Part shown: positions 1-64,000 of the stretch, in pieces | Layout of the letters: the number at the start of each line of letters is the position of its first letter | Numbering within the stretch: the first letter of the stretch is position 1 | Source: a phage | Direction: 5' to 3' (one strand) | Sequence record: PZ452611.1 | Length of the DNA: 64,000 nucleotides | Notes under the pieces: generated by a model | What the model was told of the DNA's origin: nothing | Database searches by the model: none | The model's input: only the letters and a program-made list of their open reading frames with translations | Program-made: the position numbers and the translations under genes

Positions 1-25
1 CCTTTCGCTCCGGTAGGTTTGCAAT

Positions 26-649
26 ATGGCAAAAGTAGAATCCACGCATTGTAAGAGGTGCATCAAGTGCGGGGAGGTGAAAGACCTCTCCGAGTTCTAC
101 AAACACCAAAAGATGTCTGACGGTCATCTTAATAAGTGCAAAGAGTGTTGCAAGAAGGCCAGTAGGGAGGCTGACCAATTTTCCTACGACTCTTCAGAAA
201 AAGGTGTAATACGCGTGCTGTACAAGGCTCAAAAGTGCAACAGCAAGCAAAGAGGTCACCCGCCTCCGACTTACACCAAAAAAGAGTTTAAGGAGTGGCT
301 ATACCTAAACGGTTACAAAGAGTTGTATGATCAATGGGTAGCCAGCGGATACGACAAAAGGAAAAAGCCTTCTTGTGATAGGATAGATGATTTCAAAGGG
401 TACTCTTTTGATAATATCCGTTTAACTACCTGGGGAGAAAATAAAGACAAGCAGACGGAGGATATTCTGTTGCATAGAAGCACCAGCGGTAGACGGTGTA
501 AAAATGTAAGGAGACTGGACATGAATGGCAACGTTCTTAAAGAATGGGTATCCCACAATTCTTGTAGAAGAGAAACCGGAATATGTGTTGATTACTACAT
601 TCATGAAAAAATTCCAGCTCCCGATGGATACCTCTATGAATACTTTTAG
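26..649 (+). CDS. Cys-rich zinc-ribbon protein, possibly homing-endonuclease-like
   Basis: 207 aa ORF; N-terminal CxxC...CxxC cluster (CKRCIKCG...CKECCKK); weak RBS. Confidence 0.35.
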
Positions 650-711
650 CACCTAACTGACATAGCCCTGCCCGAAAGGGTGGGGCATTTTTGTATAAGG
701 AGATCTGAAAA

Positions 712-1128
712 ATGACATTAGAAGATATCATTGTTAAACCTGAGAACTATGACCAATACAACCTGTCAACTCAATCTGTAGACCTCGGATGCGCCACAGT
801 CAGTGCATGGCTGGTTAACGGAAAAGAGCTTGACGAGTGCCTGGAAGCACACATGTCGGTGAATAAATTTCTTGATGAAAATACCCACTGGCTAGAGGGT
901 GCAGGAGTATATGCTTCATGGTTGGAGAGTATGGGATTCGACTACCAATCTGAAGAGGGGTGGTGGAGCTATTTAGCTATCTGCCCAGAGACGCTGCAAT
1001 GCTTCATGAAATATTCTGAAGATTTGGAGTACCGGGCGGTGGTTGATAGTGCCATTGCCCGTTATAGCCGTAAACCTTTTTCCCACGACATTAAAACTGT
1101 GGAAGAGTTTGTTGAAGTTTTCTGTTGA
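712..1128 (+). CDS. hypothetical protein
   Basis: 138 aa ORF preceded by AAGGAGA RBS. Confidence 0.5.
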   Translation: MTLEDIIVKPENYDQYNLSTQSVDLGCATVSAWLVNGKELDECLEAHMSVNKFLDENTHWLEGAGVYASWLESMGFDYQSEEGWWSYLAICPETLQCFMKYSEDLEYRAVVDSAIARYSRKPFSHDIKTVEEFVEVFC

Positions 1129-1224
1129 CACAGGTTGAAAGGTGTGCAATTATAACTTCATAGAACGGGAGGACGTGATGAACGAAGAAAACTGGGATGT
1201 ATAACTAACAGGAGGCCACTGCCC

Positions 1225-1422
1225 ATGATTTATCGAATCCGTGTAAGAGAAGATGCACCAGGCTGTTACTTTGACTGGCGTGGGTGGTGGTTTCTCCACC
1301 CGATGGATGGACTCACAGATAGAATGCTGGATGCTGCCCTTTATACAGATACCGACATAGAATATAATCTCTATCTGAAGGACGGTATAGATAACGGTCT
1401 ATTTGAAGCAATTCCTGTGTAA
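1225..1422 (+). CDS. hypothetical protein
   Basis: 65 aa ORF preceded by AGGAGG RBS. Confidence 0.4.
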   Translation: MIYRIRVREDAPGCYFDWRGWWFLHPMDGLTDRMLDAALYTDTDIEYNLYLKDGIDNGLFEAIPV

Positions 1423-1490
1423 GAGACTGTGATAGCCATGTTTTATGATCTTCCTGTAGCACCACCACCTGTTGAACCTGGAGAACTAAG

Positions 1491-1916
1491 ATGATCTATG
1501 AAATTCCAAAACTGATTCGCGACGATGCCCAAAACGCCCACACCTTTATCATGGGCAAGCGCATGGATATTATTTGTCATAAAGATTTCTGGGAAAGTAG
1601 TTACTTCACAGAGTATTTTGGTAAACTGGACAATGGTCTGCTGATCCAGTTCTACACCGACGAGGAAAACAATATCTGCTGGGAGTTCGAAACTGAAGAT
1701 ATCCATAAACTTCTCACCTTCCTCGGTATTAAGGTTGAGGCCAAGTTTGAAGAAGGTGAGTGCGACGATTGTGGATTCTACGAGGTAACAGATTTCTATC
1801 TTCCGAGTGGTGAGAACCTTTACTATGAAAGCCACTTCGGTAACTCCAATATGCCACAGTGCTGGACTGAGTTTTTTGAAATTGCGGAAGAGGAGCTGGC
1901 ATACCGTGATTATTGA
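1491..1916 (+). CDS. hypothetical protein
   Basis: 141 aa ORF, GGAGA RBS. Confidence 0.5.
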   Translation: MIYEIPKLIRDDAQNAHTFIMGKRMDIICHKDFWESSYFTEYFGKLDNGLLIQFYTDEENNICWEFETEDIHKLLTFLGIKVEAKFEEGECDDCGFYEVTDFYLPSGENLYYESHFGNSNMPQCWTEFFEIAEEELAYRDY

Positions 1917-2364
1917 TACTGTAGAGGGAGATCTAATCTCTCTTTTCAAGAAAGGGTCGGGCCACATGATCCACGGTTGTAACTGCTTTCACACAATGGG
2001 TGCAGGCATAGCGAAAGATATTGCCCGTGAGTTCCCTCAAGCACTGGCAGCCGACAAAGAGACTGCCTATGGTAATCTGGACAAGCTGGGTATGTTTTCT
2101 TGTTGGGAGCATTTTGCCAAGAACAGGGTCGTATATGGAATCAACCTGTATACCCAGTTCTACCCAGGGCCCAATGCTGAATACTTCTCAATAATGAAAG
2201 GTTTTGAGCGAGTCAACGAGGTATTCAAAGGTGTGTCATTGCCGTTCTACATTCCTAAAATTGGATGCGGTATTGGCGGTCTAAAGTGGGAACATGTAGA
2301 AGATGTAATTAATCTTGCAACCACAGATATTGATGTGGTTGTAGTAGAGTACAAAAAGTGTTGA
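1906..2364 (+). CDS. macro-domain-like protein (ADP-ribose binding/processing), putative
   Basis: GDLISLF...IHGCNCFHTMGAGIAKDI resembles macro-domain N-terminal Gly-rich motif; start uncertain (GTG 1906 or ATG 1966), track ORF begins 1807. Confidence 0.45.
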   Translation: MIIDTVEGDLISLFKKGSGHMIHGCNCFHTMGAGIAKDIAREFPQALAADKETAYGNLDKLGMFSCWEHFAKNRVVYGINLYTQFYPGPNAEYFSIMKGFERVNEVFKGVSLPFYIPKIGCGIGGLKWEHVEDVINLATTDIDVVVVEYKKC

Positions 2365-2794
2365 CGACCATCTTCTGAGGTGATATAGTTTCCACAACAA
2401 CTAAGAGAGGAGAGCACTGTGGAGACTAAAATCTTAATTCTTGCTGTGGTAGATACAACCGAAGGAGCTATATTCGAATCTGCAGGAGGGTATTTCTACC
2501 TACCCTACGGAAAAAGAACTGCCGAACCGGGTAAAGATTCAATCATCAAAGTGTTCCCGTGTGCTTTCTGGCTGGAGATTCTGGCATGAAAACCTGCATG
2601 TGTGTGTCCACGCAATCGGATAATCAAGGGCTGTTTGAAGAATATCCAGTAATAGATGGGCCTAGCATATCCTTGTGCGACTTCCTGACTGGGACACGTG
2701 GTGGCTGTACAAAAGTGATGAATATTCAGGCTATTACTTTGCAAAAACATTTACCGGAGAGTTGGTATTTGTTCTGGAGGACTGAGGAGGGCTT

Positions 2795-2989
2795 ATGAGA
2801 AACAAGAAAGAACTTTACTCTGGCGAGTGGATCAACGATCAACAGATTGGAGAGGTAACCTGCTTCCGATGTTTTACCAGGTACAATATTAAAACTGCAC
2901 CAAAAAGTGTTCCAAAGACTGATGGTTATTACATAAAAGAACCTTATTGCCCAAAATGTAAATGCCGATTATATTGGAGTAACCTGTAA
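2795..2989 (+). CDS. small Cys-rich protein (zinc ribbon)
   Basis: 64 aa, CxxC...CxxC, GAGGAGG RBS. Confidence 0.4.
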   Translation: MRNKKELYSGEWINDQQIGEVTCFRCFTRYNIKTAPKSVPKTDGYYIKEPYCPKCKCRLYWSNL

Positions 2990-3251
2990 AAGATTGACAT
3001 CTGAAAACTGCAGTGTATAATATATGCATAAACTAACAGAGAGTGATGTATTATGGTAATTTTTAACCGGGATGGTATCATAGTTAGACAGCACCCGTTC
3101 CTTGAATACTATCAAATTGAGCAATGGTGCTACGGGGATTGCAGTCACTCCTATGGGCAAAGTTGGGGATATCGTACAGTTTTTGAATCCACAGACCTTG
3201 ACAAAGTAAGACAGAAAGTTTTAGAACTTATTAACAACAAGTGAGTATGAT

Positions 3252-3584
3252 ATGGTAACATTAGAAAGACGTAAAGCTATCGCCGCCACACTGGCAGACA
3301 TCTTTTGGGAGTGCAATTTAAAAGATACTAGATATTGTGGCGCATCTGTAGATGCATTGTTCCCACGGCCCACTATTGTTGCAATGGGGAACCTGTTAAA
3401 CGTAGTGTATGGAGCGTGGGACAAAGAAGGTGGATTTTATATCTGGCAACCTGACTACGGGACCTGGAAAGAGGTAAGGGGTGCGGATGACTTTGGGCCT
3501 GCAGTTGCTAAGATGGATGGCTGGGAAATCTATGTTGGAAACGACATGAAGCTGAAGGGCGAGATTGTTTACTGGTTACCTTAA
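3252..3584 (+). CDS. hypothetical protein
   Basis: 110 aa ORF in + early block. Confidence 0.4.
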   Translation: MVTLERRKAIAATLADIFWECNLKDTRYCGASVDALFPRPTIVAMGNLLNVVYGAWDKEGGFYIWQPDYGTWKEVRGADDFGPAVAKMDGWEIYVGNDMKLKGEIVYWLP

Positions 3585-3604
3585 GAAAGTGCAGGAGATA
3601 AAGT

Positions 3605-3850
3605 ATGAACAAAGGGTGGACATTTGTAGACGGCGTTAAAAACATGCCTCTAGGAAAGTATATTGTAGCCATGGCTGATGAGGATGGCAATGTAGATTTC
3701 GGAGCTTGCGAGGTTGTTCTTGCAGGATCTGGTAACTATGTGAGTAAAACCGGGATAATTAACGGTCAGTTCTACTTTGATCACAACCCTGTTGTAGCGT
3801 ATATGGCTATGCCAGAGTTTAAGTTCCCAAAGGAGGATGCAGATGTTTAA
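3605..3850 (+). CDS. hypothetical protein
   Basis: 81 aa ORF, AGGAGA RBS. Confidence 0.45.
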   Translation: MNKGWTFVDGVKNMPLGKYIVAMADEDGNVDFGACEVVLAGSGNYVSKTGIINGQFYFDHNPVVAYMAMPEFKFPKEDADV

Positions 3851-4040
3851 GCTTAAATCTGCATGGAACATCGCTGTGGGTGATGAGATCCGTATCCCCG
3901 GTGGGAAGACCATTATGAAGATATCTCGTATTGAGTACGAAGGTGACCGTGTATTCCACATCTTCGCAGAAGATGGTCGAGAAATTTATATACAGGCAGG
4001 TTCTCACATTTATATCCGTAAGAAAGGGGACGACAAATGA
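3837..4040 (+). CDS. hypothetical protein
   Basis: 67 aa ORF, AGGAGG RBS, 14 nt overlap with upstream gene. Confidence 0.45.
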   Translation: MQMFKLKSAWNIAVGDEIRIPGGKTIMKISRIEYEGDRVFHIFAEDGREIYIQAGSHIYIRKKGDDK

Positions 4041-4366
4041 CAGAGATCATCATTTCAACTGCAGGGTATGTGTTCCTGACAATCATTGCACTGACTATTT
4101 TGGTGACAGTGTATGGGTTTGTTATCCTTCCTATCCTTGAGACATTTAGTTTGTGTCGGTGTTGGAGAAAAGCTTACGGTCCACAACCATGGAAGGACTG
4201 GCCCCACCTAGTGCGCTTAGCGTTCTCTTATGCTTACGATCACTCCAGCAGTGCATGCATAACCGGATACCACGCCCACAACTGGAGCTGGGAAGGGTTG
4301 AGGAAATGGAATGTTACAAAGACCATACCTCTGCGCATGTACAAACCTAAAAACAAAGACAGCTGA
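4037..4366 (+). CDS. hypothetical membrane protein
   Basis: 109 aa, hydrophobic N-terminus, ATGA overlap with upstream stop. Confidence 0.4.
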   Translation: MTEIIISTAGYVFLTIIALTILVTVYGFVILPILETFSLCRCWRKAYGPQPWKDWPHLVRLAFSYAYDHSSSACITGYHAHNWSWEGLRKWNVTKTIPLRMYKPKNKDS

Positions 4367-4384
4367 TACTTGAAAATTCCTGGC

Positions 4385-4960
4385 ATATCAAGTATAAGGG
4401 GGATTTCTAAAATGGATTTCCTCCTTTTGATATTTCACCGGGCTGGATATTTTAAAATTCTTAGAAAATCAGAAAATGGATCGAAAACTAAAATGGATTT
4501 TTTCAGCACAGGCGCGGAAAATTGTGCCAATCTATCTAGCCGTTTGCACCATATTCGAGATCACCGTTCCAGATTTCCCACACATACACACCTCTCCACC
4601 ATACCTTTCTCCACTCACTCTTAGTGATTTATGACGGAAAACCCATCGCTATCAGTGAGTTGCGGTACAATTTTTCCAGTACTCGATCTACTTTTCATCT
4701 CATGGCTTGGATTTTCTGAAAATTTTTCTCGATAAATTTCTCAGTACTCGATCTGTTTTTCGTTTTCTGAATCGGATTTTCTGGAAATCGTTCCGGAGCT
4801 CGACCTGAAATTTTTGGGGACGAAATCGATTTTTCGTTTTCAGAAATGGATTTTTAAAATTTCTATATGGGAATATTTTATGGGATACTGTTTTATAGGA
4901 AATTGTTACGGAGGGTAATTAGCATGCTAACTAAATTTATGAAATGCGAAAAGTTCTCAT
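4385..4960. repeat. ORF-poor repeat region (AAAATGGATTT x4, GGATTTTCTGRAAAT x2, TACTCGATCT x2)
   Basis: short direct repeats read directly in sequence; no convincing RBS-led ORF. Confidence 0.6.
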
Positions 4961-4974
4961 TTAGAATTTTGAAT

Positions 4975-5190
4975 GATAATCATTCTCGTTTGCAGAATAA
5001 CGGGCACCCCCGGTGATTGTCTCCCGGCCCCTACTGCCCCGGCTTGTTATTATAGTAACACACAGGACAAAGAAAGCAAGAAGTTTTTGCATAAATTTTT
5101 AGACGATAATGATAATCGTTCTCATTTTATGCAGCGCCCATCCCCGGTGGTTGTCTCCCCCGTCACCGGTGCCTGCCGTCCTTTCGATAG
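4975..5190. repeat. two ~55 bp direct repeats (GATAATC..TTGCAG..CACCCCCGGTGATTGTCTCCC)
   Basis: copy at 4975-5030 and 5108-5165; related inverted copy at 13801-13850. Confidence 0.55.
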
Positions 5191-5381
5191 GTATATTGTG
5201 CCACCTGGCGGGGCCGCTGTCAACACTTTTCAAAAAATTTTTCTAACCTGATGCGCTAACCGCTGCAACCTGGCGGGGCCAGCCTGGCAGGACCTAACTG
5301 ACCAGGTAGGAGAGAATGAAGGCTTATAATCTGGTGGGCCTGTGCTATAGGATAGGTAACAATTGAAGAGGAGGTACAAAA

Positions 5382-5564
5382 ATGAAAGGTAATATGATCC
5401 CCCTGGAAAATGTAGCGATTAATGACGCTGAGGCTATCGCCCTGGTTGAAAAGGCTATGGCGGGAGCGTTGGAACATAAAGAAGAGTACGAAAAATGGTG
5501 GTTAACCTGGCGGGGGCGGCGGCTGGAGAATTCTGCCCAAAAAATAATTTTAACTAATGGTTGA
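5382..5564 (+). CDS. hypothetical protein
   Basis: 60 aa, GAGGAGG RBS. Confidence 0.5.
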   Translation: MKGNMIPLENVAINDAEAIALVEKAMAGALEHKEEYEKWWLTWRGRRLENSAQKIILTNG

Positions 5565-5643
5565 CAGCTCGGACAGTTCTTGTTATTCTTATCCTCGCAA
5601 GGTGAACAACACCACACTAATTAACAGAGAGGATAAAAAAATC

Positions 5644-5841
5644 ATGAACGCCTACGGAATCAAAGTACGTCGCAGCACTCGCCAGGTGGTCACCGATCAA
5701 ATGGTTTGCCAGGTGGACGTAACCATCAACAACGGGCAAGGCCTTTATAAATTTCGTCGCGGTCATAGCTATACCCTGCAACAGCTTAATCGTTGCGCCC
5801 TGACAAAAGGTCAGATCAACCACTGGTTTAATAAAAAATAA
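5644..5841 (+). CDS. hypothetical protein
   Basis: 65 aa from internal ATG with GAGAGGA RBS (track ORF starts 5557). Confidence 0.5.
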   Translation: MNAYGIKVRRSTRQVVTDQMVCQVDVTINNGQGLYKFRRGHSYTLQQLNRCALTKGQINHWFNKK

Positions 5842-5844
5842 GTA

Positions 5845-5873
5845 TTGACATATAGTCCGACACCAAATACACT
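5845..5873 (+). promoter_or_regulatory. sigma70-like promoter TTGACA-N17-TACACT
   Basis: consensus -35 and near-consensus -10 upstream of gene 5906. Confidence 0.5.
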
Positions 5874-5905
5874 AAAAGCACAAAAGACACTAAGAGGATA
5901 AAATC

Positions 5906-6304
5906 ATGAAAACCACTACCTTTAATTTTGATAATGCAGACTTTTCTTTTTCTGATGTCAAGAACTGCCGCCGTGATCGTGGATTTTACAAGGCTTATAA
6001 TCTGGTGGGCCTGGACGATGACAATAATTTGCACGAAGTAGCTGAGATCCGGTATTATGCCGCCGCCAGTGGGAACACTTACTACTGCGTTTTTTGGATA
6101 CACGACAACAAGAACAATAAGTACGGCTATACTGGCGGCAAGGCAAGCGGTCACGGTTATGATAAAGCTAACGCAGCACTTGAGAGCGCATTAAATGCCA
6201 TGGGGATCACTGCCGACGGCTGGATCTACGAAGAAGAGTTTTTGTCGGCACTTGCTGACCACCTAGGCTATAAAAAGCACATTGTAACATGCGCCCACGA
6301 ATAA
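5906..6304 (+). CDS. hypothetical protein
   Basis: 132 aa, AAGAGGA RBS. Confidence 0.55.
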   Translation: MKTTTFNFDNADFSFSDVKNCRRDRGFYKAYNLVGLDDDNNLHEVAEIRYYAAASGNTYYCVFWIHDNKNNKYGYTGGKASGHGYDKANAALESALNAMGITADGWIYEEEFLSALADHLGYKKHIVTCAHE

Positions 6305-6310
6305 AAATCA

Positions 6311-6338
6311 TTGACACGCTGCAAAATTTAAGTAAACT
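6311..6338 (+). promoter_or_regulatory. sigma70-like promoter TTGACA-N16-TAAACT
   Basis: followed by 5'UTR hairpin GGCGGGAAtgttTTCCCGCC (6349-6367) and RBS. Confidence 0.5.
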
Positions 6339-6386
6339 AGACACAAAAGGCGGGAATGTTTCCCGCCAGCACAAAGGAAAAAGATC

Positions 6387-6791
6387 ATGAATAAGAACGT
6401 ACGCCGCATCATGAACGAGTTGGCAAACGATGAAAAAATTATTGACATGCATTTGATCAACATTTGCCGCCGTTGTGTAACATATAACAACCGCGCCGCA
6501 AAAGCGCGTGAGATGAACGCAAAAGGCACCTTAAAGCCATTCCAGGTGGTGGTAAAGGCCATTAAAGATGTAACTAATACGGCAAACCAGGTACAGGGGA
6601 ACACCAACGAGAGTACCAATATTGATCCGGCTTACATCATGAAACGGATCCGGACCTGCAAGAACAAAGAGCAAGTGTATAATGTCATAGACTGGTTGGA
6701 TTCTATGGGCGATGTGGTTTACAATAGGTTTTCTGCAGCTATCGAGATCCAGCTTGACAGGTTGGACGGTAAAGTACTAAAAACTTACTAA
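6387..6791 (+). CDS. hypothetical protein
   Basis: 134 aa, RBS AAAGGAAAAAG. Confidence 0.55.
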   Translation: MNKNVRRIMNELANDEKIIDMHLINICRRCVTYNNRAAKAREMNAKGTLKPFQVVVKAIKDVTNTANQVQGNTNESTNIDPAYIMKRIRTCKNKEQVYNVIDWLDSMGDVVYNRFSAAIEIQLDRLDGKVLKTY

Positions 6792-6793
6792 GT

Positions 6794-6838
6794 TTATTTT
6801 TAGATGGCCTTGACTCCAGGGCCATCGATAAAGTAAAC
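6794..6838. promoter_or_regulatory. conserved palindromic cassette TTTTTAGATGGCCTTGACT-CAGGGCCATC-ATAAAGTAAAC (copy 1)
   Basis: near-identical 45 bp element also at 7424-7470 and 11166-11210; inverted repeat GATGGCC/GGCCATC flanks TTGACT. Confidence 0.6.
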
Positions 6839-6871
6839 TAATCCCAGTTAAGCGAAAAAGGAGGCTTGAAG

Positions 6872-6991
6872 ATGAGCACTACACGCCAACACACAAAGGT
6901 AACGATTATCGTTTGCATCATTGGTTACATCCTGGCGCAAATGTTGATGGGTAGCGCCAATGATTTCGCAAAATTTTTCTTAGACTTTTAA
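6872..6991 (+). CDS. small hydrophobic peptide (39 aa)
   Basis: AAAGGAGG RBS then ATG; single predicted TM; below track length cutoff. Confidence 0.4.
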   Translation: MSTTRQHTKVTIIVCIIGYILAQMLMGSANDFAKFFLDF

Positions 6992-7071
6992 TTGACAAGC
7001 TAACTTAAATCAGTATAATACTAAGCACATAAACGGGAAAACTTCCCAGAACACCAAAAGGAGAAAACATT

Positions 7072-7422
7072 ATGAATACTTCCATCACTATGACCGCCGA
7101 AGAAAAAGCCCTGCAGATCGCCGCTCTGAAAAAACAGATTGCAGAACTTGAAGACAAGATCGACAATTTTGAAATCGACGAAGACAAATACGACGATAAA
7201 TATGATGAATGGTTGGACGAGATCTACGGCGAAATTATGATCGGAAACATTTCTTTTCTTCCGTCGCGTATCCTCAAGGAGCTAGATCCTATCGCTTACC
7301 GCTGCGGATTTAGCGACTACATCGACAGCCTGGATATTGAGGACGATGAAGAATACCAGGAATTACAGACAGAGCTTGAAGAAGTGAAAGAAGAGCTTGC
7401 AGAACTGGAAGAAAACGAGTAA
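7072..7422 (+). CDS. acidic coiled-coil protein
   Basis: 116 aa, AAAGGAGAAAACATTATG. Confidence 0.55.
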   Translation: MNTSITMTAEEKALQIAALKKQIAELEDKIDNFEIDEDKYDDKYDEWLDEIYGEIMIGNISFLPSRILKELDPIAYRCGFSDYIDSLDIEDDEEYQELQTELEEVKEELAELEENE

Positions 7423-7423
7423 A

Positions 7424-7470
7424 TTTATTTTTAGATGGCCTTGACTTCAGGGCCATCAATAAAGTAAACT
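7424..7470. promoter_or_regulatory. conserved palindromic cassette (copy 2)
   Basis: same 45 bp element as 6794-6838. Confidence 0.6.
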
Positions 7471-7511
7471 TTAGACTGTTAACACTTAACCAATACAGAG
7501 GAGTTAAAACC

Positions 7512-7757
7512 ATGGCCGCACTAATTACCAAATATTATGCCCCTACCAACACCAAAAGCGCCCGTATCATGGTAAAAGGCTTCGGACGTAAAAAGGTGTA
7601 CACCTGGGATTATTCCCTAGACATGGAAGACAACTACACCAACGCGATGACAGATTTTATTAATGAGCTGAACACGCGGATCTTGACAAATTATAAAATT
7701 ACCGATATTGCCTATATAGGGGAAGGCGGGATCTGTTTTGTCGGTATCGTCAAATAA
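7512..7757 (+). CDS. hypothetical protein
   Basis: 81 aa, GAGGAG RBS. Confidence 0.5.
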   Translation: MAALITKYYAPTNTKSARIMVKGFGRKKVYTWDYSLDMEDNYTNAMTDFINELNTRILTNYKITDIAYIGEGGICFVGIVK

Positions 7758-7833
7758 ACTGTTTTTTCGGTGGTCCTGGTAGCAGGGCCATCTATAAAGA
7801 TAGTTTATCAGCACAATGAAAGGAGAAAGTAAC

Positions 7834-8187
7834 ATGATCAGCGGGGCAAGTTTTATTATTGGCGCTATTGCTACGGCTTTAATTGTAAACAAGATCCAAT
7901 CCAAAAACGAAAAAGAGAGCAACGCGCTTACAGAATACCCATTTTGGGTATTCAACGACAATGAAGACTACATTATCAAGTACAAGGATGAGAAAGGGGA
8001 CCAGGTAACACCGAGACCGATCCCAGCTTACAAGATGCAAGAAACATTATACCGCTTAAAGGCTGGCGGCGCAAAAATCGTAGACTTTTGGGGATATGAT
8101 TGCAAGGATCAGGAGACTATAAAACGTCGTATCCGGGCGATTCAGGCAAATATTGAGATCAGTAAAGGGGGCGTTTATGAAAATTAA
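7834..8187 (+). CDS. hypothetical protein with N-terminal TM
   Basis: start moved to ATG 7834 after AAAGGAGAAAG RBS (track 7816). Confidence 0.5.
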   Translation: MISGASFIIGAIATALIVNKIQSKNEKESNALTEYPFWVFNDNEDYIIKYKDEKGDQVTPRPIPAYKMQETLYRLKAGGAKIVDFWGYDCKDQETIKRRIRAIQANIEISKGGVYEN

Positions 8188-8374
8188 TTTCGAAAAAATT
8201 GTAAAGCGCCCCCACGATTCCGAAGAGCTGCCGGAACGCCGCCAGCGTAACAATAAACTGAATAAACCGAAAAGGTTCGGGAAGATCTGGAGAAATCACT
8301 ATGATCGCAAATTACCGGGCCTGCTTTTGGAACGTGAACGACAGGCGGAACGATACCGCCACAAAGACAAATAG
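8177..8374 (+). CDS. small basic protein
   Basis: Arg/Lys-rich 65 aa; internal ATG after AAAGGGGG. Confidence 0.4.
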   Translation: MKINFEKIVKRPHDSEELPERRQRNNKLNKPKRFGKIWRNHYDRKLPGLLLERERQAERYRHKDK

Positions 8375-8382
8375 CAACCAAC

Positions 8383-8410
8383 GCCCCGCCATTGTGCGGG
8401 GCTTTTTATT
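8383..8410 (+). terminator. rho-independent terminator
   Basis: GCCCCGCC-attgt-GCGGGGC followed by TTTTT. Confidence 0.7.
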
Positions 8411-8555
8411 TCTATCCCGCCGATAGCGCCCCTGGTTGGCCCTACAAGCGCCATAAAGGCCCCTACCTATGCAATCCCCTTTCTTAACCTGAAAACAGCG
8501 TCTAGGGCCGTTTTATGGCGTTAAAAATATTATTGACAGTAATTCTATTTAAAGC

Positions 8556-8584
8556 TTGACACCTTGGGATAGTCCGGATATACT
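8556..8584 (+). promoter_or_regulatory. sigma70-like promoter TTGACA-N17-TATACT
   Basis: second TTGACA at 8533; upstream of gene 8620. Confidence 0.5.
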
Positions 8585-8619
8585 AACCACATCAAAGCAA
8601 GAAGGAAGGAGTAAACGCC

Positions 8620-8880
8620 ATGCGTAAATTAAAAAATTTTGATAAAGTAGATGTTGTCCTGAATAATTTTTACTACTGCAATAATAAAGCCGTTTGGTGG
8701 CGTGATAGTTCCACCGATAAAGTTAAAGCGCGCTTTCTCCAAGGGCACTGGCAAGGCCGCCCAGTGATTAAAATCTCGGGGCAATTGGTAGCGTTTAAAA
8801 ATTGCCGCCGTGTTGATGACGTTGAAGAGATTCTAAACATTTTACGCCACAATAATTTAAAAAATAGTGTTGACAAGTAA
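8620..8880 (+). CDS. hypothetical protein
   Basis: 86 aa, GGAAGGAG RBS. Confidence 0.5.
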   Translation: MRKLKNFDKVDVVLNNFYYCNNKAVWWRDSSTDKVKARFLQGHWQGRPVIKISGQLVAFKNCRRVDDVEEILNILRHNNLKNSVDK

Positions 8881-8897
8881 GTCTCAATAAGTATACT
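8870..8897 (+). promoter_or_regulatory. sigma70-like promoter TTGACA-N16-TATACT
   Basis: followed by hairpin GGCGGGAAaacTTCCCGCC (8908-8926). Confidence 0.5.
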
Positions 8898-8954
8898 TAA
8901 ACACACAGGCGGGAAAACTTCCCGCCACTAACAAAGAAAATAGGAGAAAATATC

Positions 8955-9578
8955 ATGACCACCGTTAACATTACCACAGGTTACAATTTAGCTTTCGACG
9001 TGCTGACCGACGAACAAAAAGAAAAAGCCGTTGAAATGGTCCGAGAAAGAGAAGAACACAGCGGGGATAACTTTTTTGCAGAAAGTGTAATTGAAGACTA
9101 TAAAGAATATGTCTTTCCAGAGTATGGCCTTGAAGATACCAAGGTACATTGGTCCGGCTTTTGGTGCCAGGGTGACGGCGCGTCAATCAGTGCGGAAAAC
9201 GTGGATTTAGAAAAATTCTTGCGTAAAGTAAAGGCCCTGACCAAGTTCCGATCAATTCGTCACTTGTTCGGCACAATGCACGATGGCGAGCTATCCGCAA
9301 GTGTTGAGCGTGATCCATATAGCCGCTATAGTCACGAAAACACTGTAAGCGGGTACATCGATACTACATGGCTAGACCTGACCGCCAAACAAGAAAATAA
9401 AGTGGAAGATCTGGAAGAGCTGATCACCGAGACGGTACGGGAGCTATCCCGCAAGGTTTACGTAGACCTGGAGGAGGCCTATCTAGAACAGTTCACTACC
9501 GAAAACCTGATCGGCCTTATTGAGGCCAATGATTGGCGGTTTGATGTGGATGAATATGGAGAGATGAGTTTTTCATAA
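8955..9578 (+). CDS. hypothetical protein
   Basis: 207 aa, TAGGAGAAAATATCATG. Confidence 0.6.
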   Translation: MTTVNITTGYNLAFDVLTDEQKEKAVEMVREREEHSGDNFFAESVIEDYKEYVFPEYGLEDTKVHWSGFWCQGDGASISAENVDLEKFLRKVKALTKFRSIRHLFGTMHDGELSASVERDPYSRYSHENTVSGYIDTTWLDLTAKQENKVEDLEELITETVRELSRKVYVDLEEAYLEQFTTENLIGLIEANDWRFDVDEYGEMSFS

Positions 9579-9667
9579 ATAAAGTGTTGCAATAATCTAA
9601 AAACCTGCTATATTAAAACTCAAGGGGCAAGACGTTTGCCCCCACACAAAACAAAGAGGAAAACATC

Positions 9668-10048
9668 ATGAAAAACACTACCAAAGCTATTTACACCGTT
9701 ATGTTTAACCTGGTTACCTTTCGCGAGGATATGAAAGATCTTCCGCGTGAAACAGTGTGCGACCATATCGAAAACTATCGCAAACTAATCAAAGAGTTGC
9801 CTTTAAAACGTGATCAGTATGCGGCTAACGCCATGCTTAATGCCATGATCAAAAAGATGATCCAGTGTGATTTAATTCTAGCCTATGATTATGCGGGTGG
9901 TCGTTTTGCAGTATACAATCAGCCCGTGCCCGGTATGGGCACCATCGAAGAATTGCACGCGCTCAATCTAAAACAAGATGTGTGGGATAGTATGCCCCGC
10001 GTGGTGGTGTGGGCAGAAAGCGGGAAGATTTACGGCGATAGTTTTTAA
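9668..10048 (+). CDS. hypothetical protein
   Basis: 126 aa, AAAGAGGAAAACATCATG. Confidence 0.55.
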   Translation: MKNTTKAIYTVMFNLVTFREDMKDLPRETVCDHIENYRKLIKELPLKRDQYAANAMLNAMIKKMIQCDLILAYDYAGGRFAVYNQPVPGMGTIEELHALNLKQDVWDSMPRVVVWAESGKIYGDSF

Positions 10049-10112
10049 TCAGGTAACAGGCGGCATATTTGCCGCCTTATTGTTAAACAAAACTGCAAAA
10101 GAGGTACATAGA

Positions 10113-10484
10113 ATGGAATTTATTATTTTGGCTGTATTGGTTGCCTTGTTTAACGCCTGGATCGCTGGCAAGATGGGCAGATCCGCCTTTTTATGGTTTA
10201 TTATATCTATTTTCCTGGGGGTGGTTGCAACTATTGTATTGGTTATCCTTGCAATTGTTGACAAGGGGAATAATAGAAAGGGTAAAGTATTTTCAGACCT
10301 GTACGACGCTCAAACGTTTGTCAACGCCTATTATAGTGATCTTCCAGTCTCCCTACGCTGCAGCTTGGCACAACAGGTTTTTGATGAGGCTAAAACCAGA
10401 GATCAAGCCCATGAGATATGTTTAACTGAGGCGGATCGCCTATTTGAGAGGAATAGAAAATATGTGGGCCAACCGTTTAAATAA
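10113..10484 (+). CDS. membrane protein (2 TM)
   Basis: internal ATG with AAAAGAGG RBS; two hydrophobic helices. Confidence 0.5.
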   Translation: MEFIILAVLVALFNAWIAGKMGRSAFLWFIISIFLGVVATIVLVILAIVDKGNNRKGKVFSDLYDAQTFVNAYYSDLPVSLRCSLAQQVFDEAKTRDQAHEICLTEADRLFERNRKYVGQPFK

Positions 10485-10707
10485 TGCCACGTTAATTAAT
10501 CCCTTTAGTGAAGATTTGAAGCCAGCCGCCTGGCGTGACGGATTCAATAACGAACGCTTTATTTTCAGGCCTGATCTTGAGGAATTTTATAACAATGGAT
10601 CGAACAACAGCGGAGATAATTTTTCTTGTGGTGTGTGTCGTGATAGGACTCCTGGGGGCCATTGTAGATCGCGTCACTACTACCAGAAGGAAAGGGGGAG
10701 ACGATGA
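10444..10707 (+). CDS. hypothetical protein
   Basis: ORF ending in ATGA overlap with next small gene; true start possibly ATG 10462. Confidence 0.3.
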   Translation: MRGIENMWANRLNNATLINPFSEDLKPAAWRDGFNNERFIFRPDLEEFYNNGSNNSGDNFSCGVCRDRTPGGHCRSRHYYQKERGRR

Positions 10708-10823
10708 CAACCAAGGATAAGCCATGCACCGATAAGGTGCGCCGCGTTATGGTATGGCTTGAGATTATCGCCCTTGAAATATTGCTAGGCGTAGGGATGT
10801 ACTTTATCGCTGTAAGTAACTAA
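10704..10823 (+). CDS. small membrane peptide (39 aa)
   Basis: AAAGGGGGAG RBS; hydrophobic core; followed by terminator. Confidence 0.4.
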   Translation: MTTKDKPCTDKVRRVMVWLEIIALEILLGVGMYFIAVSN

Positions 10824-10827
10824 GAAC

Positions 10828-10856
10828 GGCCCCCGATCATGGGGGCCTATCTTTTA
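10828..10856 (+). terminator. rho-independent terminator
   Basis: GGCCCCC-gatcat-GGGGGCC followed by T-rich run. Confidence 0.65.
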
Positions 10857-10963
10857 AAAAAAAATTTTCTTCCGGGGTGTTGCAATCCGGTCCGGAATGT
10901 GGATAATAACAATCAACGGGGAGCTAATCCCCACCACCACAAAAACCAGAAAGGAGAAACAAA

Positions 10964-11164
10964 ATGAGCAACAATATCCGCGTTATTAACTTCAAAAAAG
11001 AAGAAAAAATTGCCGTGCTGATTGACGGTCAAGAAATCTTCAAGGGCGACTATGAAGATCATCAAACGGCGATTAGTATCACTCGCGTGATTGGTTACCA
11101 TAATTTCTACCCCCAAGGCGCTGAGGCAGCAGTTAAACGAATCAAAGAGATTGTAGGCCTGTAA
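10964..11164 (+). CDS. hypothetical protein
   Basis: 66 aa, AAAGGAGAAACAAAATG. Confidence 0.5.
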   Translation: MSNNIRVINFKKEEKIAVLIDGQEIFKGDYEDHQTAISITRVIGYHNFYPQGAEAAVKRIKEIVGL

Positions 11165-11165
11165 A

Positions 11166-11210
11166 ATTTATTTTTAGATGGCCTTGACTTCAGGGCCATC
11201 AATAAAGTAA
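11166..11210. promoter_or_regulatory. conserved palindromic cassette (copy 3)
   Basis: same 45 bp element as 6794-6838. Confidence 0.6.
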
Positions 11211-11255
11211 ATTTAAACCCTGTTAAAATAATCAGTGCAAAAAGGAGTAATGATC

Positions 11256-11555
11256 ATGTTTATACCCGCCAATAATCTTTATTTCTTTGATGGTCAGATC
11301 GTAGACGGTGTGGAAGTGGAGATCACTGGGTGCCCTGGTGGTCAGGCTATGACTTTTCGGAATAATGCCTTTGATGATTCTCGTATCGTTATGAGAATGG
11401 AAGTTACAAAGCTGGACGACAAGAAAACGCTCATTGACTATTCCGTGAAAGATCATCCAGACTACCACATGATCTATGGTGATTTGTGTATTGTTGACCG
11501 TGACAAGGTGGGCGGCATTGTGATCGCTATTGTGAACGATGTTTTCTCTGAATAA
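11256..11555 (+). CDS. hypothetical protein
   Basis: AAAAGGAG RBS then ATG 11256 (track 11235). Confidence 0.5.
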   Translation: MFIPANNLYFFDGQIVDGVEVEITGCPGGQAMTFRNNAFDDSRIVMRMEVTKLDDKKTLIDYSVKDHPDYHMIYGDLCIVDRDKVGGIVIAIVNDVFSE

Positions 11556-11779
11556 TTCCGGCAAATGATGCAAAATAAGGCCCCTAGCAGGGCCTGCAGC
11601 GATATAATCACATAAAGGCTATGCGGTTGCATGGCCTTTATTATTTTAGCGTTACAGCGTCCCCAAGGCGCTTAAAAAATTTTTAAAGAAGTACTTGCAT
11701 CAAGTCCTACAATATGGATAATAGGACGTGTCAGGGGGGCGGCCCCCAATCATTAACCGGATAGATAGGAGTTAAAATC

Positions 11780-12064
11780 ATGGCTATTGTCACCGTTGGC
11801 GATGTAGTGGAAATGGAAGCAAAATACTTAAAAGCGGGTATGCATATCCTACGGAATGATCAAGAATTGTTATTAACGATGGTAGACTATAATCCCGGCC
11901 AGGATTATCCAAGCATCGACATACTTTTTGAGTATGTTGATGAAGAATTGAAAGAGGATGAGGCTTATCAGGGTGAATTCTGCAATTTCTTTTGCCCTGA
12001 TGAGGTTGTAAAAGTTATCTATCAACCTGGCGTACCTTTCCCGCTGCACGCTATCAATAAATAA
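11780..12064 (+). CDS. hypothetical protein
   Basis: 94 aa, TAGGAG RBS. Confidence 0.5.
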   Translation: MAIVTVGDVVEMEAKYLKAGMHILRNDQELLLTMVDYNPGQDYPSIDILFEYVDEELKEDEAYQGEFCNFFCPDEVVKVIYQPGVPFPLHAINK

Positions 12065-12118
12065 ACCTGGCGGGGCCGAAAAGGCCCCAATTATGAAAAT
12101 AAAGAGAGGTAAATCATC

Positions 12119-12352
12119 ATGATGGAACAAATTAAACGCGCTGAGGCTATTAATGGCAATGTGATCTATTTTGTCAGCAAAAACGAAAAAGGCGTACCAT
12201 ATGCGGCGGTAATAGTACAACCTGACGGCGATTATTGGTTTACTGTATACGGATCTTATTCTTTCGGGCGTCCGGTTCATGATAGAATTTTGAAAGTAGC
12301 GAATCCGACCGGGAAAAATATCACAGCAGAAAAATTTTTTGAAAATAGTTGA
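12119..12352 (+). CDS. hypothetical protein
   Basis: 77 aa, AAAGAGAGG RBS. Confidence 0.5.
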   Translation: MMEQIKRAEAINGNVIYFVSKNEKGVPYAAVIVQPDGDYWFTVYGSYSFGRPVHDRILKVANPTGKNITAEKFFENS

Positions 12353-12428
12353 CATGACCATATAAGACTGTAATATATAAATCAAAGGGGGGCAACAAGC
12401 CCCACCAACCACAAAGAGGATAAAAATC

Positions 12429-12608
12429 ATGGCTATTATTGCAAAGACTGAGATCGTAGGCTTAGATTCTATTCTCCTCGCATATGAGGAAGCTATAGAA
12501 ATGTATGTGGTTTCCTATGGTGAATATATCCGTGAATATAAATCTATTGATCTGGCTTTTGAATGTTATATTCGCCAGGTTAATAAAGCGTACGATGATT
12601 ATCGTTAA
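12429..12608 (+). CDS. hypothetical small protein (59 aa)
   Basis: AAAGAGGATAAAAATCATG; below track cutoff. Confidence 0.4.
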   Translation: MAIIAKTEIVGLDSILLAYEEAIEMYVVSYGEYIREYKSIDLAFECYIRQVNKAYDDYR

Positions 12609-12698
12609 AATAGCTTGACAACAAACAACCATCTAACAAAGCATAATACATAAGGCGGTGGAATGGTCCGCCACCTGGAACAAGAAGAGGAAAACAAG

Positions 12699-12803
12699 AT
12701 GAAACAGAAATTAATTGATGCGGTGATCCTGGTTATTGCCCTGGGTATTGGCCTGATTGCAACCATGTCTAATATGATCTTGTCTTCCAACGGTATCGGG
12801 TGA
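12699..12803 (+). CDS. small membrane peptide (34 aa)
   Basis: AAGAAGAGGAAAACAAGATG; hydrophobic. Confidence 0.35.
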   Translation: MKQKLIDAVILVIALGIGLIATMSNMILSSNGIG

Positions 12804-12812
12804 GGTTGGCAA

Positions 12813-13028
12813 ATGATCACTAACAAAACAGGCAAAACAGAATTTTTACGCAACTTACAGATCGGCAAGCCTGAGATCTGGTATTGCACTAAAACACCAC
12901 GTGACGAAATGAAAGACTTCACCGCCACGCTGCAACGGGTAAAGATATCCATCACGCAGAAAAAGGCCTTATTAGTGGTGGAAGGTGAGATCCCCCAAAC
13001 CGTTGTTATAGTTGAGCGTACAGCATAG
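12813..13028 (+). CDS. hypothetical protein
   Basis: 71 aa ORF. Confidence 0.4.
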   Translation: MITNKTGKTEFLRNLQIGKPEIWYCTKTPRDEMKDFTATLQRVKISITQKKALLVVEGEIPQTVVIVERTA

Positions 13029-13119
13029 TTTAATTTATACCGATACCCGAAAATTAACCAACAAAGCATAAACAGGCGGTTACCGCCGCCTTAAACGTAG
13101 CAGAAAGAGGATAGACACA

Positions 13120-13404
13120 ATGAAAAAGATGATCGCAGTGGTTGCCCTGGTTGTTGGACTTAATGCGCCTGTAATGGCTAAAGAGCTGGCAAAAGAGGTT
13201 AATCTAACGGATATTCATGCCGTCAATCAAATCGGGGTTACTTATCGCTTATGCCTTGCCGCTAAAACTTTTAATGACGGTACAACAGAGTACTACGGAT
13301 TCGAGGGTATCCGGTGCGGTGAGCTTGCTCGCGACCTTAAGGAAGATTCAGACCTGGAGGATCTGCCCATAACCGTGAACGGGAAAACTTACGTGAACCG
13401 TTAA
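13120..13404 (+). CDS. secreted protein (signal peptide)
   Basis: MKKMIAVVALVVGLNAPVMA signal-like N-terminus; AAAGAGGA RBS. Confidence 0.5.
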   Translation: MKKMIAVVALVVGLNAPVMAKELAKEVNLTDIHAVNQIGVTYRLCLAAKTFNDGTTEYYGFEGIRCGELARDLKEDSDLEDLPITVNGKTYVNR

Positions 13405-13406
13405 CC

Positions 13407-13541
13407 ATGAAAAAGATAATCATCACCTTGGGGATTGTGGTGGCAATATTGGCGCTCTTCCCCCTTATGGTTAGGTATGTGCTGATCAGTGTTATTCTAG
13501 TGGTCAGCGATCTGGTGTTATATATTAACTCATTGTTTTAG
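13407..13541 (+). CDS. small membrane peptide (44 aa)
   Basis: hydrophobic ORF directly after previous stop. Confidence 0.35.
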   Translation: MKKIIITLGIVVAILALFPLMVRYVLISVILVVSDLVLYINSLF

Positions 13542-13549
13542 GTGCGATA

Positions 13550-13741
13550 ATGACCACTGATGAAGCTGTAAAAGTGTTGGCGGTATTGAGATATCATAAT
13601 CAAACAAAGGTTATAAACGATCCTGATTATGTTGACTCAAAGCGTGAAGATGAGACATTGACCGCAATATGGATTATTCAAGAATTGCTAAAGCGCATGA
13701 CAGAGAAAAACCGACCGGACTACATAGGCGAAAAAATATAA
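13550..13741 (+). CDS. hypothetical protein
   Basis: 63 aa ORF. Confidence 0.45.
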   Translation: MTTDEAVKVLAVLRYHNQTKVINDPDYVDSKREDETLTAIWIIQELLKRMTEKNRPDYIGEKI

Positions 13742-13756
13742 TATTTATAAACTACA

Positions 13757-13787
13757 AAACAGGGCTTGCAATGGTCCTGTTTTTTGT
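13757..13787 (+). terminator. putative rho-independent terminator
   Basis: ACAGG-loop-CCTGT followed by TTTTTT. Confidence 0.45.
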
Positions 13788-13800
13788 TATACTTATTCCA

Positions 13801-13850
13801 CGGCAGGCACCTGGCGACGGGGGGAGACAATCACCGGGGGGTGCCTGTCA
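13801..13850. repeat. inverted copy of GGAGACAATCACCGGGGG element, internally palindromic
   Basis: reverse complement of the 4995-5022 / 5143-5190 motif. Confidence 0.55.
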
Positions 13851-13953
13851 TATAAGAACTATAAAAACCGTTGACATCTGCCAGGGGGTGGGGTAACATT
13901 TATCTTGAAGGGGCAAAAGTGCCCACACAACAACCAGAAGAGAGGAAAACATT

Positions 13954-14226
13954 ATGTCAAGCTGGATTAATCAAGAAGTCGAATCACGTTTTAATGCTAT
14001 TTGGGATCTCATCGAAAAAGAGGACGGAACATCAAGCCCTTACCTCAATAATCTTGAATTCCATTTTGTGGAAGCGATGAACGCAGAACATGATCACGAA
14101 GGTGGTGCGGACGAGTTCGCTAAAAGGTATGGCTTCAACAATGCCAACGAAATGATCGAGGCGGTTGTACTCCAGGCTGAGGAAGATTATCAATTAAAAA
14201 CGCTTGAATTCTGCCGCCGCAAGTAA
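13954..14226 (+). CDS. hypothetical protein
   Basis: 90 aa, AGAGAGGAAAACATTATG. Confidence 0.5.
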   Translation: MSSWINQEVESRFNAIWDLIEKEDGTSSPYLNNLEFHFVEAMNAEHDHEGGADEFAKRYGFNNANEMIEAVVLQAEEDYQLKTLEFCRRK

Positions 14227-14286
14227 TAAGATAATGACACGGGCCAAAAGGCCCACTAATCAGAACCACACAAAGAGAGAAAGAAA

Positions 14287-14505
14287 ATGACAACCCGTAA
14301 AATTAAAGTTGTTTGCATTGAATCTACTGGGGGCGCTTTTGTAGTTGGTCAGGAATATAATGCGGTTTTAATGGGTACGGATTGGAAGGTTAAAGGCCTT
14401 AATGGTTACGAGTACGGCACTACTTGCGGCTTGCGTGGTCGAATCGGATACGTGAGTTTAGACAATAAAGAAAAATTTGTTTTCGACACCCTTGTGAGTA
14501 AATAG
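14287..14505 (+). CDS. hypothetical protein
   Basis: 72 aa, AAAGAGAGAAAG RBS. Confidence 0.5.
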   Translation: MTTRKIKVVCIESTGGAFVVGQEYNAVLMGTDWKVKGLNGYEYGTTCGLRGRIGYVSLDNKEKFVFDTLVSK

Positions 14506-14582
14506 CATGAATTGCTAAAGACTGATCTGCGAACTGCTGTATTATCAACTAATCAAAACGAACCACATAAAGAGGAAACATC

Positions 14583-14846
14583 ATGAAACGTCTGGATCAG
14601 CTTAAATTAGTTCAGTACATGGCCTACAGAATTCTTGAAGTCCAAAAAGGTAGCAAAAAAGAGGTTTGCGAGAAAGCTTATAAGATCTTTACCCGCAAAA
14701 AAGATGACTGGATGCTACGCCAGACCAAAAAGGCTGACATCTTGGGGTACCTGGAAGAAGAGATCCGACTTGAAGAGCAAGAAGAGATCCGCCGCAGTGA
14801 GGCAGATTATCAGGCAGCTTGGGAAAACTGGATGAGTAACAAATAA
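14583..14846 (+). CDS. hypothetical protein
   Basis: 87 aa, AAAGAGGAAACATCATG. Confidence 0.5.
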   Translation: MKRLDQLKLVQYMAYRILEVQKGSKKEVCEKAYKIFTRKKDDWMLRQTKKADILGYLEEEIRLEEQEEIRRSEADYQAAWENWMSNK

Positions 14847-14992
14847 TACAACAAGTTGCACGATCAGGGGGGCAATAAAGCCCCTTGATCACATAAAAAT
14901 TATGCTATCCTTGGTTGACAAGGATCGGCAGTTTTGCTATATTCTTTTTTGAAGGGAAGTTGTAAGAAAATTAACTAAGAGGTAAAAACACC

Positions 14993-15412
14993 ATGAACAT
15001 TAAATCTAATAATCCGGCATATAGCTTTGATAACGCTTTTTGTCACGGTCCGGCGGCGAAAGGATTCGAAATCGATGGTAAACTAATTATTGTCAATGTT
15101 GACGGGGAAGAGGTTGCAGTATATCCGGTGGCAGACGTTAAAAGCCGTTTGCAATGCCGCATGGATGTTACCGCCTACCAGCTTGATCCGGTCCGCATAG
15201 TTGCCCTGGTCCTGGAGGAAGAGATCAAAGCCATGCATCATAGCAATAAGTTTATCGGTGACGCGCAAGATAATATGAAGGTATGCCGCTATAAAGTTAA
15301 TGAAGTGCTTAAAGAATACGGCTTCAAAGATCTGATGATCAAGCGTGATGAAAAATTCCGTTATCGTAACGACCTGGCAAATCGAATCTATGAAATATAC
15401 GAATCATTATAA
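14993..15412 (+). CDS. hypothetical protein
   Basis: 139 aa, TAAGAGG RBS; last gene of + early block. Confidence 0.55.
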   Translation: MNIKSNNPAYSFDNAFCHGPAAKGFEIDGKLIIVNVDGEEVAVYPVADVKSRLQCRMDVTAYQLDPVRIVALVLEEEIKAMHHSNKFIGDAQDNMKVCRYKVNEVLKEYGFKDLMIKRDEKFRYRNDLANRIYEIYESL

Positions 15413-15429
15413 TTTCTTAACTAAACTAT

Positions 15430-15459
15430 CAGGGGCTTTAAAAGGCCCCTTTCTTTTGT
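15430..15459 (+). terminator. rho-independent terminator
   Basis: AGGGGC-ttttaaaa-GGCCCCT followed by TTCTTTTG. Confidence 0.7.
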
Positions 15460-16059
15460 CTGTATTTCTCCTACCACAAACGGCCCAGCCTGGCAAGTGG
15501 AATAATTGACTAGCCAGCAATTACCAACACTGTACAAATATACATATAAAATAACTATTGCATAATCTTTCATCTTGTGGTAGCAGGGCCATTTTTACAC
15601 GTTTTCCTTCCAAAATTGCACGTAATGCAGCTATTGCATAAAATTTAACCTGATGCACATCTTCAATAGCTTGTCAACAACTAAAAATCTTTATAAGTCA
15701 TACACTTACATAACCACAAAAGCGTGTTCTACGTGAAAAATCGAGTATAACTATAGCCGCCAGATCTCAGAATTTACGTACGCTCACCATTCTATAGTCT
15801 GCTAAGTATTTATTCCAACCATAGAATAACAGAATAGTCAATACCTGCATAAAATAATTATTCGTGTAAACTGCATAACATAAATCAGCCGGGGTGTCAA
15901 CATTTTTCGTAAACGGCTCGAAATTATCACTGTGAGCTATCATAAACAGAGAAATCTTTAGTCGTCTAATGTTTACTGTACGTTACTATACTAACTGGAA
16001 TCATTAGATGACTAATAAAAAGATAAGAAATCATTAACAATGCAATTGTTTTATTCATA

Positions 16060-16395
16060 ACAATAAGGCAACTATGCAAACGAATGGCATGGCGCGACGG
16101 AGTCGCGACATAATATAAAAGCAGTAACCATCACCCCCGTGATAGTTTGTCTGCAAACTATTAATCAGATCATAGTTGCCTTGTATTTAGTTAATCATGA
16201 CATAAACTCAGGCATAGCCTTCGTCTCGAGGATGTTAACAAGCAAGGCAACTATAGATCTTCTAATAGTTGCCCTGCTTTTATATTATGTCATAGAAACA
16301 CCCGAAGGGGTGACCAAAGGTCACCTGGCATAGCCAGTGAAATATTGTAAACAAGTTAATTATTATCATGCAAACGAATGGCATGGCTTATCATC
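16060..16395. repeat. repeat cluster: TGCAAACGAATGGCATGGC x2 and GGCAACTAT/ATAGTTGCC x4 in alternating orientation
   Basis: read directly; no coding support. Confidence 0.55.
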
Positions 16396-16560
16396 TCTGT
16401 GTAAATAGTTTGTTTGTAAACAGTTTATACGTGAACAGTTAGCTGTGTAAACTATCAGGCATGTAAGCTATTGAGCATGTAAACAGTAAAGGTCGTGAAC
16501 AGTAAGCGAGCGAATAGTAATGGCGTGAACAATGACAGCGTAAACAGTCAGGCATGTCAA
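16395..16560. repeat. iteron-like array, about 9 copies of GTRAAYAGT at 12-17 bp spacing
   Basis: GTAAATAGT, GTAAACAGT, GTGAACAGT, GTAAACTAT, GTAAACAGT, GTGAACAGT, GCGAATAGT, GTGAACAAT, GTAAACAGT. Confidence 0.6.
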
Positions 16561-18016
16561 TTATGTTCAGTGTGTCACCATTATGTCATATTGTGTCAGA
16601 CAAGTTTTTCTCCTCTTTGTCAAGTGCTGCATGAAAAATTTACAATCTGGTATGGTAGCATTTTTGCGGCCCTGTTTACATTCAGTACTGTATGTATAAG
16701 CCTTGTTGTGTGGGCGCTTAGACGTCTAGACGGTTGGAAGTCTGCAGGTCAATATCTAATCTATTGGTTGCTAACTATATCCCACACAAATAGTAAGAAA
16801 TGCAATTGTTATATGCGTAAACTGTAACTCATGTTATCAATCCCTGTATGGATCGCCAGTGGTGCGCATAATAGGTATTATGTTAAATTGCCAGTAATGA
16901 TAACTATTCTCACAGTGATAGGTATTCTCATTCAACCCCACAAGATAGGTTGCAAATGTTGTGCCACTGTGTGAACGGCCTCGCCTATTAATTTGCCTCA
17001 CTGCCTCGATATTTGAGAATTATTATAAGAATGAGAAGTATTCCCATTTCGTCCGCCTGGCAGCACTCCTGTAGGTCAGGTCAAAATCGGGAGAGAACTG
17101 GACCTGTTCAGATATTTCTGGCTGGCTCTTCAGGTCTGTGTGGGAAAAGCCGACCCCTCCGGCGGCGGGGAGGGGGTCAATTAAAAAATTTACGGGGCAT
17201 ATGAAGCGCTCTTCAGGTAAGGCATGTATTATGGGATGAAACCCTCTTCAGGAAATGATATTTGTGGGTGTGATATTTGCTGGAAAGCTAGATATGACTG
17301 GACTCCTGGCGGGGCAGGGGTAGTACAGACAGGGGAAATATGGGGGATGTAGTTGGGTAAATTGATCAGGCAGGTAGAGTATGGAATATGTTACGAGTAT
17401 GTTAAATATGGAGGGTGAATATCTGCAGGATTTGTGTGTAAAATCAAAGACTTAAGTGGTGTTGTGGTATTTTCTATAAATAATTCAAGTTTAATAGGTG
17501 ATATTTGTCCCTATCCACTTTGTGTGGTAAACAGATTCAGATGAGATTGGTTTACGAGTGTATACATAATATACAAATTAAAGATACAAGAAACCCCCCT
17601 CCCCCTTCGGCTACCATTCACCTTTTCCTCTGACTGGTACTTAAACACTTATTCAGACTCTTCAGGTTATCACCCATATATCATATGGCAGTGACTGGTG
17701 TCCTCCGGCCCCTCTTTCGTCACCCGTCCGCTTCGCCATGCTAATGCCATAGCCAATGGTTCGGTTGTTCACCCTGTTCACTCAGGTGTATCTCCATACC
17801 CCTTCAAACCGAAGAGAACAGAAAACCCGAATTACTCGGTAAAAGAAAAGAGAAGAACTTAATTTTATCAGGATAAGCAAGAATGTCAAGGCATGACTGC
17901 TCACTAAACAAGCAAACAGTCATGTGTGGGAGGTAAGTGATTGTGGTGGTAGGAAATTTAGTTGAAAGATGTGTTATAGGTGCTCCCAGCACTTTAGCCG
18001 GGTAGCTAATTGTGTG

Positions 18017-18298
18017 TCAGTCCAGCGGTTCATCCTCTACTTCACTGAAATCAATGTTCATGGTCTCTTCCCAACCATCGATCTCAGCACAAGAGTGAAG
18101 TTCTTTAGGGTTTACTCCCAAAGCCTCAGCAACAGAGTCTATATTTAACACCTCTGGCAGGTATGATTCATCGAATTCAAGGTAAATCAGGCCACGAGTG
18201 TTGTCAGCCCCACCAAATATTTCTATCTTCATGAAATCTCCTCTGGAAATGAGAGTGTGAACAGGGTTTATACGTTCCAATGCACTGGAATTATGCAC
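18017..18298 (-). CDS. acidic hypothetical protein
   Basis: 93 aa; first ORF of minus-strand block. Confidence 0.45.
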   Translation of the reverse strand: MHNSSALERINPVHTLISRGDFMKIEIFGGADNTRGLIYLEFDESYLPEVLNIDSVAEALGVNPKELHSCAEIDGWEETMNIDFSEVEDEPLD

Positions 18299-18352
18299 GT
18301 TTGCCTCTTCAGGCCATGCTTTAGCATGAGGAACCTGTGTGGGCTCGGTGCT

Positions 18353-18658
18353 TCATAGTCTACCACCCCTGAACTCTTCGTGCTCAGGCATAATAGAGAA
18401 CCAGATATCTACGATGTCCTCCCACGTCAGGTCATCAGCCTCAGGATCTATCTGGAGCGAAGATGGAGAATCTTCAGAATCGAAGTTTTCCTCTTTCGCT
18501 GGCTCAGCCAAGGGACATATAGTCACTCCTTTGGATGTCTCTTCAGATGCATGTGTGTTTATCATGTTCCACCCGTGAGTATTCCTGCAACAGCTGCTAT
18601 GGACGTAATGATCATCAGGATCACCACCAAAACTTCGGACAATGTTTTCATTGTGCAC
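18353..18658 (-). CDS. acidic hypothetical protein
   Basis: 101 aa ORF. Confidence 0.45.
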   Translation of the reverse strand: MHNENIVRSFGGDPDDHYVHSSCCRNTHGWNMINTHASEETSKGVTICPLAEPAKEENFDSEDSPSSLQIDPEADDLTWEDIVDIWFSIMPEHEEFRGGRL

Positions 18659-18925
18659 TCCATATTCTCTAGACTATGTGTTGATACTATCACTGGAGCG
18701 GTAATGTGTCAACAGAAACGCCGCGAGGGTTTGGTTAAAATCCGAGCGTATGGTGATTTGGGTCAAAACGGACGTGCGTTCTCGCTACGCTCGAAAGAGA
18801 GATTTGTTTGTAGACCGTCCTTAAACGCTCTGTAACGAGATTATCTGTCCAAGGTATGCAATCGTGCACCAGATAAAGAAAAGGACGCCACAGAGCGTCC
18901 TAGGTGTCTTAAATTTGATATTTTG

Positions 18926-19237
18926 CTATACCCATGAGGGTTTATCAAGGTTGGAGTAGCTGAAAGGTGTCAAAAGGTGATTGTCAAAATCTCTCAAACT
19001 ATCCAGATCTTTTTCCTCGTCCTGGCACCATCTGTGCCTACATTTATTGTTGTAGTGCATAGAATGCATAGCGTTCTGCAACTTAACAGGTACAAGTGAT
19101 TCAGGAGTAGATAGTATTGTTGGGTATGCCAGAACCACCTCAAACAGTGGAAACACATCGAAACTAAAGTCTACCTCTGCAGAGGTTGATGGCATATAGG
19201 AGTATTTAGCCGCCTTTGTAGACATAATCCACCTCAC
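18926..19237 (-). CDS. hypothetical protein
   Basis: 103 aa, 4 nt overlap with upstream gene. Confidence 0.45.
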   Translation of the reverse strand: MRWIMSTKAAKYSYMPSTSAEVDFSFDVFPLFEVVLAYPTILSTPESLVPVKLQNAMHSMHYNNKCRHRWCQDEEKDLDSLRDFDNHLLTPFSYSNLDKPSWV

Positions 19238-19566
19238 ACAGGTTTGATAATACCTTTACCGAATAACTCTTCGTATCTAATCCTATCCGGATCCCACTCC
19301 TGGATAATTTCGAAGACAATATCCAACCCTGGGATGATCACTTCTCCAGTGTCAAGCTTAGCAAGAACAAAACCGGAAGGTTGAATGGTTTCCCAGTTAC
19401 GGCGATCAGAGTAGAGTACTTCGAAAATATCACCAACCTCAACCCGTTTCTGTTGCTCAAGATGCTCCAGGTTCTCTTTCATGCGGATGCAGCGGATTTT
19501 TCGTGCAGGCCATAGACCGCCTGCATCACGTTCATTTAGCTCTTTTACAGTAATCGGTATACCCAT
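19234..19566 (-). CDS. hypothetical protein
   Basis: 110 aa ORF. Confidence 0.5.
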   Translation of the reverse strand: MGIPITVKELNERDAGGLWPARKIRCIRMKENLEHLEQQKRVEVGDIFEVLYSDRRNWETIQPSGFVLAKLDTGEVIIPGLDIVFEIIQEWDPDRIRYEELFGKGIIKPV

Positions 19567-19621
19567 CCCAAATCTCCTTCATAGATAGTAAAAAGAGGGG
19601 CCCAAGCCCCCCTCTTTGTCA

Positions 19622-19927
19622 TTATTCTACAGAGCGTTTGAACAGAATGTCTGCCTCGGACATGTGCTCAACCTCTTCTTCGATTTTAGCTCGACGTTTT
19701 TCAGCCTCATAGCGAATATCGAACTCAGTAGCCACCAGAGATTTGATGAATTTAGGAGAATACAGATGATCCTGCTTCTCAACGAGAATGATATCCTTAA
19801 TGGCATCTTTCAGATCTTTAATCTGAAGTTGGAGTTCCACCAGTTCTTCGATTGTTTTGCGAAGGCGATCACGCTCTGCAGTGTCAGAAGGAAGAGAGGT
19901 GAACAGTTCAACTTTAGATTTAGCCAT
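19622..19927 (-). CDS. coiled-coil hypothetical protein
   Basis: 101 aa; preferred over antisense + ORF 19616-19954 because the flanking ORF block is on the minus strand. Confidence 0.45.
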   Translation of the reverse strand: MAKSKVELFTSLPSDTAERDRLRKTIEELVELQLQIKDLKDAIKDIILVEKQDHLYSPKFIKSLVATEFDIRYEAEKRRAKIEEEVEHMSEADILFKRSVE

Positions 19928-19955
19928 AGTAAGAGTCTCCTTATGTTGTTTTAAA

Positions 19956-20273
19956 TTAACGTTCTACAAAAATACCGTTCAGTTCAATAACCAGGAATTT
20001 CTGGTCTTCACTATCGTCTCGTGCCAGCACCTCACAGACGTATCGGTCATCTCCATCATCATCGCAGTCAAATACAAGACTGAGAACTTTATCATGATAA
20101 ACCTTCGCCACTACCGCCTCGTAAGTATTGCCGATTGTGAATCCAAGATAATCTCCAATGCATTTGACAACAACATGATCGCCAGCATTCAAGTCAATCT
20201 TCGTCATTACTGCGCTCCTTGGGTAATAATATTGTATGTAAAACTTTAACCAGAGATGTGAATAACGCCCCAA
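19956..20273 (-). CDS. hypothetical protein
   Basis: ORF; real start probably internal Met (MTKIDLN). Confidence 0.45.
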   Translation of the reverse strand: MGRYSHLWLKFYIQYYYPRSAVMTKIDLNAGDHVVVKCIGDYLGFTIGNTYEAVVAKVYHDKVLSLVFDCDDDGDDRYVCEVLARDDSEDQKFLVIELNGIFVER

Positions 20274-20362
20274 AACACACCGATAGCGCTAAAACAGACA
20301 AGGCCATCATTAAAGCTTCAGTAAAATCAGTCACTCCTCACCTCTTGTTAGTCACTATACTG

Positions 20363-20626
20363 TCATTTATCCTTGCCGTCAAGAACTTTTTTAAATCTTT
20401 CAGGGATATCGCCTGTTCTTAGATAGCTCATGACCTCACAAGGTTCCCACTTGAATTTCTTACAAAGCAGGGCGGCTGAGATTGTTTCATTGCGAAAAGA
20501 AAGGATATTAATATCCCATTCTGAGAACCCCAACTTCCGAAGGGTAGCTACAGAAATCCTCACCGCAACCCAGCAGCAAAAACATGCAACAAACGCCACT
20601 GCTATAACCCACATCAGGATGTTCAT
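20363..20626 (-). CDS. membrane protein
   Basis: 87 aa, N-terminal TM helix. Confidence 0.45.
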   Translation of the reverse strand: MNILMWVIAVAFVACFCCWVAVRISVATLRKLGFSEWDINILSFRNETISAALLCKKFKWEPCEVMSYLRTGDIPERFKKVLDGKDK

Positions 20627-20715
20627 ATAAGCACCTTACTGAAATACAAGACACAGTGTTAAGGTTACTGACCAGCAAATAATTAATAGTGCCGTTGCAA
20701 CCTTGGCAAGATTTA

Positions 20716-21003
20716 TCATAGTGCCTCTAAGATTTCATATCCTTCTGGTCGGAATACAAGCCACTCCGTGGCTCCGTTTGGTCGATACGCTTTATACAGA
20801 ACAACCTGATCTCGGCACATGCACATGGCTACATAGTTTTCATCCACACCTGCAGCCTGCATTGCATCTTCTTCTCCGGCAACTGCTTTGCTTACAACTT
20901 CCTTGGTAGGCAGGTGTGCGATCAGCTCGTCACCATCATTAATTCCAAAATGGCGGAGTTCTCCATTGGTATCTTTAATCTTAATCTTAACCAGATCTTT
21001 CAT
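20716..21003 (-). CDS. small acidic protein, paralog family B
   Basis: 95 aa; MK-I/V-K-I N-terminus shared with neighbours. Confidence 0.5.
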   Translation of the reverse strand: MKDLVKIKIKDTNGELRHFGINDGDELIAHLPTKEVVSKAVAGEEDAMQAAGVDENYVAMCMCRDQVVLYKAYRPNGATEWLVFRPEGYEILEAL

Positions 21004-21332
21004 TAGTCTTCCTCCAGGTTCAAAGGCCCTAAGATTTCATATGCCAGATTAGAAGTTACCAGAGGGTCTTCTGCATCTTTAGTATTATACCACCCGTGGA
21101 TAACTAGAGCTCCACCACGCTGCATGTCAAACTGGAACTGTTTTGCCATGTACTCATCAATCTCTAGGATTTCCATGAGGTATTTAATGTTTGGAAGATA
21201 CGCAGTCACTACAGTTCCTTCCACCAATCCTTCAGGCCAACCCACGTCCGGATGACAATCTGGAACTAGAGTGGTCAGCTTAATGGTGTACGCTTTTTCT
21301 GCACGAGCCTTCAGTAACGGGTCAATCTTCAT
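21003..21332 (-). CDS. hypothetical protein
   Basis: 109 aa; start abuts upstream stop. Confidence 0.5.
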   Translation of the reverse strand: MKIDPLLKARAEKAYTIKLTTLVPDCHPDVGWPEGLVEGTVVTAYLPNIKYLMEILEIDEYMAKQFQFDMQRGGALVIHGWYNTKDAEDPLVTSNLAYEILGPLNLEED

Positions 21333-21682
21333 TATTCGTCCTCCTCTTCGGTGCCTGCTTCCAGTAATAAGTTAAGAATATCTTCTGCACAAGGCTCATA
21401 GAACTCTTGACCTTCATTATCGATGATTTTGTAGTCATCCCCGCGAATAATCAGAGGATCACTCTCAAAATTATCGAGACCTTTAACAACGACAACACGA
21501 TCGATTGCCATCATTGTAAGAACTTTATCGACATCTTCCTCTGCTACACCATACTGCAGTAGAATGTCTTTGGTAGGAGGAACAGCATCTACCACAACAC
21601 CGTTACCAAAACCTTCCGGCAAGTTAGCTAAAATATCTTCCGGAACCACACTAACATCAAAACCAGTAATTTCTACTTTCAT
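21332..21682 (-). CDS. small acidic protein, paralog family B
   Basis: MKVEITG N-terminus, acidic C-terminus. Confidence 0.5.
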   Translation of the reverse strand: MKVEITGFDVSVVPEDILANLPEGFGNGVVVDAVPPTKDILLQYGVAEEDVDKVLTMMAIDRVVVVKGLDNFESDPLIIRGDDYKIIDNEGQEFYEPCAEDILNLLLEAGTEEEDE

Positions 21683-21943
21683 TTACAGCACCTCTTCGTC
21701 AACTACTTCATAAAAATGGCCTGGGATTGCAATAGCGTTCTCACCTTCACCTACAAACACAGTTCCGTCAAGAATCAACATCATAAGAATTTCTGGAATA
21801 TCCTCTTCCGGAACGTTGCCAAAACCTTTAATCAGTGTGTAGGTTGGAAGATTTACCTCTAAGATGTCACCATCTTTAGAGCGGAAATCAACACCATCCT
21901 GAATCTCTGCCATTTCAAGGTTTTTCAGTTTAATCTTCATCAA
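21683..21943 (-). CDS. small acidic protein, paralog family B
   Basis: MMKIKLK..., ends YEVVDEEVL. Confidence 0.5.
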   Translation of the reverse strand: MMKIKLKNLEMAEIQDGVDFRSKDGDILEVNLPTYTLIKGFGNVPEEDIPEILMMLILDGTVFVGEGENAIAIPGHFYEVVDEEVL

Positions 21944-22019
21944 TCAGTCTCCCGTCTTGTTAAGATGAAGGTATTATTTCACACAGGGTTGGTGTTGTCA
22001 ACACCTGTGTGCAAGAAAA

Positions 22020-22415
22020 TTACTGAAACAGTGCAGATAAATTACCTTCTGGTGGGAACTTATCTGCCAAAAACGGTGTTAGCACAGTAGCCTTCTGAAG
22101 ATCTGGGGTCCACTCGTTGTTCAGAACATCCCAGTAGTACGCAATGTTGCTGTGTGGGTGCCGCATTACGAACTTTTTCCCTTCGTAGTCATCTGAAACC
22201 TCTACAGAAGAAATAACAACAGAATCTTCAAGGGTTTCTTCATAGAAAGATCCGCCTTCAAATTTCCAACGAGATGCAAGAGCCCCTGCCTTGAACGCTG
22301 CAGATAACGGACTGTCGGCAAGAACATACATTTCTTGCACTCTGTCGCTGCGATCTTTGCTTCTTACGTTGTACACAGTATCTGAGCTATACTCAACACG
22401 GTATAGGCTTACCAT
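22020..22415 (-). CDS. hypothetical protein, paralog family C
   Basis: HPHSNIAYYWDVLNNEWTP matches HPDSRVKHYWNSRTKTWTP in ORF 24222-24620. Confidence 0.55.
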   Translation of the reverse strand: MVSLYRVEYSSDTVYNVRSKDRSDRVQEMYVLADSPLSAAFKAGALASRWKFEGGSFYEETLEDSVVISSVEVSDDYEGKKFVMRHPHSNIAYYWDVLNNEWTPDLQKATVLTPFLADKFPPEGNLSALFQ

Positions 22416-22774
22416 TACCGCACCTCCTCAATAACTTCCACATCTGAACCCACCACAAATGCAAAAGGACAGGTTTCATGAAAGACATCCGGATCGCCGC
22501 CAAGCTTGCTAACAATTTCTCCACCACTAATAAACACAAGCTCACCGATATTCATCAGATTGCTGAAATAGTATCCATAATGATTAAAGAATGCAGCAGG
22601 GTCAGGTAGACTAGTAGCCTCAAGTTCTACATCGGTTGAGATTACTTTCTTATCATAACCTCTCGCCTTCTGAGATGCAAGATCTGCAGAATCTTCAGGC
22701 GACCGGAGATGCACAGGAATTGTTTCACCAATAAAGCGTACTTTCATATTATCACCCAACAACCATAGCTTCAA
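22415..22774 (-). CDS. hypothetical protein, paralog family A-like
   Basis: 119 aa; MKVRFIG internal motif; acidic C-terminus VEVIEEV. Confidence 0.5.
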   Translation of the reverse strand: MKLWLLGDNMKVRFIGETIPVHLRSPEDSADLASQKARGYDKKVISTDVELEATSLPDPAAFFNHYGYYFSNLMNIGELVFISGGEIVSKLGGDPDVFHETCPFAFVVGSDVEVIEEVR

Positions 22775-23015
22775 AAGGGGTCATGAACGAATAAACGGCA
22801 TCATCATCTGCTTCAGGGAATGCTCCCAAAGACTTCATGTCCGAGCCCTTGACAAATACAAGGTTTTGATCAAAAGCTTCTTGGGGGTCAATCCGATACA
22901 TATTTCGTAGAATATCACCTACCTCTTCATCAAGAGGTGAGTATGCTGTGCACGTTTTTCCGATCAAGCTTTGAGAATCAGGGTATCCACCTGAAGTTTT
23001 AAAATAAACAATCAT
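22752..23015 (-). CDS. small protein, paralog family A
   Basis: GYPDSQSLIGKT...VFVKGSDMKSLGA resembles ORF 28532-28765. Confidence 0.5.
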   Translation of the reverse strand: MIVYFKTSGGYPDSQSLIGKTCTAYSPLDEEVGDILRNMYRIDPQEAFDQNLVFVKGSDMKSLGAFPEADDDAVYSFMTPFEAMVVG

Positions 23016-23106
23016 ATAGTATCACCTCTGGTAAGAGATTGGGATTCCTTTCCCACAAATAATTACAAATCTTCCTTATCGAGGAAGTATGCTAATCCAA
23101 GCAGGA

Positions 23107-23376
23107 TTATTCCTCTACAATCTCATACACATCAGGAGTTACAATCAACTCTTCTCCGTTACCCGGTGCAACAAACACCACCAAACCTTCAGGTGTGTGC
23201 TTTTTAGCCATCTCGATAACATCTTCGCGCAGAGCTGGCTCCATCAGATCAAAACCTTCACCCAGGGCATCACGAACCACCTTCATATAGTCCACTGGTT
23301 GTGCTTCAACAATCATGCCTTCAACCAGTCCACAGTTTTTGTCTGCCAGCTCAGTTTTGAATAATTTAATTTTCAT
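23107..23376 (-). CDS. small acidic protein, paralog family B
   Basis: MKIKLFK..., ends YEIVEE. Confidence 0.5.
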   Translation of the reverse strand: MKIKLFKTELADKNCGLVEGMIVEAQPVDYMKVVRDALGEGFDLMEPALREDVIEMAKKHTPEGLVVFVAPGNGEELIVTPDVYEIVEE

Positions 23377-23513
23377 TTAGAGGTCTCCTCAATTATTTGA
23401 TATTAATAGCCGTAACCTAACACATTAACTACAATTGCGATTGCAAACATAATTTCAAAGCATGCAATCTCTACATTTGGGACTAATTTCTTAATCACAC
23501 CCATTGTAGCACC

Positions 23514-23831
23514 TCATTCTCCAAAGTCAATCTTTACTTTGCCTTTCCCCTTACCTTTCTTTCCACCACATTTAGCCAGCTGACGTGCTGCAACATCTAC
23601 CATACGGTCAGTTGCCTCGTAAGCATCACTGCCTTTAGCTTTGGCAATAACTTCTTTTCCAGAATTGTCAAAAATGAACGCCATAACTTCCTGGTGATCA
23701 TTTTCAACTTTTACACTCACACGTGCATAGTTGGCAGAGGGGTGCAAACGCTCCAGCTTAGACATTTTGTGGGAAATGAAAGACACCATACCTTCAGTGA
23801 TTTCTACGTTGCCAGTGATTTCAATTTGCAT
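23514..23831 (-). CDS. hpf: ribosome hibernation promoting factor / RaiA-like protein
   Basis: MQIEITGNVEITEG...KLERL...VSVKVEN...AKAKGSDAYEATDRMVDVAARQL aligns by eye with E. coli HPF recalled from memory (MQLNITGNNVEITEA...ARQL); Lys/Gly-rich tail. Confidence 0.7.
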   Translation of the reverse strand: MQIEITGNVEITEGMVSFISHKMSKLERLHPSANYARVSVKVENDHQEVMAFIFDNSGKEVIAKAKGSDAYEATDRMVDVAARQLAKCGGKKGKGKGKVKIDFGE

Positions 23832-23913
23832 AACGTGTTCCTTTTAAAGAAGAGGGAACCAAACCCTCTTTGAAAACAATGATACTAAATCTGAAGCGTT
23901 GTGTCAACAGTTT

Positions 23914-24204
23914 TTACAGCTTGTTGTCGATAGTTTTTAAAATATCTACAGCAAGATCTGCCATTTTTCGAACATACTCTGCAAACTCAACAGGATCCTT
24001 GATCAAAGAATTCACAGGGTCGTACCCTAGAGCGTTCAAAATGGCTGCAGCATCTACAACCTTCTCATCATTTGCGAAGATCTCTCCGTCAAACTTGTAG
24101 GTCCATTTTGAGTCAACCTTAGCAGAGCAGGGTTTGTCCATGCTTGTTACACCATCGTCTTTAAACTCTCCTGCGTTATCAATATTCAGAACTAAATCCA
24201 TCAT
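23914..24204 (-). CDS. hypothetical protein
   Basis: 96 aa ORF. Confidence 0.45.
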   Translation of the reverse strand: MMDLVLNIDNAGEFKDDGVTSMDKPCSAKVDSKWTYKFDGEIFANDEKVVDAAAILNALGYDPVNSLIKDPVEFAEYVRKMADLAVDILKTIDNKL

Positions 24205-24221
24205 AGTGGTACCTCACTGTT

Positions 24222-24620
24222 TCAGTTTAGCTTTTCTTCAACAACCCCATAGCTTGGGACAGAATCAAGAGCTTTCTGGTTTAAAAGTGGTGTAGCAGAA
24301 TCTGCAAACGGTGTCCAAGTTTTTGTTCTGGAATTCCAGTAATGCTTCACTCTGGAATCTGGATGCACTATAACAAAAACTTTTTCACTTGTCAACACAT
24401 TAATTTCTTCTACACCCTTGCTGATAATTTCTCCGTCATAGCCCCCAGTCTGGTATCCTTCGTACCAGGTTCTTGCATAGGCATAGCCAGCCTGCCAGCA
24501 TGCAGCCTCCTCCGAGGTGGAGATTACGTAGAAGTCCTTCTCAAATTCCGGAATACGCCCTTGCTTTACGCTCCAAGCTCCGCGAATTTTCATTGTAACT
24601 TTGAACAGTTTATTTTTCAC
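24222..24620 (-). CDS. hypothetical protein, paralog family C
   Basis: paralog of 22020-22415. Confidence 0.55.
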   Translation of the reverse strand: MKNKLFKVTMKIRGAWSVKQGRIPEFEKDFYVISTSEEAACWQAGYAYARTWYEGYQTGGYDGEIISKGVEEINVLTSEKVFVIVHPDSRVKHYWNSRTKTWTPFADSATPLLNQKALDSVPSYGVVEEKLN

Positions 24621-24632
24621 AACGGTTACCCA

Positions 24633-24887
24633 TCACAGCTCTGCAATATCTGCATCTGACCCTACCCCAAAGGCATAATAGGACTCTTCCCCGAAATAAT
24701 ATTCAGGTGCACCAGCGGTGATCAGGTCTGATCCTAAGATAAACACCACGTTGTGGCCTACATAACTGTGATGTTGCCGCACAGGATCATCCCACGGCAA
24801 CCCTTCAAAGTATACCGCAGGAACGACCTTTCCCTTCAGGAAGGATTGTCCCAAGTAGACGTTAGAATCAAGAATTTTAACCTTCAT
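24633..24887 (-). CDS. small protein, paralog family A
   Basis: MKVKILDSNVYLGQ...GKVV...GSDLITAGAP. Confidence 0.55.
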   Translation of the reverse strand: MKVKILDSNVYLGQSFLKGKVVPAVYFEGLPWDDPVRQHHSYVGHNVVFILGSDLITAGAPEYYFGEESYYAFGVGSDADIAEL

Positions 24888-25104
24888 GATCGTCCTCCAC
24901 TACCTCTACATCCTCGCCTAGGGCAAAGTTGTAGGTCCACTGACTGTCAAAGCAGTCCTGAGGTGCACCAGCGGCAATAAGATCTGCTCCTTTTATTTTT
25001 AAAAGGTCAGGGTAATCTTCGTTAGGGACAGCAGTAAACACTTTTCCTACTAAAGGCTCCTGACCAATATAGAAGCTTGAATCTAAAACTTTAACTTTCA
25101 TCAA
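24877..25104 (-). CDS. small protein, paralog family A
   Basis: MMKVKVLDSSFYIGQ...GKVF...GADLIAAGAP. Confidence 0.55.
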   Translation of the reverse strand: MMKVKVLDSSFYIGQEPLVGKVFTAVPNEDYPDLLKIKGADLIAAGAPQDCFDSQWTYNFALGEDVEVVEDDHEG

Positions 25105-25388
25105 CGGTCTCCATCAGGTGGTTGTGGGACGTAAACACTGTTACGAATATCGTCCGCAGTATAGTAATAAGTGTCTCCAACCCTATCTCTGGCTGCAATG
25201 TACTCTGCTATGCCAATAAGTGCCATTGATTTGGTGGCGTATCTTCCCAACTCGTTAGCTCCCCAGTAGAATTTAGACCAATAGGGAATAAGACCGAACA
25301 AATATACCTTTTGACGAACTTCCCAGTAAGTGCCTTTCCCGACAAGTTTAAACTCGACTTCACCACTGTTAATCTTTTTCATTATCAA
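25101..25388 (-). CDS. hypothetical protein
   Basis: 95 aa, 4 nt overlaps both sides. Confidence 0.45.
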   Translation of the reverse strand: MIMKKINSGEVEFKLVGKGTYWEVRQKVYLFGLIPYWSKFYWGANELGRYATKSMALIGIAEYIAARDRVGDTYYYTADDIRNSVYVPQPPDGDR

Positions 25389-25681
25389 TCTCCCTCCACC
25401 GTGGTCGGATTGTCAGTAAGAAATTGAGCATTAGCTGGAGGCACACCTGACATTTTCCACACAACCATAAGTTTGTAACCAGGCACTCTATTAAGTGCAG
25501 ATCGAGTAGAGTTTGTGCACGTATATTTTCGCTTTCCAAACCCGTTCTCAAGCATGATCCAGTATCCCGTGTCTTTATCACCTGGAATTGGTAATCCCTC
25601 ATCGTCCACCCATTGAATGGACCATGGCACGATGGCTACAGCTTTATATTTAAACTTTTTAAACCACTCAAAAAGTTTCAT
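25385..25681 (-). CDS. hypothetical protein
   Basis: 98 aa; chosen over overlapping 25369-25602 frame. Confidence 0.45.
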   Translation of the reverse strand: MKLFEWFKKFKYKAVAIVPWSIQWVDDEGLPIPGDKDTGYWIMLENGFGKRKYTCTNSTRSALNRVPGYKLMVVWKMSGVPPANAQFLTDNPTTVEGD

Positions 25682-25776
25682 AATTCAGCCTCGCATAGAC
25701 ATAATCACTATAAACAGGCAAACAATGAATCCGAATGCCACGCCACCCATAAACGTTAATATTGATGCAATCATAG

Positions 25777-25962
25777 TCAATCAGCCTCGCTTGGCAACTC
25801 TTCCACCTTAACATGCCGAAAAGTGTTACCGTAATGGTTGATCCATGACATCAGCTCACTTTCTTGCTCTTCCTCTGGGATGAACTCTCGAATACTGACA
25901 AGTTTTAAGAAAACCCAATCACAATCTGCACCCATTCTACCAGACAGACAATAGTGCTTCAT
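25777..25962 (-). CDS. hypothetical protein
   Basis: 61 aa ORF. Confidence 0.35.
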   Translation of the reverse strand: MKHYCLSGRMGADCDWVFLKLVSIREFIPEEEQESELMSWINHYGNTFRHVKVEELPSEAD

Positions 25963-25981
25963 AAAAACCCTCCATCCTGGT

Positions 25982-26182
25982 TTAGAATACTGCCTCTTTT
26001 AATGATCCAAGGAGCAGCAGGTGTGAAATCTGATCCACATCCATGGTAGATTCAATCTCCTCTTTTTTGAAAGGTTCTCGGCAAAACAGTACTACATTTG
26101 GGTTTTCGCTACGCACTATATAATACAGATCGTTCAAATCATTCTCATAGTAGGTATTAAATTTAAGAATTTTGTCACTCAT
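25982..26182 (-). CDS. hypothetical protein
   Basis: 66 aa ORF. Confidence 0.35.
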   Translation of the reverse strand: MSDKILKFNTYYENDLNDLYYIVRSENPNVVLFCREPFKKEEIESTMDVDQISHLLLLGSLKEAVF

Positions 26183-26466
26183 TTTCTAATCCTCTTCTTA
26201 GATTTTTGTGCAGAAACGCTTTCTGCAATACGAGACAGGCGTTCTTCTGAAGCTTTACCTACCCCAGGTTTCTTGAGCGGGTTATCTTTATGACCGCAAT
26301 CCAATTGGATGCTAGATACCTCCCCAACCTTGTAAGTCAATTCTAACAAAAGGTTGTCGTCCTTGTCAAATGTTTTTACGATAAATTTTTTATCGTCCTC
26401 CTGAACTTCATACCTAGTACCTGCAGTATACAGCATGGTGCCATCAGTGTAGGATATCCAAATCAT
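26179..26466 (-). CDS. hypothetical protein
   Basis: 95 aa, coupled. Confidence 0.45.
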   Translation of the reverse strand: MIWISYTDGTMLYTAGTRYEVQEDDKKFIVKTFDKDDNLLLELTYKVGEVSSIQLDCGHKDNPLKKPGVGKASEERLSRIAESVSAQKSKKRIRK

Positions 26467-26810
26467 TGCACCTCCTTCTGCTGCAACAGCATTAACTCTT
26501 TGTTGGAAATCTTTACTGCTGTCTTTATTGTTCCATCTTCACGGAACCACGACCAGAATTCTACAGTGTCACCACTATCAAGCAAGGCATGACCATGGTA
26601 AAAATCCTTGTCCTTAGACAGTTTCTCATCTATATCTGCATCGACACATTCGTGATCCATAGCATTTTGCCTGAATGCATCGGTTATGCCAATGCATGCC
26701 TTGCTCTCAAGACTGGTATATCCGATATCTTTTAATTCAGTTTCCCAAGTCCAGTATCCTACAAAAGCCACAACAGCTACCCACATTAATATCGATTTAA
26801 TCTTTGACAT
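26463..26810 (-). CDS. secreted or membrane-anchored protein
   Basis: N-terminal hydrophobic segment MSKIKSILMWVAVVAFVGYW. Confidence 0.45.
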   Translation of the reverse strand: MSKIKSILMWVAVVAFVGYWTWETELKDIGYTSLESKACIGITDAFRQNAMDHECVDADIDEKLSKDKDFYHGHALLDSGDTVEFWSWFREDGTIKTAVKISNKELMLLQQKEVQ

Positions 26811-26870
26811 TCTCTCTACCTCTTTCTTAATTTGTTTAATTATGGCACATCCTTTGTGCCTTGTTGCACA

Positions 26871-27332
26871 CTACTTAAACAACAGTTCAAAATAGTGCAA
26901 AATTAACAGAAGTTGAATTACGCCTAGCACAACAGCAAGTATGTTAATCTTAGAATCAAAAAACTTCTTAACTTTTACCCTAAAAGGTTCCTTAATGTCC
27001 TTTACGATCCTATCTATAGATGACCTCATATCCCTGATTACCATCCTGAACATTAAAGACGGATGATCCCTCTCTGTAACGGAATCGAAAACATACTCTC
27101 TTTGATCACAAGGGCCGCCAGCTCTGCGTATTAACCTCTCCACAGAGACCTCGTACGACACACCTGTAACGTAATCATCTATGACAAGGAGTGACGGGTC
27201 TTTATCGTCCAAGGGTATCAAAGTTATCTTTCCAGATTTTGTTAAAATTTCTCCTTTTTCAAGTAAGGTGTACCAATGCTCTCTGCCAAGACTGTTGAGG
27301 CACGTTTTTACATATTTAACAAACATCGTCAC
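26871..27332 (-). CDS. hypothetical protein with C-terminal TM
   Basis: 153 aa; C-terminal LAVVLGVIQLLLILHYF. Confidence 0.45.
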   Translation of the reverse strand: MTMFVKYVKTCLNSLGREHWYTLLEKGEILTKSGKITLIPLDDKDPSLLVIDDYVTGVSYEVSVERLIRRAGGPCDQREYVFDSVTERDHPSLMFRMVIRDMRSSIDRIVKDIKEPFRVKVKKFFDSKINILAVVLGVIQLLLILHYFELLFK

Positions 27333-27532
27333 CCCTCATCGCACGTCTGATATAACCACTCTATAAAATCTTGATACCATTCGCCCTCTGAGCGCTCCGT
27401 AGGCCAATAATCTTCACCCTCTCGTGCATTAAAATCTGAGTATTCAACTTTCCACTCCTTTACCAGCTCGTGGAGAAGGTTTTCAGCCTGCTCTAAAGAT
27501 TTATTTTTTGCCATTGCTGTCTCCTTTTTCAA
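27329..27532 (-). CDS. hypothetical protein
   Basis: 67 aa ORF. Confidence 0.4.
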   Translation of the reverse strand: MKKETAMAKNKSLEQAENLLHELVKEWKVEYSDFNAREGEDYWPTERSEGEWYQDFIEWLYQTCDEG

Positions 27533-27733
27533 GATAGTTATACATCAGAACTGCACCACCTAAGATGGCTACCAGTAACAATACCCCAGATAGCATCTCA
27601 ATAAACATGGCTTGAAACACTGGAAGGTCTCCCTAAATTAACGCACCATTTTAAATACATGCTCTTTTCCCATAAAGGTGCCTGGCTAAGATCTGCGTAG
27701 AACGCAATCTCTTTAAGAACAGTATAAACAGTT

Positions 27734-27970
27734 TTAGGTGCGGTCTCCATCCCTACTCTCCTTTTTCTCCTTACGGATATTCTTGTAGTAATCAACTAGG
27801 CACATTATTACAATGAAGATAACAATAGGCCAAAAAGGTGCAGCAGTGATGATGGTGATAAAATCATCAAACTTCACCTTTCGTCTAGCTACGATGCATA
27901 CACCTGTCAAGAATACCGCTGTTATAACGGCTATTACCAGGTAACCTATTAGCACAGCATTTATACTCAT
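27734..27970 (-). CDS. small membrane protein (2 TM)
   Basis: two hydrophobic helices, basic C-terminus; holin-like topology, weak support. Confidence 0.45.
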   Translation of the reverse strand: MSINAVLIGYLVIAVITAVFLTGVCIVARRKVKFDDFITIITAAPFWPIVIFIVIMCLVDYYKNIRKEKKESRDGDRT

Positions 27971-28001
27971 TAGTCCTCCCTTTTGTAGGTTAAATTATAT
28001 A

Positions 28002-28535
28002 CTACAGATGGTTGCTTATGGTGTCAAGAAAATTATCTCGTTCTTTCTCGGAGTTTTCACAGGTGTAGCTGAAAAACATATCTAGAATAACCTTATTGAT
28101 ATATTCCAGCTCCTCTGTGTTCAGGTACTTAGCAGGATCTACAATGACATCCCAAATATCATACAGACCACACTCATGATATCCATAACGCCACTCAATT
28201 GTCAAGCTGAGCGGCAAATCTTTACCGTCACAAACAACCTTCCATCTACATATGTTGGTATCTGGGCGTATCTGTGCACGGTATACCTGTACAAAATCCA
28301 ATTTGAATTTGAGGTATTCGTCATGCAATTTAAGCACAAAGCTCTCGATTTGTGGAGACACTTTTGCAGCAAACTGTGCGTATTTGTATTTGCACTGGAT
28401 GATCTTTCTGCGTTTTGCAGTTAAATTTTTTGCCGCCAGTTGTTCTTCAGTGTATCTCCACCTACGATCAACAAACGCAACAGGGTCTTTGTCCCCATAG
28501 AGGTCTTCCCAGTTAATCAGAAGCATACCTGTCAC
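28002..28535 (-). CDS. hypothetical protein
   Basis: 177 aa ORF. Confidence 0.5.
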   Translation of the reverse strand: MTGMLLINWEDLYGDKDPVAFVDRRWRYTEEQLAAKNLTAKRRKIIQCKYKYAQFAAKVSPQIESFVLKLHDEYLKFKLDFVQVYRAQIRPDTNICRWKVVCDGKDLPLSLTIEWRYGYHECGLYDIWDVIVDPAKYLNTEELEYINKVILDMFFSYTCENSEKERDNFLDTISNHL

Positions 28536-28765
28536 TCCTCCACAACTTCAAGGCCTTTGCCGCCTCGTTCTGGTAGATTACTTAAAGACAGGTAATACGT
28601 ATAGTCAGGAGAGATCCTGCCAGACTCTGCACCTGCAGCTAATAAATCTTTTCCCTTAACCATGACAACATTATCGTTTGCAGATAACCGTTTTGCTTCC
28701 ACAATTTTACCAATGCAGTCAACCAAGGAAGGGTATCCTAAATCTGTAAGAAATTTAACTTTCAT
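28532..28765 (-). CDS. small protein, paralog family A
   Basis: MKVKFLTDLGYPSL...GKIV...GKDLLAAGA. Confidence 0.55.
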   Translation of the reverse strand: MKVKFLTDLGYPSLVDCIGKIVEAKRLSANDNVVMVKGKDLLAAGAESGRISPDYTYYLSLSNLPERGGKGLEVVEE

Positions 28766-28804
28766 GCTACCTCCTACTTCTACCGTCCCTGGTAAGATAA
28801 ATTA

Positions 28805-29203
28805 TTACTGAACAGAGCGCGGAGCTGGGAAGGATAACTCTTCTAAAGAGAAGATTTCATTTCCCACAATCCATGTTGCCGGATCATCTGGGTTGACTGG
28901 ATAGATAATCATCACCTCGTCCGTGTTACATACCCGCTTTTTACCTGTGAGGTTATCAGCAACCCGCATGCGCGGTTCTTCAGAAATACACAGGTAGCCT
29001 CCTCGGCCCACTGTTCCTTCCACAGGATCCTGCCCTTTGATTACAATGATTATCTTCTCCCCTGTGGCGATATTGCCTTGCACACTAACAGTTTGACCAA
29101 CTTTAGATGTGCCGAACTTGGTGGTTTCAAACATTAAATCTCGAATTACTGTTGCATAGTCTCCAGACACTTTCTTACCTTCTTTAGTGATCTCAATCTT
29201 CAT
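28805..29203 (-). CDS. hypothetical protein, family B-like N-terminus
   Basis: 132 aa, MKIEITK. Confidence 0.5.
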   Translation of the reverse strand: MKIEITKEGKKVSGDYATVIRDLMFETTKFGTSKVGQTVSVQGNIATGEKIIIVIKGQDPVEGTVGRGGYLCISEEPRMRVADNLTGKKRVCNTDEVMIIYPVNPDDPATWIVGNEIFSLEELSFPAPRSVQ

Positions 29204-29472
29204 ACACTGGGCTCCTTAAATGAATCTATGTAATCAATTAAATCCCAAGCATCCCTATGACCTGTCAGAGGGTATACTTCTCCAAGAGGGATCATAGCAA
29301 TAAGTCTATCAAAAACCCAATCTGGACGCAACATTTTATGGTGATACTCCCACTCACCTTCTACAGACTTTTTCTGAGTGATCAGGATCTCTGTGTAGTG
29401 TTTCGCCTGTCTTGAGTAGATTGAGAATGACTTGTACATAAATGACCCCCTCTTGTTGAAAACAAAATACAC
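29200..29472 (-). CDS. hypothetical protein
   Basis: 90 aa ORF. Confidence 0.45.
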   Translation of the reverse strand: MYFVFNKRGSFMYKSFSIYSRQAKHYTEILITQKKSVEGEWEYHHKMLRPDWVFDRLIAMIPLGEVYPLTGHRDAWDLIDYIDSFKEPSV

Positions 29473-29474
29473 TA

Positions 29475-29789
29475 CTACCAGGTCACTGTCAAGTAGGCAA
29501 CTGTGTTATTTTTCTCCGGAGAGATGCCAACAACATCCACCTGCAGACCTCCTGCCCTCAAATCCCCAACAATGTGCGGGAAGTAATCTGAGAGATGCGA
29601 GGGTAGATTTATCGAAAATCCGCATCCCAGAAAGCCTGCTAACGCTTTATTTTGTATCTCCCCTACAATCGCATCATAAATGGAGTTAAGCTCGTCAGGG
29701 AGCGTTACAGGACGTTTTAGCGCTAACTGGTGTAATTTGTCCTTAGCACTCATTTTCATTTCAGGTCTACCTCTGGTGGTGCCAACCAC
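29475..29789 (-). CDS. hypothetical protein
   Basis: 104 aa ORF. Confidence 0.45.
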   Translation of the reverse strand: MVGTTRGRPEMKMSAKDKLHQLALKRPVTLPDELNSIYDAIVGEIQNKALAGFLGCGFSINLPSHLSDYFPHIVGDLRAGGLQVDVVGISPEKNNTVAYLTVTW

Positions 29790-30289
29790 ATAAATGGCGG
29801 CAAGCCTAAACGGTTTTTCTTATCCCACACAAAATATGCATATGCTTGCCCGTCAGTTCTGCCATTTGATTGAAATGACGGACGCTTAGATATTGTGATC
29901 ACAGTGGTAGGTGCATTATCAAGCCACCATTCAAATCTGGCTTTGCTTTCCAGAAAATTAAGACGTAAAAGCATAATAACTACGTCAGCATCTTTCAACG
30001 CCTTGTCTACAAACTCACGAGCCAAGCTGTATGGTGGGTTGGTGATAATACAGTCAACATGGTTGTATTCTGTATTCAGATAGTCAACACCTTCTTGGAT
30101 TTCTCCCCATGCAGATCCTAACGGCATACGGGAGTAGAACACACCTGAGGCACTATTCCTGCAAGGCTCTAAGTAGGTCCAGTCTTCTGGGAACGGAATA
30201 AGGTCATACAGCCCTTCTGCACACCACTCCGGTGTCACATACTCATCGTAGGCGTTACGTTGTTCATCAGGTTTTCTAGCACAAGTCAT
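29756..30289 (-). CDS. DNA methyltransferase (N6-adenine/N4-cytosine class, small phage Dam-like)
   Basis: CIITNPPYS catalytic motif IV. Confidence 0.6.
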   Translation of the reverse strand: MTCARKPDEQRNAYDEYVTPEWCAEGLYDLIPFPEDWTYLEPCRNSASGVFYSRMPLGSAWGEIQEGVDYLNTEYNHVDCIITNPPYSLAREFVDKALKDADVVIMLLRLNFLESKARFEWWLDNAPTTVITISKRPSFQSNGRTDGQAYAYFVWDKKNRLGLPPFMWLAPPEVDLK

Positions 30290-30306
30290 GCAAATCTCCA
30301 GATCAT

Positions 30307-30328
30307 AAAAGCCCTCCGAAGAGGGCTT
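30307..30328 (-). terminator. hairpin terminator or attenuator between ClpP-like gene and methyltransferase gene
   Basis: AAAGCCCTC-cgaa-GAGGGCTTT. Confidence 0.5.
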
Positions 30329-30340
30329 TAGAATTAATGT

Positions 30341-31390
30341 TTAAACTTCTTCGACAATTCCTGCACCCAGGATTTTTTCATTGAGCTCTTTTGCTGTTTT
30401 AATAATATTATCTACCAGACGCTTGCGAGTCTTATCTTTCACCTTAACCTCTTCACCGCCGTTCAGAGTAGTCTTCAATTGAGACAGAATATCCTGAAGT
30501 TCAACGACAGAGAATCTCTGCAGATCTTCTGAAGTAATCTCACCCAGGGCAATTCGGACGGTCTCGCCACTTTCCATCTGCAGATTCAGGAACACAGTGT
30601 GAACATCACCTTTCGAACCACCCGCTTTTGCAGATTCAACAGCATGAACTAACTCATCTAAAGATGTGCACTGGTGAATCTCCGGAAGACCTGCTTCACC
30701 TAACACGCCTTCTTCATCACCTTTTGCCAGAAGCTTTTTCGGTTTTTGTCCGTTCTGGATGCGTTGTATGTTGCCTTCATCCAGAATAATAGCTCCAGTG
30801 CGTGCTGCCAGCTCTTCTCCGTCCAACCACACTTCGCCACCAGCTGTGATGGATGCGATCTCATCTTCTGTCAGCACCCCACCGTAGTATTTTTCGATTA
30901 AGCGTTCGAAACGTTTTTTCCAGTAGCTGACCTGAGTATTCATGTTCACACCGTTACCATAAGTGCCACCTTGGTAGTAGTGGAACATAAACTCTGTGTC
31001 CGGAGCCACAGTGCGTTCTTTGCAACCCAGCCATAAGATTGTTCCCGCAGAGCAGCACATCCCTTCAGCATGTGCAACAACGCTTGCCTGAGACTCGCGG
31101 AATGCCTGCAGATAAGCCATTGCAATGTGCACGCAACCCCCAGGACTATTGATGATCACCCGAATGCTTTCTTCCGGCTGAGCCATACGGATCGTCTGCA
31201 GACGAGACATATGATCTTGTAAGTCTTCCAAATCGTCGATATAAAGAACGTGGTCAACAACTGGTGTTGGGTAGCTGTATGTTTCCATAATACCACCCGG
31301 CATACCGAACATTTTATTACTCATAGGTTCGAAACCGTTCTGTTTTTCTTTCATGCCGTGTACCATGGTGCTACGAGGTGTTAAATTCAT
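30341..31390 (-). CDS. ClpP-family serine peptidase (S14) with long C-terminal extension
   Basis: IINSPGG motif and ClpP-like core in N-terminal half; 349 aa. Confidence 0.6.
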   Translation of the reverse strand: MNLTPRSTMVHGMKEKQNGFEPMSNKMFGMPGGIMETYSYPTPVVDHVLYIDDLEDLQDHMSRLQTIRMAQPEESIRVIINSPGGCVHIAMAYLQAFRESQASVVAHAEGMCCSAGTILWLGCKERTVAPDTEFMFHYYQGGTYGNGVNMNTQVSYWKKRFERLIEKYYGGVLTEDEIASITAGGEVWLDGEELAARTGAIILDEGNIQRIQNGQKPKKLLAKGDEEGVLGEAGLPEIHQCTSLDELVHAVESAKAGGSKGDVHTVFLNLQMESGETVRIALGEITSEDLQRFSVVELQDILSQLKTTLNGGEEVKVKDKTRKRLVDNIIKTAKELNEKILGAGIVEEV

Positions 31391-31450
31391 GAGAAATCCT
31401 TAATATTGGAAGTTGAAAGCTATTTATTTAAACCTGATTCACATTTACCT

Positions 31451-31762
31451 TTATTTAGCAATCACTATAGAGTACTTACGATTGTCAGAAGCATCGCAGC
31501 TCAATGATTGCCAGTCTACCACATACCACGTATCATTGTCAACAATCACTTTATCGCCTGTTCTGTAGCAGGTGCTGCTTTCAATAATCCGAGACTCGAT
31601 AAAGAATCTGTGTCGGCGCTCACGTAGCAACGCTAAGTTGATTATATTGCCACCACTGTCCTTGATCCATACATTCTTGGATCCTTTATATGCCAGAATT
31701 GTCTCGCCGTTATAGACAAACAGGCAGTATATTTTATTTAGTTTCTCTTGTATTGTGGCCAT
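31451..31762 (-). CDS. hypothetical protein
   Basis: 103 aa ORF. Confidence 0.45.
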   Translation of the reverse strand: MATIQEKLNKIYCLFVYNGETILAYKGSKNVWIKDSGGNIINLALLRERRHRFFIESRIIESSTCYRTGDKVIVDNDTWYVVDWQSLSCDASDNRKYSIVIAK

Positions 31763-31865
31763 ACTATCTCCTTCTCCTTGTCTTGTCCGATAATAATATC
31801 TAAAGCTTACCTGTTTGTCAACAACTGTTTTAGATATTTAAGGGTGGAATAACCACCCTTCTGTA

Positions 31866-32654
31866 TTACTCGGAAACAGGGGTCCAAATATGATTTGCAC
31901 GATCCTCTATAAGATTGAGAGCAATCTGACGACCCAACCCGGAACGAACGACATCGTCTGGACTATCAAAGCTGATCATTCCAACCTCGGGATCTGGATG
32001 ACGAGTAAAGAAATCCGTCACCCATGCAAGGCCAGATTTACCAGGGATGTCACGTTGACTATTATCGCCCATAATTACAAGGGTGGCCTGATCAGAGATC
32101 CTTGTAATAATTGACAACATTTCTTCAGGGTTAGTTTGCTGTGCCTCGTCAATCAGGACAAAGCATCGCTCATCGAAACTACGACCACGAATGCTTTCAA
32201 CTTCACAAATCTCGATACGGCTGTTCTGACCATCTCCCAGCATTGCGGCAAAAGCACCTTTGCCAACACGACGACAAATAGTGTCCATCATGCTTCGAAG
32301 ATAGGGCCACAGTTTTTGCATTGCATTCCCTGGTTTAAATCCTGAAGTCTTTCCTGTCTGAACGTAAGGACGTGCAACAATGATCTTATCAATCTCGTTC
32401 TTACGCAGAAGATCACCTGCATATGCAGATGCCATGAATGTCTTACCGGATCCAAACACACCGTTTACAATAATAATCTTACGTGACCCTAGATAATCAA
32501 GATACTTTTGCTGCTTCTTATTCATTGGTCGGAGAGCTGGAGCAGTGTGCTCTCTTTCGTCAGCAAATTTCTCAGCAGCCTTACGCAGGCGATCAGATTT
32601 GCGAGCCTCTCTAGCTTCATCACGCATGCGTTTTGTTTCTTTAGCTCGACCCAT
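31866..32654 (-). CDS. phoH: PhoH-like ATPase
   Basis: Walker A GVFGSGKT, LIDEAQ motif, overall PhoH architecture. Confidence 0.8.
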   Translation of the reverse strand: MGRAKETKRMRDEAREARKSDRLRKAAEKFADEREHTAPALRPMNKKQQKYLDYLGSRKIIIVNGVFGSGKTFMASAYAGDLLRKNEIDKIIVARPYVQTGKTSGFKPGNAMQKLWPYLRSMMDTICRRVGKGAFAAMLGDGQNSRIEICEVESIRGRSFDERCFVLIDEAQQTNPEEMLSIITRISDQATLVIMGDNSQRDIPGKSGLAWVTDFFTRHPDPEVGMISFDSPDDVVRSGLGRQIALNLIEDRANHIWTPVSE

Positions 32655-32692
32655 GTTGGGACTCCTTTCAGATTGAGATGTGCCAAGTACTT

Positions 32693-33043
32693 TTACTGCA
32701 ACAGTTTTTCAATAGCCGCTTCCATGCTGCTTGCAACAGCCTGAACTCGGATATTCATCTCTTCTTGGTGGATCAGCTCCTTAAGCTCTTTAACGGTAAA
32801 TTCTTTAGAGAAACCTTCCACCATGATCTTGTGCAAGGCTTCTTGCGTGTCCACTTGCAAGAACTTTTCCAGTTTGTTGGCAGAGGCTTCTAAATCAGCC
32901 CGAATACGAGGGTCATCTGTGCGATTCAGCATTAGACGTAAGCCATCAAGATTAGTAGAAATAGCATCTGCATGTTGAGTAACTAACCGTGGCAAAATGA
33001 GATCTACAAACTTATTAGCCAAATCGATACGTTCTTGTGTCAC
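32693..33043 (-). CDS. hypothetical protein
   Basis: 116 aa, GTG start. Confidence 0.45.
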   Translation of the reverse strand: MTQERIDLANKFVDLILPRLVTQHADAISTNLDGLRLMLNRTDDPRIRADLEASANKLEKFLQVDTQEALHKIMVEGFSKEFTVKELKELIHQEEMNIRVQAVASSMEAAIEKLLQ

Positions 33044-33153
33044 TGTTGCACCCCCTCTTCATCCTCATGATATTTCTTTTCACGCTTGTGTTTTTTCTTA
33101 AGCTCAAGCGCAATCTCTTTTTTGTACGCCTTCTTCAAGGCTTTTTTAGCCAT
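33040..33153 (-). CDS. small Lys-rich basic protein (37 aa)
   Basis: GGAGGTG RBS; stop overlaps downstream start; below track cutoff. Confidence 0.35.
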   Translation of the reverse strand: MAKKALKKAYKKEIALELKKKHKREKKYHEDEEGVQQ

Positions 33154-33215
33154 TTGGCACCTCCTCTGCTTTCATTACGACAATTATAACCAACTTAACA
33201 AAGCTTTGTCAACGA

Positions 33216-33689
33216 TTAGTCAACCTGAACCCAACCACCTGCTACCTTTTTAAACATTCTTTGGTTATCACTGCCTCTAAAGGGTTTTTTGGTGGGGTTA
33301 TCTTTTTCGTACTTACCATCCATAATGTAATCAACACTATCTTTAATGTGATCAGGGACTTCTTCAAACAAATACCCTGTGTACACCCAGATAGTTTTTG
33401 TGTTGCCGAAGCGTTCACGGATAGCACAAATGATTGAATACATACCATCAATATTGTAAGGCGCTAAAGGCTCGCCACCGCATAATGTAACGCCGGTAAT
33501 ATGGTTTGGTTCTATAGAGCTAAGTATGCTCTCAATTGTGTCATTTGTTAACGGTTCCCCTTTAGCTGGGGACCAAACACTTTTGTTTTGGCAACCTACG
33601 CAGTGATGTGGACAACCAGAACAGAACACTGTTGTCCTAATACCTGGGCCGTCAACCATGCTACACTCTATAATATTAACAACATTCAT
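33216..33689 (-). CDS. nrdG: anaerobic ribonucleotide reductase activating protein (radical SAM)
   Basis: CPHHCVGC radical-SAM cysteine motif; adjacent to nrdD. Confidence 0.85.
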   Translation of the reverse strand: MNVVNIIECSMVDGPGIRTTVFCSGCPHHCVGCQNKSVWSPAKGEPLTNDTIESILSSIEPNHITGVTLCGGEPLAPYNIDGMYSIICAIRERFGNTKTIWVYTGYLFEEVPDHIKDSVDYIMDGKYEKDNPTKKPFRGSDNQRMFKKVAGGWVQVD

Positions 33690-33922
33690 TCCTTGCCCTC
33701 TTTGAGGTAGGGATATTCAGGCCCACAATAATCTCTATCTAAGAAAACAGCTTCTTCCCCTCTGGAATCAGTAGATTTATAATACCCATCACCCTGGTAA
33801 CTAACGAACCAGTAGCACCCATCATCGCTTTCTACTGTTGTGGCTCTGTCCGAATGAAAGATAATTTCGTAATCCTTACCGAATGTAAACCATCTGTTAG
33901 CTTTTACACAGACACCTATCAT
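33686..33922 (-). CDS. hypothetical protein
   Basis: 78 aa, coupled to nrdG. Confidence 0.45.
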   Translation of the reverse strand: MIGVCVKANRWFTFGKDYEIIFHSDRATTVESDDGCYWFVSYQGDGYYKSTDSRGEEAVFLDRDYCGPEYPYLKEGKE

Positions 33923-34073
33923 AAGGAACCTCTCTTCTGTGGTGTGCTTCTATTCAAGATAAGCTTATAAAAGTCCATTTGATGAAGCCGTATAACTTTT
34001 TATACTTACGCTTCAATGCTAACAATTTTATCTTGATTTTCTTGATAGATTTCCGCATTTCGACCCCTTATGC

Positions 34074-34190
34074 TTATAAGTACTCCGCGTCGCATTCAGG
34101 ACAATGCCAAATAAAATCGTCCAGTGCCTTGCACCAACGAAGATTGCAACGACAACCACACTTGCAAATTTTATAAATACCTTTAGACAT
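34074..34190 (-). CDS. small Cys-rich zinc-ribbon peptide (38 aa)
   Basis: AGGAGG RBS; CKCGCRC...HCPEC. Confidence 0.35.
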   Translation of the reverse strand: MSKGIYKICKCGCRCNLRWCKALDDFIWHCPECDAEYL

Positions 34191-34251
34191 ACTGTACCTC
34201 CTAGTTCACTGTGCCAACAATATGCCACATCCTTGTGGCTTTTGTCAAGTA

Positions 34252-36375
34252 TCAGCAACCACAACTTCCGTAGTGCTTAACCCGTTCTATAACTTCCGCT
34301 TGCTTACCTTTATTGTAAGGACGGGAGTTAGGACTGGAAAGGTATCCAGACACACGTCGAATTACGCTGATCGTTCCCTCTTCATGGTTTCCACACTCTG
34401 GACATACAAAGCCTTTAGCTGTTGCACTGAACTCACCAGAGAAACCACACTTGAGACATTTATCCACAGGCTGGTTGATACCAAAATACATAATGTGTTT
34501 ATATCCGAAATCAACAAGAGCTTCCAAAGCATCTAAGTTGTTTTTCAGATTTGGTGTCTCTACGTATCCGATGTTGCCACCAGAAGAGATCATAGCAAAA
34601 CCTTCCTCATACTCCCACTTATCAAAAGGAGAGCTATTGATCCATACTGGCTGATGGAAACTGTTGGTGAGATATTCATGCTCGTGCTTCAACACTTCAG
34701 GATATTCACGATCCAGACAGGTTGCAGCTTTATAGCATAGACTCTCAGAAGGGGTGCCGTACAAGCTAAACGCTAGTCTACTTTCCTTCTTGTATCGCTC
34801 ACAAGCATCTCTCATGTGCTGAAGTATTCCAAGAGCTAAAGCCTTGTCACCCTCCCTGCCCAAAATCTGACAGGTTTCATACACACCAATATACCCAATA
34901 CTGATGGAAGCGTACCCGTCATAGAAGAGTTTATCAATACTCTCTTCAGGATCCAGGCGAGCAAGAGCGCCTTCACACCACATGATAGGGTTCTGCCCTG
35001 CCTTTGTTCCTTTTAGACGGTTAACCCTTACAAGGTGAGCTTCATACGCCAAATCCAGATACTCGTCAAGAACTGCAAAGAAATCAACACCTTCCGTTTT
35101 AGCTTTTGCCGCAATCATTGGCAGGTTAAGGCTAACAACGCCTAAGTTAAATCTGCCAAGGTATTTCTCCTCGCCTGTTTCCAAGTCATTGTATTTGCTA
35201 AGAAAACTCCGGCAACCCATGCTCGTTACTTTACCATCTGTCGAGCCTGTCACTTTACGATTTAGTGGAACAGAAACAAAGTCAGGATAAATCCGCTCTG
35301 CAGAGCATTCCAGAGCTAATCGTTTCAAATCATAGTTAGGATCTCCAGGGTTCATGTTGACACCCTCTTCTAGGAAGAACAGCACTTTAGGGAACACAGG
35401 TGTGATACGTTCTTCACCAAGACCCATTTTGTGGACTTTCAAGTAGTTTTTGGTAATCATTCTACCAAAGACCGAGGTATCCAGTCCTAAACTTAATGTT
35501 ATGAATGGAGTTTGCCCGTTGACAGAAGTTAACGTATTGATTTGATAGAGCAAAGTCTGCATGCTGTCAAATACGTCTTTATCTGTCATTTGCATTGCAA
35601 CAGTCTCAGCATCTGGCAACCAATGTTCCTGGCAAAATTTAAGGTTCTTCTCATAGGTCGCTTCAGCATACTGTGCCAGATAATGATCAATATGGCTCAT
35701 AGTCTGACCCCCATATTGAGCACTAGCTACTGCACTAGAGATTTGGCTAAGGATTGTTGTTGCAACCCCTATTGACTTAGGCTTACTGACATGGGCGTTA
35801 CCAATGTTGAATCCGTTTTCCAACATATCTGGATAATTTACCAAACAACAGTTTGTTAACGGACTGATCAAGTAGTCAAGATCATGCACATGGATGAAGC
35901 CTCTATTGTGCTCTTCTGAGACACGGTCTGGCAGGATCTGTGTTGATGCAAGGTGTTTGCTAAGGATGCCTGCAAGCAGGTCACGATGAGTGTGTACATG
36001 ATTGGTAGGCTTATTTGCGTTTTCTTTTGTAAATTCATCACAAGTGCGATCCAAGAAGCCACTAATATCTGCAAGCAGTTTTCCACCTGCCTCTCTGTTA
36101 TTATCTCTTGTCTGCCTATACTGGATGTATTCTCTGGCTGCACATTTTAAACCCATATCCATAAGAGCGTCTTCAACAAGGATATGGATATTTTTTACAG
36201 AGATCGTGCACTGGTCGGTTGGTAGATTGTTAGCAACAACTTCATTAACCGCGCAGGCGATCCGGTAAGCTTCTTCTTCAGTATGTCCAGACTCAAGTAA
36301 GGCGGACTCTGCCGCCTTGATCACCTTAATTCCGTTATAGAACTCTTCTCTACCGTCCCGTTTTACAACTTTCAC
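34252..36375 (-). CDS. nrdD: anaerobic ribonucleoside-triphosphate reductase (class III)
   Basis: 707 aa; C-terminal glycyl-radical motif RVSGYL and Cys cluster. Confidence 0.9.
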   Translation of the reverse strand: MKVVKRDGREEFYNGIKVIKAAESALLESGHTEEEAYRIACAVNEVVANNLPTDQCTISVKNIHILVEDALMDMGLKCAAREYIQYRQTRDNNREAGGKLLADISGFLDRTCDEFTKENANKPTNHVHTHRDLLAGILSKHLASTQILPDRVSEEHNRGFIHVHDLDYLISPLTNCCLVNYPDMLENGFNIGNAHVSKPKSIGVATTILSQISSAVASAQYGGQTMSHIDHYLAQYAEATYEKNLKFCQEHWLPDAETVAMQMTDKDVFDSMQTLLYQINTLTSVNGQTPFITLSLGLDTSVFGRMITKNYLKVHKMGLGEERITPVFPKVLFFLEEGVNMNPGDPNYDLKRLALECSAERIYPDFVSVPLNRKVTGSTDGKVTSMGCRSFLSKYNDLETGEEKYLGRFNLGVVSLNLPMIAAKAKTEGVDFFAVLDEYLDLAYEAHLVRVNRLKGTKAGQNPIMWCEGALARLDPEESIDKLFYDGYASISIGYIGVYETCQILGREGDKALALGILQHMRDACERYKKESRLAFSLYGTPSESLCYKAATCLDREYPEVLKHEHEYLTNSFHQPVWINSSPFDKWEYEEGFAMISSGGNIGYVETPNLKNNLDALEALVDFGYKHIMYFGINQPVDKCLKCGFSGEFSATAKGFVCPECGNHEEGTISVIRRVSGYLSSPNSRPYNKGKQAEVIERVKHYGSCGC

Positions 36376-36650
36376 TTTTTCTCTCCAAAACCATTTTTAA
36401 CAAAAGAGATGAAATCGTCGGCACCGCCTATATGGACACTTTCAAGATTGCTTTCTAAGAAGATCTGCGGCAACGTTCTGGGTACGATTGGACTGCACTT
36501 CTCAATAAGCTCTTCTTTTGTGTAACCCTCGCCAAGTGTCTTATATACAAAAGGCAGACCTTTACTGACTGCAAATTCTTTTGCTCTTACACAATGTGGG
36601 CAGTTATCTTTACCGTAAATAATAAAGAAAAAAGATTTTTCACAGCTCAT
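36372..36650 (-). CDS. glutaredoxin-like protein
   Basis: CPHC active site, 92 aa, between nrdB and nrdD. Confidence 0.7.
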   Translation of the reverse strand: MSCEKSFFFIIYGKDNCPHCVRAKEFAVSKGLPFVYKTLGEGYTKEELIEKCSPIVPRTLPQIFLESNLESVHIGGADDFISFVKNGFGEKK

Positions 36651-36653
36651 GTA

Positions 36654-37742
36654 TTAAAACTCCCAAATTTCTTCTTCAGCGTCGTTAACAGTTGTGTTGA
36701 CGCGGTAGTCAGTGTTCGACATTTCTTGGTTCGCCGTCTGTTGCAATGAAGGTTTCATCCACACCTGCATAAACGGTAGAGGGTCCTTTGTTGGCGGCAC
36801 AAAGTCTTTGTCGATGCCATAGTAATCATAAATTGGTGAGCAGTTATAGTCAACCCATTCTTTAAGCAACGGTGAGTTAAGACCTATAATCGCTCTTCCC
36901 TCGCTGAAAATATAGTCACTCCAACCGTACTCTTTGGTTCGTACTTCATCAAGAATCTCTTTTAACTCCCCTTTTATCTCAAGGAAGCTTTTCTCCCATG
37001 CCGGATCATTAAGCAGGATATCAATGATGGCAAAATCACCTTTCGAGTGTAGCATTTCGTCAAGCATGATTTTTTGAACAAGCTGCGCCACCTGAACAAA
37101 AATACCCTGTTCAGCTACTGCGAAAGTGCATGCAAAACTTGCAATAAACTCAATACTTTCCAGGGCTAAAAGTGCAAAAAGCGCTCTAAGAATGCATTTC
37201 CGCACAATATCTTCTTTAACACTAGAAGGATCCAGTCGGTATTTTGCACCAATAACCTCAAGCTCTTGCATGTATTTGACAATAACGCCAGATCTGCTCA
37301 GAACGTTTTGGTTTTCCTGAATCTCTTCTATAATCTCACGGGCATTGGGGAGGCATTGTCTAACAATCTCTGAGTAAGTTAGTGCGTGAAGAACTTCAAT
37401 CTCTGACTGTTTCATCAATAGAGTGAAAAGCTCACTATTAGTGATGAATGGTGAAAAGAGGCAGATGATCGATCTTGCCGCAACGCTATCAGCCTCCCAT
37501 TGCCACATCAAGGTCTGCACCATCACATCATAAGTTGACTTGGAGCATGTTACAAAATCTGAAATAGATTGCGACAAATCAACTTCATCCTCTGCCCAGT
37601 CTTGTTCTTTTTGTTTTTTGTATAGTTCAAACAGTTGTGGATATTTTTTGTTGATAGAGTCGTACATACCCATTTGCTGTCCTAGAAACAGCGGATAGTC
37701 ACCAGTTTTATGAGCGGTGTTCTCAGCATTAAATACAGCCAT
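36654..37742 (-). CDS. nrdB: ribonucleotide reductase class Ia small subunit
   Basis: 362 aa ferritin-like protein immediately downstream of nrdA. Confidence 0.8.
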   Translation of the reverse strand: MAVFNAENTAHKTGDYPLFLGQQMGMYDSINKKYPQLFELYKKQKEQDWAEDEVDLSQSISDFVTCSKSTYDVMVQTLMWQWEADSVAARSIICLFSPFITNSELFTLLMKQSEIEVLHALTYSEIVRQCLPNAREIIEEIQENQNVLSRSGVIVKYMQELEVIGAKYRLDPSSVKEDIVRKCILRALFALLALESIEFIASFACTFAVAEQGIFVQVAQLVQKIMLDEMLHSKGDFAIIDILLNDPAWEKSFLEIKGELKEILDEVRTKEYGWSDYIFSEGRAIIGLNSPLLKEWVDYNCSPIYDYYGIDKDFVPPTKDPLPFMQVWMKPSLQQTANQEMSNTDYRVNTTVNDAEEEIWEF

Positions 37743-37781
37743 TATTCTAACCTCTAAAATGGGGCCGAAGCCCCTTTAAAA

Positions 37782-40097
37782 TTATAGTGCACAACTTTCG
37801 CAATACGGATCTTCAACTGAACTATCTGCAATCAAAGGATAGTTCTTTCTGGTTTCATCTTCAGCCTGCTTCTTGGCATGAAGTTCCTCTGCCAAGGAGT
37901 CACCAGCACCAACCCTGGAGTTTAAATAATACCATGTCTTCATCCCGAATTTAGTGGCACGGATAAGGTACCCTAGCTGCTCCTTCATTGAAATTTTACC
38001 ATCTTTCAACTTGGTGTAGTCTATGTATAAATCCGCGCTGATTGCCTGACCTGTGAATTTTTGAATCACAGCATACATATCGATCATGTCGTTAGTATCA
38101 ACGTCCCAAGCCGAGGTGTAATACTCTTTCAACTCATCATAGTCAGGAACGATAAACAGCACCTGCCCTTGTGGCGATTTTTTAAAGATAATGTGCTCAC
38201 GGACAGGATAAACCCCATTAGTGGTGTTTGTTGCCAGCGAAGAGCTTTCATTAGGCATATATGCTTCAAGAACGCTATTACGTAGCCCACCATTTTCAAT
38301 GATTTCTTTACGTAACCCTTCCCAATCCTGTTTAAGAGAAGGATCTTTCACCACGCTATCGACCTCTTTGTTATAGGTGTCGATTGGTAACCAACCTTCT
38401 GGATATTTTGTTTTATGCATCCACTCGCAGACACCACGCTCTTTTGCCAACCGTAAACTTGCCTTATGCAAGCTGTAGCTGTGAAGTTCTGCAAGATCGT
38501 GAACAAGCTGTTTACTTTCAGGAGATCCGTAAGTAACCTTGTGGCTGGCAATAAAATGTGCAACATTGGTAAGGCCAACTCCGATGGATCTGCGTTTTTT
38601 AACAGTGCTCTCCATATTTTCATACGGATATGTCATGATTTCCATAACATTGTCAATCATAAGCACCGTGTAATATGCAACATCCTCATACTCCTCTGGG
38701 GTAACCCTTCCAGCTACAAGTGATGACAGGAAGCACAATGCAACTTCGCCATCATCAACATCGTGCTTGAAGATATTACGCATATCTGAATAGCCTTTTG
38801 TCGGGAGGGCTATTTCTGCACACAGGTTACTTGAATAGATCACATCTTTAAAAGGTGTATGTCTATTCATCTCGTCTGTCCAGTATACGAACAGCCTTCC
38901 AACCTCAATACGCTGCGTGAGCAGTTCAACAGCAAGATCTCTAGCTCGGATCCATGTTTTAGGAATACTGTCATCTTTAGCGATACGATCAACCTCTGCA
39001 TCAAACTCCTCCATAGACATGGTGAAGATACCTTCATGCAGTTGAGGCGCGTGCTTATAAGAAACAAGCATCCAATCTAAATTCTTAGCCACACGGTTGA
39101 TAAACGACCTATTAATACCTATAGAGTAGTCCATGGTGTTGATTCTTTTTGAAGCAACAGTCATAGGGTTTCTCAAACGGATTAGCTCATCAATCTGCGG
39201 GTCTAGTGCAAGGAATGATACTGTTGCAGAACCGCCACGTGATTGTTGTCTGTTCTCCTTAACCCCAGCATCAATACCTCGATAATATGGAATCTTACCC
39301 ATGTGTTTAATAGTGTTACCACGAACACCATCGCCTGCAGATCTTGATGATAAATAGTAGCCGATACCTGCTTGGTTAACCGTCATTGTGTACGCAACTT
39401 CACGTGCCACACCAATAGATTTTGCTGTATCATCAGCTTTTATTACACAACAAGATGCATACCCTGTCTTACCTGTGCGCAGCCCGTTTAAGTACGGTGT
39501 CGGGGCATTGATCTTTAAGTCGGACAGATAAGTGTATAATTTTACAACATCGTTGATACGACGTTCTTTCGGCATATTCTTCATGACAGCCATTGCTATC
39601 CCCATAAACATCATCTGGGGAGATTCAAACAAGGTGTCTTTAAGAGTATCCTTGATCCCGTATTTGTCGCGAAACTGTTTAAGGACTGCATAGCCATAAC
39701 CGAGATCTTTACTGTGGTCAATAACAGCGTCTAAAGTGTTTAGCTCGGTAAAGCTATAGCCCATATCCTCCCAATACCCTTTCTCAACCATGGTATTGTA
39801 AAATGATGGTAAGGAAGGGATCTTTGTAAACCCTCCAAAAGCCTCTTTATAAATCTGACCAATAAGAACACGACCAGCCATACGGGAATGTTCTTCGTCT
39901 TTACGGCTAACACAGGAGTCTATGATAGCTTGGTTAACTTCTTTGGTTGTACATCCATCATACAGTCGTTTGTATGCATCCAGTGCAATATGTGACCAAT
40001 TGCCGTTACCGTCGTCACCGAAAATAGCTGCCTTATTTAAACGTTCTGGATCGAATGCCACTTCACATCCGTTGCTTTTAATTACCTTGGTGATCAA
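37782..40097 (-). CDS. nrdA: ribonucleotide reductase class Ia large subunit
   Basis: 771 aa; N-terminal ATP-cone, NLCAEIALPT active site, C-terminal CESC. Confidence 0.9.
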   Translation of the reverse strand: MITKVIKSNGCEVAFDPERLNKAAIFGDDGNGNWSHIALDAYKRLYDGCTTKEVNQAIIDSCVSRKDEEHSRMAGRVLIGQIYKEAFGGFTKIPSLPSFYNTMVEKGYWEDMGYSFTELNTLDAVIDHSKDLGYGYAVLKQFRDKYGIKDTLKDTLFESPQMMFMGIAMAVMKNMPKERRINDVVKLYTYLSDLKINAPTPYLNGLRTGKTGYASCCVIKADDTAKSIGVAREVAYTMTVNQAGIGYYLSSRSAGDGVRGNTIKHMGKIPYYRGIDAGVKENRQQSRGGSATVSFLALDPQIDELIRLRNPMTVASKRINTMDYSIGINRSFINRVAKNLDWMLVSYKHAPQLHEGIFTMSMEEFDAEVDRIAKDDSIPKTWIRARDLAVELLTQRIEVGRLFVYWTDEMNRHTPFKDVIYSSNLCAEIALPTKGYSDMRNIFKHDVDDGEVALCFLSSLVAGRVTPEEYEDVAYYTVLMIDNVMEIMTYPYENMESTVKKRRSIGVGLTNVAHFIASHKVTYGSPESKQLVHDLAELHSYSLHKASLRLAKERGVCEWMHKTKYPEGWLPIDTYNKEVDSVVKDPSLKQDWEGLRKEIIENGGLRNSVLEAYMPNESSSLATNTTNGVYPVREHIIFKKSPQGQVLFIVPDYDELKEYYTSAWDVDTNDMIDMYAVIQKFTGQAISADLYIDYTKLKDGKISMKEQLGYLIRATKFGMKTWYYLNSRVGAGDSLAEELHAKKQAEDETRKNYPLIADSSVEDPYCESCAL

Positions 40098-40345
40098 TTT
40101 GCTTCCTCCACTTCATTAACGTATTTATCAAGGCAGGTATCAGTATCTTGCTGGATAAAGGTATCCTCTTCTACAGAGATATTTATAATTTTACCTGTAT
40201 ACTCGTCATAATAAACATCATCATACATTTTAATATCGTTTGTCAGGCCGTTGAACCAAAGCCAGCCAACATATTCTGCCCGACTTGCAAAACCAAGATC
40301 CTTCCACTTGGAGTTATGACTCATCTTCACCACCTTAGCTTTCAA
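40094..40345 (-). CDS. hypothetical protein
   Basis: 83 aa, coupled to nrdA. Confidence 0.45.
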   Translation of the reverse strand: MKAKVVKMSHNSKWKDLGFASRAEYVGWLWFNGLTNDIKMYDDVYYDEYTGKIINISVEEDTFIQQDTDTCLDKYVNEVEEAN

Positions 40346-40835
40346 TACCGAATAATTTTTCTAGGCGATGCAGATCTTCAAAATTGAAAGGTTCATCAAC
40401 AATATGAATATCTTCAGCCTTTTCAGATTGTTTTGTATATTTTCTTACATTAACACGATCCTCTACAGGGATATCATACGGAAGATCTTGAACAAGCATT
40501 GCCTCACCAGGTGCTTTATCTACATCTAAAATATCTACACCGTTATACATTTGTGGGTATCTAAAGTCTGCACGCATGACACCAGCAAATACATCTGCCT
40601 TTCGATAATGGGTTGGCTTATTTTTGCATCTAACGTTTTTTCCACGAAGAACATCAATATTTTTTAAATCAAACCCTACGGCGAAGAGTGCAGCTCGGAG
40701 ACCGTTTCGTGTGCGAACGTTAAACCCAGGTACGGTAGCTAGGAAATCTAAAGTAACTGAAATAAATGTCTTTTTAGGAATCATAACATTACTCATATCT
40801 GTCTCCATTTCTGGCTCACCAACAAAGTGAGCCAT
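40335..40835 (-). CDS. hypothetical protein
   Basis: 166 aa; no motif recognised. Confidence 0.45.
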   Translation of the reverse strand: MAHFVGEPEMETDMSNVMIPKKTFISVTLDFLATVPGFNVRTRNGLRAALFAVGFDLKNIDVLRGKNVRCKNKPTHYRKADVFAGVMRADFRYPQMYNGVDILDVDKAPGEAMLVQDLPYDIPVEDRVNVRKYTKQSEKAEDIHIVDEPFNFEDLHRLEKLFGIES

Positions 40836-40894
40836 TATTATAGATTATCTGATACTATTAGTCAACACAAAAGTTACCTATCGCTGTGATAGGA

Positions 40895-41878
40895 TTAACC
40901 TTTCACGAAGTGGTTATTAAGCAGTTGTCTGTGCTGAACCCACCCACAAAAGTTGGCAGACCAGAATTTACCATCACGGTCTTGATGGGTTACACCTTCC
41001 TGCCAAGTACTAATGTCTTGTGTGATTTCACATGAAGACAGGTAGTAGTTTAAACGTTCCATTGCGTTATCGTGATCCATAGGTGTTGCCTGGTGTTCGT
41101 AAGGGCTTGCATGAATACGATCCCCACCAATCAATTTTTTAGCCACACTGTCTGCCTTTTCAAACGTACTGTCAATATTTCGATAAGATACTTGTGCACA
41201 GCAACTAGCACTAATAGACAGAGCTTCTTTAGTATCAAGAATGCAGAGCTTTCCTTCTGTGTCACGTACAGCGTAGTTAAACTCTCCGTCCAAATAAACG
41301 TGCTCTACATATGGAGTGTGCCATTGACCTGGTTTAAGGATTTCAGGAGTGCTATTCACAAGAGCTTCCCACATACAATTAGCCAACATCTGAATCGTAG
41401 GATCCGCATCGTGCCAGCAACGGAGATGGAAAAAATTATTCCACTCTGTGCTTGTTACAACTGTTTTCATGCGTTGGAACGGCTCTACTAAGCGGTTACA
41501 TACTTGTTTATGGTAACCAGCAAGGGCGAACTTCTCTGCATGCCAAGCGGCGTTTTTTGCAGCTTCTTTCCAAAACTCTTCAGGGGTTAGCTCCATGTCA
41601 GTGTACTCTACACGGATCTTTTGATCGTGTTCCCCACCATCTTCCATCCCTTGCTTATTTACACCGAAGCGAACTGGCATTGCCGGATTCTCCACAATCT
41701 GCTGCAGCATCTTGCCGACAGGCACTGCACGGGAAGACATGGCGTTTCGGCTGAATACTCGATGCGTCATAAGCTCTGAGTGAATAATTCGAGGATACTC
41801 TAGCTCAAAAGTGGTGATGCGCTTACCTTTCTCGGAAATGCTGTCAGCAATGATCTTTGCAGTGCACAGTTTTAGCAT
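40895..41878 (-). CDS. ThyX-like flavin-dependent thymidylate synthase, putative
   Basis: HRVFSRNAMSSR resembles ThyX RHR-x7-S motif; nucleotide-metabolism context; 327 aa is longer than typical ThyX. Confidence 0.4.
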   Translation of the reverse strand: MLKLCTAKIIADSISEKGKRITTFELEYPRIIHSELMTHRVFSRNAMSSRAVPVGKMLQQIVENPAMPVRFGVNKQGMEDGGEHDQKIRVEYTDMELTPEEFWKEAAKNAAWHAEKFALAGYHKQVCNRLVEPFQRMKTVVTSTEWNNFFHLRCWHDADPTIQMLANCMWEALVNSTPEILKPGQWHTPYVEHVYLDGEFNYAVRDTEGKLCILDTKEALSISASCCAQVSYRNIDSTFEKADSVAKKLIGGDRIHASPYEHQATPMDHDNAMERLNYYLSSCEITQDISTWQEGVTHQDRDGKFWSANFCGWVQHRQLLNNHFVKG

Positions 41879-42078
41879 TATTTAGCTCTCCTTGTTTTAA
41901 TTTTGGAAATTTCGTCTGGGTTTATATTGGCCTTAAATGCAAGGTATCTGTTAAACATATCAGAGCACATGTCTTGGGTGATCCTGGAGGCATACACTAG
42001 CTTACCCCCCAGATCATATACCTCCAGCCAGTCACCGTATCTGACTACAGGATCTCCACCTTTAGAACATCTGCCCAT
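41878..42078 (-). CDS. hypothetical protein
   Basis: 66 aa ORF. Confidence 0.4.
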   Translation of the reverse strand: MGRCSKGGDPVVRYGDWLEVYDLGGKLVYASRITQDMCSDMFNRYLAFKANINPDEISKIKTRRAK

Positions 42079-42079
42079 T

Positions 42080-42673
42080 TCAAATACCTTCTAAAAACTT
42101 TCCTATTTTATACCAACTATTAGCGGTATAGTCAACACTGACCTTTAACTCCTCGAATTGCTCATAAGGCGTATCTTTTAGGATTTTAATAACTTCAGGT
42201 CGTGAAGCGAATTGGTTAAGGTATTCATGCCTGTCGTCAATTATAACATCTACAGCCACATTTCCTTTGAAATGTGTGGCGTAGAAGCCGTGACCCTGGG
42301 TGTGATCGTCCAGATCCATAAAATCACTGGTCCAACGCTTTAAGAACCTTGATTTAGATGCAAGGTGACCTTTCTTGCATACCGAGATAAATGCAAGCTT
42401 GTGACCACGAGCCACCAAATCTTTCATAACCTCAATAGCCCCCTCTTCAGGCTTAAGAAAGTCGTAGAGGAATGGGTCACTCCAGAAATCAAAAGGCCCT
42501 ATGATGTTTTCTTTGGGGCGATCAGGCCAATACTTTGGCAGATCGTAATACATCAGCCCATTAGAAGGTTTAACGACTGTCTTACTGGCTGGACCATACA
42601 AACGCTCCAACCACTCCCACCATGCTGTTCCTGAATCTACCAGTGTCAAATCTACATCAATTCCGATTAACAT
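42080..42673 (-). CDS. HAD-family phosphatase, putative 5'-deoxyribonucleotidase
   Basis: N-terminal GIDVDLTL (DxDxT) HAD motif. Confidence 0.5.
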   Translation of the reverse strand: MLIGIDVDLTLVDSGTAWWEWLERLYGPASKTVVKPSNGLMYYDLPKYWPDRPKENIIGPFDFWSDPFLYDFLKPEEGAIEVMKDLVARGHKLAFISVCKKGHLASKSRFLKRWTSDFMDLDDHTQGHGFYATHFKGNVAVDVIIDDRHEYLNQFASRPEVIKILKDTPYEQFEELKVSVDYTANSWYKIGKFLEGI

Positions 42674-43284
42674 TCTTCTTGGGCCTCTTTAGCATCAATA
42701 TACTTGCACACAATCTCCGATGCACATTCCCAAGGTGCACCTTCAGGATTTACAACATCGAACTCAATCCCTTTTATTCCGTTCTTTTCCAGACTTAGAT
42801 AGGTTCTGGAATCATTTCCCCAGTCATATCCGACACGGTGAATACGGAACAACAACAGATCTCCACCTGTGCTGTATGCGTACTCACTAAGGCATGCCAG
42901 CTCCTCTTTGAATCCACCATCGGAGTAAACAACAACCCCTTTACCTTTAGGGAAATCTTTCTTCAAGGATGTGACTGCGGCCTTACCGAAAGCATCTTCA
43001 CCAAAGATAGGTTTAATCAGATTTTCACTACAATGGATCATCCATTCTCGCGGAGAAACATGCTTGCCGTCTATCATTAAGAAAGGGCAAGGCTCTTCTT
43101 TGTAGTGGCGGTCATAAAGTGCATTCCAGAGTTGAGGAGTTACACCAGCTGCCTTAATTGCCACGCTGAAGAGCATCTCCTTAACCTCACGGTGGTGTGA
43201 GTTAGGAATAGCTTCCAACAAGAGATCTGCAATGTGATCCTTACCACTGCTGGGTGGGGCGTTAAGAACAATAATATCCATCAA
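42667..43284 (-). CDS. deoxynucleoside monophosphate kinase-like P-loop protein
   Basis: P-loop NAPPSSGKD; resembles T4 gp1 N-terminus. Confidence 0.55.
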   Translation of the reverse strand: MMDIIVLNAPPSSGKDHIADLLLEAIPNSHHREVKEMLFSVAIKAAGVTPQLWNALYDRHYKEEPCPFLMIDGKHVSPREWMIHCSENLIKPIFGEDAFGKAAVTSLKKDFPKGKGVVVYSDGGFKEELACLSEYAYSTGGDLLLFRIHRVGYDWGNDSRTYLSLEKNGIKGIEFDVVNPEGAPWECASEIVCKYIDAKEAQEEC

Positions 43285-43484
43285 AAACCTCCGTGGTATT
43301 CTTCAACTGCATCAATAATACTTTTACACTTATCTACCAGCTCGTTAGCCACTACAGCATCGTCTTCCCAAACAGCTTCCTCAATCTGATCAAGCAATGA
43401 TCGCATCTTGCCCATCATTTCTGGGATAAAGTTTTCTGAAAAGCTGTCTGGAATTGTTAACTTTAGTGTCATTGCGGTCTCCAA
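43281..43484 (-). CDS. hypothetical protein
   Basis: 67 aa ORF. Confidence 0.4.
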   Translation of the reverse strand: METAMTLKLTIPDSFSENFIPEMMGKMRSLLDQIEEAVWEDDAVVANELVDKCKSIIDAVEEYHGGF

Positions 43485-43499
43485 CCATACTATGCGTTA

Positions 43500-43958
43500 T
43501 TAGAAGTTTGTTTTTACACGTCCCTTTTCATCGACCTCGTTATTAGCTAAAAGCGTTACAAAGTCTGTGAAACGGACATGAAGAACTCTTTTCTTATCAA
43601 GGTATCCTAAAGCCACCCCTGAGAAATTTAGCATCAAAGGGGCTAAAGAAGCTCTGGCACTGAAATGCTGTTGTTCTACCCTTCCAACACCCTTAGTGTA
43701 GGATGGGTTAAGATTGTAAGTTCTGAATCCTAGTTTTGTTGGAGCTTTAGAATTAAAAACAACTTTATAGCGTTTCTTACTCAACTTATGCTCCAGGATA
43801 AGCATTCCCTTATCACCCTTGATAAGTTGAAAATCTGTAAAGTGCTCTTTTAAGACGAAAGGTAGTGCCAGCCCCATCGCCTGCCCCCTTTGTACCGCTG
43901 TCTCACCAAAAGCTTTTGCATCAGTAAGTTCTTTGGTCAAGTCTATGCTTTTGATCAT
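43500..43958 (-). CDS. hypothetical protein
   Basis: 152 aa ORF. Confidence 0.45.
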   Translation of the reverse strand: MIKSIDLTKELTDAKAFGETAVQRGQAMGLALPFVLKEHFTDFQLIKGDKGMLILEHKLSKKRYKVVFNSKAPTKLGFRTYNLNPSYTKGVGRVEQQHFSARASLAPLMLNFSGVALGYLDKKRVLHVRFTDFVTLLANNEVDEKGRVKTNF

Positions 43959-44769
43959 ACCTAGTCTCCAAAATGTATTGTAGTTCTTTCTTACCTATAC
44001 TCTTCATTCCGGCAGTCTTACCTGCTTCTTCTTGAAAAGAAGAATAGCATTCAGCAAACACTCTGTCAACACCGTCAACTAAAGATTTTATGAAATATGT
44101 TGATTCTTCAGATTTTGGGTCATCATCCCCCAATACTTTTCCAGCATTATACCCAACACGTCTTACACAGAAGTCGTAGTCATCTGGTGTGCTAAAAGAA
44201 AATAACTTATTCTCTCCAATCTTTACAGGATCCCTATTGCACTCCTTTTTCTCCCAAATTTGGAAAACACATGGCACGTCATAAGGTTTGCCATTAAGTA
44301 AAAACGAGTTCTTAGGGCACCTTTCGCTGTAGACAAGGTGCATCGACATGTCCAATTTGTTTGCAAAAAATATTTTTTCAAATGTCCTCGGCAAGATGAA
44401 GGCTATGGCCCCTCCAAGCTCTAGCAATGATGCACAATGGTTGAAGAATTTGCAAGCTAAAGATGAATTCTTGCCAAATGGTGGGTTACCTATGAAGACA
44501 TCTGCCTTGGGGTGCACCTCCAAGAAGTTTGCCTGAATGCACGGTGTTGGCCCTTCAAATTCAGGATCTGGTACTAAATCGTACGACAGTATCTCTGAAA
44601 ATAGTTTTGAAAAAGAACCCCTTCCAGCAGAGGGCTCAACGTATGCACAATTCCCATACTTATCTTTTACTTTACCAACAAGATATTCTGCATACTCAGG
44701 GTTTGTGTAATATTTGTCGTTGGACTCTTTCTTGCTCAAAGTGCCTCCAAAAGGAAAAGGGAGGCGCAA
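43921..44769 (-). CDS. DNA N6-adenine methyltransferase
   Basis: motif I VEPSAGRGSF and motif IV GNPPFG. Confidence 0.7.
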   Translation of the reverse strand: MRLPFPFGGTLSKKESNDKYYTNPEYAEYLVGKVKDKYGNCAYVEPSAGRGSFSKLFSEILSYDLVPDPEFEGPTPCIQANFLEVHPKADVFIGNPPFGKNSSLACKFFNHCASLLELGGAIAFILPRTFEKIFFANKLDMSMHLVYSERCPKNSFLLNGKPYDVPCVFQIWEKKECNRDPVKIGENKLFSFSTPDDYDFCVRRVGYNAGKVLGDDDPKSEESTYFIKSLVDGVDRVFAECYSSFQEEAGKTAGMKSIGKKELQYILETRYDQKHRLDQRTY

Positions 44770-44784
44770 GCCTCCCCATAATTG

Positions 44785-45774
44785 TTAGATTATCTGAATC
44801 AGGGTGTTTTTCATTTCTTCTCTGGTACGGATGTTGTTACGGTCACGAACAACAGATCCACAACCTTCGCAGCGGTATGTTTTAAATGCACTCAGCTGAG
44901 TATATGCCAAAGCTTCTTCCTCGTGAAGGTGTTCTCCACCACAGCGTGGGCAACGAACCTTTGGCTCCTCGTCCTGGTAGTACAATGACATGTTTGGGTG
45001 CTGCTTAGCAAACGGGCGAGCCAGCAAATACAGTCCTTCCAGAGACAGGATATCACCAACATTATACTCCCGCATCTGTTTAAATGCCTCAAGATCGCCA
45101 TGGACACACTTGATCCACATTTCAAATGTGTGGTCAATCAGTTTCTGCCGGGCTAGTTGGAAGTATTTGCATGCATACTCCAAAGTGTTTGCATTCAAAC
45201 GAAATGCCTTCTTGATCATTTTAAGGGTGTCAACCTCTTTGTAGGGGCTTGTTGGAGGCAACCCGTGAAATGCAAATCGTTGGTTGGCCCACCCGCAGTC
45301 AAAACCTGAATTGTGGGCTACTGCGACATCGCATTTATCCAGATAATACCACAAATCCTGAATCAATTCGAGATCATTGTGAATATCCTCATCCCACATT
45401 TTGTAATCGGGAAGAGCGCAGTCAACCACACTAGGGCTGTCTAACCACTTACCTGCGAAAGTTAGCATATAAGGCATAACTTCAATACCACAGGTTTGAA
45501 TGTTGGTCTTATAGTGCCCAAAGAACCAGCCGTTTGTTGGGGATGTCTCTGTATCATACACCCAAACTTTAGCGCCTTTGTGCTCTTCAAGGAAGCGCTC
45601 CGTTGCTTCTCCTACAATCTCTGACATATTCTCTTGTGCACGTTTAAGCTGTAGTCGGATCCAACTCTCACGTGACTCACGGCCTAAAAATTCACGAGCG
45701 ATTTGTCTATTAGTGTATCCTTGTTGCTTTAGTGTTAAAATTTGCTCAAGAGTTAACTTTGTCATCATCGTCAA
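44785..45774 (-). CDS. DEDD-type 3'-5' exonuclease with C-terminal zinc finger
   Basis: VWVYDTETSP (Exo I), AVAHNSGFD (Exo II), CPRCGG...CEGCG. Confidence 0.6.
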   Translation of the reverse strand: MTMMTKLTLEQILTLKQQGYTNRQIAREFLGRESRESWIRLQLKRAQENMSEIVGEATERFLEEHKGAKVWVYDTETSPTNGWFFGHYKTNIQTCGIEVMPYMLTFAGKWLDSPSVVDCALPDYKMWDEDIHNDLELIQDLWYYLDKCDVAVAHNSGFDCGWANQRFAFHGLPPTSPYKEVDTLKMIKKAFRLNANTLEYACKYFQLARQKLIDHTFEMWIKCVHGDLEAFKQMREYNVGDILSLEGLYLLARPFAKQHPNMSLYYQDEEPKVRCPRCGGEHLHEEEALAYTQLSAFKTYRCEGCGSVVRDRNNIRTREEMKNTLIQII

Positions 45775-45780
45775 GATTCC

Positions 45781-46002
45781 TTAGTAAAACTGAAGAATGT
45801 CTTTTAAAGCGAAGTCACGATATTCGCCCTTGTCTACATCGAAGGCATGCATCAACCACTGCTCTTCTTTATGATATTCTGTAGAGCCAAACCATAAATT
45901 AGGCTCAGTAACGCAGCGATCTGCAACAACACCTTTCCAGTTACGGTATTTCATCCTGATCAGAACTGAATCGCAAGGATTGAATACCTTTTTCATCCCC
46001 AT
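45781..46002 (-). CDS. hypothetical protein
   Basis: 73 aa ORF. Confidence 0.35.
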   Translation of the reverse strand: MGMKKVFNPCDSVLIRMKYRNWKGVVADRCVTEPNLWFGSTEYHKEEQWLMHAFDVDKGEYRDFALKDILQFY

Positions 46003-46546
46003 AGAAATCTCTCTCCTCAGTTTTCTTTATAAACTCCTGCATGTAGAACTCAATAGCCTCATGCTTGGTGCACTCTGGATTAATGACAAGATTGAGATCT
46101 GATTCTGCTCGTGCAATGATCGTAGCTTTAGAGCATCTCCTCAAGAACTTTGTCATATCATCTCTGTAGTTTTTGTGGAGCGGGAAGTCGCTGTAGTCTT
46201 TCTCCAGATAGTCAGCCATCCGGCGCAACGCCTCTGATAAACTGCAATCTGTATACTCGTTACAGTATTTCATCCAGTATTTAAGCACATACCCCTCAAA
46301 GGTATTAGTGCACTGAGACAAAACACCCCTGCAACGACCAGTCAGATGATCATGATCTAGACAAGGCTTACGAAGTGGCTCGCACAAGATAGGATCAAGA
46401 CCATCCTGCTCCTCTGACAATTCTTTTCGAAAGTTGGCTATGTCTTTAGAATCTTTTAGCCACCCGTTATGAACGGGTGCTTTGACAGCTTTCTTTCTTA
46501 TTTTACGCTTTGCGATAATCCCTCCAGATGCGCCCTGCCTATCCAA
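45941..46546 (-). CDS. endonuclease VII-like Holliday junction resolvase
   Basis: CLDHDHLTGRCRGVLSQCTN matches T4 gp49 zinc/HNH-like motif. Confidence 0.65.
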   Translation of the reverse strand: MDRQGASGGIIAKRKIRKKAVKAPVHNGWLKDSKDIANFRKELSEEQDGLDPILCEPLRKPCLDHDHLTGRCRGVLSQCTNTFEGYVLKYWMKYCNEYTDCSLSEALRRMADYLEKDYSDFPLHKNYRDDMTKFLRRCSKATIIARAESDLNLVINPECTKHEAIEFYMQEFIKKTEERDFYGDEKGIQSLRFSSDQDEIP

Positions 46547-47127
46547 TAAGCATCTGCAAGATCGGCCTTACCTTGTACCAAATTGATCCCATCTAGGAAC
46601 CCAGGTTCAGATACTTCACAGGCCTTAACCATCAACTTTTTATCCATCGTAACAGGTTTCTTCACAGTATGCTCTTTACCTGTCTTTTTGTCAAGCTTTT
46701 TCTTCTCCTCGAAAGCAAGTTCCTCAGGAAGATGACTACGAGCAAACTTTTTGGCAGTTGTTGGTGTCACTGTGTGGACCTTAAATAGGCCGTCATTTTC
46801 ACAATCAGCTAAAGCATCCCAAAGCATAACTTCAAGACCGTAAAACAATCCAGCCAGTTCACGTGTGGCATCCCCGCGTGATCCAAAGGAAAGCCCTTCC
46901 ATAACTACGGTGTCAACGCCGTGCGTGTGGATATAATATCTGACCTGTTTGCAGATCCAGTCAATACGCTCAGCAGCTGTTGCAAAAGAAACCGTCCCTG
47001 GTTTCTTCTCTTTTGCAGATGAGCTTTGAGTTCGTAACACAACCTTATGAACAGGCTTTCCATCGTCCCATACAACGCAAGCTGTGTGTGTCAACGACTG
47101 GTCTATGGATAATAGACGCTCTCTCAT
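46498..47127 (-). CDS. RuvC-like Holliday junction resolvase
   Basis: LSIDQSLTHTACVVW, VVMEGLSF, DLADAYWIGRAH resemble RuvC catalytic motifs. Confidence 0.6.
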   Translation of the reverse strand: MRERLLSIDQSLTHTACVVWDDGKPVHKVVLRTQSSSAKEKKPGTVSFATAAERIDWICKQVRYYIHTHGVDTVVMEGLSFGSRGDATRELAGLFYGLEVMLWDALADCENDGLFKVHTVTPTTAKKFARSHLPEELAFEEKKKLDKKTGKEHTVKKPVTMDKKLMVKACEVSEPGFLDGINLVQGKADLADAYWIGRAHLEGLSQSVK

Positions 47128-47456
47128 ACTTCCTCATCCTCCTCTCCTTCATCAGGAGCATAAGCCTTATCTTTGAACAAGACGAGAGAGCAAAGCTTAA
47201 CATCTGTTTCCACACTGGTGAACATGCATAACCGCTCGCCCTCAATCAGTTCACAATCCTCTTTTAAAACAGCAGACCATACACGGTCATCTGCGTAATC
47301 ATCCGTGTACAGGATGTATGAAATGGTGTCATCTTCATACAACCGCCACATACCTGTGGCAACAACGAATGTATTTTTTGTTTTAAGTGTCCCTGTTGTA
47401 TGATCATCCTCAAAAACAGCTTCCATAATTGCGTTATCTACAGCATTTTTAGTCAT
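47124..47456 (-). CDS. hypothetical protein
   Basis: 110 aa, acidic C-terminus. Confidence 0.45.
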   Translation of the reverse strand: MTKNAVDNAIMEAVFEDDHTTGTLKTKNTFVVATGMWRLYEDDTISYILYTDDYADDRVWSAVLKEDCELIEGERLCMFTSVETDVKLCSLVLFKDKAYAPDEGEEDEEV

Positions 47457-48595
47457 CAGATTGCTCCAACATTTCTAAGAACGTTAACAAGTTTTGTCTG
47501 GTCATTAAATGTCCGCTTCATATACAAACAGTCAAAAATTATACTCATCCATTGACCTACGGAAATTCTACGATCAATACCATTGAAGTCAGTATACTTA
47601 ACAACACCTTTCGGGAACCACTTCTTGTACTGATCAATAATAGCCACCCACATCTCCTTTGGAGTGCTGCACTGAGACAGTAGGTAGAATGCTGAGGCAT
47701 CCCCAAACTTACCCTTACCGATAAGTCCTTGATACGGCTTGATGTTGTCAGCAGAGTCACCACACAGCATTTGGTATCCGAAGAACAGCATTCCGTAACC
47801 ACCAACCTCTCCATTAGGCTTCATGAAGATGTTACCCATACCGTTATCGATCAGCATAGGGGTTTCCCTTACAAAATCTCCCTTATCGTTTCGCATAGGA
47901 TCGAACACAAGCCCTGGTAGTGTTCTTTGGTCCTTATCAATAGAGATAATAAACTTGTTGAACTTACCTGTTTTTTGGTAGTGGTTCCAACCTTCAAATT
48001 GCTGGATAGCTAACCAGTCGTCAGCCTCGATACCGTTGATCACTTGAGCATTATACTGCTTTTGGAGATACTGTCTTGCATCTCCAAGCAGCAGTGGTCG
48101 AAGAGTATTGTTACGGTTGGCTTTATATCTTTCCGGCATTGGAAGATCTAGCCTGAAGTTACCTGTGCCTCCAAGTACCCCAACGCACCGATCTTCCGGA
48201 ATACCGAGATAATTAAGGACTGCATTAGCTTTACACTTAATTGTGTGCAAGCAGTTCTCTACAGGATCAGGGGTTTGGATATCCAAGACATCGAAATCCT
48301 CTCGTGTCCACGGAATAAACTCCTTGCCAGCCTTTTTACATGCAGCTTCACGGTTGGTATTCTCAGCTTTTAACCAACCACCAACGGTGTTCTTCTGCCG
48401 CCCCCAGAACTCTGTTCGTGTTTTAAACATCTTCTTACGTCCGGAGGCTTTGTGTGTTACCTCAATTGTCCTTTTTTCACAACTTGCTGCAGCTTGATAT
48501 GCAACCTGATCGAAGTCATAATAAACTATAGCGTCAGGTTCAAGAAGATCAGCCAGACAATCTATGGACTCAATAAGTGGATATTCTCTACTCAA
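47456..48595 (-). CDS. flap endonuclease / 5'-3' exonuclease (T5 D15 / RNase H family)
   Basis: INGIEADDWLAI and GDSADNIKPYQGLIGKGKF match FEN motifs; about 150 aa N-terminal extension. Confidence 0.65.
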   Translation of the reverse strand: MSREYPLIESIDCLADLLEPDAIVYYDFDQVAYQAAASCEKRTIEVTHKASGRKKMFKTRTEFWGRQKNTVGGWLKAENTNREAACKKAGKEFIPWTREDFDVLDIQTPDPVENCLHTIKCKANAVLNYLGIPEDRCVGVLGGTGNFRLDLPMPERYKANRNNTLRPLLLGDARQYLQKQYNAQVINGIEADDWLAIQQFEGWNHYQKTGKFNKFIISIDKDQRTLPGLVFDPMRNDKGDFVRETPMLIDNGMGNIFMKPNGEVGGYGMLFFGYQMLCGDSADNIKPYQGLIGKGKFGDASAFYLLSQCSTPKEMWVAIIDQYKKWFPKGVVKYTDFNGIDRRISVGQWMSIIFDCLYMKRTFNDQTKLVNVLRNVGAI

Positions 48596-48896
48596 AGACC
48601 CTCCTGTTAGTTATTCTGCAAGATGGTTGGATGCTGTAATGGAATGCATCATCACTTTCTGCAATAAGTGACTCAACATCCCAATACTTTTCAAAAAGGA
48701 ACGGATTAGAACCCCAGTGATGAGTTATTTTCATCAAGGAGTCTGGTATCAGATAACCAGAGATCTTAACTACATCGCCAGGTTGAATTGTGTTTTCATG
48801 AAGGTTGCTTGCCTTCTTCAGGATCATACCTTTATGATTCTCGTTTGCATACAACTGGACAATATCTTTATCTTCAACAATAAAAATTTTAAGCAT
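48588..48896 (-). CDS. hypothetical protein
   Basis: 102 aa ORF. Confidence 0.45.
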   Translation of the reverse strand: MLKIFIVEDKDIVQLYANENHKGMILKKASNLHENTIQPGDVVKISGYLIPDSLMKITHHWGSNPFLFEKYWDVESLIAESDDAFHYSIQPSCRITNRRVFE

Positions 48897-48955
48897 ATCT
48901 AGTTCTCCTGGTTTATAAATATCTGAACGATAATATCAGATTAATAACACTTTTG

Positions 48956-49249
48956 TCAAGACTTTTTAGTCTTTCTTGGAGAGCTTTTTGTTGATCTTTT
49001 CCTTTTGTGGTAGATTCCAAGTGCAGCGTTTTCTTGGGCGCACGTTTTAACAGTTCTCAGACAAGAACTTTCAGCTTTAGGCAGGTTTAACTCCCACCAA
49101 CCAAGCCAGTAAAGTTCTGATTCAGACAACTGCTCAGATTCAGCCTTCCGATACAAGGTTCGCATACCTCTGATGATATCGTCCAGAGGTGTATCGAATA
49201 CAAAAGCTGTCTTATCGAATTTCTCTTTTACAGGTCTCTTAGCCATCAA
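48956..49249 (-). CDS. hypothetical protein
   Basis: 97 aa, basic C-terminus. Confidence 0.4.
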   Translation of the reverse strand: MMAKRPVKEKFDKTAFVFDTPLDDIIRGMRTLYRKAESEQLSESELYWLGWWELNLPKAESSCLRTVKTCAQENAALGIYHKRKRSTKSSPRKTKKS

Positions 49250-49703
49250 GGTAACCCTCTATCCACGAAAAGTCAGTCTTCCATTCTGGAACTTTACTAA
49301 GCTCACGCCACTCTGCAAAGCAGTCTCGGTAATACGCCTCTGCCATACCTTTGGTGATCTTATTCACCTTAGCCAACTGATTAACTGCCTGAGCATACTT
49401 TCCACGGATATTTGCTAACCCAGGATGCACCGATGTGTGACAATCTGGGCACAACGCTATCAGTCCGACAAGCCGGATCACTCCCTCTTCGAAAGTGTAA
49501 AGTTCATGGCACTCCACTGGATGTTTGCTACCTTTACCGCCGCACACCTCACAAGTGTAGTTGGCTTCTCTATAGCACTTCTTACGGATCTTATCCCACT
49601 CACTCTTCTTCACAGCGTTTCGGAGGTTATTATACCAAGCTGTTTCTGGGATCAGTTGCACAATAAGCCTGCGTTCAGACTTCATTAAACGTCCGTCTTC
49701 CAC
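49239..49703 (-). CDS. HNH endonuclease-like protein
   Basis: CEVCGG...HPVECHE...CPDCHTSVH pattern. Confidence 0.45.
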   Translation of the reverse strand: MEDGRLMKSERRLIVQLIPETAWYNNLRNAVKKSEWDKIRKKCYREANYTCEVCGGKGSKHPVECHELYTFEEGVIRLVGLIALCPDCHTSVHPGLANIRGKYAQAVNQLAKVNKITKGMAEAYYRDCFAEWRELSKVPEWKTDFSWIEGYLDG

Positions 49704-49712
49704 GTATCCTCC

Positions 49713-49919
49713 TCATTCAAAGAAATGGGTGCGAGGGCAGGAACCTGCCTCACCTTGTTTCACAAGTTCGTAGAGCTCACCTTGGCTTGTCTCATAAAGG
49801 CAAATACGTTTACCATTGTCCCGATATACATCGACAAGATACGCTGTTTCACCTGCAAACACGACACCACAGGCCAGACATGCTGCCATGAACAAAATTG
49901 CCAACAGAAAATCTTTCAT
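49713..49919 (-). CDS. small lipoprotein
   Basis: signal peptide with lipobox AACLAC; downstream of endolysin. Confidence 0.45.
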   Translation of the reverse strand: MKDFLLAILFMAACLACGVVFAGETAYLVDVYRDNGKRICLYETSQGELYELVKQGEAGSCPRTHFFE

Positions 49920-49982
49920 GGTTAAACCCTCCTAAACATTTTATGAGGTAAAAATACCACGTCCGTGTGGTTATGTCAATGA

Positions 49983-50453
49983 TCAATCAAGGACAACACC
50001 GCCTGCCTTTTTAAACACCTCGATCAACTTCTCAATCTTCTGTTCATGCTGACCATATCCAGCACCAGGTAACGAAGCCCAGCGGGAACGGCATTTATGG
50101 ATAGCCTCGTGGATACGCCCTTCGTCAATGTCAGCGAGAGCCTTGCACTCACGGATCAGTTGCAACGCAATCTTGTCCTGACTGGCAGGGCCAAAATCTG
50201 GTAATCCTAACTGTTTCATATAGTGTTTAGCAAACTTCTCCAAAACCTGGTAACGCCCAGCAGCGGAGGAGGTAAGTTTAGCATTTAGCTTAACGTAAAC
50301 ACCGGGGTGCTTGCTGTAATCGCTGAACAGCTTGCCGCCGACTATGACATCGTACCCCCGATCCTTGGTAGGTTGTCTACCATTATCTGTGCCTTCCGAA
50401 TATGCGATCATATCCAAGAAAGCTTTTCGTTGAACATTTTTATCAAGTTTCAT
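49983..50453 (-). CDS. endolysin, lambda R-like lytic transglycosylase
   Basis: NVQRKAFLDMIAYSEGTDNGRQ...YDVIVGG...WASLPGAGYGQHE closely parallels lambda R as recalled. Confidence 0.85.
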   Translation of the reverse strand: MKLDKNVQRKAFLDMIAYSEGTDNGRQPTKDRGYDVIVGGKLFSDYSKHPGVYVKLNAKLTSSAAGRYQVLEKFAKHYMKQLGLPDFGPASQDKIALQLIRECKALADIDEGRIHEAIHKCRSRWASLPGAGYGQHEQKIEKLIEVFKKAGGVVLD

Positions 50454-50576
50454 TTTTCATACTCTCCAGTTTACTCATAACTAACCCGATCAACAACACT
50501 GCATAGTGTGGTTATGTAGGTGCCAATTGAAAACCATCATTCAATTGGTTACCGTTACCTACTAGACCTTCCTACA

Positions 50577-51842
50577 TTATTCCAGCACCTCCCAAGTTTC
50601 TGGATTAAGATTGCGGAATGCGATACCCACAGGGAATTGAGGCACACCGTCCACCGTACGCTGTTGGAATTTTATCGTGATAAATTTGCCAACATATGAG
50701 CAGCATTTTTCGTAGTTCCTTACGGCAAAAGTGCCTTTCATTTTGCATTTGCATTGTGTCCCATCTTTCTCTTCGCAGATAAGAACACCTTCCCCGTTTT
50801 TATCTTTTTCAACACCGATCACTTTTGCTTCAACATCGGTGAACAGTTTCCACTTGAGCAGATCAGTAGAGCGTTGACCGTATTCGTAGGTGCCACGGAA
50901 GTTACGAATAATAGATCCTTCATAACCTTCCTGCATGTACTGTCCGATGGAGTTGCGAACCTCTTCCTCGTTGTAGGAGATCTTGAAAGGAACACCCTCG
51001 ACGTTGGTGAGATGGTTAACTTCACAATAATCAATAACTTCCTGAAGATTTGTGGCCCGATCTTCCCAGCGATGGATGCAATCAGGAACATCGAACACCA
51101 TCAGTTTCAGGTCATAAGAGCAGTAACCTCCATACCGATCAGAATCACGGACAGGTTCTTCATAAACCGGATGATCAACCTTGTTGAAGTCTTTCCATGT
51201 CTCCTCTCCGGCCTTGATCGCTTTCTCACGGCGTTTTATGTCTGCCATGAAATCCTTATCAATTTCTTTCTCAATGTCTTCCAGACTACGCCATTTCTTA
51301 ACGAGGGAGGTTATTTTCTGCAACGGTAAACCGTGAATGTAGAACTCCCCATCAAATTCATCAAAGCCTGTTTCTTCATGCAGGTCTTGTAGCTCACGGA
51401 GGATGTTACCTTTCGGCTCATACACTTTGTTACCGCGAGAGATGAATTTAGGTACACCGTCTACGAATTTGACAAAGCAACGGTTCCCGTCAAGTTTGTG
51501 TTGCAGGTGGCATGGATACACAATAGCGTGTGGTTTTTTCGAAGCATCTTGCGCCAGCATAGGTGAAATGTCAATGGCCTCAAGGTCTTCGACATTTTCT
51601 TTGTAACCCAGCCGGACTTGCTTTTCCCATTTAGACTGCGCCTCTAAAACAGCTTGTTCTTCTGCTGTAGTTTCGTTGGATCGCCCGATGTTTTTGGCTT
51701 CACATTTTGTGGTTTTTGATTGTACAGCGCCACCAACCCTGCCGAACACAACAATAACCTCGTTGCCGCTTGTATCTACTTTCCACATCTGGATGGACCC
51801 GTCTTTATTGCGAGCATAAAGTGTTGTTTTGAATTGATGCAT
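50577..51842 (-). CDS. ATP-dependent DNA ligase
   Basis: KLDGNR motif I; C-terminal EGSIIRNF...GQRS and PQFPVGIAFR match virus-type ligases. Confidence 0.8.
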   Translation of the reverse strand: MHQFKTTLYARNKDGSIQMWKVDTSGNEVIVVFGRVGGAVQSKTTKCEAKNIGRSNETTAEEQAVLEAQSKWEKQVRLGYKENVEDLEAIDISPMLAQDASKKPHAIVYPCHLQHKLDGNRCFVKFVDGVPKFISRGNKVYEPKGNILRELQDLHEETGFDEFDGEFYIHGLPLQKITSLVKKWRSLEDIEKEIDKDFMADIKRREKAIKAGEETWKDFNKVDHPVYEEPVRDSDRYGGYCSYDLKLMVFDVPDCIHRWEDRATNLQEVIDYCEVNHLTNVEGVPFKISYNEEEVRNSIGQYMQEGYEGSIIRNFRGTYEYGQRSTDLLKWKLFTDVEAKVIGVEKDKNGEGVLICEEKDGTQCKCKMKGTFAVRNYEKCCSYVGKFITIKFQQRTVDGVPQFPVGIAFRNLNPETWEVLE

Positions 51843-52111
51843 TACTCTACCTCTTCCTTAAAAATTTTAAACATCTCTTCTTTACTCATTACCAACCAGT
51901 CACCCATAAAATCAACAAGCCAATCACCCTGGTACAAGACTAGGTTACCAAACGGCTCTACAAGCTCACACATACGACGAAGATCTCTGGTCCGAACAGG
52001 TGACGATGTAAACACACCTGTATCAATCCACCGTTGCAGATCAGATACTGATGAAGAGCTTCCGTCAAACTGGTGTGCTTCTACAGGTTTAGCAAGATTA
52101 AATAACGGCAT
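51842..52111 (-). CDS. hypothetical protein
   Basis: 89 aa, start abuts upstream stop. Confidence 0.45.
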   Translation of the reverse strand: MPLFNLAKPVEAHQFDGSSSSVSDLQRWIDTGVFTSSPVRTRDLRRMCELVEPFGNLVLYQGDWLVDFMGDWLVMSKEEMFKIFKEEVE

Positions 52112-52406
52112 TGCAGTCCTCCTTCTCTAATAGGTCTTTTATCGGGTAAACAAGCAGGTGTGGATCGTAATAATTTATAGTTTTATTCTGCCACACTATG
52201 AACTTAATTACAACTAAATTTACCACATCTTTATCTCCATGTAGTCCAACACACAGATTTGTCCATATTTTGTGGTTGAATACTTTGCTGTCGATGTAGA
52301 TCTTAGTGTCAAACTTATCCTCTATCCTACCTATAAGTTTAACCAATTCTTTCATCTGATCTCCAAACACAGCATCGTTTTCAAGATCTCTGGAGTGCTT
52401 GTACAT
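52098..52406 (-). CDS. hypothetical protein
   Basis: 102 aa ORF. Confidence 0.45.
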   Translation of the reverse strand: MYKHSRDLENDAVFGDQMKELVKLIGRIEDKFDTKIYIDSKVFNHKIWTNLCVGLHGDKDVVNLVVIKFIVWQNKTINYYDPHLLVYPIKDLLEKEDCNAVI

Positions 52407-52469
52407 AACTTTCTACCTCACTTGCATACTTTCCGAAACAAGTAAAGCCGGGTAATCCCGGCTATGTTG

Positions 52470-53183
52470 TTAAATATACTCTGTTACATCCTTGAAGCTC
52501 GAAGGCTTCATGATCTTACCTTTACTGTCAAGGAATATGATAACTTTATTACCGTTGTAGAATTCTTCCTTGGCAACAAAACCTTCATATCGACCATCAA
52601 AGCGTCGTTCAAGATCTTTAATCTCCAACTCGATTAGTTGTTCAGCAGGCATATCTGCACTGGCACCGTGTGAATACCGTAGATGGTTGACCCGTGCAAA
52701 CTTGCTGTCATTCGATTTGAGAACCTTACGCATCATCCCGCACACATCGCCGCGAAGCTGGAACAGCAAAGCTGTTGACAACTCTGCTAAGCGGTAAGCA
52801 GACGCTCTTTGCTTAGAGGTGTTTTTCGCAGCGATCAGTGTATCATAGAACTCGCCGATCTTGAACTTAAGACCTCGCGGATTATCAAACAGGTTTGACC
52901 ACTTTTCGTGATTATCATTAACAAGATAAGCGGCATAACTTGTGACAACGTGAAGATCGCAGGCCTCTTTTAGCAGGTGATCTCCACCATCACCTTTCTC
53001 CAGCTCTTCCAAAACCTCATTGAACTCTTCCTCAATGAAGCTAAGCTGTAATTCGAATGGTGTGTATGATTTTTTCACTTTAGCTGCCACACGGTTCCAG
53101 TTTTCCACCCAATTGGCAGACCAAAGGTAGTTTTCAGGCTGAGACAGTTTTTCCAGGTTGTCGATCAGTTTAGTATTCAGCAT
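52470..53183 (-). CDS. MazG-like nucleotide pyrophosphohydrolase, putative
   Basis: FIEEEFNEVLEELEKGD...LKEACDL resembles MazG EExxE/D box; weak. Confidence 0.35.
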   Translation of the reverse strand: MLNTKLIDNLEKLSQPENYLWSANWVENWNRVAAKVKKSYTPFELQLSFIEEEFNEVLEELEKGDGGDHLLKEACDLHVVTSYAAYLVNDNHEKWSNLFDNPRGLKFKIGEFYDTLIAAKNTSKQRASAYRLAELSTALLFQLRGDVCGMMRKVLKSNDSKFARVNHLRYSHGASADMPAEQLIELEIKDLERRFDGRYEGFVAKEEFYNGNKVIIFLDSKGKIMKPSSFKDVTEYI

Positions 53184-53196
53184 TAAAGGTCTCCTT

Positions 53197-53958
53197 TTAA
53201 AGTTCCATAAAGTTTTCTACAGTTTCAATAAATGCTTTATCAGAGAAAGCGTCAACAGCACCGTTAAACCATACAGGGATCCCGCGATCCTCATATTGAT
53301 AAAGGTCGCTACGTGAAATGCCACTTCCATCTGCACTCTGCGAATCATACTTGTTTACAATCAGCAGTTTTGTTCCTTTACAAGTAGCAGGAAACAATTC
53401 CCAGTTAAAATTAATAACTGTGTTAGAACAACCCACTAGGATCACCATATCATTGCTGGTGAGAGATGTCAACAGGTCATACATGTCTGTATACTTAGGA
53501 GCAACCTCGCCGAAGAACACTACATTGGGCTTAACCCAGGTATACTTGCCTGTATCTACCTCCGTGTATCCGATATTTTTAATTACATCATTACCTTCAG
53601 CATCTTCGTAGGTGATTTCAGGCAAATACCCGTGGACATGTAAAATATCTTCATGTTTTACACCAGCACGCTCCAGCAAATCATCTACATTGGTGGTAAG
53701 GTTGATCACACGACCAGACCAGCGGGAATACCACTCAGCGATCCGAAGATGTGCAAGGTTAGGATCAACACTGCCCAGAGCTACACGACGTGCATTGTAA
53801 AAGTCATGCACCTTATAGTAGTTCTTGGCAAAGGTGTGGATGTTGCACACCTCATCGATGCTGAAATTCTCCCACATTGCAGTGCTACCAGATCGGAAGG
53901 TGGGAATACCAGATTCTGCGCTCAAACCAGCACCAGAAATAACAATAAGTCGTCGCAT
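53197..53958 (-). CDS. Sir2-family NAD-dependent deacylase / ADP-ribosyltransferase
   Basis: ISGAGLSAESGIPTFR sirtuin signature, HG motif. Confidence 0.8.
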   Translation of the reverse strand: MRRLIVISGAGLSAESGIPTFRSGSTAMWENFSIDEVCNIHTFAKNYYKVHDFYNARRVALGSVDPNLAHLRIAEWYSRWSGRVINLTTNVDDLLERAGVKHEDILHVHGYLPEITYEDAEGNDVIKNIGYTEVDTGKYTWVKPNVVFFGEVAPKYTDMYDLLTSLTSNDMVILVGCSNTVINFNWELFPATCKGTKLLIVNKYDSQSADGSGISRSDLYQYEDRGIPVWFNGAVDAFSDKAFIETVENFMEL

Positions 53959-53966
53959 AAATGTCC

Positions 53967-54317
53967 TTAGTAGATGTTTTGTTTGATCTCTATTCCAAAC
54001 TTCTTGAATGAGTCAGCAGCAAGCATAAATTTACGAGCTGCCGATGGATTAGAAGTATGCACGAAAATAATCACGTTGTCAATAAGTGGTGGCTTTCCGA
54101 ATACAAGTTTCTCCTCTAGCGCAGAGAAGCAGTCGTACCCTTCAAGAACTTCACCTAGATCATTGTCAAAATACCATTCAGATACGCGTCTGTAGAGCTT
54201 TCTCTTATCATTAAGAAAATCCATAAATTCAGAAGAATTCTTTAGCCACAGAGCGTCTGGGAGTCCATAATCTGACGGATCTCTAAAATCATCAAGCCAC
54301 ACAATCCACTTCTTCAT
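53967..54317 (-). CDS. hypothetical protein
   Basis: start set to internal Met MKKWIVW overlapping RNA ligase stop (track 53967-54389). Confidence 0.4.
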   Translation of the reverse strand: MKKWIVWLDDFRDPSDYGLPDALWLKNSSEFMDFLNDKRKLYRRVSEWYFDNDLGEVLEGYDCFSALEEKLVFGKPPLIDNVIIFVHTSNPSAARKFMLAADSFKKFGIEIKQNIY

Positions 54318-55249
54318 TGCATATAGTCCTCGTTGTGGAAATAGCAGTCCAGTATCTCGCGACGCTCCTGCTCTAATAAGCAATTCCACACATCTTCTGT
54401 ATAGTTGCTACGAATAAATTTTACCATACCGTAAAACTCCTCGTCAACACGTTTAAAAATATCGTCATCCCAAATCTTCCATGCTTTACCTCTCATTACG
54501 GCCTTCCGTGCCAAATAGTATGGAGACTTGATCTTCAGCTGCAGGTCATAAGGGTAGTAAGGCTTACGGATCATATACCCTTCGCCCCTTGTTTCTGCAG
54601 CTAATTCTTTTGCATAGCTGAACGGGATTTCACGCACAGTGTGAGGACGTTTTGCACCAAGGTATTTGGCAATCCCATCTAAAGCTGCTTCTGGTAGCAT
54701 TATTCCAGAATCATTATATCTGCAACCTATCAAATATGCGCCATGGTCTTCTTGAACAATATGCGGATCTGAAGGGTGACAAATTTCAAACATGAATGTC
54801 ATGTTTTCATTGCCCATAACCTTCTTGATAAGATCTAAATCACCACATTGCTCTTGGATGGTTTCCTTTGCAAGGTTACAATATGGAGAATCAAGAGACC
54901 CGGTTGTTGAGAACAATAGGTCACCTTTATGAGATGATACCACACCAAGGAATCCGTTCTTTTTCTCTACCGCAGTAACAAGTTTACTGTCCGGTAGGTT
55001 GGTGGAGTTTTCTCCTAAGTTGAATACTTTTGTGAAAGGCCATGCCACAACATTCCCCTCATTGCCAACAACAATACCTCGGCACTCCAGTAAACGCGGA
55101 GACAAATGCCACAGATTGTTGTAGAATACTTTTCTGGCATATTTATAGATCTTTAATCCAAGATCTGGATAATACCGACTGGTTACAAGACCTTTGTCTA
55201 CTAGGTCATCTGCATTAAAATACTTCATCATACGTTCCTCATTTGTCAT
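54314..55249 (-). CDS. RNA ligase, T4 Rnl1-like
   Basis: LLECRGIVV and KVFNLGEN match T4 Rnl1 (LPDALECRGIMF, KFFNLNEN); nucleotidyltransferase KxNG motif EKKNG. Confidence 0.8.
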   Translation of the reverse strand: MTNEERMMKYFNADDLVDKGLVTSRYYPDLGLKIYKYARKVFYNNLWHLSPRLLECRGIVVGNEGNVVAWPFTKVFNLGENSTNLPDSKLVTAVEKKNGFLGVVSSHKGDLLFSTTGSLDSPYCNLAKETIQEQCGDLDLIKKVMGNENMTFMFEICHPSDPHIVQEDHGAYLIGCRYNDSGIMLPEAALDGIAKYLGAKRPHTVREIPFSYAKELAAETRGEGYMIRKPYYPYDLQLKIKSPYYLARKAVMRGKAWKIWDDDIFKRVDEEFYGMVKFIRSNYTEDVWNCLLEQERREILDCYFHNEDYMQ

Positions 55250-55293
55250 TTTGTCAGTCTATCCTGCCACACAAATAACCTAGTGTCAACACT

Positions 55294-55321
55294 TGAAATT
55301 AACAAAACAGTTAGGTATACT
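55294..55321 (+). promoter_or_regulatory. sigma70-like promoter TTGAAA-N16-TATACT in divergent intergenic region
   Basis: strand switch between Rnl1 (minus) and kinase (plus). Confidence 0.45.
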
Positions 55322-55349
55322 ATCATTAAAATTAAAACGGAGGATTGCT

Positions 55350-55760
55350 ATGTCTAAAATGCTATATATCGTGCGTGGTCTGCCAGGGTCTGGCAAATCA
55401 ACACTGGCAAATGCGCTATCTTTAGAAGGTCTGTATCCACATTTTGAGAACGACATGTTCTGGTATGACGATGACGGCAATTACAACTGGGATGCAAGTA
55501 AAGTAACACTCGCAGCAAAATGGTGCAAAGATAACGTAGAAGATATGATGCGTATGGGATACGACCGTATCGTGGTAAGTAATACGTTTACAAAAGAAAA
55601 ACATGTGCAGGAATATGTTGACATGGCAATCAGTCATGGGTATAGTTATACCGTGATCGTGGTTGAAAACCGCCACGGTAATAAAAGCATTCATGATGTT
55701 CCAGACAAGGTTGTGGATCGTATGGAACGCCAGCTTAAAAACTGCATTAAACTTAAATGA
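55350..55760 (+). CDS. P-loop polynucleotide kinase-like protein
   Basis: LYIVRGLPGSGKST Walker A as in T4 Pnkp kinase domain; start moved to Met after GGAGG (track 55293). Confidence 0.6.
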   Translation: MSKMLYIVRGLPGSGKSTLANALSLEGLYPHFENDMFWYDDDGNYNWDASKVTLAAKWCKDNVEDMMRMGYDRIVVSNTFTKEKHVQEYVDMAISHGYSYTVIVVENRHGNKSIHDVPDKVVDRMERQLKNCIKLK

Positions 55761-55767
55761 GGAATGT

Positions 55768-56322
55768 ATGAAATACTTTGTAACAAGCGACACACACTTT
55801 CTCCACCAGCGGGTCATGGAGTTTGATTCATGTCAAAAACACAGATCTCAGTATGATCACAATCTTGACAGTATGAATGCGGGAATCATCGCCGAGTGGA
55901 ACTCTGTTGTGTCACCTGCAGACACTGTGTTCCACTTGGGAGATATTGCGTGCACTAATGATAAGAATATCAACAAATTACTTCCAGATATTCTAAATAT
56001 GTTGAACGGACATATTATTCTTGTTCGTGGCAACCATGACACAAGGACGACTGTCAGAATTATGAAAGAGTTCTATCACGAGGTTGTAGATTATTACGAG
56101 CTTCGCCACAACAAGAATTTGATCTGTATGAGCCATTACCAATTTGCAAAGTGGAACAGAAAGCCTCACGGATCAGTCCAACTGTTCGGTCATGCTCACG
56201 GAACCACACAACAGTTGTTTGGCAGGCAGCTTGATGTCGGTTGGGATGTGTGGGGGAGACTCTTACCATTAGAAGAGGCATACCGTACTGCAATGAGTTT
56301 TGATATTGACAGCAGGGAGTAA
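55768..56322 (+). CDS. calcineurin-like metallophosphoesterase
   Basis: DTHF, GDIA, VRGNHD motifs; start moved to MKYFVTSD (track 55663). Confidence 0.7.
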   Translation: MKYFVTSDTHFLHQRVMEFDSCQKHRSQYDHNLDSMNAGIIAEWNSVVSPADTVFHLGDIACTNDKNINKLLPDILNMLNGHIILVRGNHDTRTTVRIMKEFYHEVVDYYELRHNKNLICMSHYQFAKWNRKPHGSVQLFGHAHGTTQQLFGRQLDVGWDVWGRLLPLEEAYRTAMSFDIDSRE

Positions 56323-56369
56323 TCCCTGCTATTTTAAAGAAAATTGCCACACAAGGAGAATCAGGAGAT

Positions 56370-56720
56370 ATGAAAGATGGGGATAAGCTGCTATATCTTA
56401 AAGTCCCCCTTGAAATACTATCTATGTCAAAAGTTTTGAATGACACAACTGGGGAGGTTGTTGTTCTTGACTTGTATGACAAGATCGTATACTGCTACCT
56501 GCACAACTGGTATAAGCTTGGAGGAAATTCACGCTTCACACCAAGCACAAGGAAAATTGCAGCAGATGTTGGGATAAAGAAAACAAAAGCAGCAGCGTGC
56601 GTTAAAACTTTAGAATGTGCAGGAGTGGTTGAAACATCCACACAAGGGAGAGGTAAAAGATGCACATTTTCCAAAGTTTTGCCACCAGAAAAAGTTATTC
56701 GAATGTCAACAACTGGTTAG
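56370..56720 (+). CDS. putative HTH DNA-binding protein
   Basis: helix-turn-helix-like STRKIAADVGIKKTKAAACVKTLECAGVV; directly upstream of 21-bp repeat array. Confidence 0.4.
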   Translation: MKDGDKLLYLKVPLEILSMSKVLNDTTGEVVVLDLYDKIVYCYLHNWYKLGGNSRFTPSTRKIAADVGIKKTKAAACVKTLECAGVVETSTQGRGKRCTFSKVLPPEKVIRMSTTG

Positions 56721-56794
56721 ACCAGTAAAAACTTAAATATCTGTACTATAAGGATTCGTATGTTTTATGTTCGCTCTGGAACAGAGGTTAGTAA

Positions 56795-56876
56795 CTGTCC
56801 GTGATACGGACACTACTGTCCGTCACGCGGACACATCTGCCCGTAATACGGACACTAACTGTCCGTGATACGGACA
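56795..56876. repeat. four tandem 21-bp repeats with palindromic core CTGTCCGTGATACGGACAC
   Basis: copies at 56795, 56816, 56837, 56858; GTCCGT/ACGGAC inverted repeat in each. Confidence 0.75.
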
Positions 56877-57363
56877 CATAAAGAATATAACTAAAATAAC
56901 TAAATAATAAAAAATAAAAGATCTAGTACTTATGGTACTAAAGTACATATACTTAACTTATGTAGAATATACTAGATCCTAAGTACCATGTTTTAAATTT
57001 ATTACTTACCATAGGTAGTGTCGGCCCTTCATTGGCACTCGCCTACGAGGGGCGAGATGCCGGGCCTCCGTAGTGCACACATGCAGGTCTGTTAACATGT
57101 GTGGGAGCGAAGCGATAGCGCAGGCCAAAGGCCGAGCACTAATGTGGACCACCGACGAAAGCTTGCCAGCGCCGTAAGGAGTCGGTTGAGAGCCTCCCGC
57201 GCGAGTTTGGATAAAGTTTATGTGTGGAAACGGACAATGAGGCCCCTAAATCGCTCCACAGCCATATAAACTATACCAAGTAAGGCAATCGCACCAGTTT
57301 GATAGAAAAGCTCGTTACAAAGCGATACAGTGAGTTTTTCTATAACTTGAAGAGGAGGCAGCT

Positions 57364-57942
57364 ATGAGTCCACGCAAAGATGACCGTGAAAAGATTGCAA
57401 AACGTTATCAGAATGAAGAACAGATGGAGAAAACTTTCAAGTGGAAGCCAGGTTTCCAGCGTAATCATTCTAACGCTCGTGATCGTAAGCATCCGGATAA
57501 GTGGTTAACACCGCCAAATGATGGCATGCAGGTTGGTGATGAGAAGGAGCTGTCACCTGGAAAAGATGGCAACTACATTCGCACTAAGGACGCTGGTCCA
57601 AAGGATGACAGCTATCTTGTAGATAAGGTTCTTGATGGTATCAATGTAGATGTTGACACTGCACGAAACCTTTTTCTTGGGTGGTATCGCACAGGTTTTT
57701 TCGACATCAAGGCTATTCGTCGTGTTTGTGATATTAAAAAGTCTGCATATGATGACGACTCGTTACATCGCACCCTGAGACAATATTCAGAAAGATATGG
57801 TCATCCGGTTATCACTCTTGACGATGTTAACGAAGTGATGTATCATGCAGAGGTTGTTGCAGGAAGATTTGGTGATGCATATCTTGATATCCTTTCTGCA
57901 AAGGATGAGGTAATGTTAAATAAGATTTACTATGAACGCTGA
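57364..57942 (+). CDS. hypothetical protein
   Basis: 192 aa, GAGGAGG RBS. Confidence 0.5.
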   Translation: MSPRKDDREKIAKRYQNEEQMEKTFKWKPGFQRNHSNARDRKHPDKWLTPPNDGMQVGDEKELSPGKDGNYIRTKDAGPKDDSYLVDKVLDGINVDVDTARNLFLGWYRTGFFDIKAIRRVCDIKKSAYDDDSLHRTLRQYSERYGHPVITLDDVNEVMYHAEVVAGRFGDAYLDILSAKDEVMLNKIYYER

Positions 57943-58141
57943 GGGGCGATTAATGAACAATCCGGTAGCAAAGAACTGTAATAAATTCAACAAGTCTGCT
58001 ATTCACACTGACAGGAAAAAGAGTTGGTTTCCTGACATTGACGAGGAGCTTGAGAGTTACTTTGAAGATTTAGTCACCAATGCGGATGAGGTTGCGATTA
58101 AAGAATACGCAGACAGGCGAGATAAGGCCGGAATCTGTTGA
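57932..58141 (+). CDS. hypothetical protein
   Basis: 69 aa ORF. Confidence 0.4.
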   Translation: MNAEGRLMNNPVAKNCNKFNKSAIHTDRKKSWFPDIDEELESYFEDLVTNADEVAIKEYADRRDKAGIC

Positions 58142-58217
58142 CAAAAATAATGTTACCTGATAAGATCTGCAATATGATGTGATACAATTTTAACTTACGA
58201 GGTCTACAGGTAATGCT

Positions 58218-58460
58218 ATGTTTAAGGTTAAGCTCGTTTTTCGTTCCATGAATGAGGATTATTTAGAAGATGAAGGTGAATTTCGTGCACTGGATGATGC
58301 AATAGATTTTGCCAACGACTTAGCTTGTATGAATACGGGTTATGGGCTATGCTGTTGGGATGGTGGTGTTCAGATCGGTGATAGCAAGATCTTCTACTTC
58401 TACCCTGAGCCTGATAACAAACAAATTAAGTATGTTTTATTTATTTGTGCTTTACAATGA
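58218..58460 (+). CDS. hypothetical protein
   Basis: 80 aa ORF. Confidence 0.4.
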   Translation: MFKVKLVFRSMNEDYLEDEGEFRALDDAIDFANDLACMNTGYGLCCWDGGVQIGDSKIFYFYPEPDNKQIKYVLFICALQ

Positions 58461-58747
58461 GGTTGTTTTCGTGTATCATGATGAATATCCAATTTAAAGA
58501 TGAATTTGATGGCTTTATCTCCGGATGCTTTGAAACAGGGTTCGGAGAAGGCTGAGTTCCCCTTAGAGGGCTTGATAGTGCACCACACTTAAAATGGTAG
58601 GGGCAGCCAGCACATGACGATGTGACCCCAGCCAACCTGTAATAAGGTCGAGCCAAAGTGCGGTAATGGGCTCTGGTAACCCACTTGTTGGGTCTTGCTG
58701 GTCCAGGACGCTGGACAAGTCGCAGGGAATACCACCCTGCGGCGAAC

Positions 58748-58776
58748 TTGACAATCAGTATTTGCTATGATAAAAT
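58748..58776 (+). promoter_or_regulatory. sigma70-like promoter TTGACA-N17-TAAAAT
   Basis: upstream of gene 58805 with RBS GGAGGAAAC. Confidence 0.5.
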
Positions 58777-58804
58777 CCACCTATCACGTGATAATGGAGG
58801 AAAC

Positions 58805-59143
58805 ATGGCGGATACAACTAAAAAGCGTCGCCGTAGAGGCAGACCTCTGAAAGAGGAGTCCAACGCCATTCAGCTAGAGAAGAACATCCTTGATATGAAG
58901 GAATCTTTTATAGCGATGGTTCCAGAAGCTCACAAAGTTTTAAGAGAGCTGATGTTGGACCCGAAAACCAAACAAAATATTCGTCAAAGCATTGCAGAGT
59001 ATGTTCTTGATAAGGCAGACCGAATGCAGGAAGAATATGATGAGATGTTTGGTGAAGAGGAAGAGGTGGTAGTGGAAGAGGCTGAAAAACCAGCACCTTT
59101 TATGCCATTTACTACAGAAATACAGCCTGTTAGCAATAGCTAA
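58805..59143 (+). CDS. hypothetical protein with Lys/Arg-rich N-terminus
   Basis: start at MADTTKKRRRRGRP (track 58685). Confidence 0.5.
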   Translation: MADTTKKRRRRGRPLKEESNAIQLEKNILDMKESFIAMVPEAHKVLRELMLDPKTKQNIRQSIAEYVLDKADRMQEEYDEMFGEEEEVVVEEAEKPAPFMPFTTEIQPVSNS

Positions 59144-59239
59144 AATATTTTCTTGACAAACTTTGCTTAACAGTGTAATATTGTAAACATGGTCTCCCAC
59201 CTTTTCTGGCGGCTAAGGTGTAAAAGAAAGCCACCCAGT

Positions 59240-59314
59240 GCCCTGTTAGCTTAGTGGATAAAGCAGCGGCCTTCTAAGCCGTTGACACTGGTTCGAGTCC
59301 AGTACGGGGTGCCA
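59240..59314 (+). tRNA. tRNA-Arg (anticodon TCT)
   Basis: hand-folded cloverleaf: 7 bp acceptor with two G-U pairs, anticodon loop CTTCTAA, T-loop TTCGAGT, CCA encoded. Confidence 0.75.
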
Positions 59315-59318
59315 AATT

Positions 59319-59405
59319 GGGGAGTTATCCCGTAGAGGTAGCGGTGTAGACTGTAAATCTATTGTCATTGCGACTCGGGTGGTTCGACTCCACCACTCCC
59401 CACCA
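59319..59405 (+). tRNA. tRNA-Tyr (anticodon GTA)
   Basis: perfect 7 bp acceptor GGGGAGT/ACTCCCC, loop CTGTAAA, long variable arm, T-loop TTCGACT, CCA. Confidence 0.8.
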
Positions 59406-59519
59406 AATTTATATTTTTAGATGCATAAATAATACAGATAATGGCATTGATATTTATCGTCGTTTATACTAGTCACTAACTGCTCGAAAATCAGTGTCAT
59501 TATCAGTATAATTTATAAA

Positions 59520-59610
59520 GGAGGGTAGGGAGCAATGGTGCTCAAGCGGTCTTGAAAACCGTCCCGTTGAGGATGACTCGATGATGGTTCGATTCCATTA
59601 CTCTCCGCCA
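59520..59610 (+). tRNA. tRNA-Ser (anticodon TGA)
   Basis: acceptor GGAGGGT/ACTCTCC, loop CTTGAAA, long variable arm, T-loop TTCGATT, CCA. Confidence 0.75.
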
Positions 59611-59708
59611 CATTGTTGACCTTGTAATTAAGCGAAAGCCGGAAGCAGAACCGGATTATCAAATGTTACAGTCGTCATCGCCGACTAGCAACATGGTCAA
59701 CATACTGA

Positions 59709-59805
59709 GCTAGGTAAGCCCTTTGGCAAGGGCGAGGATTTTTAATCCTGAAAATAGACGAGGTAGTCGTTGAATACATAGGTGGTTCGATTCCATCACC
59801 TAGCA
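59709..59805 (+). tRNA. aberrant tRNA-like element (possible tRNA-Lys TTT-like with about 30 nt extra arm)
   Basis: perfect acceptor GCTAGGT/ACCTAGC, canonical D-arm and T-arm (GGTGGTTCGATTCCATC), anticodon-like loop TTTTTAA, but 30 nt insertion between anticodon and T arms. Confidence 0.35.
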
Positions 59806-59812
59806 CCTTTTT

Positions 59813-59888
59813 GCTGATGTAGCACAATCGGTAGTGCAATTGATTTGTAATCAATAGGTTGTAGGTTCAAGTCCTGCCATCAGCACCA
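59813..59888 (+). tRNA. tRNA-Thr (anticodon TGT)
   Basis: acceptor GCTGATG/CATCAGC, loop TTTGTAA, T-loop TTCAAGT, CCA. Confidence 0.8.
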
Positions 59889-59889
59889 A

Positions 59890-59964
59890 GGCCCTGTAGC
59901 TGGAAGGTTCAAGCAAGCGACTCATAATCGCCAGACGGTGGTTCAATTCCACCCAGGGCCACCA
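59890..59964 (+). tRNA. tRNA-Met (anticodon CAT; Ile-lysidine type not excluded)
   Basis: acceptor GGCCCTG/CAGGGCC, loop CTCATAA, T-loop TTCAATT, CCA. Confidence 0.75.
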
Positions 59965-59975
59965 AATAGTAAATA

Positions 59976-60052
59976 CTCCGCGTAGCTCAGCTTGGTAGAG
60001 CGCCTGATTTGGGATCAGGAGGTCGAGTGTTCGAATCACTCCGTGGAGACCA
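59976..60052 (+). tRNA. tRNA-Pro (anticodon TGG)
   Basis: C1-G72 acceptor, D-arm GCTCAGCTTGGTAGAGC, loop TTTGGGA, T-loop TTCGAAT, CCA. Confidence 0.8.
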
Positions 60053-60098
60053 CTTTCAGTTATACTTTAAACATATATAAACAAAAGGAACCTTTAAA

Positions 60099-60368
60099 AT
60101 GTATACACTTAAAATTGTAGAGCGTGTAAATCCAACCCATACCGTAGATTTTCGTGACGATTTCAATCCTCTGGCTGTAAATCTTCGAGAGTCATATCAT
60201 GAACTCAGCTGCGATGCAGTGGTGGTCTTTTTTGAAGACAACTCTGAAGGGGCGGTAGCTTGTGTTGTTGATAGTGAGCAGAAGTTTTATATTTACAGAG
60301 ATGTAGATGCATACTTGATGAATGAAAACGCAGTTACTGTTAGAATCATCCACCGAGTGCCTCGATAA
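60099..60368 (+). CDS. hypothetical protein
   Basis: 89 aa, AAAAGGAAC RBS. Confidence 0.45.
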   Translation: MYTLKIVERVNPTHTVDFRDDFNPLAVNLRESYHELSCDAVVVFFEDNSEGAVACVVDSEQKFYIYRDVDAYLMNENAVTVRIIHRVPR

Positions 60369-60423
60369 GTATTAGTCTCCTTTTAGTTAGTTTCGATCTA
60401 TTTAGGTTACTCAATTTTAACCC

Positions 60424-60457
60424 GCCCCGTTAGCTGTATAGCTGCGGGGTTTTTTCG
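60424..60457 (+). terminator. rho-independent terminator
   Basis: CCCCG...CGGGG hairpin followed by TTTTTT. Confidence 0.7.
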
Positions 60458-60473
60458 TTTCTGGAGCCTTAAA

Positions 60474-60872
60474 ATGATTTCAGGTTTAACATGGCTGAGT
60501 AGGTATAGAGGGATCATAAAAGGTTTAGTTTTTGCAGCGGCTATAGGTACAGCTTATCTTGGGGCCGTGTATTGGTTTAACTCTAAGCTTAATGAAGCCT
60601 ACCAAGAAGGTGTGTTAGCAACAGAGTTGAAGTGGGAACGGATCCTTGATCAGCAACAAAAGCAGGCCGACAAAATTAAAATGGGCCACGCAGAGGAGGT
60701 TAAAAACCTTGAAAAATCCCTTTCTGATCTACAGGATAAATTAAATATAGCTGAGAGGGCAGGTAGAGAAAAGCAGATTATCTACCTCCAATCACCTGAA
60801 GGTAAGAAGTCAACACTTCCTGATCAGCTTATAGATATTTATAATGAGAGTATCAATCAGGAGGATCGATGA
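60474..60872 (+). CDS. i-spanin (Rz-like), putative
   Basis: N-terminal TM helix then coiled-coil domain; overlaps downstream lipoprotein gene. Confidence 0.55.
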   Translation: MISGLTWLSRYRGIIKGLVFAAAIGTAYLGAVYWFNSKLNEAYQEGVLATELKWERILDQQQKQADKIKMGHAEEVKNLEKSLSDLQDKLNIAERAGREKQIIYLQSPEGKKSTLPDQLIDIYNESINQEDR

Positions 60873-61156
60873 GAGTTGCCACACTGTTTATTGCGTGCTT
60901 GTTATTATGTGGGTGTGCAACCAGCGTTGAGAGAGAATACAAGATTGACCCTCCGGATGTAGGAAGGTTGATTGTTAAACCCCCAGAAGGTGCCATGAAA
61001 CCACCTGCTAAAGCTATGCCTTTGAAGAAAGGTGCGCCAGATGCAGTGAATTCTGGCATTATGAGGGATAATAATCTGTCTTGTAGCAATGATAGAGCTA
61101 AATTGATCATTTTGCAAGACTATATTAGAACACTGTTTCCAAAGGAGAGAGGTTAA
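60869..61156 (+). CDS. o-spanin (Rz1-like outer-membrane lipoprotein), putative
   Basis: lipobox LLLCGCA, Pro-rich periplasmic segment. Confidence 0.6.
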   Translation: MRVATLFIACLLLCGCATSVEREYKIDPPDVGRLIVKPPEGAMKPPAKAMPLKKGAPDAVNSGIMRDNNLSCSNDRAKLIILQDYIRTLFPKERG

Positions 61157-61584
61157 TGTCTAAGATTTACGGACCGTGTTCTGAAAAGCAGAAGATGATC
61201 CTCGAAAACGATGCAGATATCTTGGTAATCGGCGGTGCAGCAGGGTCTGGCAAGTCGTTCCTCTTGCAGTTGATGCCACTTAAAATTATTGATGACCCCC
61301 ACAGCTCTGTGGTTATGTTCCGAAGAACAACCCCACAGTTGGAAGGTGAGGGTGGGCTATGGCCTAAAGCAGTAGCTATTTATAGTGATCTGCCTGAAAA
61401 CATTAAGCCAAAGTTTAGAGAGAAGGATCATAAGTTCATTTTTCCACGGTTTGATCCGAACACTGGCAAGTGGGATAGAAGCAAAAAGGGAGCTGTTGTA
61501 AAATACTGCCACATGGAGTATGTACAAGATAAGCTTAACCATCAGGGGCTTGAGTACACCATGGTTTGCTTCGATGAGGGTTAA
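61156..61584 (+). CDS. terminase large subunit, exon 1 (ATPase N-terminus)
   Basis: Walker A GGAAGSGKS, Walker B-like CFDE; frame closes at TAA inside putative intron. Confidence 0.6.
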   Translation: MSKIYGPCSEKQKMILENDADILVIGGAAGSGKSFLLQLMPLKIIDDPHSSVVMFRRTTPQLEGEGGLWPKAVAIYSDLPENIKPKFREKDHKFIFPRFDPNTGKWDRSKKGAVVKYCHMEYVQDKLNHQGLEYTMVCFDEG

Positions 61585-61587
61585 TTT

Positions 61588-61920
61588 GTAGCTCTCGTAA
61601 AACCTCCCTAATTGCGGGGAAATCTTTATTATTGACACCACCAACCTGTTATGGTAACATAATAGAGGCTTCGAAGAGAGATCGAAGGTATGGTAACAGT
61701 GTGTTAATTTAGATAATCCGCAGCGAAGCATCCGAGAGGATGAACGTTCAACGACTAGTCGAAAGACGTAGAATCAAGCGATTCGAAACGGGAGGGTAAG
61801 CGATTGTTGTCGCTTATAAGATATAGTCTGGTCTGCATGGAGACATGCAGCTGCCTGAGAATGGCGGGGCAAGACTAGCGACCTTGCCTGAACATAAACG
61901 ACACAATTCGAATGGGAGCA
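61588..61920 (+). mobile_element. group-I-like intron 1 (no ORF), boundaries approximate
   Basis: ORF-free insert between terminase frames; shares AATTGCGGGGAAATC and ATAGTCTGGTCTGCATGGAGACATGCAGC blocks with second insert. Confidence 0.5.
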
Positions 61921-61933
61921 GATAGACTATCTG

Positions 61934-62221
61934 ATGTCTCGTCTGCGATCTCAGTCAAAGTATCCATCAAGAATGGTTATCAGCTGTAACCCTGATTCAG
62001 AACACATGCTTGCCAAACTGGTTAGATGGTGGTTGGATGATGAAGGGTATCCAGATCCGGAGAAATGCGGTAAGAAAAGATATTTTATCCGACGCGACGG
62101 TGAATTTATTTGGGGAGACTCTAAGGAAGAGTTGATAGAGAAATACACCACGGTTAACGGACTGGGTGTAGAGATCAAGCCAAGACCGTTGTCATTCTCG
62201 TTCATAGGCGCAACCATTAAA
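61934..62221 (+). CDS. terminase large subunit, exon 2 (approximate)
   Basis: short reading frame (open from about 61898) between the two inserts; assigned by position, no terminase motif recognised in this segment. Confidence 0.45.
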
Positions 62222-62224
62222 TGA

Positions 62225-63194
62225 TAGTGGCTTCGTGCAGAAATGCACGTCGAATAACTTCGTTAATTGCTGGGAAATCCGATTGCTAAACGGACAATCA
62301 GCAGCTATAATTACCCTTCCGAACCTGTAGTAGGGAGATGTTTGAAATGAAAAATTTAGGCTTTTTAGGCTACAATCATTATTGTGCTACATACGATGGC
62401 AGAATTTACAGTCTGTATTCTAATAAATTCCTCCATCCTAATGTGCAGAAAAAGACTGGCTATGCTATGGTAACTTTGTGCGAGGACGGTAAAAAGTTCC
62501 AAGTGCTCGTTCACAGAGTGATTGCTATGACTTTTGTTGATAATGACAATCCCAGCGTGAAAACTCAAGTAAACCACCTAGATGGTAATAAGTTGAATAA
62601 CGCCGCATGGAACCTTGAGTGGACAACGCCTGAGGAAAACACACATCACGCTCATGAAATGGGACTTAAAAAGGACTATGTCAATAAATACAGGTCCCTG
62701 GATGATGCCACCGCTCTTGAAATATGTAGGCTGTTAGAGCAAGGCGCAAGGGTAAAAGACATTTGTGAAATGTTTGGTGTCAATCAACCACTTGTAAGTG
62801 GTATAAAGAATGGCTCAGTATACCCAGATATTTCTAAAGAGTTTAACTTTAGAAAAGTGCCAACCTCTAATCGGATAAGTGAGCACAAGATAATAGGTAT
62901 CTGCGAGGATCTTAGTGATAAGGTCTTGTGTGTAAATAAAATAGCTAAGAAGTGGGGAGTAAGTTTTAGTGTTGTTAAAGGAATAAAAGACCGTAAGACT
63001 TACACCTATATTTCAAACAATTACGATTGGTAATGTAGTTCAACGACTATCCTGAGAGGGAGTAGGGCGCAAGCTTATGGCGCTCGAAAAGCGAAGCACC
63101 CTGAAATGGGTGGTGATATAGTCTACTCTGCATGGTAACATGCAGCAGCACGTAAAGGTGCGGAAGGTGGTGTTGCGACCACCTTTGAATATAA
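62225..63194 (+). mobile_element. group-I-like intron 2 carrying HNH homing endonuclease, boundaries approximate
   Basis: conserved blocks shared with intron 1 (TTAATTGCTGGGAAATCC; ATAGTCTACTCTGCATGGTAACATGCAGC at 63118-63146); internal free-standing ORF. Confidence 0.55.
62338..63033 (+). CDS. HNH homing endonuclease (HNH_3 with C-terminal NUMOD/HTH-like repeats)
   Basis: VHRVIAMTF...NHLDGNKLNNAAWNLEWTTPEEN HNH motif. Confidence 0.85.
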   Translation: MFEMKNLGFLGYNHYCATYDGRIYSLYSNKFLHPNVQKKTGYAMVTLCEDGKKFQVLVHRVIAMTFVDNDNPSVKTQVNHLDGNKLNNAAWNLEWTTPEENTHHAHEMGLKKDYVNKYRSLDDATALEICRLLEQGARVKDICEMFGVNQPLVSGIKNGSVYPDISKEFNFRKVPTSNRISEHKIIGICEDLSDKVLCVNKIAKKWGVSFSVVKGIKDRKTYTYISNNYDW

Positions 63195-64000
63195 GGATTC
63201 GATAATCCTGTCTGCTTAAGAGACAACCCAGAATACCTTGCTTTTCTTGAAGGTCTGCCCGAGCTTGAAAAAGCCCAGCTTCTTCATGGCAACTGGTTTG
63301 CAAAGCCTGAGGGTGCAAACTATTTTCAAAGATCTTTCCTTCGTGATGCCGATAGAGTACCCCTTGGATCAGTATCTTGCAGGGCATGGGATAAGGCAGG
63401 AACCGAGAGAACTTCCGGTAATAAATTTCCTGACTTTACCGCCAGTATTAAGGTAAGTAAAGATAGCGACGGCTTTTATTACCTGTCCGGTGATTATTGT
63501 CCTGAGAACGTGGATGACGGGAGGTATTCCACAGGTCTGGAAGGCAAGTTCTGTAAAAAGGCTGGTGAACGAGATGTGATCATCAGGAAACAGGCGCAGT
63601 TTGATGGTGATGATTGTATAATCGTATTCTCTGTGGACCCTGGTCAGGCAGGTAAGAGTGAGTTCTTAACCTCATCCAGATCCTTGCTCGCCGAAGGGTT
63701 CAGGGTTGAAGAAGACCCAATGCCTTCCAACAAATCTAAACTGACAAGGTTCTCACCTTTTGCCAATCTTGCACAACAAGGAATGGTGAGGATTGTAAAA
63801 TCCAGTTTCCATCCTGATACTCTGGAAGCATTTCTGACTGAACTTGAAAAATTCAACGGGGAAAGATCAACATTTAACAGAAAAGACGACTGGGCCGACT
63901 GTGTAGCTTCTGCGATTAATTTCCTGGAGAAAGAGGAGGTAGCACTTCCTTGTGTGATTCCATCAATCTCATCACCTTCTATGTTCAAGCGTTTTATCTA
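63195..64000 (+). CDS. terminase large subunit, exon 3 (nuclease domain), truncated at window end
   Basis: open frame without ATG: LLHGNWF..., VFSVDPGQAGK..., RKDDWADCVASAINF typical of terminase nuclease domain; not in ORF track because no start codon. Confidence 0.65.

Follow-up and report, generated by a model that had tools for sequence, protein, structure and literature searches.

A methylase of phage rV5 beside a conserved, apparently inactivated homologue of putative nucleases: two putative gamma-class adenine methyltransferases and a probable link to GTAC

What do two methyltransferase genes of a lytic coliphage modify, and do they shield its DNA from host restriction? The window considered here, a phage DNA stretch of 64,000 nucleotides (PZ452611.1), is 100% identical in sequence comparison to Escherichia phage rV5, and the two ORFs in question, both on the minus strand, are rv5_gp118 (MT1) and rv5_gp096 (MT2). 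Both had previously been annotated as putative DNA methyltransferases in this well-known phage of E. coli, and to that extent the starting finding is an ordinary one; the paper describing the rV5 genome is silent on methylation and on restriction. The original prediction, made from the letters of the DNA, took the two genes together with an exonuclease and resolvases as a sign of self-protection against host restriction. Both genes are genuine, but a count of two is incomplete genome-wide, as the further methyltransferase-like genes gp226 and gp230 lie outside the window and bring the total to four. In the explanation that we regard as fairly probable, both enzymes are gamma-class N6-adenine methyltransferases, MT2 is the methylase of a GTAC cassette, and the adjacent gp097 is its inactive partner.

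MT1 and MT2 have much in common. In both, motif X, motif I and motif IV follow one another in the M.TaqI-like linear order of the gamma class and line up with those of M.TaqI in the profile matches, and motifs, profiles and predicted folds agree with the N6-adenine (NPPY/NPPF) type that had been proposed for them. Neither protein reached any curated Pfam or NCBIfam threshold. Confident AlphaFold models (pLDDT 88.8 for MT1 and 91.9 for a longer, 282-aa form of MT2) place both in the class-I SAM-methyltransferase Rossmann-like fold, the SAM-binding fold that the original prediction implied, and Foldseek searches against the PDB led to SAM-dependent methyltransferases, including HsdM (type I), M.TaqI, M.BseCI, CamA and PacII at probability 1.00 and moderate TM-scores of 0.4-0.6. 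Profile comparison between the two (hhalign probability 98%, E 2e-13) indicates that they are distant paralogues. M.TaqI-type enzymes share with them an N-terminal motif X (YxTP), an EPxxGxGxF-like motif I, an NPPY/NPPF motif IV and the class-I Rossmann fold, and share with MT2 a C-terminal recognition domain as well; on the other hand, identity to MT1 and MT2 is 15-20%, and MT1, at 177 aa versus 421 aa, lacks the recognition domain. We infer DNA to be the substrate of both enzymes.

MT1 (29756..30289, minus strand) is an ATG-started ORF of 177 aa containing ...CIITNPPYS..., exactly as predicted, and its annotation, phrog_799 membership, profile and AlphaFold model all suggest a minimal gamma-type amino-methyltransferase. 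Motif X reads YVTPEW, motif I LEPCRNSASGVF and motif IV ITNPPY, and T83, N84, P85 and P86 of TNPPY are invariant in 57 sequences. In profile searches, MT1 matches phrog_799 ('DNA methyltransferase') at 5.5e-67, and its family profile finds M.TaqI in the PDB at 6.9e-6, with ETP..., LEP..G and NPPY in register; the Foldseek matches of its model include N6-adenine DNA methyltransferases. A target-recognition domain was found neither in the family alignment nor in the AlphaFold model, both of which comprise the catalytic Rossmann domain only. MT1 resembles the small phage Dam methyltransferases (PF05869, TIGR01712) in size, phage origin and NPPY-type motif, but its matches to them are weak, centred on motif IV and far under the cut-offs (19.2 bits against 28.1 for PF05869 Dam, 16.1 bits against 97.05 for TIGR01712 phage_N6A_met), so that neither GATC specificity nor Dam-family membership can be claimed for it. 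PF05869 is present on one distant MT1 relative. Across 80 viral loci no partner gene is conserved beside MT1, its neighbours being kept within clades only, such as ClpP and gp119 in rV5-like phages or an ~850-aa protein in small prophage-sized contigs (~30-40 kb). With no conserved cognate nuclease or partner beside the gene, MT1 fits a solitary (orphan) methyltransferase.

MT2, by its ORF, annotation, profiles and AlphaFold model, is a gamma-type NPPF methyltransferase. It had been read as an ORF of 282 aa at 43921-44769 on the minus strand with a TTG start, and both motif I (VEPSAGRGSF) and motif IV (FIGNPPFG) are there. The 3' end at 43921 stands, but the gene probably begins at 44739 rather than at 44769, 30 nt shorter, and would then span 43921..44739 and encode 272 aa. 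The shorter form is likelier because the TTG at 44769 falls in the loop of a terminator-like hairpin between gp095 (exonuclease subunit) and MT2 (44758..44777, minus strand; GGGGAGGC-TTGC-GCCTCCCT, then TTTTCCTTTT; minimum free energy -19.2 kcal/mol, z = -2.3), because a GGAGG ribosome-binding site (44744..44748, minus strand, read from the sequence) precedes by 4 nt the TTG at 44739, which is also the RefSeq start, and because pLDDT stays <50 over residues 1-9 of the longer model. The motifs YYTNP (21-25), EPSAGRGSF (45-53) and NPPF (95-98) are followed by a conserved domain (127-265). Invariant in the family are D18, T22, E45-P46, G49, G51, F53 and G94-N95-P96-P97-F98-G99, GNPPFG being unchanged in 58 sequences, and the C-terminal domain of ~140 aa is conserved on a par with the catalytic domain (0.55 vs 0.52). 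Many MT2 homologues carry precomputed matches to PF26055 (Mtase_EDM2), a likeness to the methyltransferase-like (ELP) domain of plant EDM2, which has been described as N6-adenine methyltransferase-like (PMC7529245); rV5 MT2 and five MT2-family homologues gave no such match at E <= 0.01 in the Pfam copy searched. Plant EDM2 differs from MT2 in its large size, its several domains and its nuclear location. Some sources name MT2 relatives 'predicted RNA methylase'.

The original prediction passed over an informative neighbour, gp097 (rv5_gp097, phrog_9938; 43500..43958, minus strand; 152 aa). This gene shares 38 nt with the 3' end of MT2, has GGAG 7 nt before its ATG, and encodes a diverged 'R.RsaI-like' member of a partner family of MT2-type methylases, proteins of ~150-170 aa with an E...D..D...(D/E)xK nuclease signature. 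An iterative HMM search over all ORFs of about 165 loci found the partner in 19 of 80 viral and 5 of 80 cellular loci. All 27 partner matches directly adjoin an MT2 homologue, in tandem on either side or convergently, and in three of three reverse look-ups an MT2-family gene was convergent and overlapping with the partner gene (E 1e-77 to 1e-80). Such pairs of an MT2 relative and a nuclease-signature protein occur in phages, giant viruses and bacteria, and phAPEC8 carries the pair in a gene order opposite to that of rV5. MT2 is not solitary, and it shows with its partner the gene linkage of restriction-modification systems: adjacent, across taxa and in variable orientation. Among the 142 main-branch sequences, each signature residue is kept in at least 93% (E in 135, D in 138, D in 132, D/E in 135, K in 134). 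The family, with >580 members, is unnamed and without a Pfam model; it gave no PDB, Pfam or NCBIfam match, and it resembles PvuII in the motif only, at non-significant scores (hhalign 25% and 2.5%). It is by the signature residues that the partner is assigned as a putative nuclease, and its fold is likewise putative.

In gp097 this catalytic signature has been lost. The signature positions are occupied by P33, L53, E56, K65 and V67; in gp097 and five phage relatives, the helix Glu is replaced by P or Y and the (D/E)xK triplet by K/R-V-[VAWT]. The eight positions invariant in this subgroup (M1, V66, P85, T88, K89, G90, R93 and G146) include no other conserved acidic/lysine constellation. The main branch and the gp097 branch are homologous (hhalign 90%, E 1.5e-6), and PSxxxGxGR, the invariant motif of the partner family, is retained in gp097. 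Because of the lost signature, rV5 should not be classed among carriers of a complete restriction-modification system. Solitary methylases left by decayed restriction-modification systems are comparable in that the methylase is kept while the cognate nuclease function is apparently lost, but gp097, unlike such remnants, is no pseudogene: this nuclease homologue is intact in 186 phage records and conserved across genera. It is also under purifying selection, with 13 synonymous and 0 non-synonymous differences from an IMG/VR relative (21 and 4, respectively, for MT2).

The partner and the sequence composition of the carriers point indirectly to GTAC. In cyanophages Syn19 and ACG-2014j, the partner is annotated 'R.RsaI endonuclease', a depositor's label, and has an SPPY PF01555 methylase as its neighbour, an arrangement like that of the true RsaI system. 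The product of M.RsaI is GTA(m4C) (PMC3287169), that of M.CviQI is GT(m6A)C (PMC6256690), and RsaI is blocked by m6A in GTAC (PMC2588503). The rV5 genome has about 40% fewer GTAC sites than expected (observed/expected 0.58, z = -8.5, second lowest among 256 tetramers), and GTAC is the lowest tetramer in phAPEC8 (0.33), against 0.90 in E. coli and 0.86 in T5. The median ratio is 0.36 over 72 viral loci with MT2 homologues versus 0.85 over 58 loci with MT1 homologues (p = 4e-15), a contrast that partly reflects the kinds of viruses sampled, since CATG and TGCA are likewise somewhat lower in the MT2 set; GATC, CTAG and ACGT do not differ between the two sets. Avoidance of GTAC is typical of genomes with a GTAC restriction-modification system (PMC2588503), and would fit an active system in rV5 as well.

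The RsaI and CviQI systems are approached in two respects, a small nuclease-signature protein recurring beside MT2-family methylases and GTAC as the tetramer specifically avoided by their carriers; in addition, an NPPF enzyme would yield GT(m6A)C, as M.CviQI does. They differ in that M.RsaI is an m4C enzyme, that the cyanophage neighbour is the SPPY PF01555 methylase and that the rV5 nuclease homologue is without the signature residues, and the likeness is drawn from the depositor's label and from composition. As the cyanophage R.RsaI-like genes pair with another methylase family, the GTAC assignment for MT2 depends on the shared partner and on composition. Most likely, MT2 makes GTm6AC, which would afford a narrow protection. 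Against this reading, full GTAC methylation would weaken selection for GTAC avoidance below the level observed, and at sequence level MT2 has comparable profile scores with the RNA m6A methyltransferases Ta1320 and METTL5.

These scores bear on another explanation, unlikely in our judgement, in which one or both enzymes act elsewhere: on RNA (m6A in rRNA, tRNA or mRNA), on protein, or on phage DNA in a regulatory role, for example in replication, packaging or mismatch-repair evasion. Both RNA and protein methyltransferases are found among NPPY/NPPF enzymes, and the Foldseek and profile matches extend to rRNA/tRNA and other RNA methyltransferases (DIMT1/KsgA, ErmC', TrmN, Trm5, METTL5/Ta1320). 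Further points in its favour are the Mtase_EDM2 label and RNA methylase names of MT2 homologues, the placement of both genes in a replication and nucleotide-metabolism block in the rV5 annotation, and the want of a recognisable DNA-recognition domain in MT1. For MT2, however, duplex DNA is favoured by the repeated presence of a nuclease-signature protein beside its family, in varying orientation, and by the carrier-specific depletion of GTAC; as for MT1, its closest relative of solved structure by sequence is M.TaqI, and in phage annotations it is uniformly labelled a DNA methylase.

Carrying a solitary methylase is an established means by which phages counter restriction. MT1 and MT2 are both credible DNA adenine methyltransferases in a genome with four methylase-like genes, and it had been proposed that two generic solitary enzymes, with nearby nucleases, give broad self-protection against host restriction. 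We hold this to be quite unlikely. By profile matches and annotation, the exonuclease near MT2 is a DnaQ-like polymerase exonuclease subunit and the "resolvase" is endonuclease VII, genes of replication and recombination functions, which leaves the proposed tie to them unsupported, and MT2 has its partner. Moreover, Vequintavirinae are 'exceptionally susceptible' to all restriction-modification types tested, including EcoRI and EcoRV, the sites of which contain adenines (PMC8594841); given this susceptibility, neither MT1 nor MT2 is a non-specific adenine methylase fully acting on virion DNA. Self-protection is therefore contradicted in its broad form by published restriction sensitivity, and is plausible in a narrow one, the masking of GTAC by MT2. 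Very unlikely is an active restriction-modification system of gp096 and gp097 with relocated catalytic residues, degrading unmodified host or competitor DNA as in chlorella viruses: active-site migration is known in PD-(D/E)xK enzymes and the pair is tightly linked, translationally overlapping and kept in several phage lineages, with strong purifying selection on gp097, but the substituted Glu and (D/E)xK positions of its subgroup, and no alternative constellation among the invariant ones, speak against it.

In the preferred reading, that of a GTAC methylase with an inactive partner, lytic coliphage rV5 would express MT1 and MT2 from its block of replication and nucleotide-metabolism genes. 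MT2, the methylase half of a cassette that would derive from a type II restriction-modification system, would flip the adenine of GTAC and methylate N6 on both strands, most likely giving GTm6AC as M.CviQI does; progeny DNA so modified would resist RsaI-type GTAC restriction. Its partner gp097 has probably ceased to cut DNA; it may have been kept as a DNA-binding protein with no catalytic role. The prediction is that rV5-type DNA carries GTm6AC and resists RsaI, which is of relevance for the therapeutic and biocontrol use of phages of the Vequintavirinae and Phapecoctavirus, applications in which host restriction narrows host range. The analysis also defines an unnamed family of ~150-170 aa proteins with a nuclease signature that partner MT2-type methylases from phages to giant viruses, and identifies in the gp097 branch a conserved and apparently inactivated offshoot of it. 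We suggest tentatively, as an idea more doubtful than the cassette itself, that gp097 is a restriction-endonuclease homologue turned non-catalytic and kept for a new job beside the methylase. Its PSxxxGxGR motif would possibly be a GTAC-reading element, and in lytic phages from no fewer than two subfamilies the protein could act on GTAC sites, shielding or marking them, or on MT2, as its recruiter or regulator. If this is true, gp097 would be a phage-co-opted 'dead restriction enzyme' and not a decaying remnant.

The sequence is the reverse complement of positions 58028-122027 of Escherichia phage rV5 (V5; NC_011041/DQ832317), at 100% identity. Both minus-strand reading frames of the original prediction are present exactly where it placed them: MT1, a small NPPY methyltransferase (29756-30289, 177 aa; rv5_gp118), labelled 'DNA methyltransferase' in RefSeq, and MT2, a larger NPPF methyltransferase (43921-44769 as first read, 282 aa, TTG start; rv5_gp096), labelled 'putative DNA N6-adenine methyltransferase'. 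Both are carried by ~120 near-identical rV5-like phage records and are already known at annotation level, as uncharacterised representatives of an established class of enzymes. The rV5 genome paper makes no mention of methylation or restriction (PMC3606486), and a literature search for methylomes or restriction digests of rV5-like phages found none; Vequintavirinae are also named in papers on Druantia/Zorya and retron Eco2, which were set aside as not relevant. About 20 unannotated 'Campylobacter phage' records with Campylobacter jejuni as host (MG065635-MG065690; database matches H8-H10, H14, H15, H23-H25 and others) share 97-98% identity with rV5-like E. coli phages in these regions, and their host labels look doubtful.

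The MT2 reading frame stands, but its start at 44769 does not. This TTG sits in the loop of a GC-rich, 8-bp hairpin (44777-44758; folding energy -19.2 kcal/mol, z = -2.3), which is followed by TTTTCCTTTT and lies directly 3' of the exonuclease-subunit gene's stop codon. A better candidate is the TTG at 44739, used as the start in RefSeq and preceded at 4 nt by a GGAGG ribosome-binding site; in the AlphaFold model of the long form, residues 1-9 are disordered. True MT2 is most likely 43921-44739, of 272 aa.

Neither enzyme passes the curated thresholds of Pfam or NCBIfam; MT1 has sub-threshold matches only, to EcoRI_methylase, Dam (PF05869) and TIGR01712, and MT2 has not even these. Among the PHROGs, MT1 falls in phrog_799 'DNA methyltransferase' (5.5e-67) and MT2 in phrog_5172, with no assigned function (3.6e-129), while phrog_799 also matches the N-terminal half of MT2 (2.6e-13). 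Single-sequence PDB searches with the methylases gave nothing useful, and no characterised enzyme was among the BFVD fold matches of MT2. Family profiles, on the other hand, matched M.TaqI (MT1 6.9e-6, MT2 0.024), aligning motifs X, I and IV, together with the adenine RNA methyltransferases ErmC' (MT1 profile), Ta1320 and METTL5 (MT2 profile). Invariant residues comprise T19/P20, E41-P42 and T83-N84-P85-P86 in MT1 (57 relatives), and D18, T22, E45-P46, G49, G51, F53 and G94-N95-P96-P97-F98-G99 in MT2 (58 relatives). Motif I of MT1 reads EPCRNSASG, within the family range: its nearest relatives have EPCR-ASG, similar to EPACAHG in M.TaqI. The predicted AlphaFold structures are confident for both (MT1: pLDDT 88.8, pTM 0.85; MT2: pLDDT 91.9, pTM 0.87), and Foldseek matched them in the PDB to the DNA enzymes type I HsdM, M.TaqI, M.BseCI, CamA and PacII, as well as to DIMT1/KsgA, TrmN and Trm5. 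Models and matches therefore support a SAM-binding fold, whose absence would have counted against the original prediction. The two proteins are distant paralogues, matching each other across 146 columns of the catalytic domain (hhalign 98%, E 2e-13).

MT1 is a minimal, solitary enzyme. Its alignment and AlphaFold model comprise the catalytic domain alone, without a separate recognition domain, and its relatives, found in 545 phage records spanning many host genera, all carry annotations based on prediction alone. Across 80 viral loci, neighbouring genes are conserved only within clades, and no universal partner gene was found: rV5-like phages have a ClpP-like protease and gp119 there, and small prophage-sized contigs (about 30-40 kb) a ~850-aa protein. 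The ClpP-like gene (30341-31390, minus strand, 349 aa) directly precedes MT1, as it does in 10/10 rV5-like viral contigs examined (L175-L184), and the pairing extends to related Klebsiella, Salmonella and Pectobacterium phages as conserved synteny. The gp119 gene (phrog_12158; 29475-29789, minus strand), taken from its RefSeq start, shares 4 nt with the 3' end of MT1 and is kept downstream in rV5-like phages only (40-55% identity, 8 loci). GATC was considered as a clue to the MT1 target; its depletion is equal in loci of the MT1 set and of the MT2 set (0.71 vs 0.60, p = 0.78) and rV5 itself shows none (observed/expected 0.99), so GATC is uninformative on MT1. In most environmental phage loci examined GATC is depleted, with medians of 0.6-0.7.

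MT2 has a conserved partner. The gene directly downstream, gp097 (rv5_gp097; 43500-43958, minus strand, 152 aa; phrog_9938, no assigned function), shares 38 nt with MT2 and is preceded by a GGAG of its own. Three other phage-like contigs have a gp097 homologue immediately 5' of the MT2 homologue, and in phAPEC8 the gp097 homologue gp189 precedes the MT2 homologue gp188. An iterative HMM search of every ORF of >=60 aa in ~165 loci fetched for MT2 homologues returned 27 partner matches; all 27 adjoin the methylase gene directly, in upstream tandem, downstream tandem or convergent arrangement. A partner was detected in 19/80 viral and 5/80 cellular-genome loci. A partner-family profile search found 581 unnamed proteins of ~150-170 aa, and for three of them, reverse look-up gave in 3/3 cases a convergent, overlapping MT2-family neighbour, in giant-virus-like contigs (E 1e-77 to 1e-80). 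[quoted passage not shown] The partner family has no match at all in Pfam or NCBIfam, and plasmid tblastn with a partner protein found none; gp097 alone hit only 5 clusters of the representative library, and partner-family clusters are named either 'R.RsaI endonuclease' or 'hypothetical', with no others.

Several further observations concern MT2 homologues at large. Fourteen diverse bacterial loci (L012, L019, L037, L039, L040, L047, L049, L050, L053, L058, L061, L072, L077 and L079) carry, directly downstream and on the same strand, a different family of ~200-250 aa (alignment A4), whose invariant residues include H11, G12, F15, E16, D48, P54, K58 and a QRRLQCS block. It matches nothing in PDB or Pfam and was ruled out as a gp097 relative (hhalign probability 0.2%); it may be an alternative cognate nuclease. 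Giant-virus-like contigs (L169-L174; GVMAG loci among L110-L168) commonly carry MT2-family methylases and their partners, accompanied by PCNA, eIF4E, TFIIB and DVNP genes. Two homologues there (L173 3421-4431 and L174 3421-4368, minus strand) carry 7 and 4 copies of an in-frame tandem repeat, MQAPAA(D/N), inserted within the C-terminal domain. In Pfam, many MT2 homologues are labelled Mtase_EDM2, a domain known from a plant chromatin protein, which hints at a viral or prokaryotic origin of the eukaryotic domain.

In the main branch of the partner family (142-sequence alignment), a helix Glu is conserved in 135/142, a first acidic D in 138/142, the second D of a D-x-x-D in 132/142, and the acidic residue and lysine of a (D/E)xK triplet in 135/142 and 134/142, respectively, while P, G and R of PSxxxGxGR are invariant. 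Judged by sequence, this is the residue arrangement of a putative PD-(D/E)xK nuclease fold. Structural comparison yielded one hint only: 26-28 residues over D...ExK aligned with the catalytic segment of PvuII, without significance (hhalign 25% and 2.5%). This match was rejected as evidence for a PvuII-like fold and kept as a resemblance at motif level. At the five signature positions gp097 has P33, L53, E56, K65 and V67, and its five phage relatives have lost the signature likewise; by hhalign, this degenerate branch and the main one are homologous (90%, E 1.5e-6, 108 columns). gp097 is not a decaying remnant, since its ORF is intact in 186 phage records and differs from an IMG/VR relative by 13 synonymous and 0 non-synonymous changes (21 and 4 for MT2).

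What site might such a pair recognise? With an intact partner protein as query, tblastn against phage records matched Synechococcus phages Syn19, Syn2 and ACG-2014j. In all three the gene adjoins one for a DNA methylase. In Syn19 and ACG-2014j the two genes overlap and depositors named the partner 'R.RsaI endonuclease'; in the Syn2 record it is unnamed. The adjoining methylase in Syn19 and ACG-2014j is an SPPY enzyme (that of Syn19 matches PF01555), so it is not of the MT2 family, and the arrangement mirrors the authentic RsaI system. M.RsaI produces GTA(m4C) and M.CviQI, at the same site, GT(m6A)C (PMC3287169; PMC6256690); RsaI is blocked by m6A in GTAC (PMC2588503). By analogy, an NPPF enzyme paired with the R.RsaI-like nuclease family would be the m6A solution at GTAC.

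Composition is independent evidence for GTAC. In rV5, GTAC has an observed/expected ratio of 0.58 (z = -8.5; at least 237 sites in the 130 of 138 kb analysed), the second lowest of 256 tetramers behind the generically rare CTAG, compared with 0.90 in E. coli K-12 and 0.86 in T5; in phAPEC8 it is the lowest tetramer, at 0.33. The median ratio is 0.36 in 72 viral loci with MT2 homologues (88% below 0.7), whereas in 58 with MT1 homologues it is 0.85 (22% below 0.7; Mann-Whitney p = 4e-15). For GATC, CTAG and ACGT the two sets are alike, and for CATG and TGCA the difference is modest. In pooled MT2 loci GTAC ranks lowest among the tetramers with an intact, a degenerate and an undetected partner alike. 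The C-terminal and catalytic domains of the MT2 family are equally conserved (0.55 vs 0.52), which fits one shared specificity. Over the whole rV5 genome (the window with L257 and L258), CTAG (0.55) and ACGT (0.76) are also under-represented, and GATC is not.

The same genome encodes gp226 (NC_011041 131612-132376; L258 41612-42376), annotated as a DNA methyltransferase and without a Pfam match, and gp230 (NC_011041 133637-134962; L258 43637-44962; 441 aa), a clear PF01555 N6_N4_Mtase (6e-43). Both lie outside the window, near the helicase, primase and polymerase genes; counted with MT1 and MT2, rV5 therefore has up to four methylases.

The most likely mechanism is that MT2 methylates the GTAC adenine on replicating phage DNA, so that packaged rV5 genomes would resist GTAC-specific restriction, with GTAC avoidance lowering the remaining risk. 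MT1 would act as a second, solitary adenine methylase. Vequintavirinae are reported to be 'exceptionally susceptible' to restriction-modification systems, without effective protection against EcoKI, EcoCFT_I, EcoRI, EcoRV, EcoP1_I and EcoCFT_II (PMC8594841), which excludes broad or non-specific adenine methylation. None of these six systems targets GTAC, so the susceptibility does not argue against GTAC methylation. The proposal of self-protection is thus plausible in a narrow, GTAC-specific form and fails in a broad one. Its association with the exonuclease and resolvases was not upheld: these are a DnaQ-like polymerase subunit and endonuclease VII, a replication/recombination module. What gene linkage, composition and the depositors' label add is a probable restriction-modification ancestry for MT2, a predicted GTAC target, and a conserved, apparently inactivated partner, gp097, which would descend from the cognate nuclease and, its catalytic signature gone, may have been kept for another function.

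Follow-up and report, generated by a model that had tools for sequence, protein, structure and literature searches.

The cellular peptidase ClpP (MEROPS S14), for example that of Escherichia coli, has its fold, the INSPGG motif, and the positions of the catalytic serine and histidine in common with gp117 of Escherichia phage rV5. Among curated relatives, the ClpP-related head-maturation proteases of phages (NF045542; PHROG 1684, 94, 2976, and 133; MEROPS clan SK) score best against the gp117 core. They too have a Ser-His peptidase on the ClpP fold, and many of them carry scaffold-like C-terminal extensions. KVP40 ClpP, ICP1 gp211, PAK_P4 gp168, and ORF45 of T5/BF23 are non-structural phage proteins that, like gp117, have a ClpP-like core with the PGG, serine, and histidine. 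These relatives (PHROG 5410/1827, 'ATP-dependent protease') are encoded outside the head module, in genomes that also have a separate prohead protease, as is gp117. The T5-like phage BF23 has a true prohead protease (ORF164) in addition to its 'Clp protease (ORF45)', and the latter was found in purified virions at a low level, with three peptides (PMC10644984). Most of the non-structural relatives are 180–240 residues long and have neither the C-terminal domain nor the FG...YSYP motif of the rV5 type. ICP1 gp211 (326 residues) and KVP40 ClpP (239 residues) have extensions of their own, unrelated to that of rV5.

The analyzed window is a 64,000-nucleotide stretch of phage DNA (record PZ452611.1), which matches Escherichia phage rV5 (DQ832317/NC_011041) at 100% identity. 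The gene in question is rv5_gp117 (ORF122) of that genome, and the rV5 record names its product 'ClpP ATP-dependent protease subunit'. The gene is left undiscussed in the text of the rV5 paper, and a literature search on phage-encoded ClpP, including ICP1 ClpP and ClpP-like proteins together with PhoH, returned nothing useful. The reading frame starts with ATG and has 349 codons before the stop:

30341..31390, minus strand: complete coding sequence of rV5 gp117 (ORF122), 349 amino acids plus stop, from the ORF listing, identity to rV5, Pfam and PHROG matches, and dN/dS
31397..31401, minus strand: Shine-Dalgarno-like AAGGA, 6 nucleotides 5' of the gp117 ATG, read from the sequence
31793..31821, minus strand: predicted sigma-70 promoter TTGACA-17-TATTAT upstream of gp116 and gp117, matching 11 of 12 consensus positions in a consensus scan

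The predicted promoter is P121 of the rV5 record, annotated there at positions 90207–90235. Compared with a 97%-identical relative, the dN/dS of the whole ORF is 0.029, with 0.025 for the core and 0.018 for the C-terminal domain. Purifying selection is thus strong on every segment of gp117, including the extension, and the values for the whole ORF and the C-terminal domain indicate that selection acts on a protein over the entire frame, which is therefore no chance ORF. The gene is real and strongly conserved, and its product is a serine peptidase of the ClpP fold that ends in an acidic orphan domain. The protein is divided into the following parts:

31256..31390, minus strand: N-terminal region, residues 1–45, predicted to be disordered in the monomer model (pLDDT 31–34, conservation)
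30746..31255, minus strand: ClpP-fold core and the conserved post-core motif LLDExNIxRxQxG, residues 46–215 (AlphaFold2, Foldseek, PDB profile search)
31136..31153, minus strand: INSPGG, residues 80–85, the oxyanion-hole region of ClpP (alignments)
31049..31051, minus strand: codon of Ser114, which aligns with the catalytic Ser97 of mature E. coli ClpP (alignments)
30980..30982, minus strand: codon of His137, which aligns with the catalytic His122 of mature E. coli ClpP (alignments)
30833..30835, minus strand: codon of Glu186, at the position of Asp171 of mature E. coli ClpP (low-identity alignment)
30662..30745, minus strand: variable charged linker, residues 216–243, predicted to be disordered (pLDDT, poorly conserved columns)
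30344..30661, minus strand: acidic C-terminal domain of about 100 residues, residues 244–349, formed of a helix, a beta-hairpin, and then three helices

The first-pass annotation, made from the sequence alone, had placed a ClpP core with the INSPGG motif in the N-terminal half of the protein. This is borne out by a match to Pfam CLP_protease (E 2.1e-12, residues 59–168 on profile positions 32–143 of 182), the motif VIINSPGG at residues 78–85, and the predicted fold. The AlphaFold2 model of the core has a pLDDT of about 90, and the top 50 PDB structures found with Foldseek are all ClpPs (E 3e-10 to 1e-9; TM score normalized to the target 0.63–0.70), with 160–173 aligned columns and sequence identities of 17–22%.

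The catalytic residues align with those of ClpP at two of the three triad positions. Ser114 and His137 are invariant across 30 homologues, and Gly84-Gly85 is invariant even when distant phage relatives and E. coli ClpP are included. The expected Ser-His-Asp triad therefore holds for the serine and the histidine, and the aspartate is replaced by Glu186 in rV5. The residue at this position is glutamate in the rV5 group, glutamine in most other Vequintavirinae, and aspartate in ICP1, KVP40, and other short relatives; the glutamine would leave many close relatives with a Ser-His dyad. The variation at the third position could be taken to mean that gp117 is a catalytically inert ClpP-fold protein that serves as an assembly platform or decoy, with the extension as its functional part. 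This is very improbable, given that Ser114, His137, and Gly84-Gly85 are kept from Vequintavirinae through KVP40, ICP1, and N4-like phages to E. coli ClpP, and that the dN/dS of the core is as low as given above. The retention of the oxyanion glycines, Ser114, and His137 together with Glu186 instead suggests an active peptidase, which would be assembled as a ClpP-like ring.

The core of gp117 falls outside the curated definitions of both well-described groups. Its score against the cellular ClpP equivalog TIGR00493 is 33.2 bits (cut-off 308.6), and other cellular ClpP models give 21–39 bits against cut-offs of 228–361. The ClpP-related head-maturation protease model NF045542 gives 60.4 bits (cut-off 120). 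gp117 thus fails the cut-offs for true ClpP as well as for ClpP-related head-maturation proteases. The cut-off of Pfam CLP_protease is passed at the domain level only (47.7 vs 20.2 bits). The match to PHROG 1684 reaches 79 bits, and its alignment extends to residue 256, past the core. The strongest matches are to PHROG 5410 (E 4.9e-155, residues 24–345 on profile positions 4–322 of 323) and PHROG 1827 (E 2.6e-40). By its full-length profile match and its gene neighborhood, gp117 is a member of this non-structural family of phage ClpP-like proteins, where the nucleotide-metabolism neighborhood is an operational criterion and not a published definition.

These scores bear on the name given to gp117 in the rV5 record and in many other databases, according to which it would be a true ClpP substitute: a tetradecamer of the ClpP type onto which host ClpX or ClpA docks, so that ATP-dependent degradation is redirected in the course of infection. 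The fold, the conserved serine and histidine, and a handle region of near normal ClpP length agree with such a role. However, the cellular equivalog model is missed by a wide margin, and the Pfam match is limited to the profile positions given above. Unlike cellular ClpP, gp117 has no alignable N-terminal gating region, belongs to a family with glutamate or glutamine in place of Asp171, and carries an additional C-terminal region of 135 residues. The axial loop and helix A of ClpP have no alignable counterpart in gp117, of which residues 1–42 have a pLDDT of 31–34 in the monomer model, and relatives from Barbavirus and PAK_P4 begin at or just before the first strand, without the N-terminal region. 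The arginine that follows the catalytic aspartate of ClpP is not conserved, and no Clp-type unfoldase is recognizable among the rV5 genes annotated as ATPases. It is therefore improbable that gp117 replaces ClpP. The N-terminal region has a conserved motif of its own, N-x-[FM]-G-hydrophobic ... Y-S-Y-P, which includes Phe28, Gly29, Tyr40, and Pro41 and is specific to Vequintavirinae; this segment, disordered in the monomer model, may become ordered in a ring.

The C-terminal domain is joined to the core by the charged linker, which has a pLDDT of 39 over residues 221–240. Phe293, Glu297, and Arg322 are invariant in the domain. The last approximately 135 residues of gp117 have no significant match among Pfam families. 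A profile of the domain compared with 1.84 billion representative proteins gave five matches, all of which belong to its own family or are fragments thereof, and the single significant match in BFVD, a 303-residue protein, is read as a family member. The statement in the first-pass annotation that the extension has no recognizable relatives is thus confirmed for Pfam, large-scale profile, and fold comparisons outside its own family. The domain is an orphan alpha/beta fold restricted to proteins of the Vequintavirinae type. Assignment to the SAP, HeH, or Rho-N helix-extended-helix folds was considered and rejected, as neither a significant sequence or fold match nor a basic nucleic-acid-binding surface accompanies it. 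A shared origin with the extensions of ICP1 gp211 and KVP40 ClpP was also rejected, as hhalign aligns the cores only.

The gene is located in a block of metabolic genes, and its nearest neighbors are:

31451..31762, minus strand: gp116 (ORF121), a 103-residue ORF between PhoH and the peptidase gene, with no family match
31866..32654, minus strand: gp115, a PhoH-like ATPase and conserved upstream neighbor of the peptidase family (NCBIfam PhoH and neighborhood counts)
29756..30289, minus strand: gp118, a small NPPY-motif protein resembling N6-adenine methyltransferases, downstream of gp117 (weak Dam and EcoRI_methylase matches)

The position between a methyltransferase and PhoH had been read correctly, with the one small ORF, gp116, intervening on the PhoH side; gp116 is probably co-transcribed with gp117. 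The match of gp115 to NCBIfam PhoH has an E value of 3.6e-40, yet at 137.9 bits it falls short of the curated cut-off of 380 bits. PhoH is about 0.5 kb upstream of gp117, and the genes for NrdD, NrdG, and NrdAB are at 2–9 kb. The head genes are 30–34 kb away, with the start of the large terminase gene at window position 61156 and the genes for portal, protease, and capsid just past the window end. The description of gp117 as far from structural genes is accurate for the head genes, but not for ORF133 (window 26871–27332), about 3 kb from gp117, which encodes a virion protein found to be abundant by mass spectrometry (PMC3606486). The products of gp004, gp005, and gp077, annotated as ATPases, were considered as a phage-encoded Clp-type unfoldase partner and set aside, as they give only sub-threshold generic P-loop or kinase-like matches. 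gp117 has no PADLOC matches, and membership in a defense system is thus unsupported.

The arrangement of genes around gp117 recurs in other phages. Relatives are located in replication and nucleotide-metabolism blocks of at least seven unrelated phage lineages and of 79 metagenomic viral loci. The non-structural context is present in Seunavirus PVP-SE1, Serratia phage Kashira, ICP1, KVP40, PAK_P4, Sugarlandvirus, two N4-like phages, and Barbavirus. Of the 79 IMG/VR loci, retrieved with a five-sequence alignment as the query, 40 encode PhoH, 42 NrdA, and 43 NrdB on the strand of the peptidase gene and no more than 10 kb upstream of it. PhoH, Nrd, or both are present in 13 of the 15 de-replicated environmental clusters that have at least 4 kb of upstream sequence. 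All 17 Vequintavirinae-type loci have PhoH/Nrd upstream and a methyltransferase-like gene downstream, gp118 being the immediate downstream gene in each, and this order is kept in most environmental loci. Around seven representative loci, the neighbors are ribonucleotide reductase, gp32, gp59, RNase H, ThyX, and PhoH, and the 25 commonest Pfam families include no capsid or portal families. PHROG 1827/5410 is thus a widespread phage family, the members of which are usually encoded a short distance downstream of genes for PhoH and/or ribonucleotide reductase. The generalization that phage S14 peptidases are usually prohead proteases is incomplete, since this large family is consistently non-structural.

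A different gene of rV5 occupies the place of the prohead protease. The product of gp063 matches Pfam PF14550 Peptidase_S78_2 (XkdF) with an E value of 1.1e-17, and the gene is positioned between those of the portal (Portal_Mu) and the capsid (Phage_cap_E), about 34 kb from gp117, in the slot expected from the canonical portal-protease-scaffold-decoration-capsid order. It is labeled 'DNA methyltransferase', yet matches the XkdF protease family. gp063 and gp117 are both serine peptidase candidates of the same genome, and their fold families are unrelated. Orthologues of gp063 were detected by mass spectrometry in virions of the related phages CB7 and W70, and the searched text and tables on these virions report no orthologue of gp117 (PMC7344957, PMC11370258). 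gp117 is also missing from the list of 19 rV5 virion proteins. Mature virions often lack the prohead protease, and the absence of gp117 from virion proteomes is therefore weak evidence. Because a different protease gene adjoins the portal gene, gp117 is almost certainly not the capsid-maturation protease, and XkdF-type gp063 would serve capsid maturation. The suggestion in the first-pass annotation of a displaced prohead protease is unsupported as a function, given the separate gp063 and the absence of gp117 from the rV5 list and the searched CB7 and W70 data. It may be true only of the evolutionary origin of gp117: head-maturation models give the core higher scores, still below their cut-offs, than cellular ClpP models do, which makes a morphogenetic ancestry or a residual morphogenetic role possible.

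On a rival reading, gp117 would be a displaced prohead protease in function: a second capsid- or virion-associated maturation protease that enters the prohead, with the acidic domain scaffold-like or capsid-targeting, and works alongside gp063 on internal, ejection, or scaffold proteins. Phages commonly have protease-scaffold fusions that carry C-terminal helical extensions, the nearest curated models are those of head-maturation proteases, and the PHROG 1684 alignment runs past the core. The three peptides of BF23 ORF45 in virions and the proximity of ORF133 to gp117 also favor this role. However, every head-maturation model matched is below its cut-off, NF045542 at half of it, and gp117 is neither beside portal, scaffold, or capsid genes nor the sole protease candidate of its genome. 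The gene is separated from the head module by 30–34 kb and follows a predicted sigma-70 promoter, and lineages whose capsids differ share synteny in the block that contains it. CB7 and W70 virions are reported to contain the XkdF-type protease, and the searched virion data for these two phages and rV5 do not list gp117. Furthermore, most family members lack the C-terminal domain, and the family is present in T4-like phages, which rely on gp21 as their prohead protease. A second maturation protease is therefore unlikely.

The reading that best accommodates these observations, with a probability of roughly 0.6, is that gp117 serves as an accessory serine peptidase of the cytoplasm, with a ClpP fold and a tethered, lineage-specific recruiting domain, and has no part in morphogenesis. 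The gene would probably be transcribed from the sigma-70-type promoter along with nucleotide-metabolism and replication genes; judging from the promoter consensus and the gene neighborhood, its expression is probably early or middle. The peptidase would be expected to be active in the cytoplasm during infection and not in the prohead interior, and the flexible linker may tether the acidic alpha/beta domain as a module that recruits partners or substrates. Action on host proteins, also proposed in the first-pass annotation, is compatible with everything observed.

A 2026 preprint describes CBASS CD-NTases that are switched on through cleavage by phage proteases; one CBASS operon restricts Vequintavirinae with a specificity unlike that for T4 gp21, and the Vequintavirinae protease is not named (PMC12991175). 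It is a speculative and rather doubtful idea that phage peptidases linked to PhoH and ribonucleotide reductase form an 'early' viral proteolysis module, in which the acidic domain of Vequintavirinae is a bait, possibly a DNA mimic, and which may trigger CBASS (CdnG) in Bas48-59; functional coupling of gp117 with the neighboring PhoH ATPase is part of the same speculation. If true, the module would act in the cytoplasm by reshaping the host proteome or degrading defense or DNA-binding proteins of the host, and gp117, rather than the prohead protease, could be the activity sensed by CdnG in these phages.

The separation of gp117 from the prohead protease corrects the annotation of a family often mislabeled as 'ATP-dependent Clp protease' or 'head maturation protease', which extends to T5-like, T4-like, ICP1, Pakpunavirus, and N4-like phages and to many marine viral contigs. 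There are thus two candidate proteases per genome, with roles that should be separable. Phages applied in O157 typing and biocontrol are among those whose genomes carry gp117. Annotation of the gene dates back to 2006, and it belongs to the core genes of about 120 sequenced Vequintavirus genomes.

Over the 4 kb around the gene gp117 (ORF122), the sequence shows 100% identity to Escherichia phage rV5 (DQ832317 / NC_011041, Vequintavirus), and the window is the reverse complement of rV5 record positions 58028-122027, where gp117 is named 'ClpP ATP-dependent protease subunit'. The gene has the following features:

30341-31390, minus strand: gp117 (ORF122) coding sequence, 349 codons and a stop codon, ATG start (ORF listing; rV5 record)
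6 nt 5' of the gp117 ATG: ribosome-binding site AAGGA (read from the sequence)

A metagenomic relative with 97% identity differs from gp117 by 86 synonymous and 12 non-synonymous changes. The dN/dS ratio for this pair is 0.029 over the whole gene; by segment it is 0.025 (core), 0 (linker), and 0.018 (C-terminal domain). The gene is under strong purifying selection, and the low values in every segment indicate that the entire frame, including the C-terminal extension, encodes a constrained protein.

The first-pass annotation had recognized a ClpP core with an INSPGG motif in the N-terminal half of gp117, which is confirmed by matches to Pfam CLP_protease (residues 59-168, E 2.1e-12) and PHROG 5410 'ATP-dependent protease' (residues 24-345, E 4.9e-155) and by Foldseek. 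In the full-length AlphaFold2 model, calculated from 30 homologues, a disordered N-terminus (residues 1-42) is followed by a confident core (residues 46-212, pLDDT about 90), a disordered linker (residues 222-237), and a domain composed of a helix, a beta-hairpin, and three helices (residues 244-342). The best Foldseek matches of the core are solved ClpP structures (E about 3e-10, 17-22% identity over 160-173 columns, TM-scores normalised to the target of 0.63-0.70), and a profile search of PDB sequences retrieved only ClpP. The core has a ClpP fold.

Ser114 and His137 of gp117 align with the catalytic serine and histidine of E. coli ClpP. Together with Gly84-Gly85 of the INSPGG motif, they are unchanged in 30 close homologues and in a wider alignment containing proteins of ICP1, KVP40, PAK_P4, Sugarlandvirus, N4-like phages, and Barbavirus, as well as E. 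coli ClpP; at the level of sequence, the serine, histidine, and glycine pair are conserved. The third triad position, that of ClpP Asp171, is occupied by Glu186 in the rV5 group. Most other Vequintavirinae have glutamine there, and ICP1, KVP40, and other relatives have aspartate. That gp117 is an inert scaffold is very improbable.

gp117 stays below the curated cut-offs of both families that were tested. It scores 33 bits against TIGR00493 for true ClpP (cut-off 308.6) and 60.4 bits against NF045542 for ClpP-related head-maturation proteases (cut-off 120), the latter being its best curated match. It fits PHROG 5410 and PHROG 1827, and a PADLOC scan gave no match. A genuine ClpP substitute dependent on ClpX or ClpA is an improbable alternative. 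Three rV5 genes with an ATPase annotation (gp004, gp005, gp077) were examined, and none is recognisable as a Clp-type unfoldase. The first 45 residues (window 31256-31390), predicted to be disordered, have no ClpP counterpart and carry the family-wide motif N-x-[FM]-G-[MFYL] ... [FY]-[ST]-Y-P. Its hydrophobic-Gly-hydrophobic element is superficially similar to the IGF/IGL loops that ClpX and ClpA use for docking to ClpP. The likeness may be a coincidence, or the segment may become ordered only in an oligomer.

The core is followed by a near-invariant LLDExNIxRxQxG segment, a variable charged linker, and a domain of about 100 residues, in which F293, E297, and R322 are invariant. Modelled in isolation, the domain has a pLDDT of 75.5 and a pTM of 0.60. 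As previously noted for the extension, it has no recognized match: a Pfam search gave nothing significant, BFVD gave a single significant match to a 303-aa protein taken as a family member, and an HMM search of 1.84 billion representative proteins returned five entries, all belonging to the same fusion family or its fragments. The domain is therefore an acidic orphan without a convincing relative by any route tried. Its net charge is -8 to -22 in most family members, and this acidity argues against DNA binding by a helix-extended-helix, a reading first suggested by the sequence pattern. The extensions of ICP1 gp211 (326 aa) and KVP40 ClpP (239 aa) have no detectable homology to that of gp117. 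In a tblastn search, about 182 of the 1111 matching phage records span 80% or more of the protein, and the remainder only the core.

The rV5 head module is located at 53.4-60.9 kb of the record, just past the window end, in the order large terminase gp065, portal gp064 (Portal_Mu), gp063, gp062 (325-aa putative scaffold, PHROG 2970), decoration protein gp061, and major capsid protein gp060 (Phage_cap_E match). It includes a separate XkdF-type protease gene:

rV5 record 55883-56455 (5883-6455 of locus L002), minus strand, just outside the window: gp063, between the portal and scaffold/capsid genes

The gp063 product matches Pfam Peptidase_S78_2 (XkdF; E 1.1e-17), and its top PHROG is 1530. Its RefSeq label, 'DNA methyltransferase', is shared by PHROG 1530 and is likely an annotation error spread through that PHROG. 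In the searched text and tables on Vequintavirinae phage W70, the portal-adjacent PHROG-1530 protein is a 'capsid maturation protease' among 28 virion proteins (PMC11370258), and those on Certrevirus CB7 list a portal-adjacent 21-kDa 'prohead core protein protease' (PMC7344957). These listings support the protease identity of gp063. Family match, portal position, and the W70 and CB7 counterparts in virion lists thus place the canonical prohead protease of rV5 elsewhere than gp117, and do not support the earlier suggestion that gp117 may be a displaced prohead protease.

Prohead proteases often leave the capsid, and the absence of gp117 from virions is therefore weak evidence by itself. The rV5 virion data set of 19 proteins has no 349-aa entry (PMC3606486), and the searched text and tables on W70 (PMC11370258) and CB7 (PMC7344957) do not mention a ClpP-like protein. 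It is unlikely that gp117 is a second capsid-associated protease. ORF45, the 'Clp protease' of T5-like phage BF23, was detected in virions at a low level (PMC10644984).

The large terminase gene (window 61156-64000, plus strand, cut by the window end) is the sole head or packaging gene inside the window. The rV5 record joins it from three pieces, with an HNH endonuclease gene within the span, and the rV5 paper contains a section 'Introns in terminase'. ORF133 (gp128, window 26871-27332, minus strand), an abundant virion protein by mass spectrometry (PMC3606486), has 153 residues and a hydrophobic C-terminus and matches no Pfam family; its gene nevertheless belongs to the non-structural block, some 3 kb downstream of gp117.

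The gene order in rV5 agrees with the reported position of gp117 between a methyltransferase gene and PhoH. A near-consensus sigma-70 promoter (TTGACA-17-TATTAT, P121 of the record) and then the small gp116 lie 5' of gp117. PhoH (window 31866-32654) is about 0.5 kb upstream, genes for NrdG, NrdD, glutaredoxin, and NrdAB lie farther upstream, and an NPPY-motif adenine-methyltransferase-like gene follows gp117. Similar surroundings are found around related genes in other phages:

PVP-SE1: PhoH ... ClpP-like, then methyltransferase-like gene
Serratia phage Kashira: PhoH ... ClpP-like
ICP1: NrdAB, PhoH ... gp211 ... DNA ligase
KVP40: frd, clpP, uvsX
PAK_P4: ClpP-like in early block with dCMP deaminase and DNA ligase
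Sugarlandvirus (Klebsiella): ClpP-like adjoining dNMP kinase
N4-like AD45-P1: NrdAB, one small gene, ClpP-like
N4-like VBP47: ClpP-like as first gene past a divergent junction, neighbours without annotation
Barbavirus: PhoH, Clp, Dam methylase

Among 79 IMG/VR loci encoding relatives, PhoH (40/79), NrdA (42/79), and NrdB (43/79) occur upstream on the same strand, and a methyltransferase-like gene is immediately 3' in all 17 Vequintavirinae-type loci. The 62 environmental loci were de-replicated into clusters at a threshold of 70% identity; 15 clusters extend at least 4 kb upstream of the gene, and 13 of these contain PhoH and/or Nrd. When the 141 ORFs around the gene in seven representative loci were scanned with Pfam and PHROG, ribonucleotide reductase, gp32, gp59, RNase H, ThyX, PhoH, and primase were identified; capsid and portal families are absent from the 25 commonest. 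Some T4-type baseplate and tail-tube genes are encoded on the other strand, a few kb farther downstream. These loci are mostly from T4-like phages, in which head maturation is performed by gp21. Placement of the ClpP-like gene beside nucleotide-metabolism genes is kept across unrelated phages.

The order Nrd ... PhoH ... ClpP-like, with every gene on one strand, is likewise kept across unrelated lineages, and the trio of PhoH, Clp, and adenine methylase recurs even in Barbavirus. In L013, an IMG/VR Vequintavirus contig that is 97%-related, NrdD is present as two ORFs of 290 and 330 aa about 0.8 kb apart (L013:4888-7528), and, unlike in rV5, NrdAB was not detected within 10 kb upstream. This points to an insertion or intron and to differences in gene content within the block. 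Elsewhere, window 15413-18016 comprises 2.6 kb without annotated genes where the two large transcription units meet and the GC skew changes sign. It has no Rfam match and contains only one 110-aa GTG ORF, inverted repeats (16057-16291), and clustered 'GTAAAC'-containing direct repeats (16431-16841), of which three are 16 nt apart. The stretch may serve as an iteron-type origin or in regulation.

The favoured interpretation, with a probability of about 0.6, is that gp117 is an accessory, non-morphogenetic peptidase. It would be expressed early or in the middle of infection, form rings, and act as an active peptidase in the cytoplasm, with the C-terminal domain recruiting a partner or substrate. 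The existence of gp117 is not new, because its annotation is old and it falls within an existing PHROG. The Vequintavirinae-specific orphan domain, the scores below both curated family cut-offs, and the breadth of the Nrd/PhoH-ClpP-like neighbourhood appear to be undescribed in the literature that could be searched, which also yielded no experiments on members of the family. A 2026 preprint reports that cleavage by phage proteases activates CBASS CD-NTases; one such operon restricts Vequintavirinae Bas48-59 with a specificity unlike that for T4 gp21, and the protease goes unnamed there (PMC12991175). With two protease candidates per genome, gp117 and gp063, the Vequintavirinae trigger of CBASS is directly testable.

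Follow-up and report, generated by a model that had tools for sequence, protein, structure and literature searches.

Segment order of a predicted ThyX-type thymidylate synthase in the DNA-precursor gene cluster of Escherichia phage rV5

The DNA-precursor cluster of the Escherichia phage rV5 is known and ordinary, with one exception: the segment order of its ThyX-like protein, gp102. On the evidence of profile alignments, the gp102 segment equal to residues 21-59 of Thermotoga maritima ThyX, which carries the H-x-S-P-x-E-H motif, is found at residues 222-262, behind the core. A literature search for a published description of a ThyX architecture with a relocated segment found none.

The window analyzed here is a 64,000-nucleotide stretch of phage DNA (PZ452611.1), in which positions 33000-43300 are 100% identical to rV5 (NC_011041) and to O157 typing phage 5; related phage records for the stretch number 152. 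The cluster was already described in the rV5 genome paper of 2013 (PMC3606486). Taken as a whole, the region is very likely the deoxynucleotide-supply cluster of this lytic E. coli myovirus (genus Vequintavirus). Its transcription runs leftwards, with at least two internal sigma-70-type promoters (Table 1). A preliminary description had listed nrdG, nrdD, glutaredoxin, nrdB, nrdA, a ThyX-like protein, a HAD nucleotidase, and a dNMP kinase; each gene was found on the minus strand where it had been placed, and profile matches and active-site alignments upheld all of the functional assignments. These functions are predicted, none of the enzymes having been assayed. The annotated genes absent from that list encode products of 34 aa, 78 aa, 76 or 83 aa (the latter when the gene is extended to 40345), and 66 aa.

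Table 1. Features of the cluster, with positions in the window.
Feature	Position	Strand	Evidence and remarks
37-aa Lys-rich micro-ORF (rV5 gp113)	33040..33153	-	phrog_7670, E 5e-20
Sigma-70 consensus promoter	33183..33212	-	TTGACA-18-TATAAT, 12/12; between nrdG and 37-aa ORF; rV5 annotated promoter P118
nrdG, predicted radical-SAM activase of class III RNR	33216..33689	-	TIGR02491 147.3 bits (cutoff 126.1); Pfam Fer4_12 7e-38
78-aa gene (rV5 gp111)	33686..33922	-	phrog_3249; part of ~386-bp insertion
Candidate 34-aa basic ORF (rV5 gp110)	33954..34058	-	Inside ~386-bp insertion
38-aa Cys-rich micro-ORF	34074..34190	-	phrog_20137; 7 Cys, CxCxCxC...C...CPxC
nrdD, predicted class III (anaerobic) ribonucleoside-triphosphate reductase	34252..36375	-	NF006732 826 bits (cutoff 657), single stretch 1-702
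Predicted glutaredoxin	36372..36650	-	Pfam Glutaredoxin 1.4e-7, 32 bits (cutoff 22.9)
nrdB, predicted class Ia RNR radical-generating subunit	36654..37742	-	Pfam 1.3e-30
nrdA, predicted class Ia RNR catalytic subunit	37782..40097	-	TIGR02506 499 bits (cutoff 341); uninterrupted
76-aa protein (rV5 gp104)	40094..40324	-	phrog_5488 8e-42 from residue 8; homologs carry Pfam DUF8047
153-aa protein (rV5 gp103)	40335..40796	-	phrog_5557; 166-aa ORF minus 13-residue extension
Sigma-70-type promoter	40837..40865	-	TTGACT-17-TATAAT, 11/12; downstream of ThyX gene; rV5 annotated promoter P106
Predicted ThyX-family flavin-dependent thymidylate synthase (rV5 gp102)	40895..41878	-	Pfam Thy1 37.5 bits (cutoff 24.8)
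66-aa protein (rV5 gp101)	41878..42078	-	phrog_4903
Predicted HAD-superfamily phosphatase, NT5C (5'(3')-deoxyribonucleotidase) type	42080..42673	-	Pfam NT5C 25.5 bits (cutoff 24.8), E 1.4e-5; phrog_420
P-loop (SSGKD) protein, candidate dNMP kinase	42667..43284	-	phrog_139 2.6e-44 over profile 82-265

Fold and Active-Site Residues of gp102

gp102 is a true ThyX-fold protein. Every one of the 68 Foldseek matches in the PDB at E<=1e-3 is to a ThyX or PolB structure, the alignments being partial (TM-score to target 0.45-0.57), and the fold is that of canonical ThyX proteins such as T. maritima TM0449 (PDB 1O26/1KQ4) and PBCV-1 A674R (PDB 2CFA/4FZB). The match to the NCBIfam thyX equivalog reaches only 40 bits (cutoff 87.9). 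The ThyX call made in the preliminary description thus stands as regards the fold and most of the FAD and dUMP residues sought, and its caution about the odd length and weak motif was justified.

The core (residues 19-200) contains T38-H39-R40...S48-x-R50, R129, N148, and R153, while a relocated helix pair followed by H256-A-S-P-Y-E-H262 makes up residues 222-262. With canonical ThyX, gp102 has in common, in T. maritima numbering, H79-R80...S88-x-R90, R147, N169, R174, and H53-x-T/S-P-x-E-H59. The corresponding gp102 residues are H39 (H79), R40 (R80), S48 (S88), R50 (R90), R129 (approximately R147), N148 (N169), and R153 (R174) in the core and H256 (H53), S258 (T55), E261 (E58), and H262 (H59) in the motif, and all of them are invariant across the family. 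In contrast, invariant T, A, and A take the place of T. maritima R78, E86, and Y91, and T142, T144, and D157 stand for N163, R165, and H178. R78 is one of four residues reported to hydrogen-bond dUMP (PMC3498832). Compared with the canonical proteins, gp102 also has a conserved family-specific loop (54-100), a linker (179-221), and a tail (263-327).

These departures raise the question of whether gp102 is a ThyX-fold flavoenzyme with a job other than dTMP synthesis, acting on another nucleotide or making another C5-modified pyrimidine, in which case the neighboring nucleotidase and kinase would serve a modified-base pathway. PolB, which methylates UMP, is among the fold matches; the score under the thyX cutoff, the invariant substitutions at R78, E86, and Y91, and the conservation of the loop (P65, P68, F71, G72, N74, G77, M78, D80, G82) and tail point the same way, and a literature search found no characterized member of the family. 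Such a role is nevertheless improbable: the canonical dUMP- and flavin-positioning residues are otherwise retained, the same gene recurs in some 1,000 phages of widely differing kinds, and these phages are not known to have modified thymine. The subfamily Vequintavirinae has been described as "exceptionally susceptible" to restriction-modification systems (PMC8594841), which counts against modified DNA and favors ordinary dTMP as the product of gp102.

The Relocated Segment

In canonical ThyX, strands 2 and 3 are separated by a pair of helices together with the H-x-S/T-P-x-E-H flavin/folate motif (T. maritima 21-59). In gp102, the corresponding module is preceded by a linker of ~40 residues and followed by a tail of ~65 residues. 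This rearranged order would account both for the incomplete Pfam match and for the size of the protein, which exceeds that of canonical ThyX (327 aa vs. 216-250 aa).

A PDB profile search with gp102 returned three stretches, out of order. The Pfam Thy1 match to the native sequence covers profile positions 60-190; when residues 201-268 are put before 19-200, it covers 15-190 and gains 6 bits. Against a canonical ThyX profile of 25 sequences, hhalign aligned native gp102 in two separate pieces, residues 222-264 with Tm 21-61 (E 1e-3) and residues 19-196 with Tm 59-211 (E 0.05); the rearranged sequence gave a single hit over Tm 20-202 (E 6e-6), its probability of 85%, the best obtained, being modest in absolute terms. 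In controls, in which other 51-residue segments were moved or 215-265 was moved elsewhere, the probability was 2-9.5%.

It could be argued that the relocation is an alignment artefact, the C-terminal H-A-S-P-Y-E-H being a chance likeness in a ThyX core with unrelated extensions, since each local match is weak (E 1e-3 to 0.05), the AF2 model has low confidence over the relocated module and tail (pLDDT 45-71), and the Foldseek alignments are partial. We regard this as unlikely. The relocated match spans 41 columns and includes both helices, beyond the motif itself, and the improvement seen on rearrangement depends both on which segment is moved and on where it is put. Furthermore, H256, A257, S258, P259, E261, and H262 are invariant family-wide, the most distant phage homologs align on through residue ~264-275, and, of the three sites at which inteins are found in the family, one lies in some members exactly within the relocated motif, between H and SPFEH. 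Finally, the native N-terminus has no counterpart of Tm 21-59, so that, if the relocated segment were discounted, gp102 would be left with nothing equivalent to H53/E58.

The relocated order is thus the preferred reading, and this architecture extends to 3,276 protein clusters (E<=1e-30) and 1,036 phage records. ThyX active sites are formed at the interface of several subunits in the tetramer, and the relocated module can probably reach its canonical position within the assembled tetramer.

Ribonucleotide Reductases and Glutaredoxin

In alignments and translations, every catalytic residue checked in NrdA, NrdB, NrdD, NrdG, and the glutaredoxin is intact, and the catalytic, radical-transfer, and metal-ligand residues of E. 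coli NrdAB, GrxA, and NrdDG are all conserved in the rV5 proteins. In the alignment with E. coli R1, NrdA retains C225, N437/C439/E441, C462, and Y730-Y731, and its C-terminus has a CESC; in the PDB alignment, NrdB retains the residues equivalent to E. coli W48, D84, E115, H118, Y122, E204, E238, H241, and Y356. Alignment of NrdD with its T4 counterpart shows TNCCLV (C79), MGCRSF (C290), the Zn site CLKC...CPEC, and RVSGY; its Pfam matches are NRDD (6e-161), Gly_radical (3e-23), and an N-terminal ATP-cone (residues 1-91; 4e-13). NrdG has the cluster motif C26-x3-C30-x2-C33, and the glutaredoxin, the likely reductant of NrdA, has a CPHC active site. The nrdD start codon is a GTG that overlaps the glutaredoxin stop.

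The rV5 proteins give full-length, one-stretch matches to E. coli-type NCBIfam models; however, NrdB and the glutaredoxin score under the cutoffs of the host-type equivalogs (GrxA-type match 8e-14). Two features distinguish rV5 NrdA from that of E. coli: its N-terminal ATP-cone is diverged and sub-threshold (22.2 bits, cutoff 25.8), and its C-terminal Cys pair is CESC, whereas the spacing in E. coli is C-x4-C.

The nrd genes had been described as intron-free, and each product indeed gives a full-length profile match in one stretch, with no intein either; the only Rfam group I intron lies at 61572-61850. In some sister phages, by contrast, nrdD itself or the DNA beside it carries an inserted intron or homing endonuclease.

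Small Genes Near nrdG

On comparative grounds, the two micro-ORFs of 37 and 38 aa are real conserved genes. They had been noted earlier, the 37-aa ORF falling just beyond the range given for the cluster (33216-43284). They are very short and have no Pfam or NCBIfam match, and the 38-aa ORF is uncalled in the rV5 RefSeq annotation, all of which might be expected of chance open frames within intergenic spacers. Such an origin is highly improbable, because the variable sites are concentrated at the third position of codons (first/second/third position 4/3/12 in the 38-aa ORF and 1/0/5, with one amino-acid change, in the 37-aa ORF). The 38-aa ORF matches 122 phage records at 80-100% identity; 11 of its codons change only synonymously and 6 alter the amino acid, all seven Cys are invariant, and an indel in phage SophiaRose (+9 nt) keeps the frame. 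It overlaps the nrdG start by 4 bp in JES2013, V18, JEP1, S127, and YN3, phages without the rV5 insertion described below, and is translationally coupled to nrdG in most vequintaviruses. The competing RefSeq ORF that overlaps it, gp109, was rejected as spurious, since its frame holds stops in JES2013, V18, and YN3. The product of the 38-aa ORF is probably a small metal-binding knuckle protein. The 37-aa ORF was found in all 11 relatives examined and is coupled to a downstream 116-aa ORF (32693-33043); a 46-aa homolog follows the glutaredoxin gene in Klebsiella phage KpS8, which belongs to a different genus.

In rV5, an insertion of ~386 bp separates the 38-aa ORF from nrdG. It is missing from most vequintaviruses, in which the corresponding aligned region measures ~925 nt, compared with 1311 nt in rV5. 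Among 12 loci, the 78-aa gene it carries is present only in rV5 and DrSchubert. Rtp-like siphoviruses have a related gene, the nucleotide identity to phages of the Rtp type being 71-76%; the name "minor capsid protein" under which it was deposited lacks support. The candidate 34-aa ORF, also restricted to rV5 and DrSchubert, gave no match in a family search.

Nucleotidase, Kinase, and Unassigned Neighbors

The HAD protein has D-V-D-L-T as motif I and a DD motif near its C-terminus, and syntenic homologs of its gene also give NT5C matches. The adjacent P-loop protein is a probable dNMP kinase on the basis of the PHROG it shares with T4 gp1 (profile 83-261, for a T4 gp1 sequence that may be inexact). 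The P-loops of the two proteins align, the pairwise BLAST being non-significant; Pfam, NCBIfam, and PDB sequence searches gave no match.

Upstream of nrdA, gp104 is syntenic across genera. The start of gp103 is placed at M14, as backed by the adjacent promoter and by PHROG and homolog N-termini. Its 53 homologs form a phage-only family, always encoded between the ThyX and nrdA genes, with the conserved motifs SVT-D, NVRC, DILDV, and N-x-RKYTK. Its AF2 model (pLDDT 76.6) found no match in a PDB fold search (best E 0.15), its homologs have no Pfam match, and a BFVD search gave only uncharacterized phage proteins. At the position of gp101, distant relatives have a gene of ~60 aa.

Proposed Working and History of the Cluster

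NrdA and NrdB, with the glutaredoxin, would provide dNDPs when oxygen is present, and NrdD, a glycyl-radical enzyme activated by NrdG, would provide dNTPs without oxygen. gp102 would methylate dUMP to dTMP in an FAD-mediated reaction with methylene-tetrahydrofolate and NADPH, a route by which dihydrofolate reductase would not be needed. Together, the enzymes may supply DNA precursors in both oxic and anoxic E. coli habitats.

Compared with the T4 set (nrdA, nrdB, nrdC, nrdD, nrdG, td, and gene 1), both phages have class Ia and class III reductases, a phage redoxin, a thymidylate synthase, and a dNMP kinase, and the two NrdD proteins are closely alike (E 3e-167). In contrast to T4, the rV5 genes form one contiguous cluster that includes a HAD nucleotidase, the thymidylate synthase is of the ThyX rather than the ThyA type, and NrdD has an ATP-cone that is absent from the matched T4 chain (the match begins at query residue 103). 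In addition, rV5 shows no sign of a hydroxymethylase pathway, which fits restriction-sensitive DNA.

KpS8 (genus Mydovirus) and other Vequintavirinae have the same gene order from the kinase-like gene through glutaredoxin, including the unassigned 153-aa and ~76-aa proteins, the 37/46-aa basic micro-ORF, and phoH, but lack nrdD, the 38-aa ORF, and nrdG. The aerobic half, from the kinase to the glutaredoxin, is the subfamily's ancient syntenic core, and the block of nrdD, the 38-aa ORF, and nrdG is an add-on specific to the genus Vequintavirus, within which rV5 has its further ~386-bp insertion.

Identity of the cluster

Over positions 33000-43300, the deoxynucleotide-supply cluster is 100% identical to that of Escherichia phage V5/rV5 (NC_011041.1, DQ832317.1), a member of the genus Vequintavirus, and likewise to that of E. 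coli O157 typing phage 5 (KP869103.1); about 100 other Vequintavirus genomes show 97-98% identity to it. The deposited rV5 annotation names NrdG, NrdD, glutaredoxin, NrdB, NrdA, and an "FAD-dependent thymidylate synthase," and the rV5 genome paper reports aerobic and anaerobic reductase subunits, a thymidylate synthase, and terminase-gene introns (PMC3606486). The cluster has therefore been described before and is of a kind usual in large lytic phages, and for that reason matters little as such; what is worth keeping is the rearranged ThyX, a 38-aa gene tied to nrdD and nrdG, and several corrections to the annotation.

The preliminary description of this region was confirmed in its observation and supported overall in its interpretation: the contiguous series of minus-strand genes is unbroken in the ORF list, and the nrdG, nrdD, glutaredoxin (grx), nrdB, nrdA, ThyX-like, and HAD calls are borne out by the scores of curated models. 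Nothing suggests a compositionally foreign island, G+C (0.41-0.43) and strand skew both being even along 33000-43300. As a side observation, about 20 unannotated GenBank records (MG0656xx) named "Campylobacter phage," with C. jejuni as host, are 91-97% identical in this region to E. coli vequintaviruses, and their host label looks doubtful.

Features of the cluster and of the surrounding window (positions in nt)
Feature	Position	Strand	Remarks
37-aa Lys-rich ORF	33040-33153	-	
Near-consensus sigma-70 promoter	33212-33183	-	Gap after nrdG; coincides with annotated rV5 promoter
Insertion (~386 bp)	about 33690-34075		Between 38-aa ORF and nrdG in rV5 and DrSchubert
RefSeq gp109 (75 aa)	34028-34255	-	Overlaps 38-aa gene in another frame
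38-aa Cys-rich ORF	34074-34190	-	
ATP-cone codons omitted from DrSchubert nrdD	36165-36375		DrSchubert locus L002, 4663-4873
153-aa and ~76-aa DUF8047 gene pair	40094-40796	-	Between ThyX gene and nrdA
153-aa protein gene (gp103)	40335-40796	-	Start at M14 of the "166-aa" gene
Near-consensus sigma-70 promoter	40865-40837	-	Gap after ThyX gene; coincides with annotated rV5 promoter
ThyX-like gene (gp102, 327 aa)	40895-41878	-	
Six-tRNA cluster	59240-60049	+	Just upstream of the group I intron
Group I intron	61572-61850	+	Rfam RF00028, 84.9 bits; the only one Rfam finds in the window

A ThyX-family protein with a probably relocated segment

The ThyX-like protein had been so called on the basis of a single degenerate motif. 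It scores 37.5 bits against Pfam Thy1 (gathering score 24.8) and 40 bits against the NCBIfam equivalog (cutoff 87.9), and both models match only in part, over profile positions 60-190/207, on residues 22-180; a single-sequence PDB search gave no match. The family to which it belongs is large, with most members at 320-345 aa. An AF2 model built from a 28-sequence alignment (pLDDT 76, pTM 0.77) found significant PDB fold matches in the ThyX family only (PBCV-1, T. maritima, M. tuberculosis, T. thermophilus, and PolB), in alignments that are partial, with TM-scores to target of 0.45-0.57. Since all significant matches are ThyX or PolB, the fold, as modeled, is that of ThyX. The flavin, folate, and dUMP contact residues listed below are kept as well; the domain match is not colinear.

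In a profile search of PDB sequences, three stretches matched T. maritima ThyX (Tm) out of order: residues 229-272 with Tm 33-74, 21-50 with Tm 73-102, and 132-180 with Tm 165-213. Comparison by hhalign with a canonical ThyX profile of 25 sequences, the T. maritima sequence having been checked against PDB 1KQ4, gave two separate matches in native order (222-264 with Tm 21-61, E 1e-3; 19-196 with Tm 59-211, E 0.05). When segment 201-268 or 215-265 was placed directly before residue 19, these became one alignment spanning Tm 20-202 (probability 85%, E 6e-6), and in a Pfam scan of the rearranged sequence, coverage grew from profile positions 60-190 to 15-190. In controls, where other 51-residue segments were moved to that place or the same segment was moved elsewhere, the probability was 2-9.5%. 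Colinearity over the whole domain is thus absent: the native order matches profile positions 60-190, and the N-terminal module lies at residues 222-262.

Simple circular permutation, with cuts at 181 or 201, leaves the matches unmerged; the tail of about 60 residues then stands between the core and the relocated module. The matches merge only when 201-268 or 215-265 immediately precedes residue 19, and the rearrangement is therefore termed a segment relocation rather than a clean circular permutation. The tail was also considered as the remnant of a second ThyX copy, given the resemblance of GWVQHRQ to QWFRHR; this was rejected, as the similarity extends over only 6 columns (E 0.14). Active sites of ThyX lie where several subunits of the tetramer meet, and a relocated module is, we infer, sterically plausible. 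Canonical ThyX has no counterparts of the linker (179-221), the loop (54-100), or the tail (263-327) of the rV5 protein.

Tm residues H53, T55, E58, H59, H79, R80, S88, R90, R147, N169, and R174 correspond, respectively, to rV5 H256, S258, E261, H262, H39, R40, S48, R50, R129 (approximate), N148, and R153, all invariant in the family; for H256, E261, H39, R40, S48, R50, R129, N148, and R153, this holds in 28/28 members. Among the Tm residues, H53, E58, H79, R80, S88, R90, R147, N169, and R174 are flavin, folate, and dUMP contacts. The ThyX motif R-H-R-x(2)-S-x(4)-S-x-R reads T38-H-R-V-F-S-R-N-A-M-S-S-R50 here, with an invariant Thr in place of the first Arg. This is one of several departures from the Tm sequence that are themselves invariant in the family: R78 to T38, E86 to A46, Y91 to A51, N163 to T142, R165 to T144, and H178 to D157. 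R78 is one of four residues listed as hydrogen-bonding dUMP, and the roles of R78, R80, S88, and R90 are taken from the same source (PMC3498832). Judged from its sequence, the protein is predicted to be a ThyX-family enzyme that converts dUMP to dTMP with FAD, NADPH, and CH2-H4folate.

Spread of the rearranged family and its inteins

The rearranged architecture was found in 5,484 protein clusters at E<=1e-3 and in 3,276 at E<=1e-30, as well as in 1,036 phage records, with coverage of at least 80% in 982 of these. Its carriers include phi92-like phages, Vibrio ICP1, Pseudomonas pakpunaviruses, N4-like podoviruses, and phiCbK. No description of a permuted or rearranged ThyX was found in the literature searched, which does not disprove that one exists.

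Among the top 150 family representatives, 16 have lengths of 520-680 aa. Tandem duplication was considered for these and rejected, since the sequences that were read carry inteins. In the four long members whose sequences were read (P0302, P0309, P0380, and P0311), inteins occupy three sites: inside the ThyX motif (MTHR / C...VVHN / CFSRNA), adjoining the R174 equivalent (LRRH / C...SGN / CDAQPE), and inside the relocated motif (KPAH / C...SGN / SSPFEH). Inteins are usually located in conserved catalytic motifs, and their positions here thus fit all three sites being active-site elements. The rV5 gene itself is without an intein.

We consider it an even call whether rV5 ThyX represents a previously undescribed, phage-dominant architectural class, in which the flavin/folate-binding helix pair, together with the H-x-S-P-x-E-H motif, has moved from the N-terminal part to a position after the catalytic core, R78, E86, and Y91 have been replaced, and which comprises more than 3,000 protein clusters, about 1,000 phages, and at least three different intein insertions. 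Segment relocation offers a structural explanation of why the protein is oddly long and matches ThyX weakly and in part, and it applies to thousands of phage proteins that are now annotated by partial domain match only, none of which seems to have been characterized. If the class is real and undescribed, textbook structure-function rules for ThyX, and ThyX inhibitors, may not carry over directly to the commonest phage form. With regard to the product, the description of Vequintavirinae as "exceptionally susceptible" to restriction-modification systems (PMC8594841) favors ordinary dTMP over a modified base.

Ribonucleotide reductases and glutaredoxin

In the aerobic (class Ia) reductase, NrdA scores 499 bits against TIGR02506 (cutoff 341) and, in an alignment to E. 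coli R1 (PDB 4R1R; E. coli numbering), keeps the catalytic residues C225, N437, C439, E441, C462, and Y730-Y731, within the motifs ASCC, SNLCAEIAL, GEVALCFLS, and KTWYYLN; the C-terminal redox cysteine pair (YCESCAL) is also present. Its putative N-terminal ATP-cone, the overall activity site, has diverged and scores below the Pfam gathering score (22.2 bits vs 25.8, E 2e-4), with KSNG in place of KRDG. NrdB (Pfam 1.3e-30) keeps, in PDB alignment, all di-iron ligands (D84, E115, H118, E204, E238, and H241, in EADS, SEIEVLHALTY, LESIEF, and LDEMLH), the radical tyrosine Y122, and W48 and Y356. The glutaredoxin has CPHC at residues 17-20 and scores 32 bits in Pfam (cutoff 22.9, E 1.4e-7) and below the GrxA equivalog cutoffs.

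For the anaerobic (class III) enzyme, NrdD scores 826 bits against NF006732 (cutoff 657) and contains Gly_radical and ATP-cone domains. Alignment to T4 NrdD shows the glycyl-radical motif IRRVSGYL (RVxGY), active-site cysteines equivalent to T4 C79 and C290 (TNCCLV, MGCRSF), and a C-terminal four-cysteine zinc site (CLKCG...CPECG). The GTG start of rV5 nrdD overlaps the grx stop and gives a full ATP-cone (Pfam 4e-13). In the BASEL annotation of the relative DrSchubert, nrdD starts about 70 codons late, leaving the ATP-cone out. NrdG scores 147.3 bits against TIGR02491 (cutoff 126.1) and carries the radical-SAM CxxxCxxC motif as C26-PHH-C30-VG-C33.

The remark that the nrd genes are free of introns proved right, because every nrd product spans its full-length model in one stretch and the only group I intron that Rfam finds in the window lies elsewhere, with no Rfam intron within 33000-43300. 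By the same two kinds of evidence, neither intron nor intein interrupts the nrd or thyX genes of rV5. This is a polymorphic state among relatives: in WalterGehring, nrdD is joined from two pieces, with one homing endonuclease inside it and a second endonuclease gene downstream, and insertions of endonucleases or of other sequence, within nrdD or following it, are found in SophiaRose, SYGMH1, JEP1, and nom. The group I intron of the window is, by its position, presumably one of the reported terminase introns of rV5.

Kinase-like, HAD, and 153-aa proteins

In the HAD protein, motif I (DxDxT) reads I-D-V-D-L-T (residues 4-9), and the C-terminal acidic motif is IIDDR, around residue 145. Its match to Pfam NT5C is marginal (25.5 bits vs 24.8), syntenic homologs match NT5C too, and it is assigned to the NT5C type of the HAD superfamily as a predicted 5'(3')-deoxyribonucleotidase. 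Single-sequence PDB searches with this protein and with the kinase-like protein gave nothing useful.

The kinase-like protein, previously called a dNMP kinase, has an SSGKD P-loop and falls in PHROG 139 ("dNMP kinase"), as does T4 gp1 over the same profile region. Between the two proteins, similarity is confined to the P-loop and pairwise BLAST is not significant; Pfam, NCBIfam, and PDB sequences gave no match. The call thus gained the PHROG assignment and no curated model or solved structure, and because similarity is limited to the P-loop, the protein is graded as a probable dNMP kinase.

The promoter after the ThyX gene, the PHROG alignment, and the N-termini of homologs together move the start of the "166-aa" gene to M14, and the product is then 153 aa long. 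The 53 homologs of this protein come without exception from phages or metagenomes, and its motifs are sharply conserved (SVT-D, NVRC, DILDV, and N-x-RKYTK). Pfam, NCBIfam, PADLOC (no defense-system match), a PDB fold search with a model of moderate confidence (pLDDT 76.6; no match, best E 0.15), and BFVD, where only uncharacterized phage proteins matched, gave no functional lead. With the DUF8047 protein, it forms a fixed pair across genera, and strict synteny is its one informative property. Our best guess, held with low confidence, is that it assists or regulates the reductase or the thymidylate synthase as a partner.

Small genes and the rV5 insertion

Both micro-ORFs noted in the preliminary description are conserved among relatives, with variable sites biased to codon position 3, and are real genes. 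The 38-aa Cys-rich ORF was matched at 80-100% identity in 122 phage records; in ten sequences, its variable sites by codon position number 4/3/12, none of the seven cysteines varies, the changes in their codons being synonymous, and the 9-nt insertion in SophiaRose is in frame. Most vequintaviruses have a 4-bp overlap between its stop and the start of nrdG. The gene accompanies nrdD and nrdG and might serve the anaerobic reductase as an accessory factor; from its CxC and CPxC knuckles, one might guess that the peptide binds metal. An origin as a copy of the NrdD zinc ribbon was rejected, CPEC alone being in common. The overlapping RefSeq gp109 is probably a spurious call, because its frame holds stop codons in JES2013, V18, and YN3, and the conserved 38-aa gene should take its place in the rV5 annotation.

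The 37-aa Lys-rich ORF is kept in all relatives (variable sites 1/0/5), the peptide being found in every one by local search with the low-complexity filter off, and a 46-aa homolog follows grx in the Klebsiella phage KpS8, of a different genus. The insertion in rV5 and DrSchubert contains a 34-aa ORF and a 78-aa gene (gp111) that is 71-76% identical, at the DNA level, to one found in Rtp-like siphoviruses; the deposited label of gp111, "putative minor capsid protein," is unsupported.

Cluster history and promoters

Distant Vequintavirinae-like phages, namely KpS8 and metagenome contigs of about 150 kb, share the gene order kinase-like, NT5C, ~60 aa, ThyX, 153-aa family, ~76-87 aa (DUF8047), NrdA, NrdB, and Grx; PhoH lies further downstream. 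Because nrdD and nrdG are absent from these genomes, which have the same aerobic cluster, the anaerobic module, with the 38-aa ORF, was added at the genus level, between grx and the 37-aa ORF. Such a genus-specific add-on to a conserved aerobic cluster fits the idea that E. coli vequintaviruses have adapted to the gut.

Promoter-like sites overall show no excess over shuffled sequence (24 vs 24.4), and only the two near-perfect intergenic sites that coincide with the rV5 annotation are reported. On a larger scale, the sign of the GC skew flips at about 18000-20000 and 55000-56000 of the window, which fits switches in transcription direction bounding a long leftward gene block that includes this cluster.
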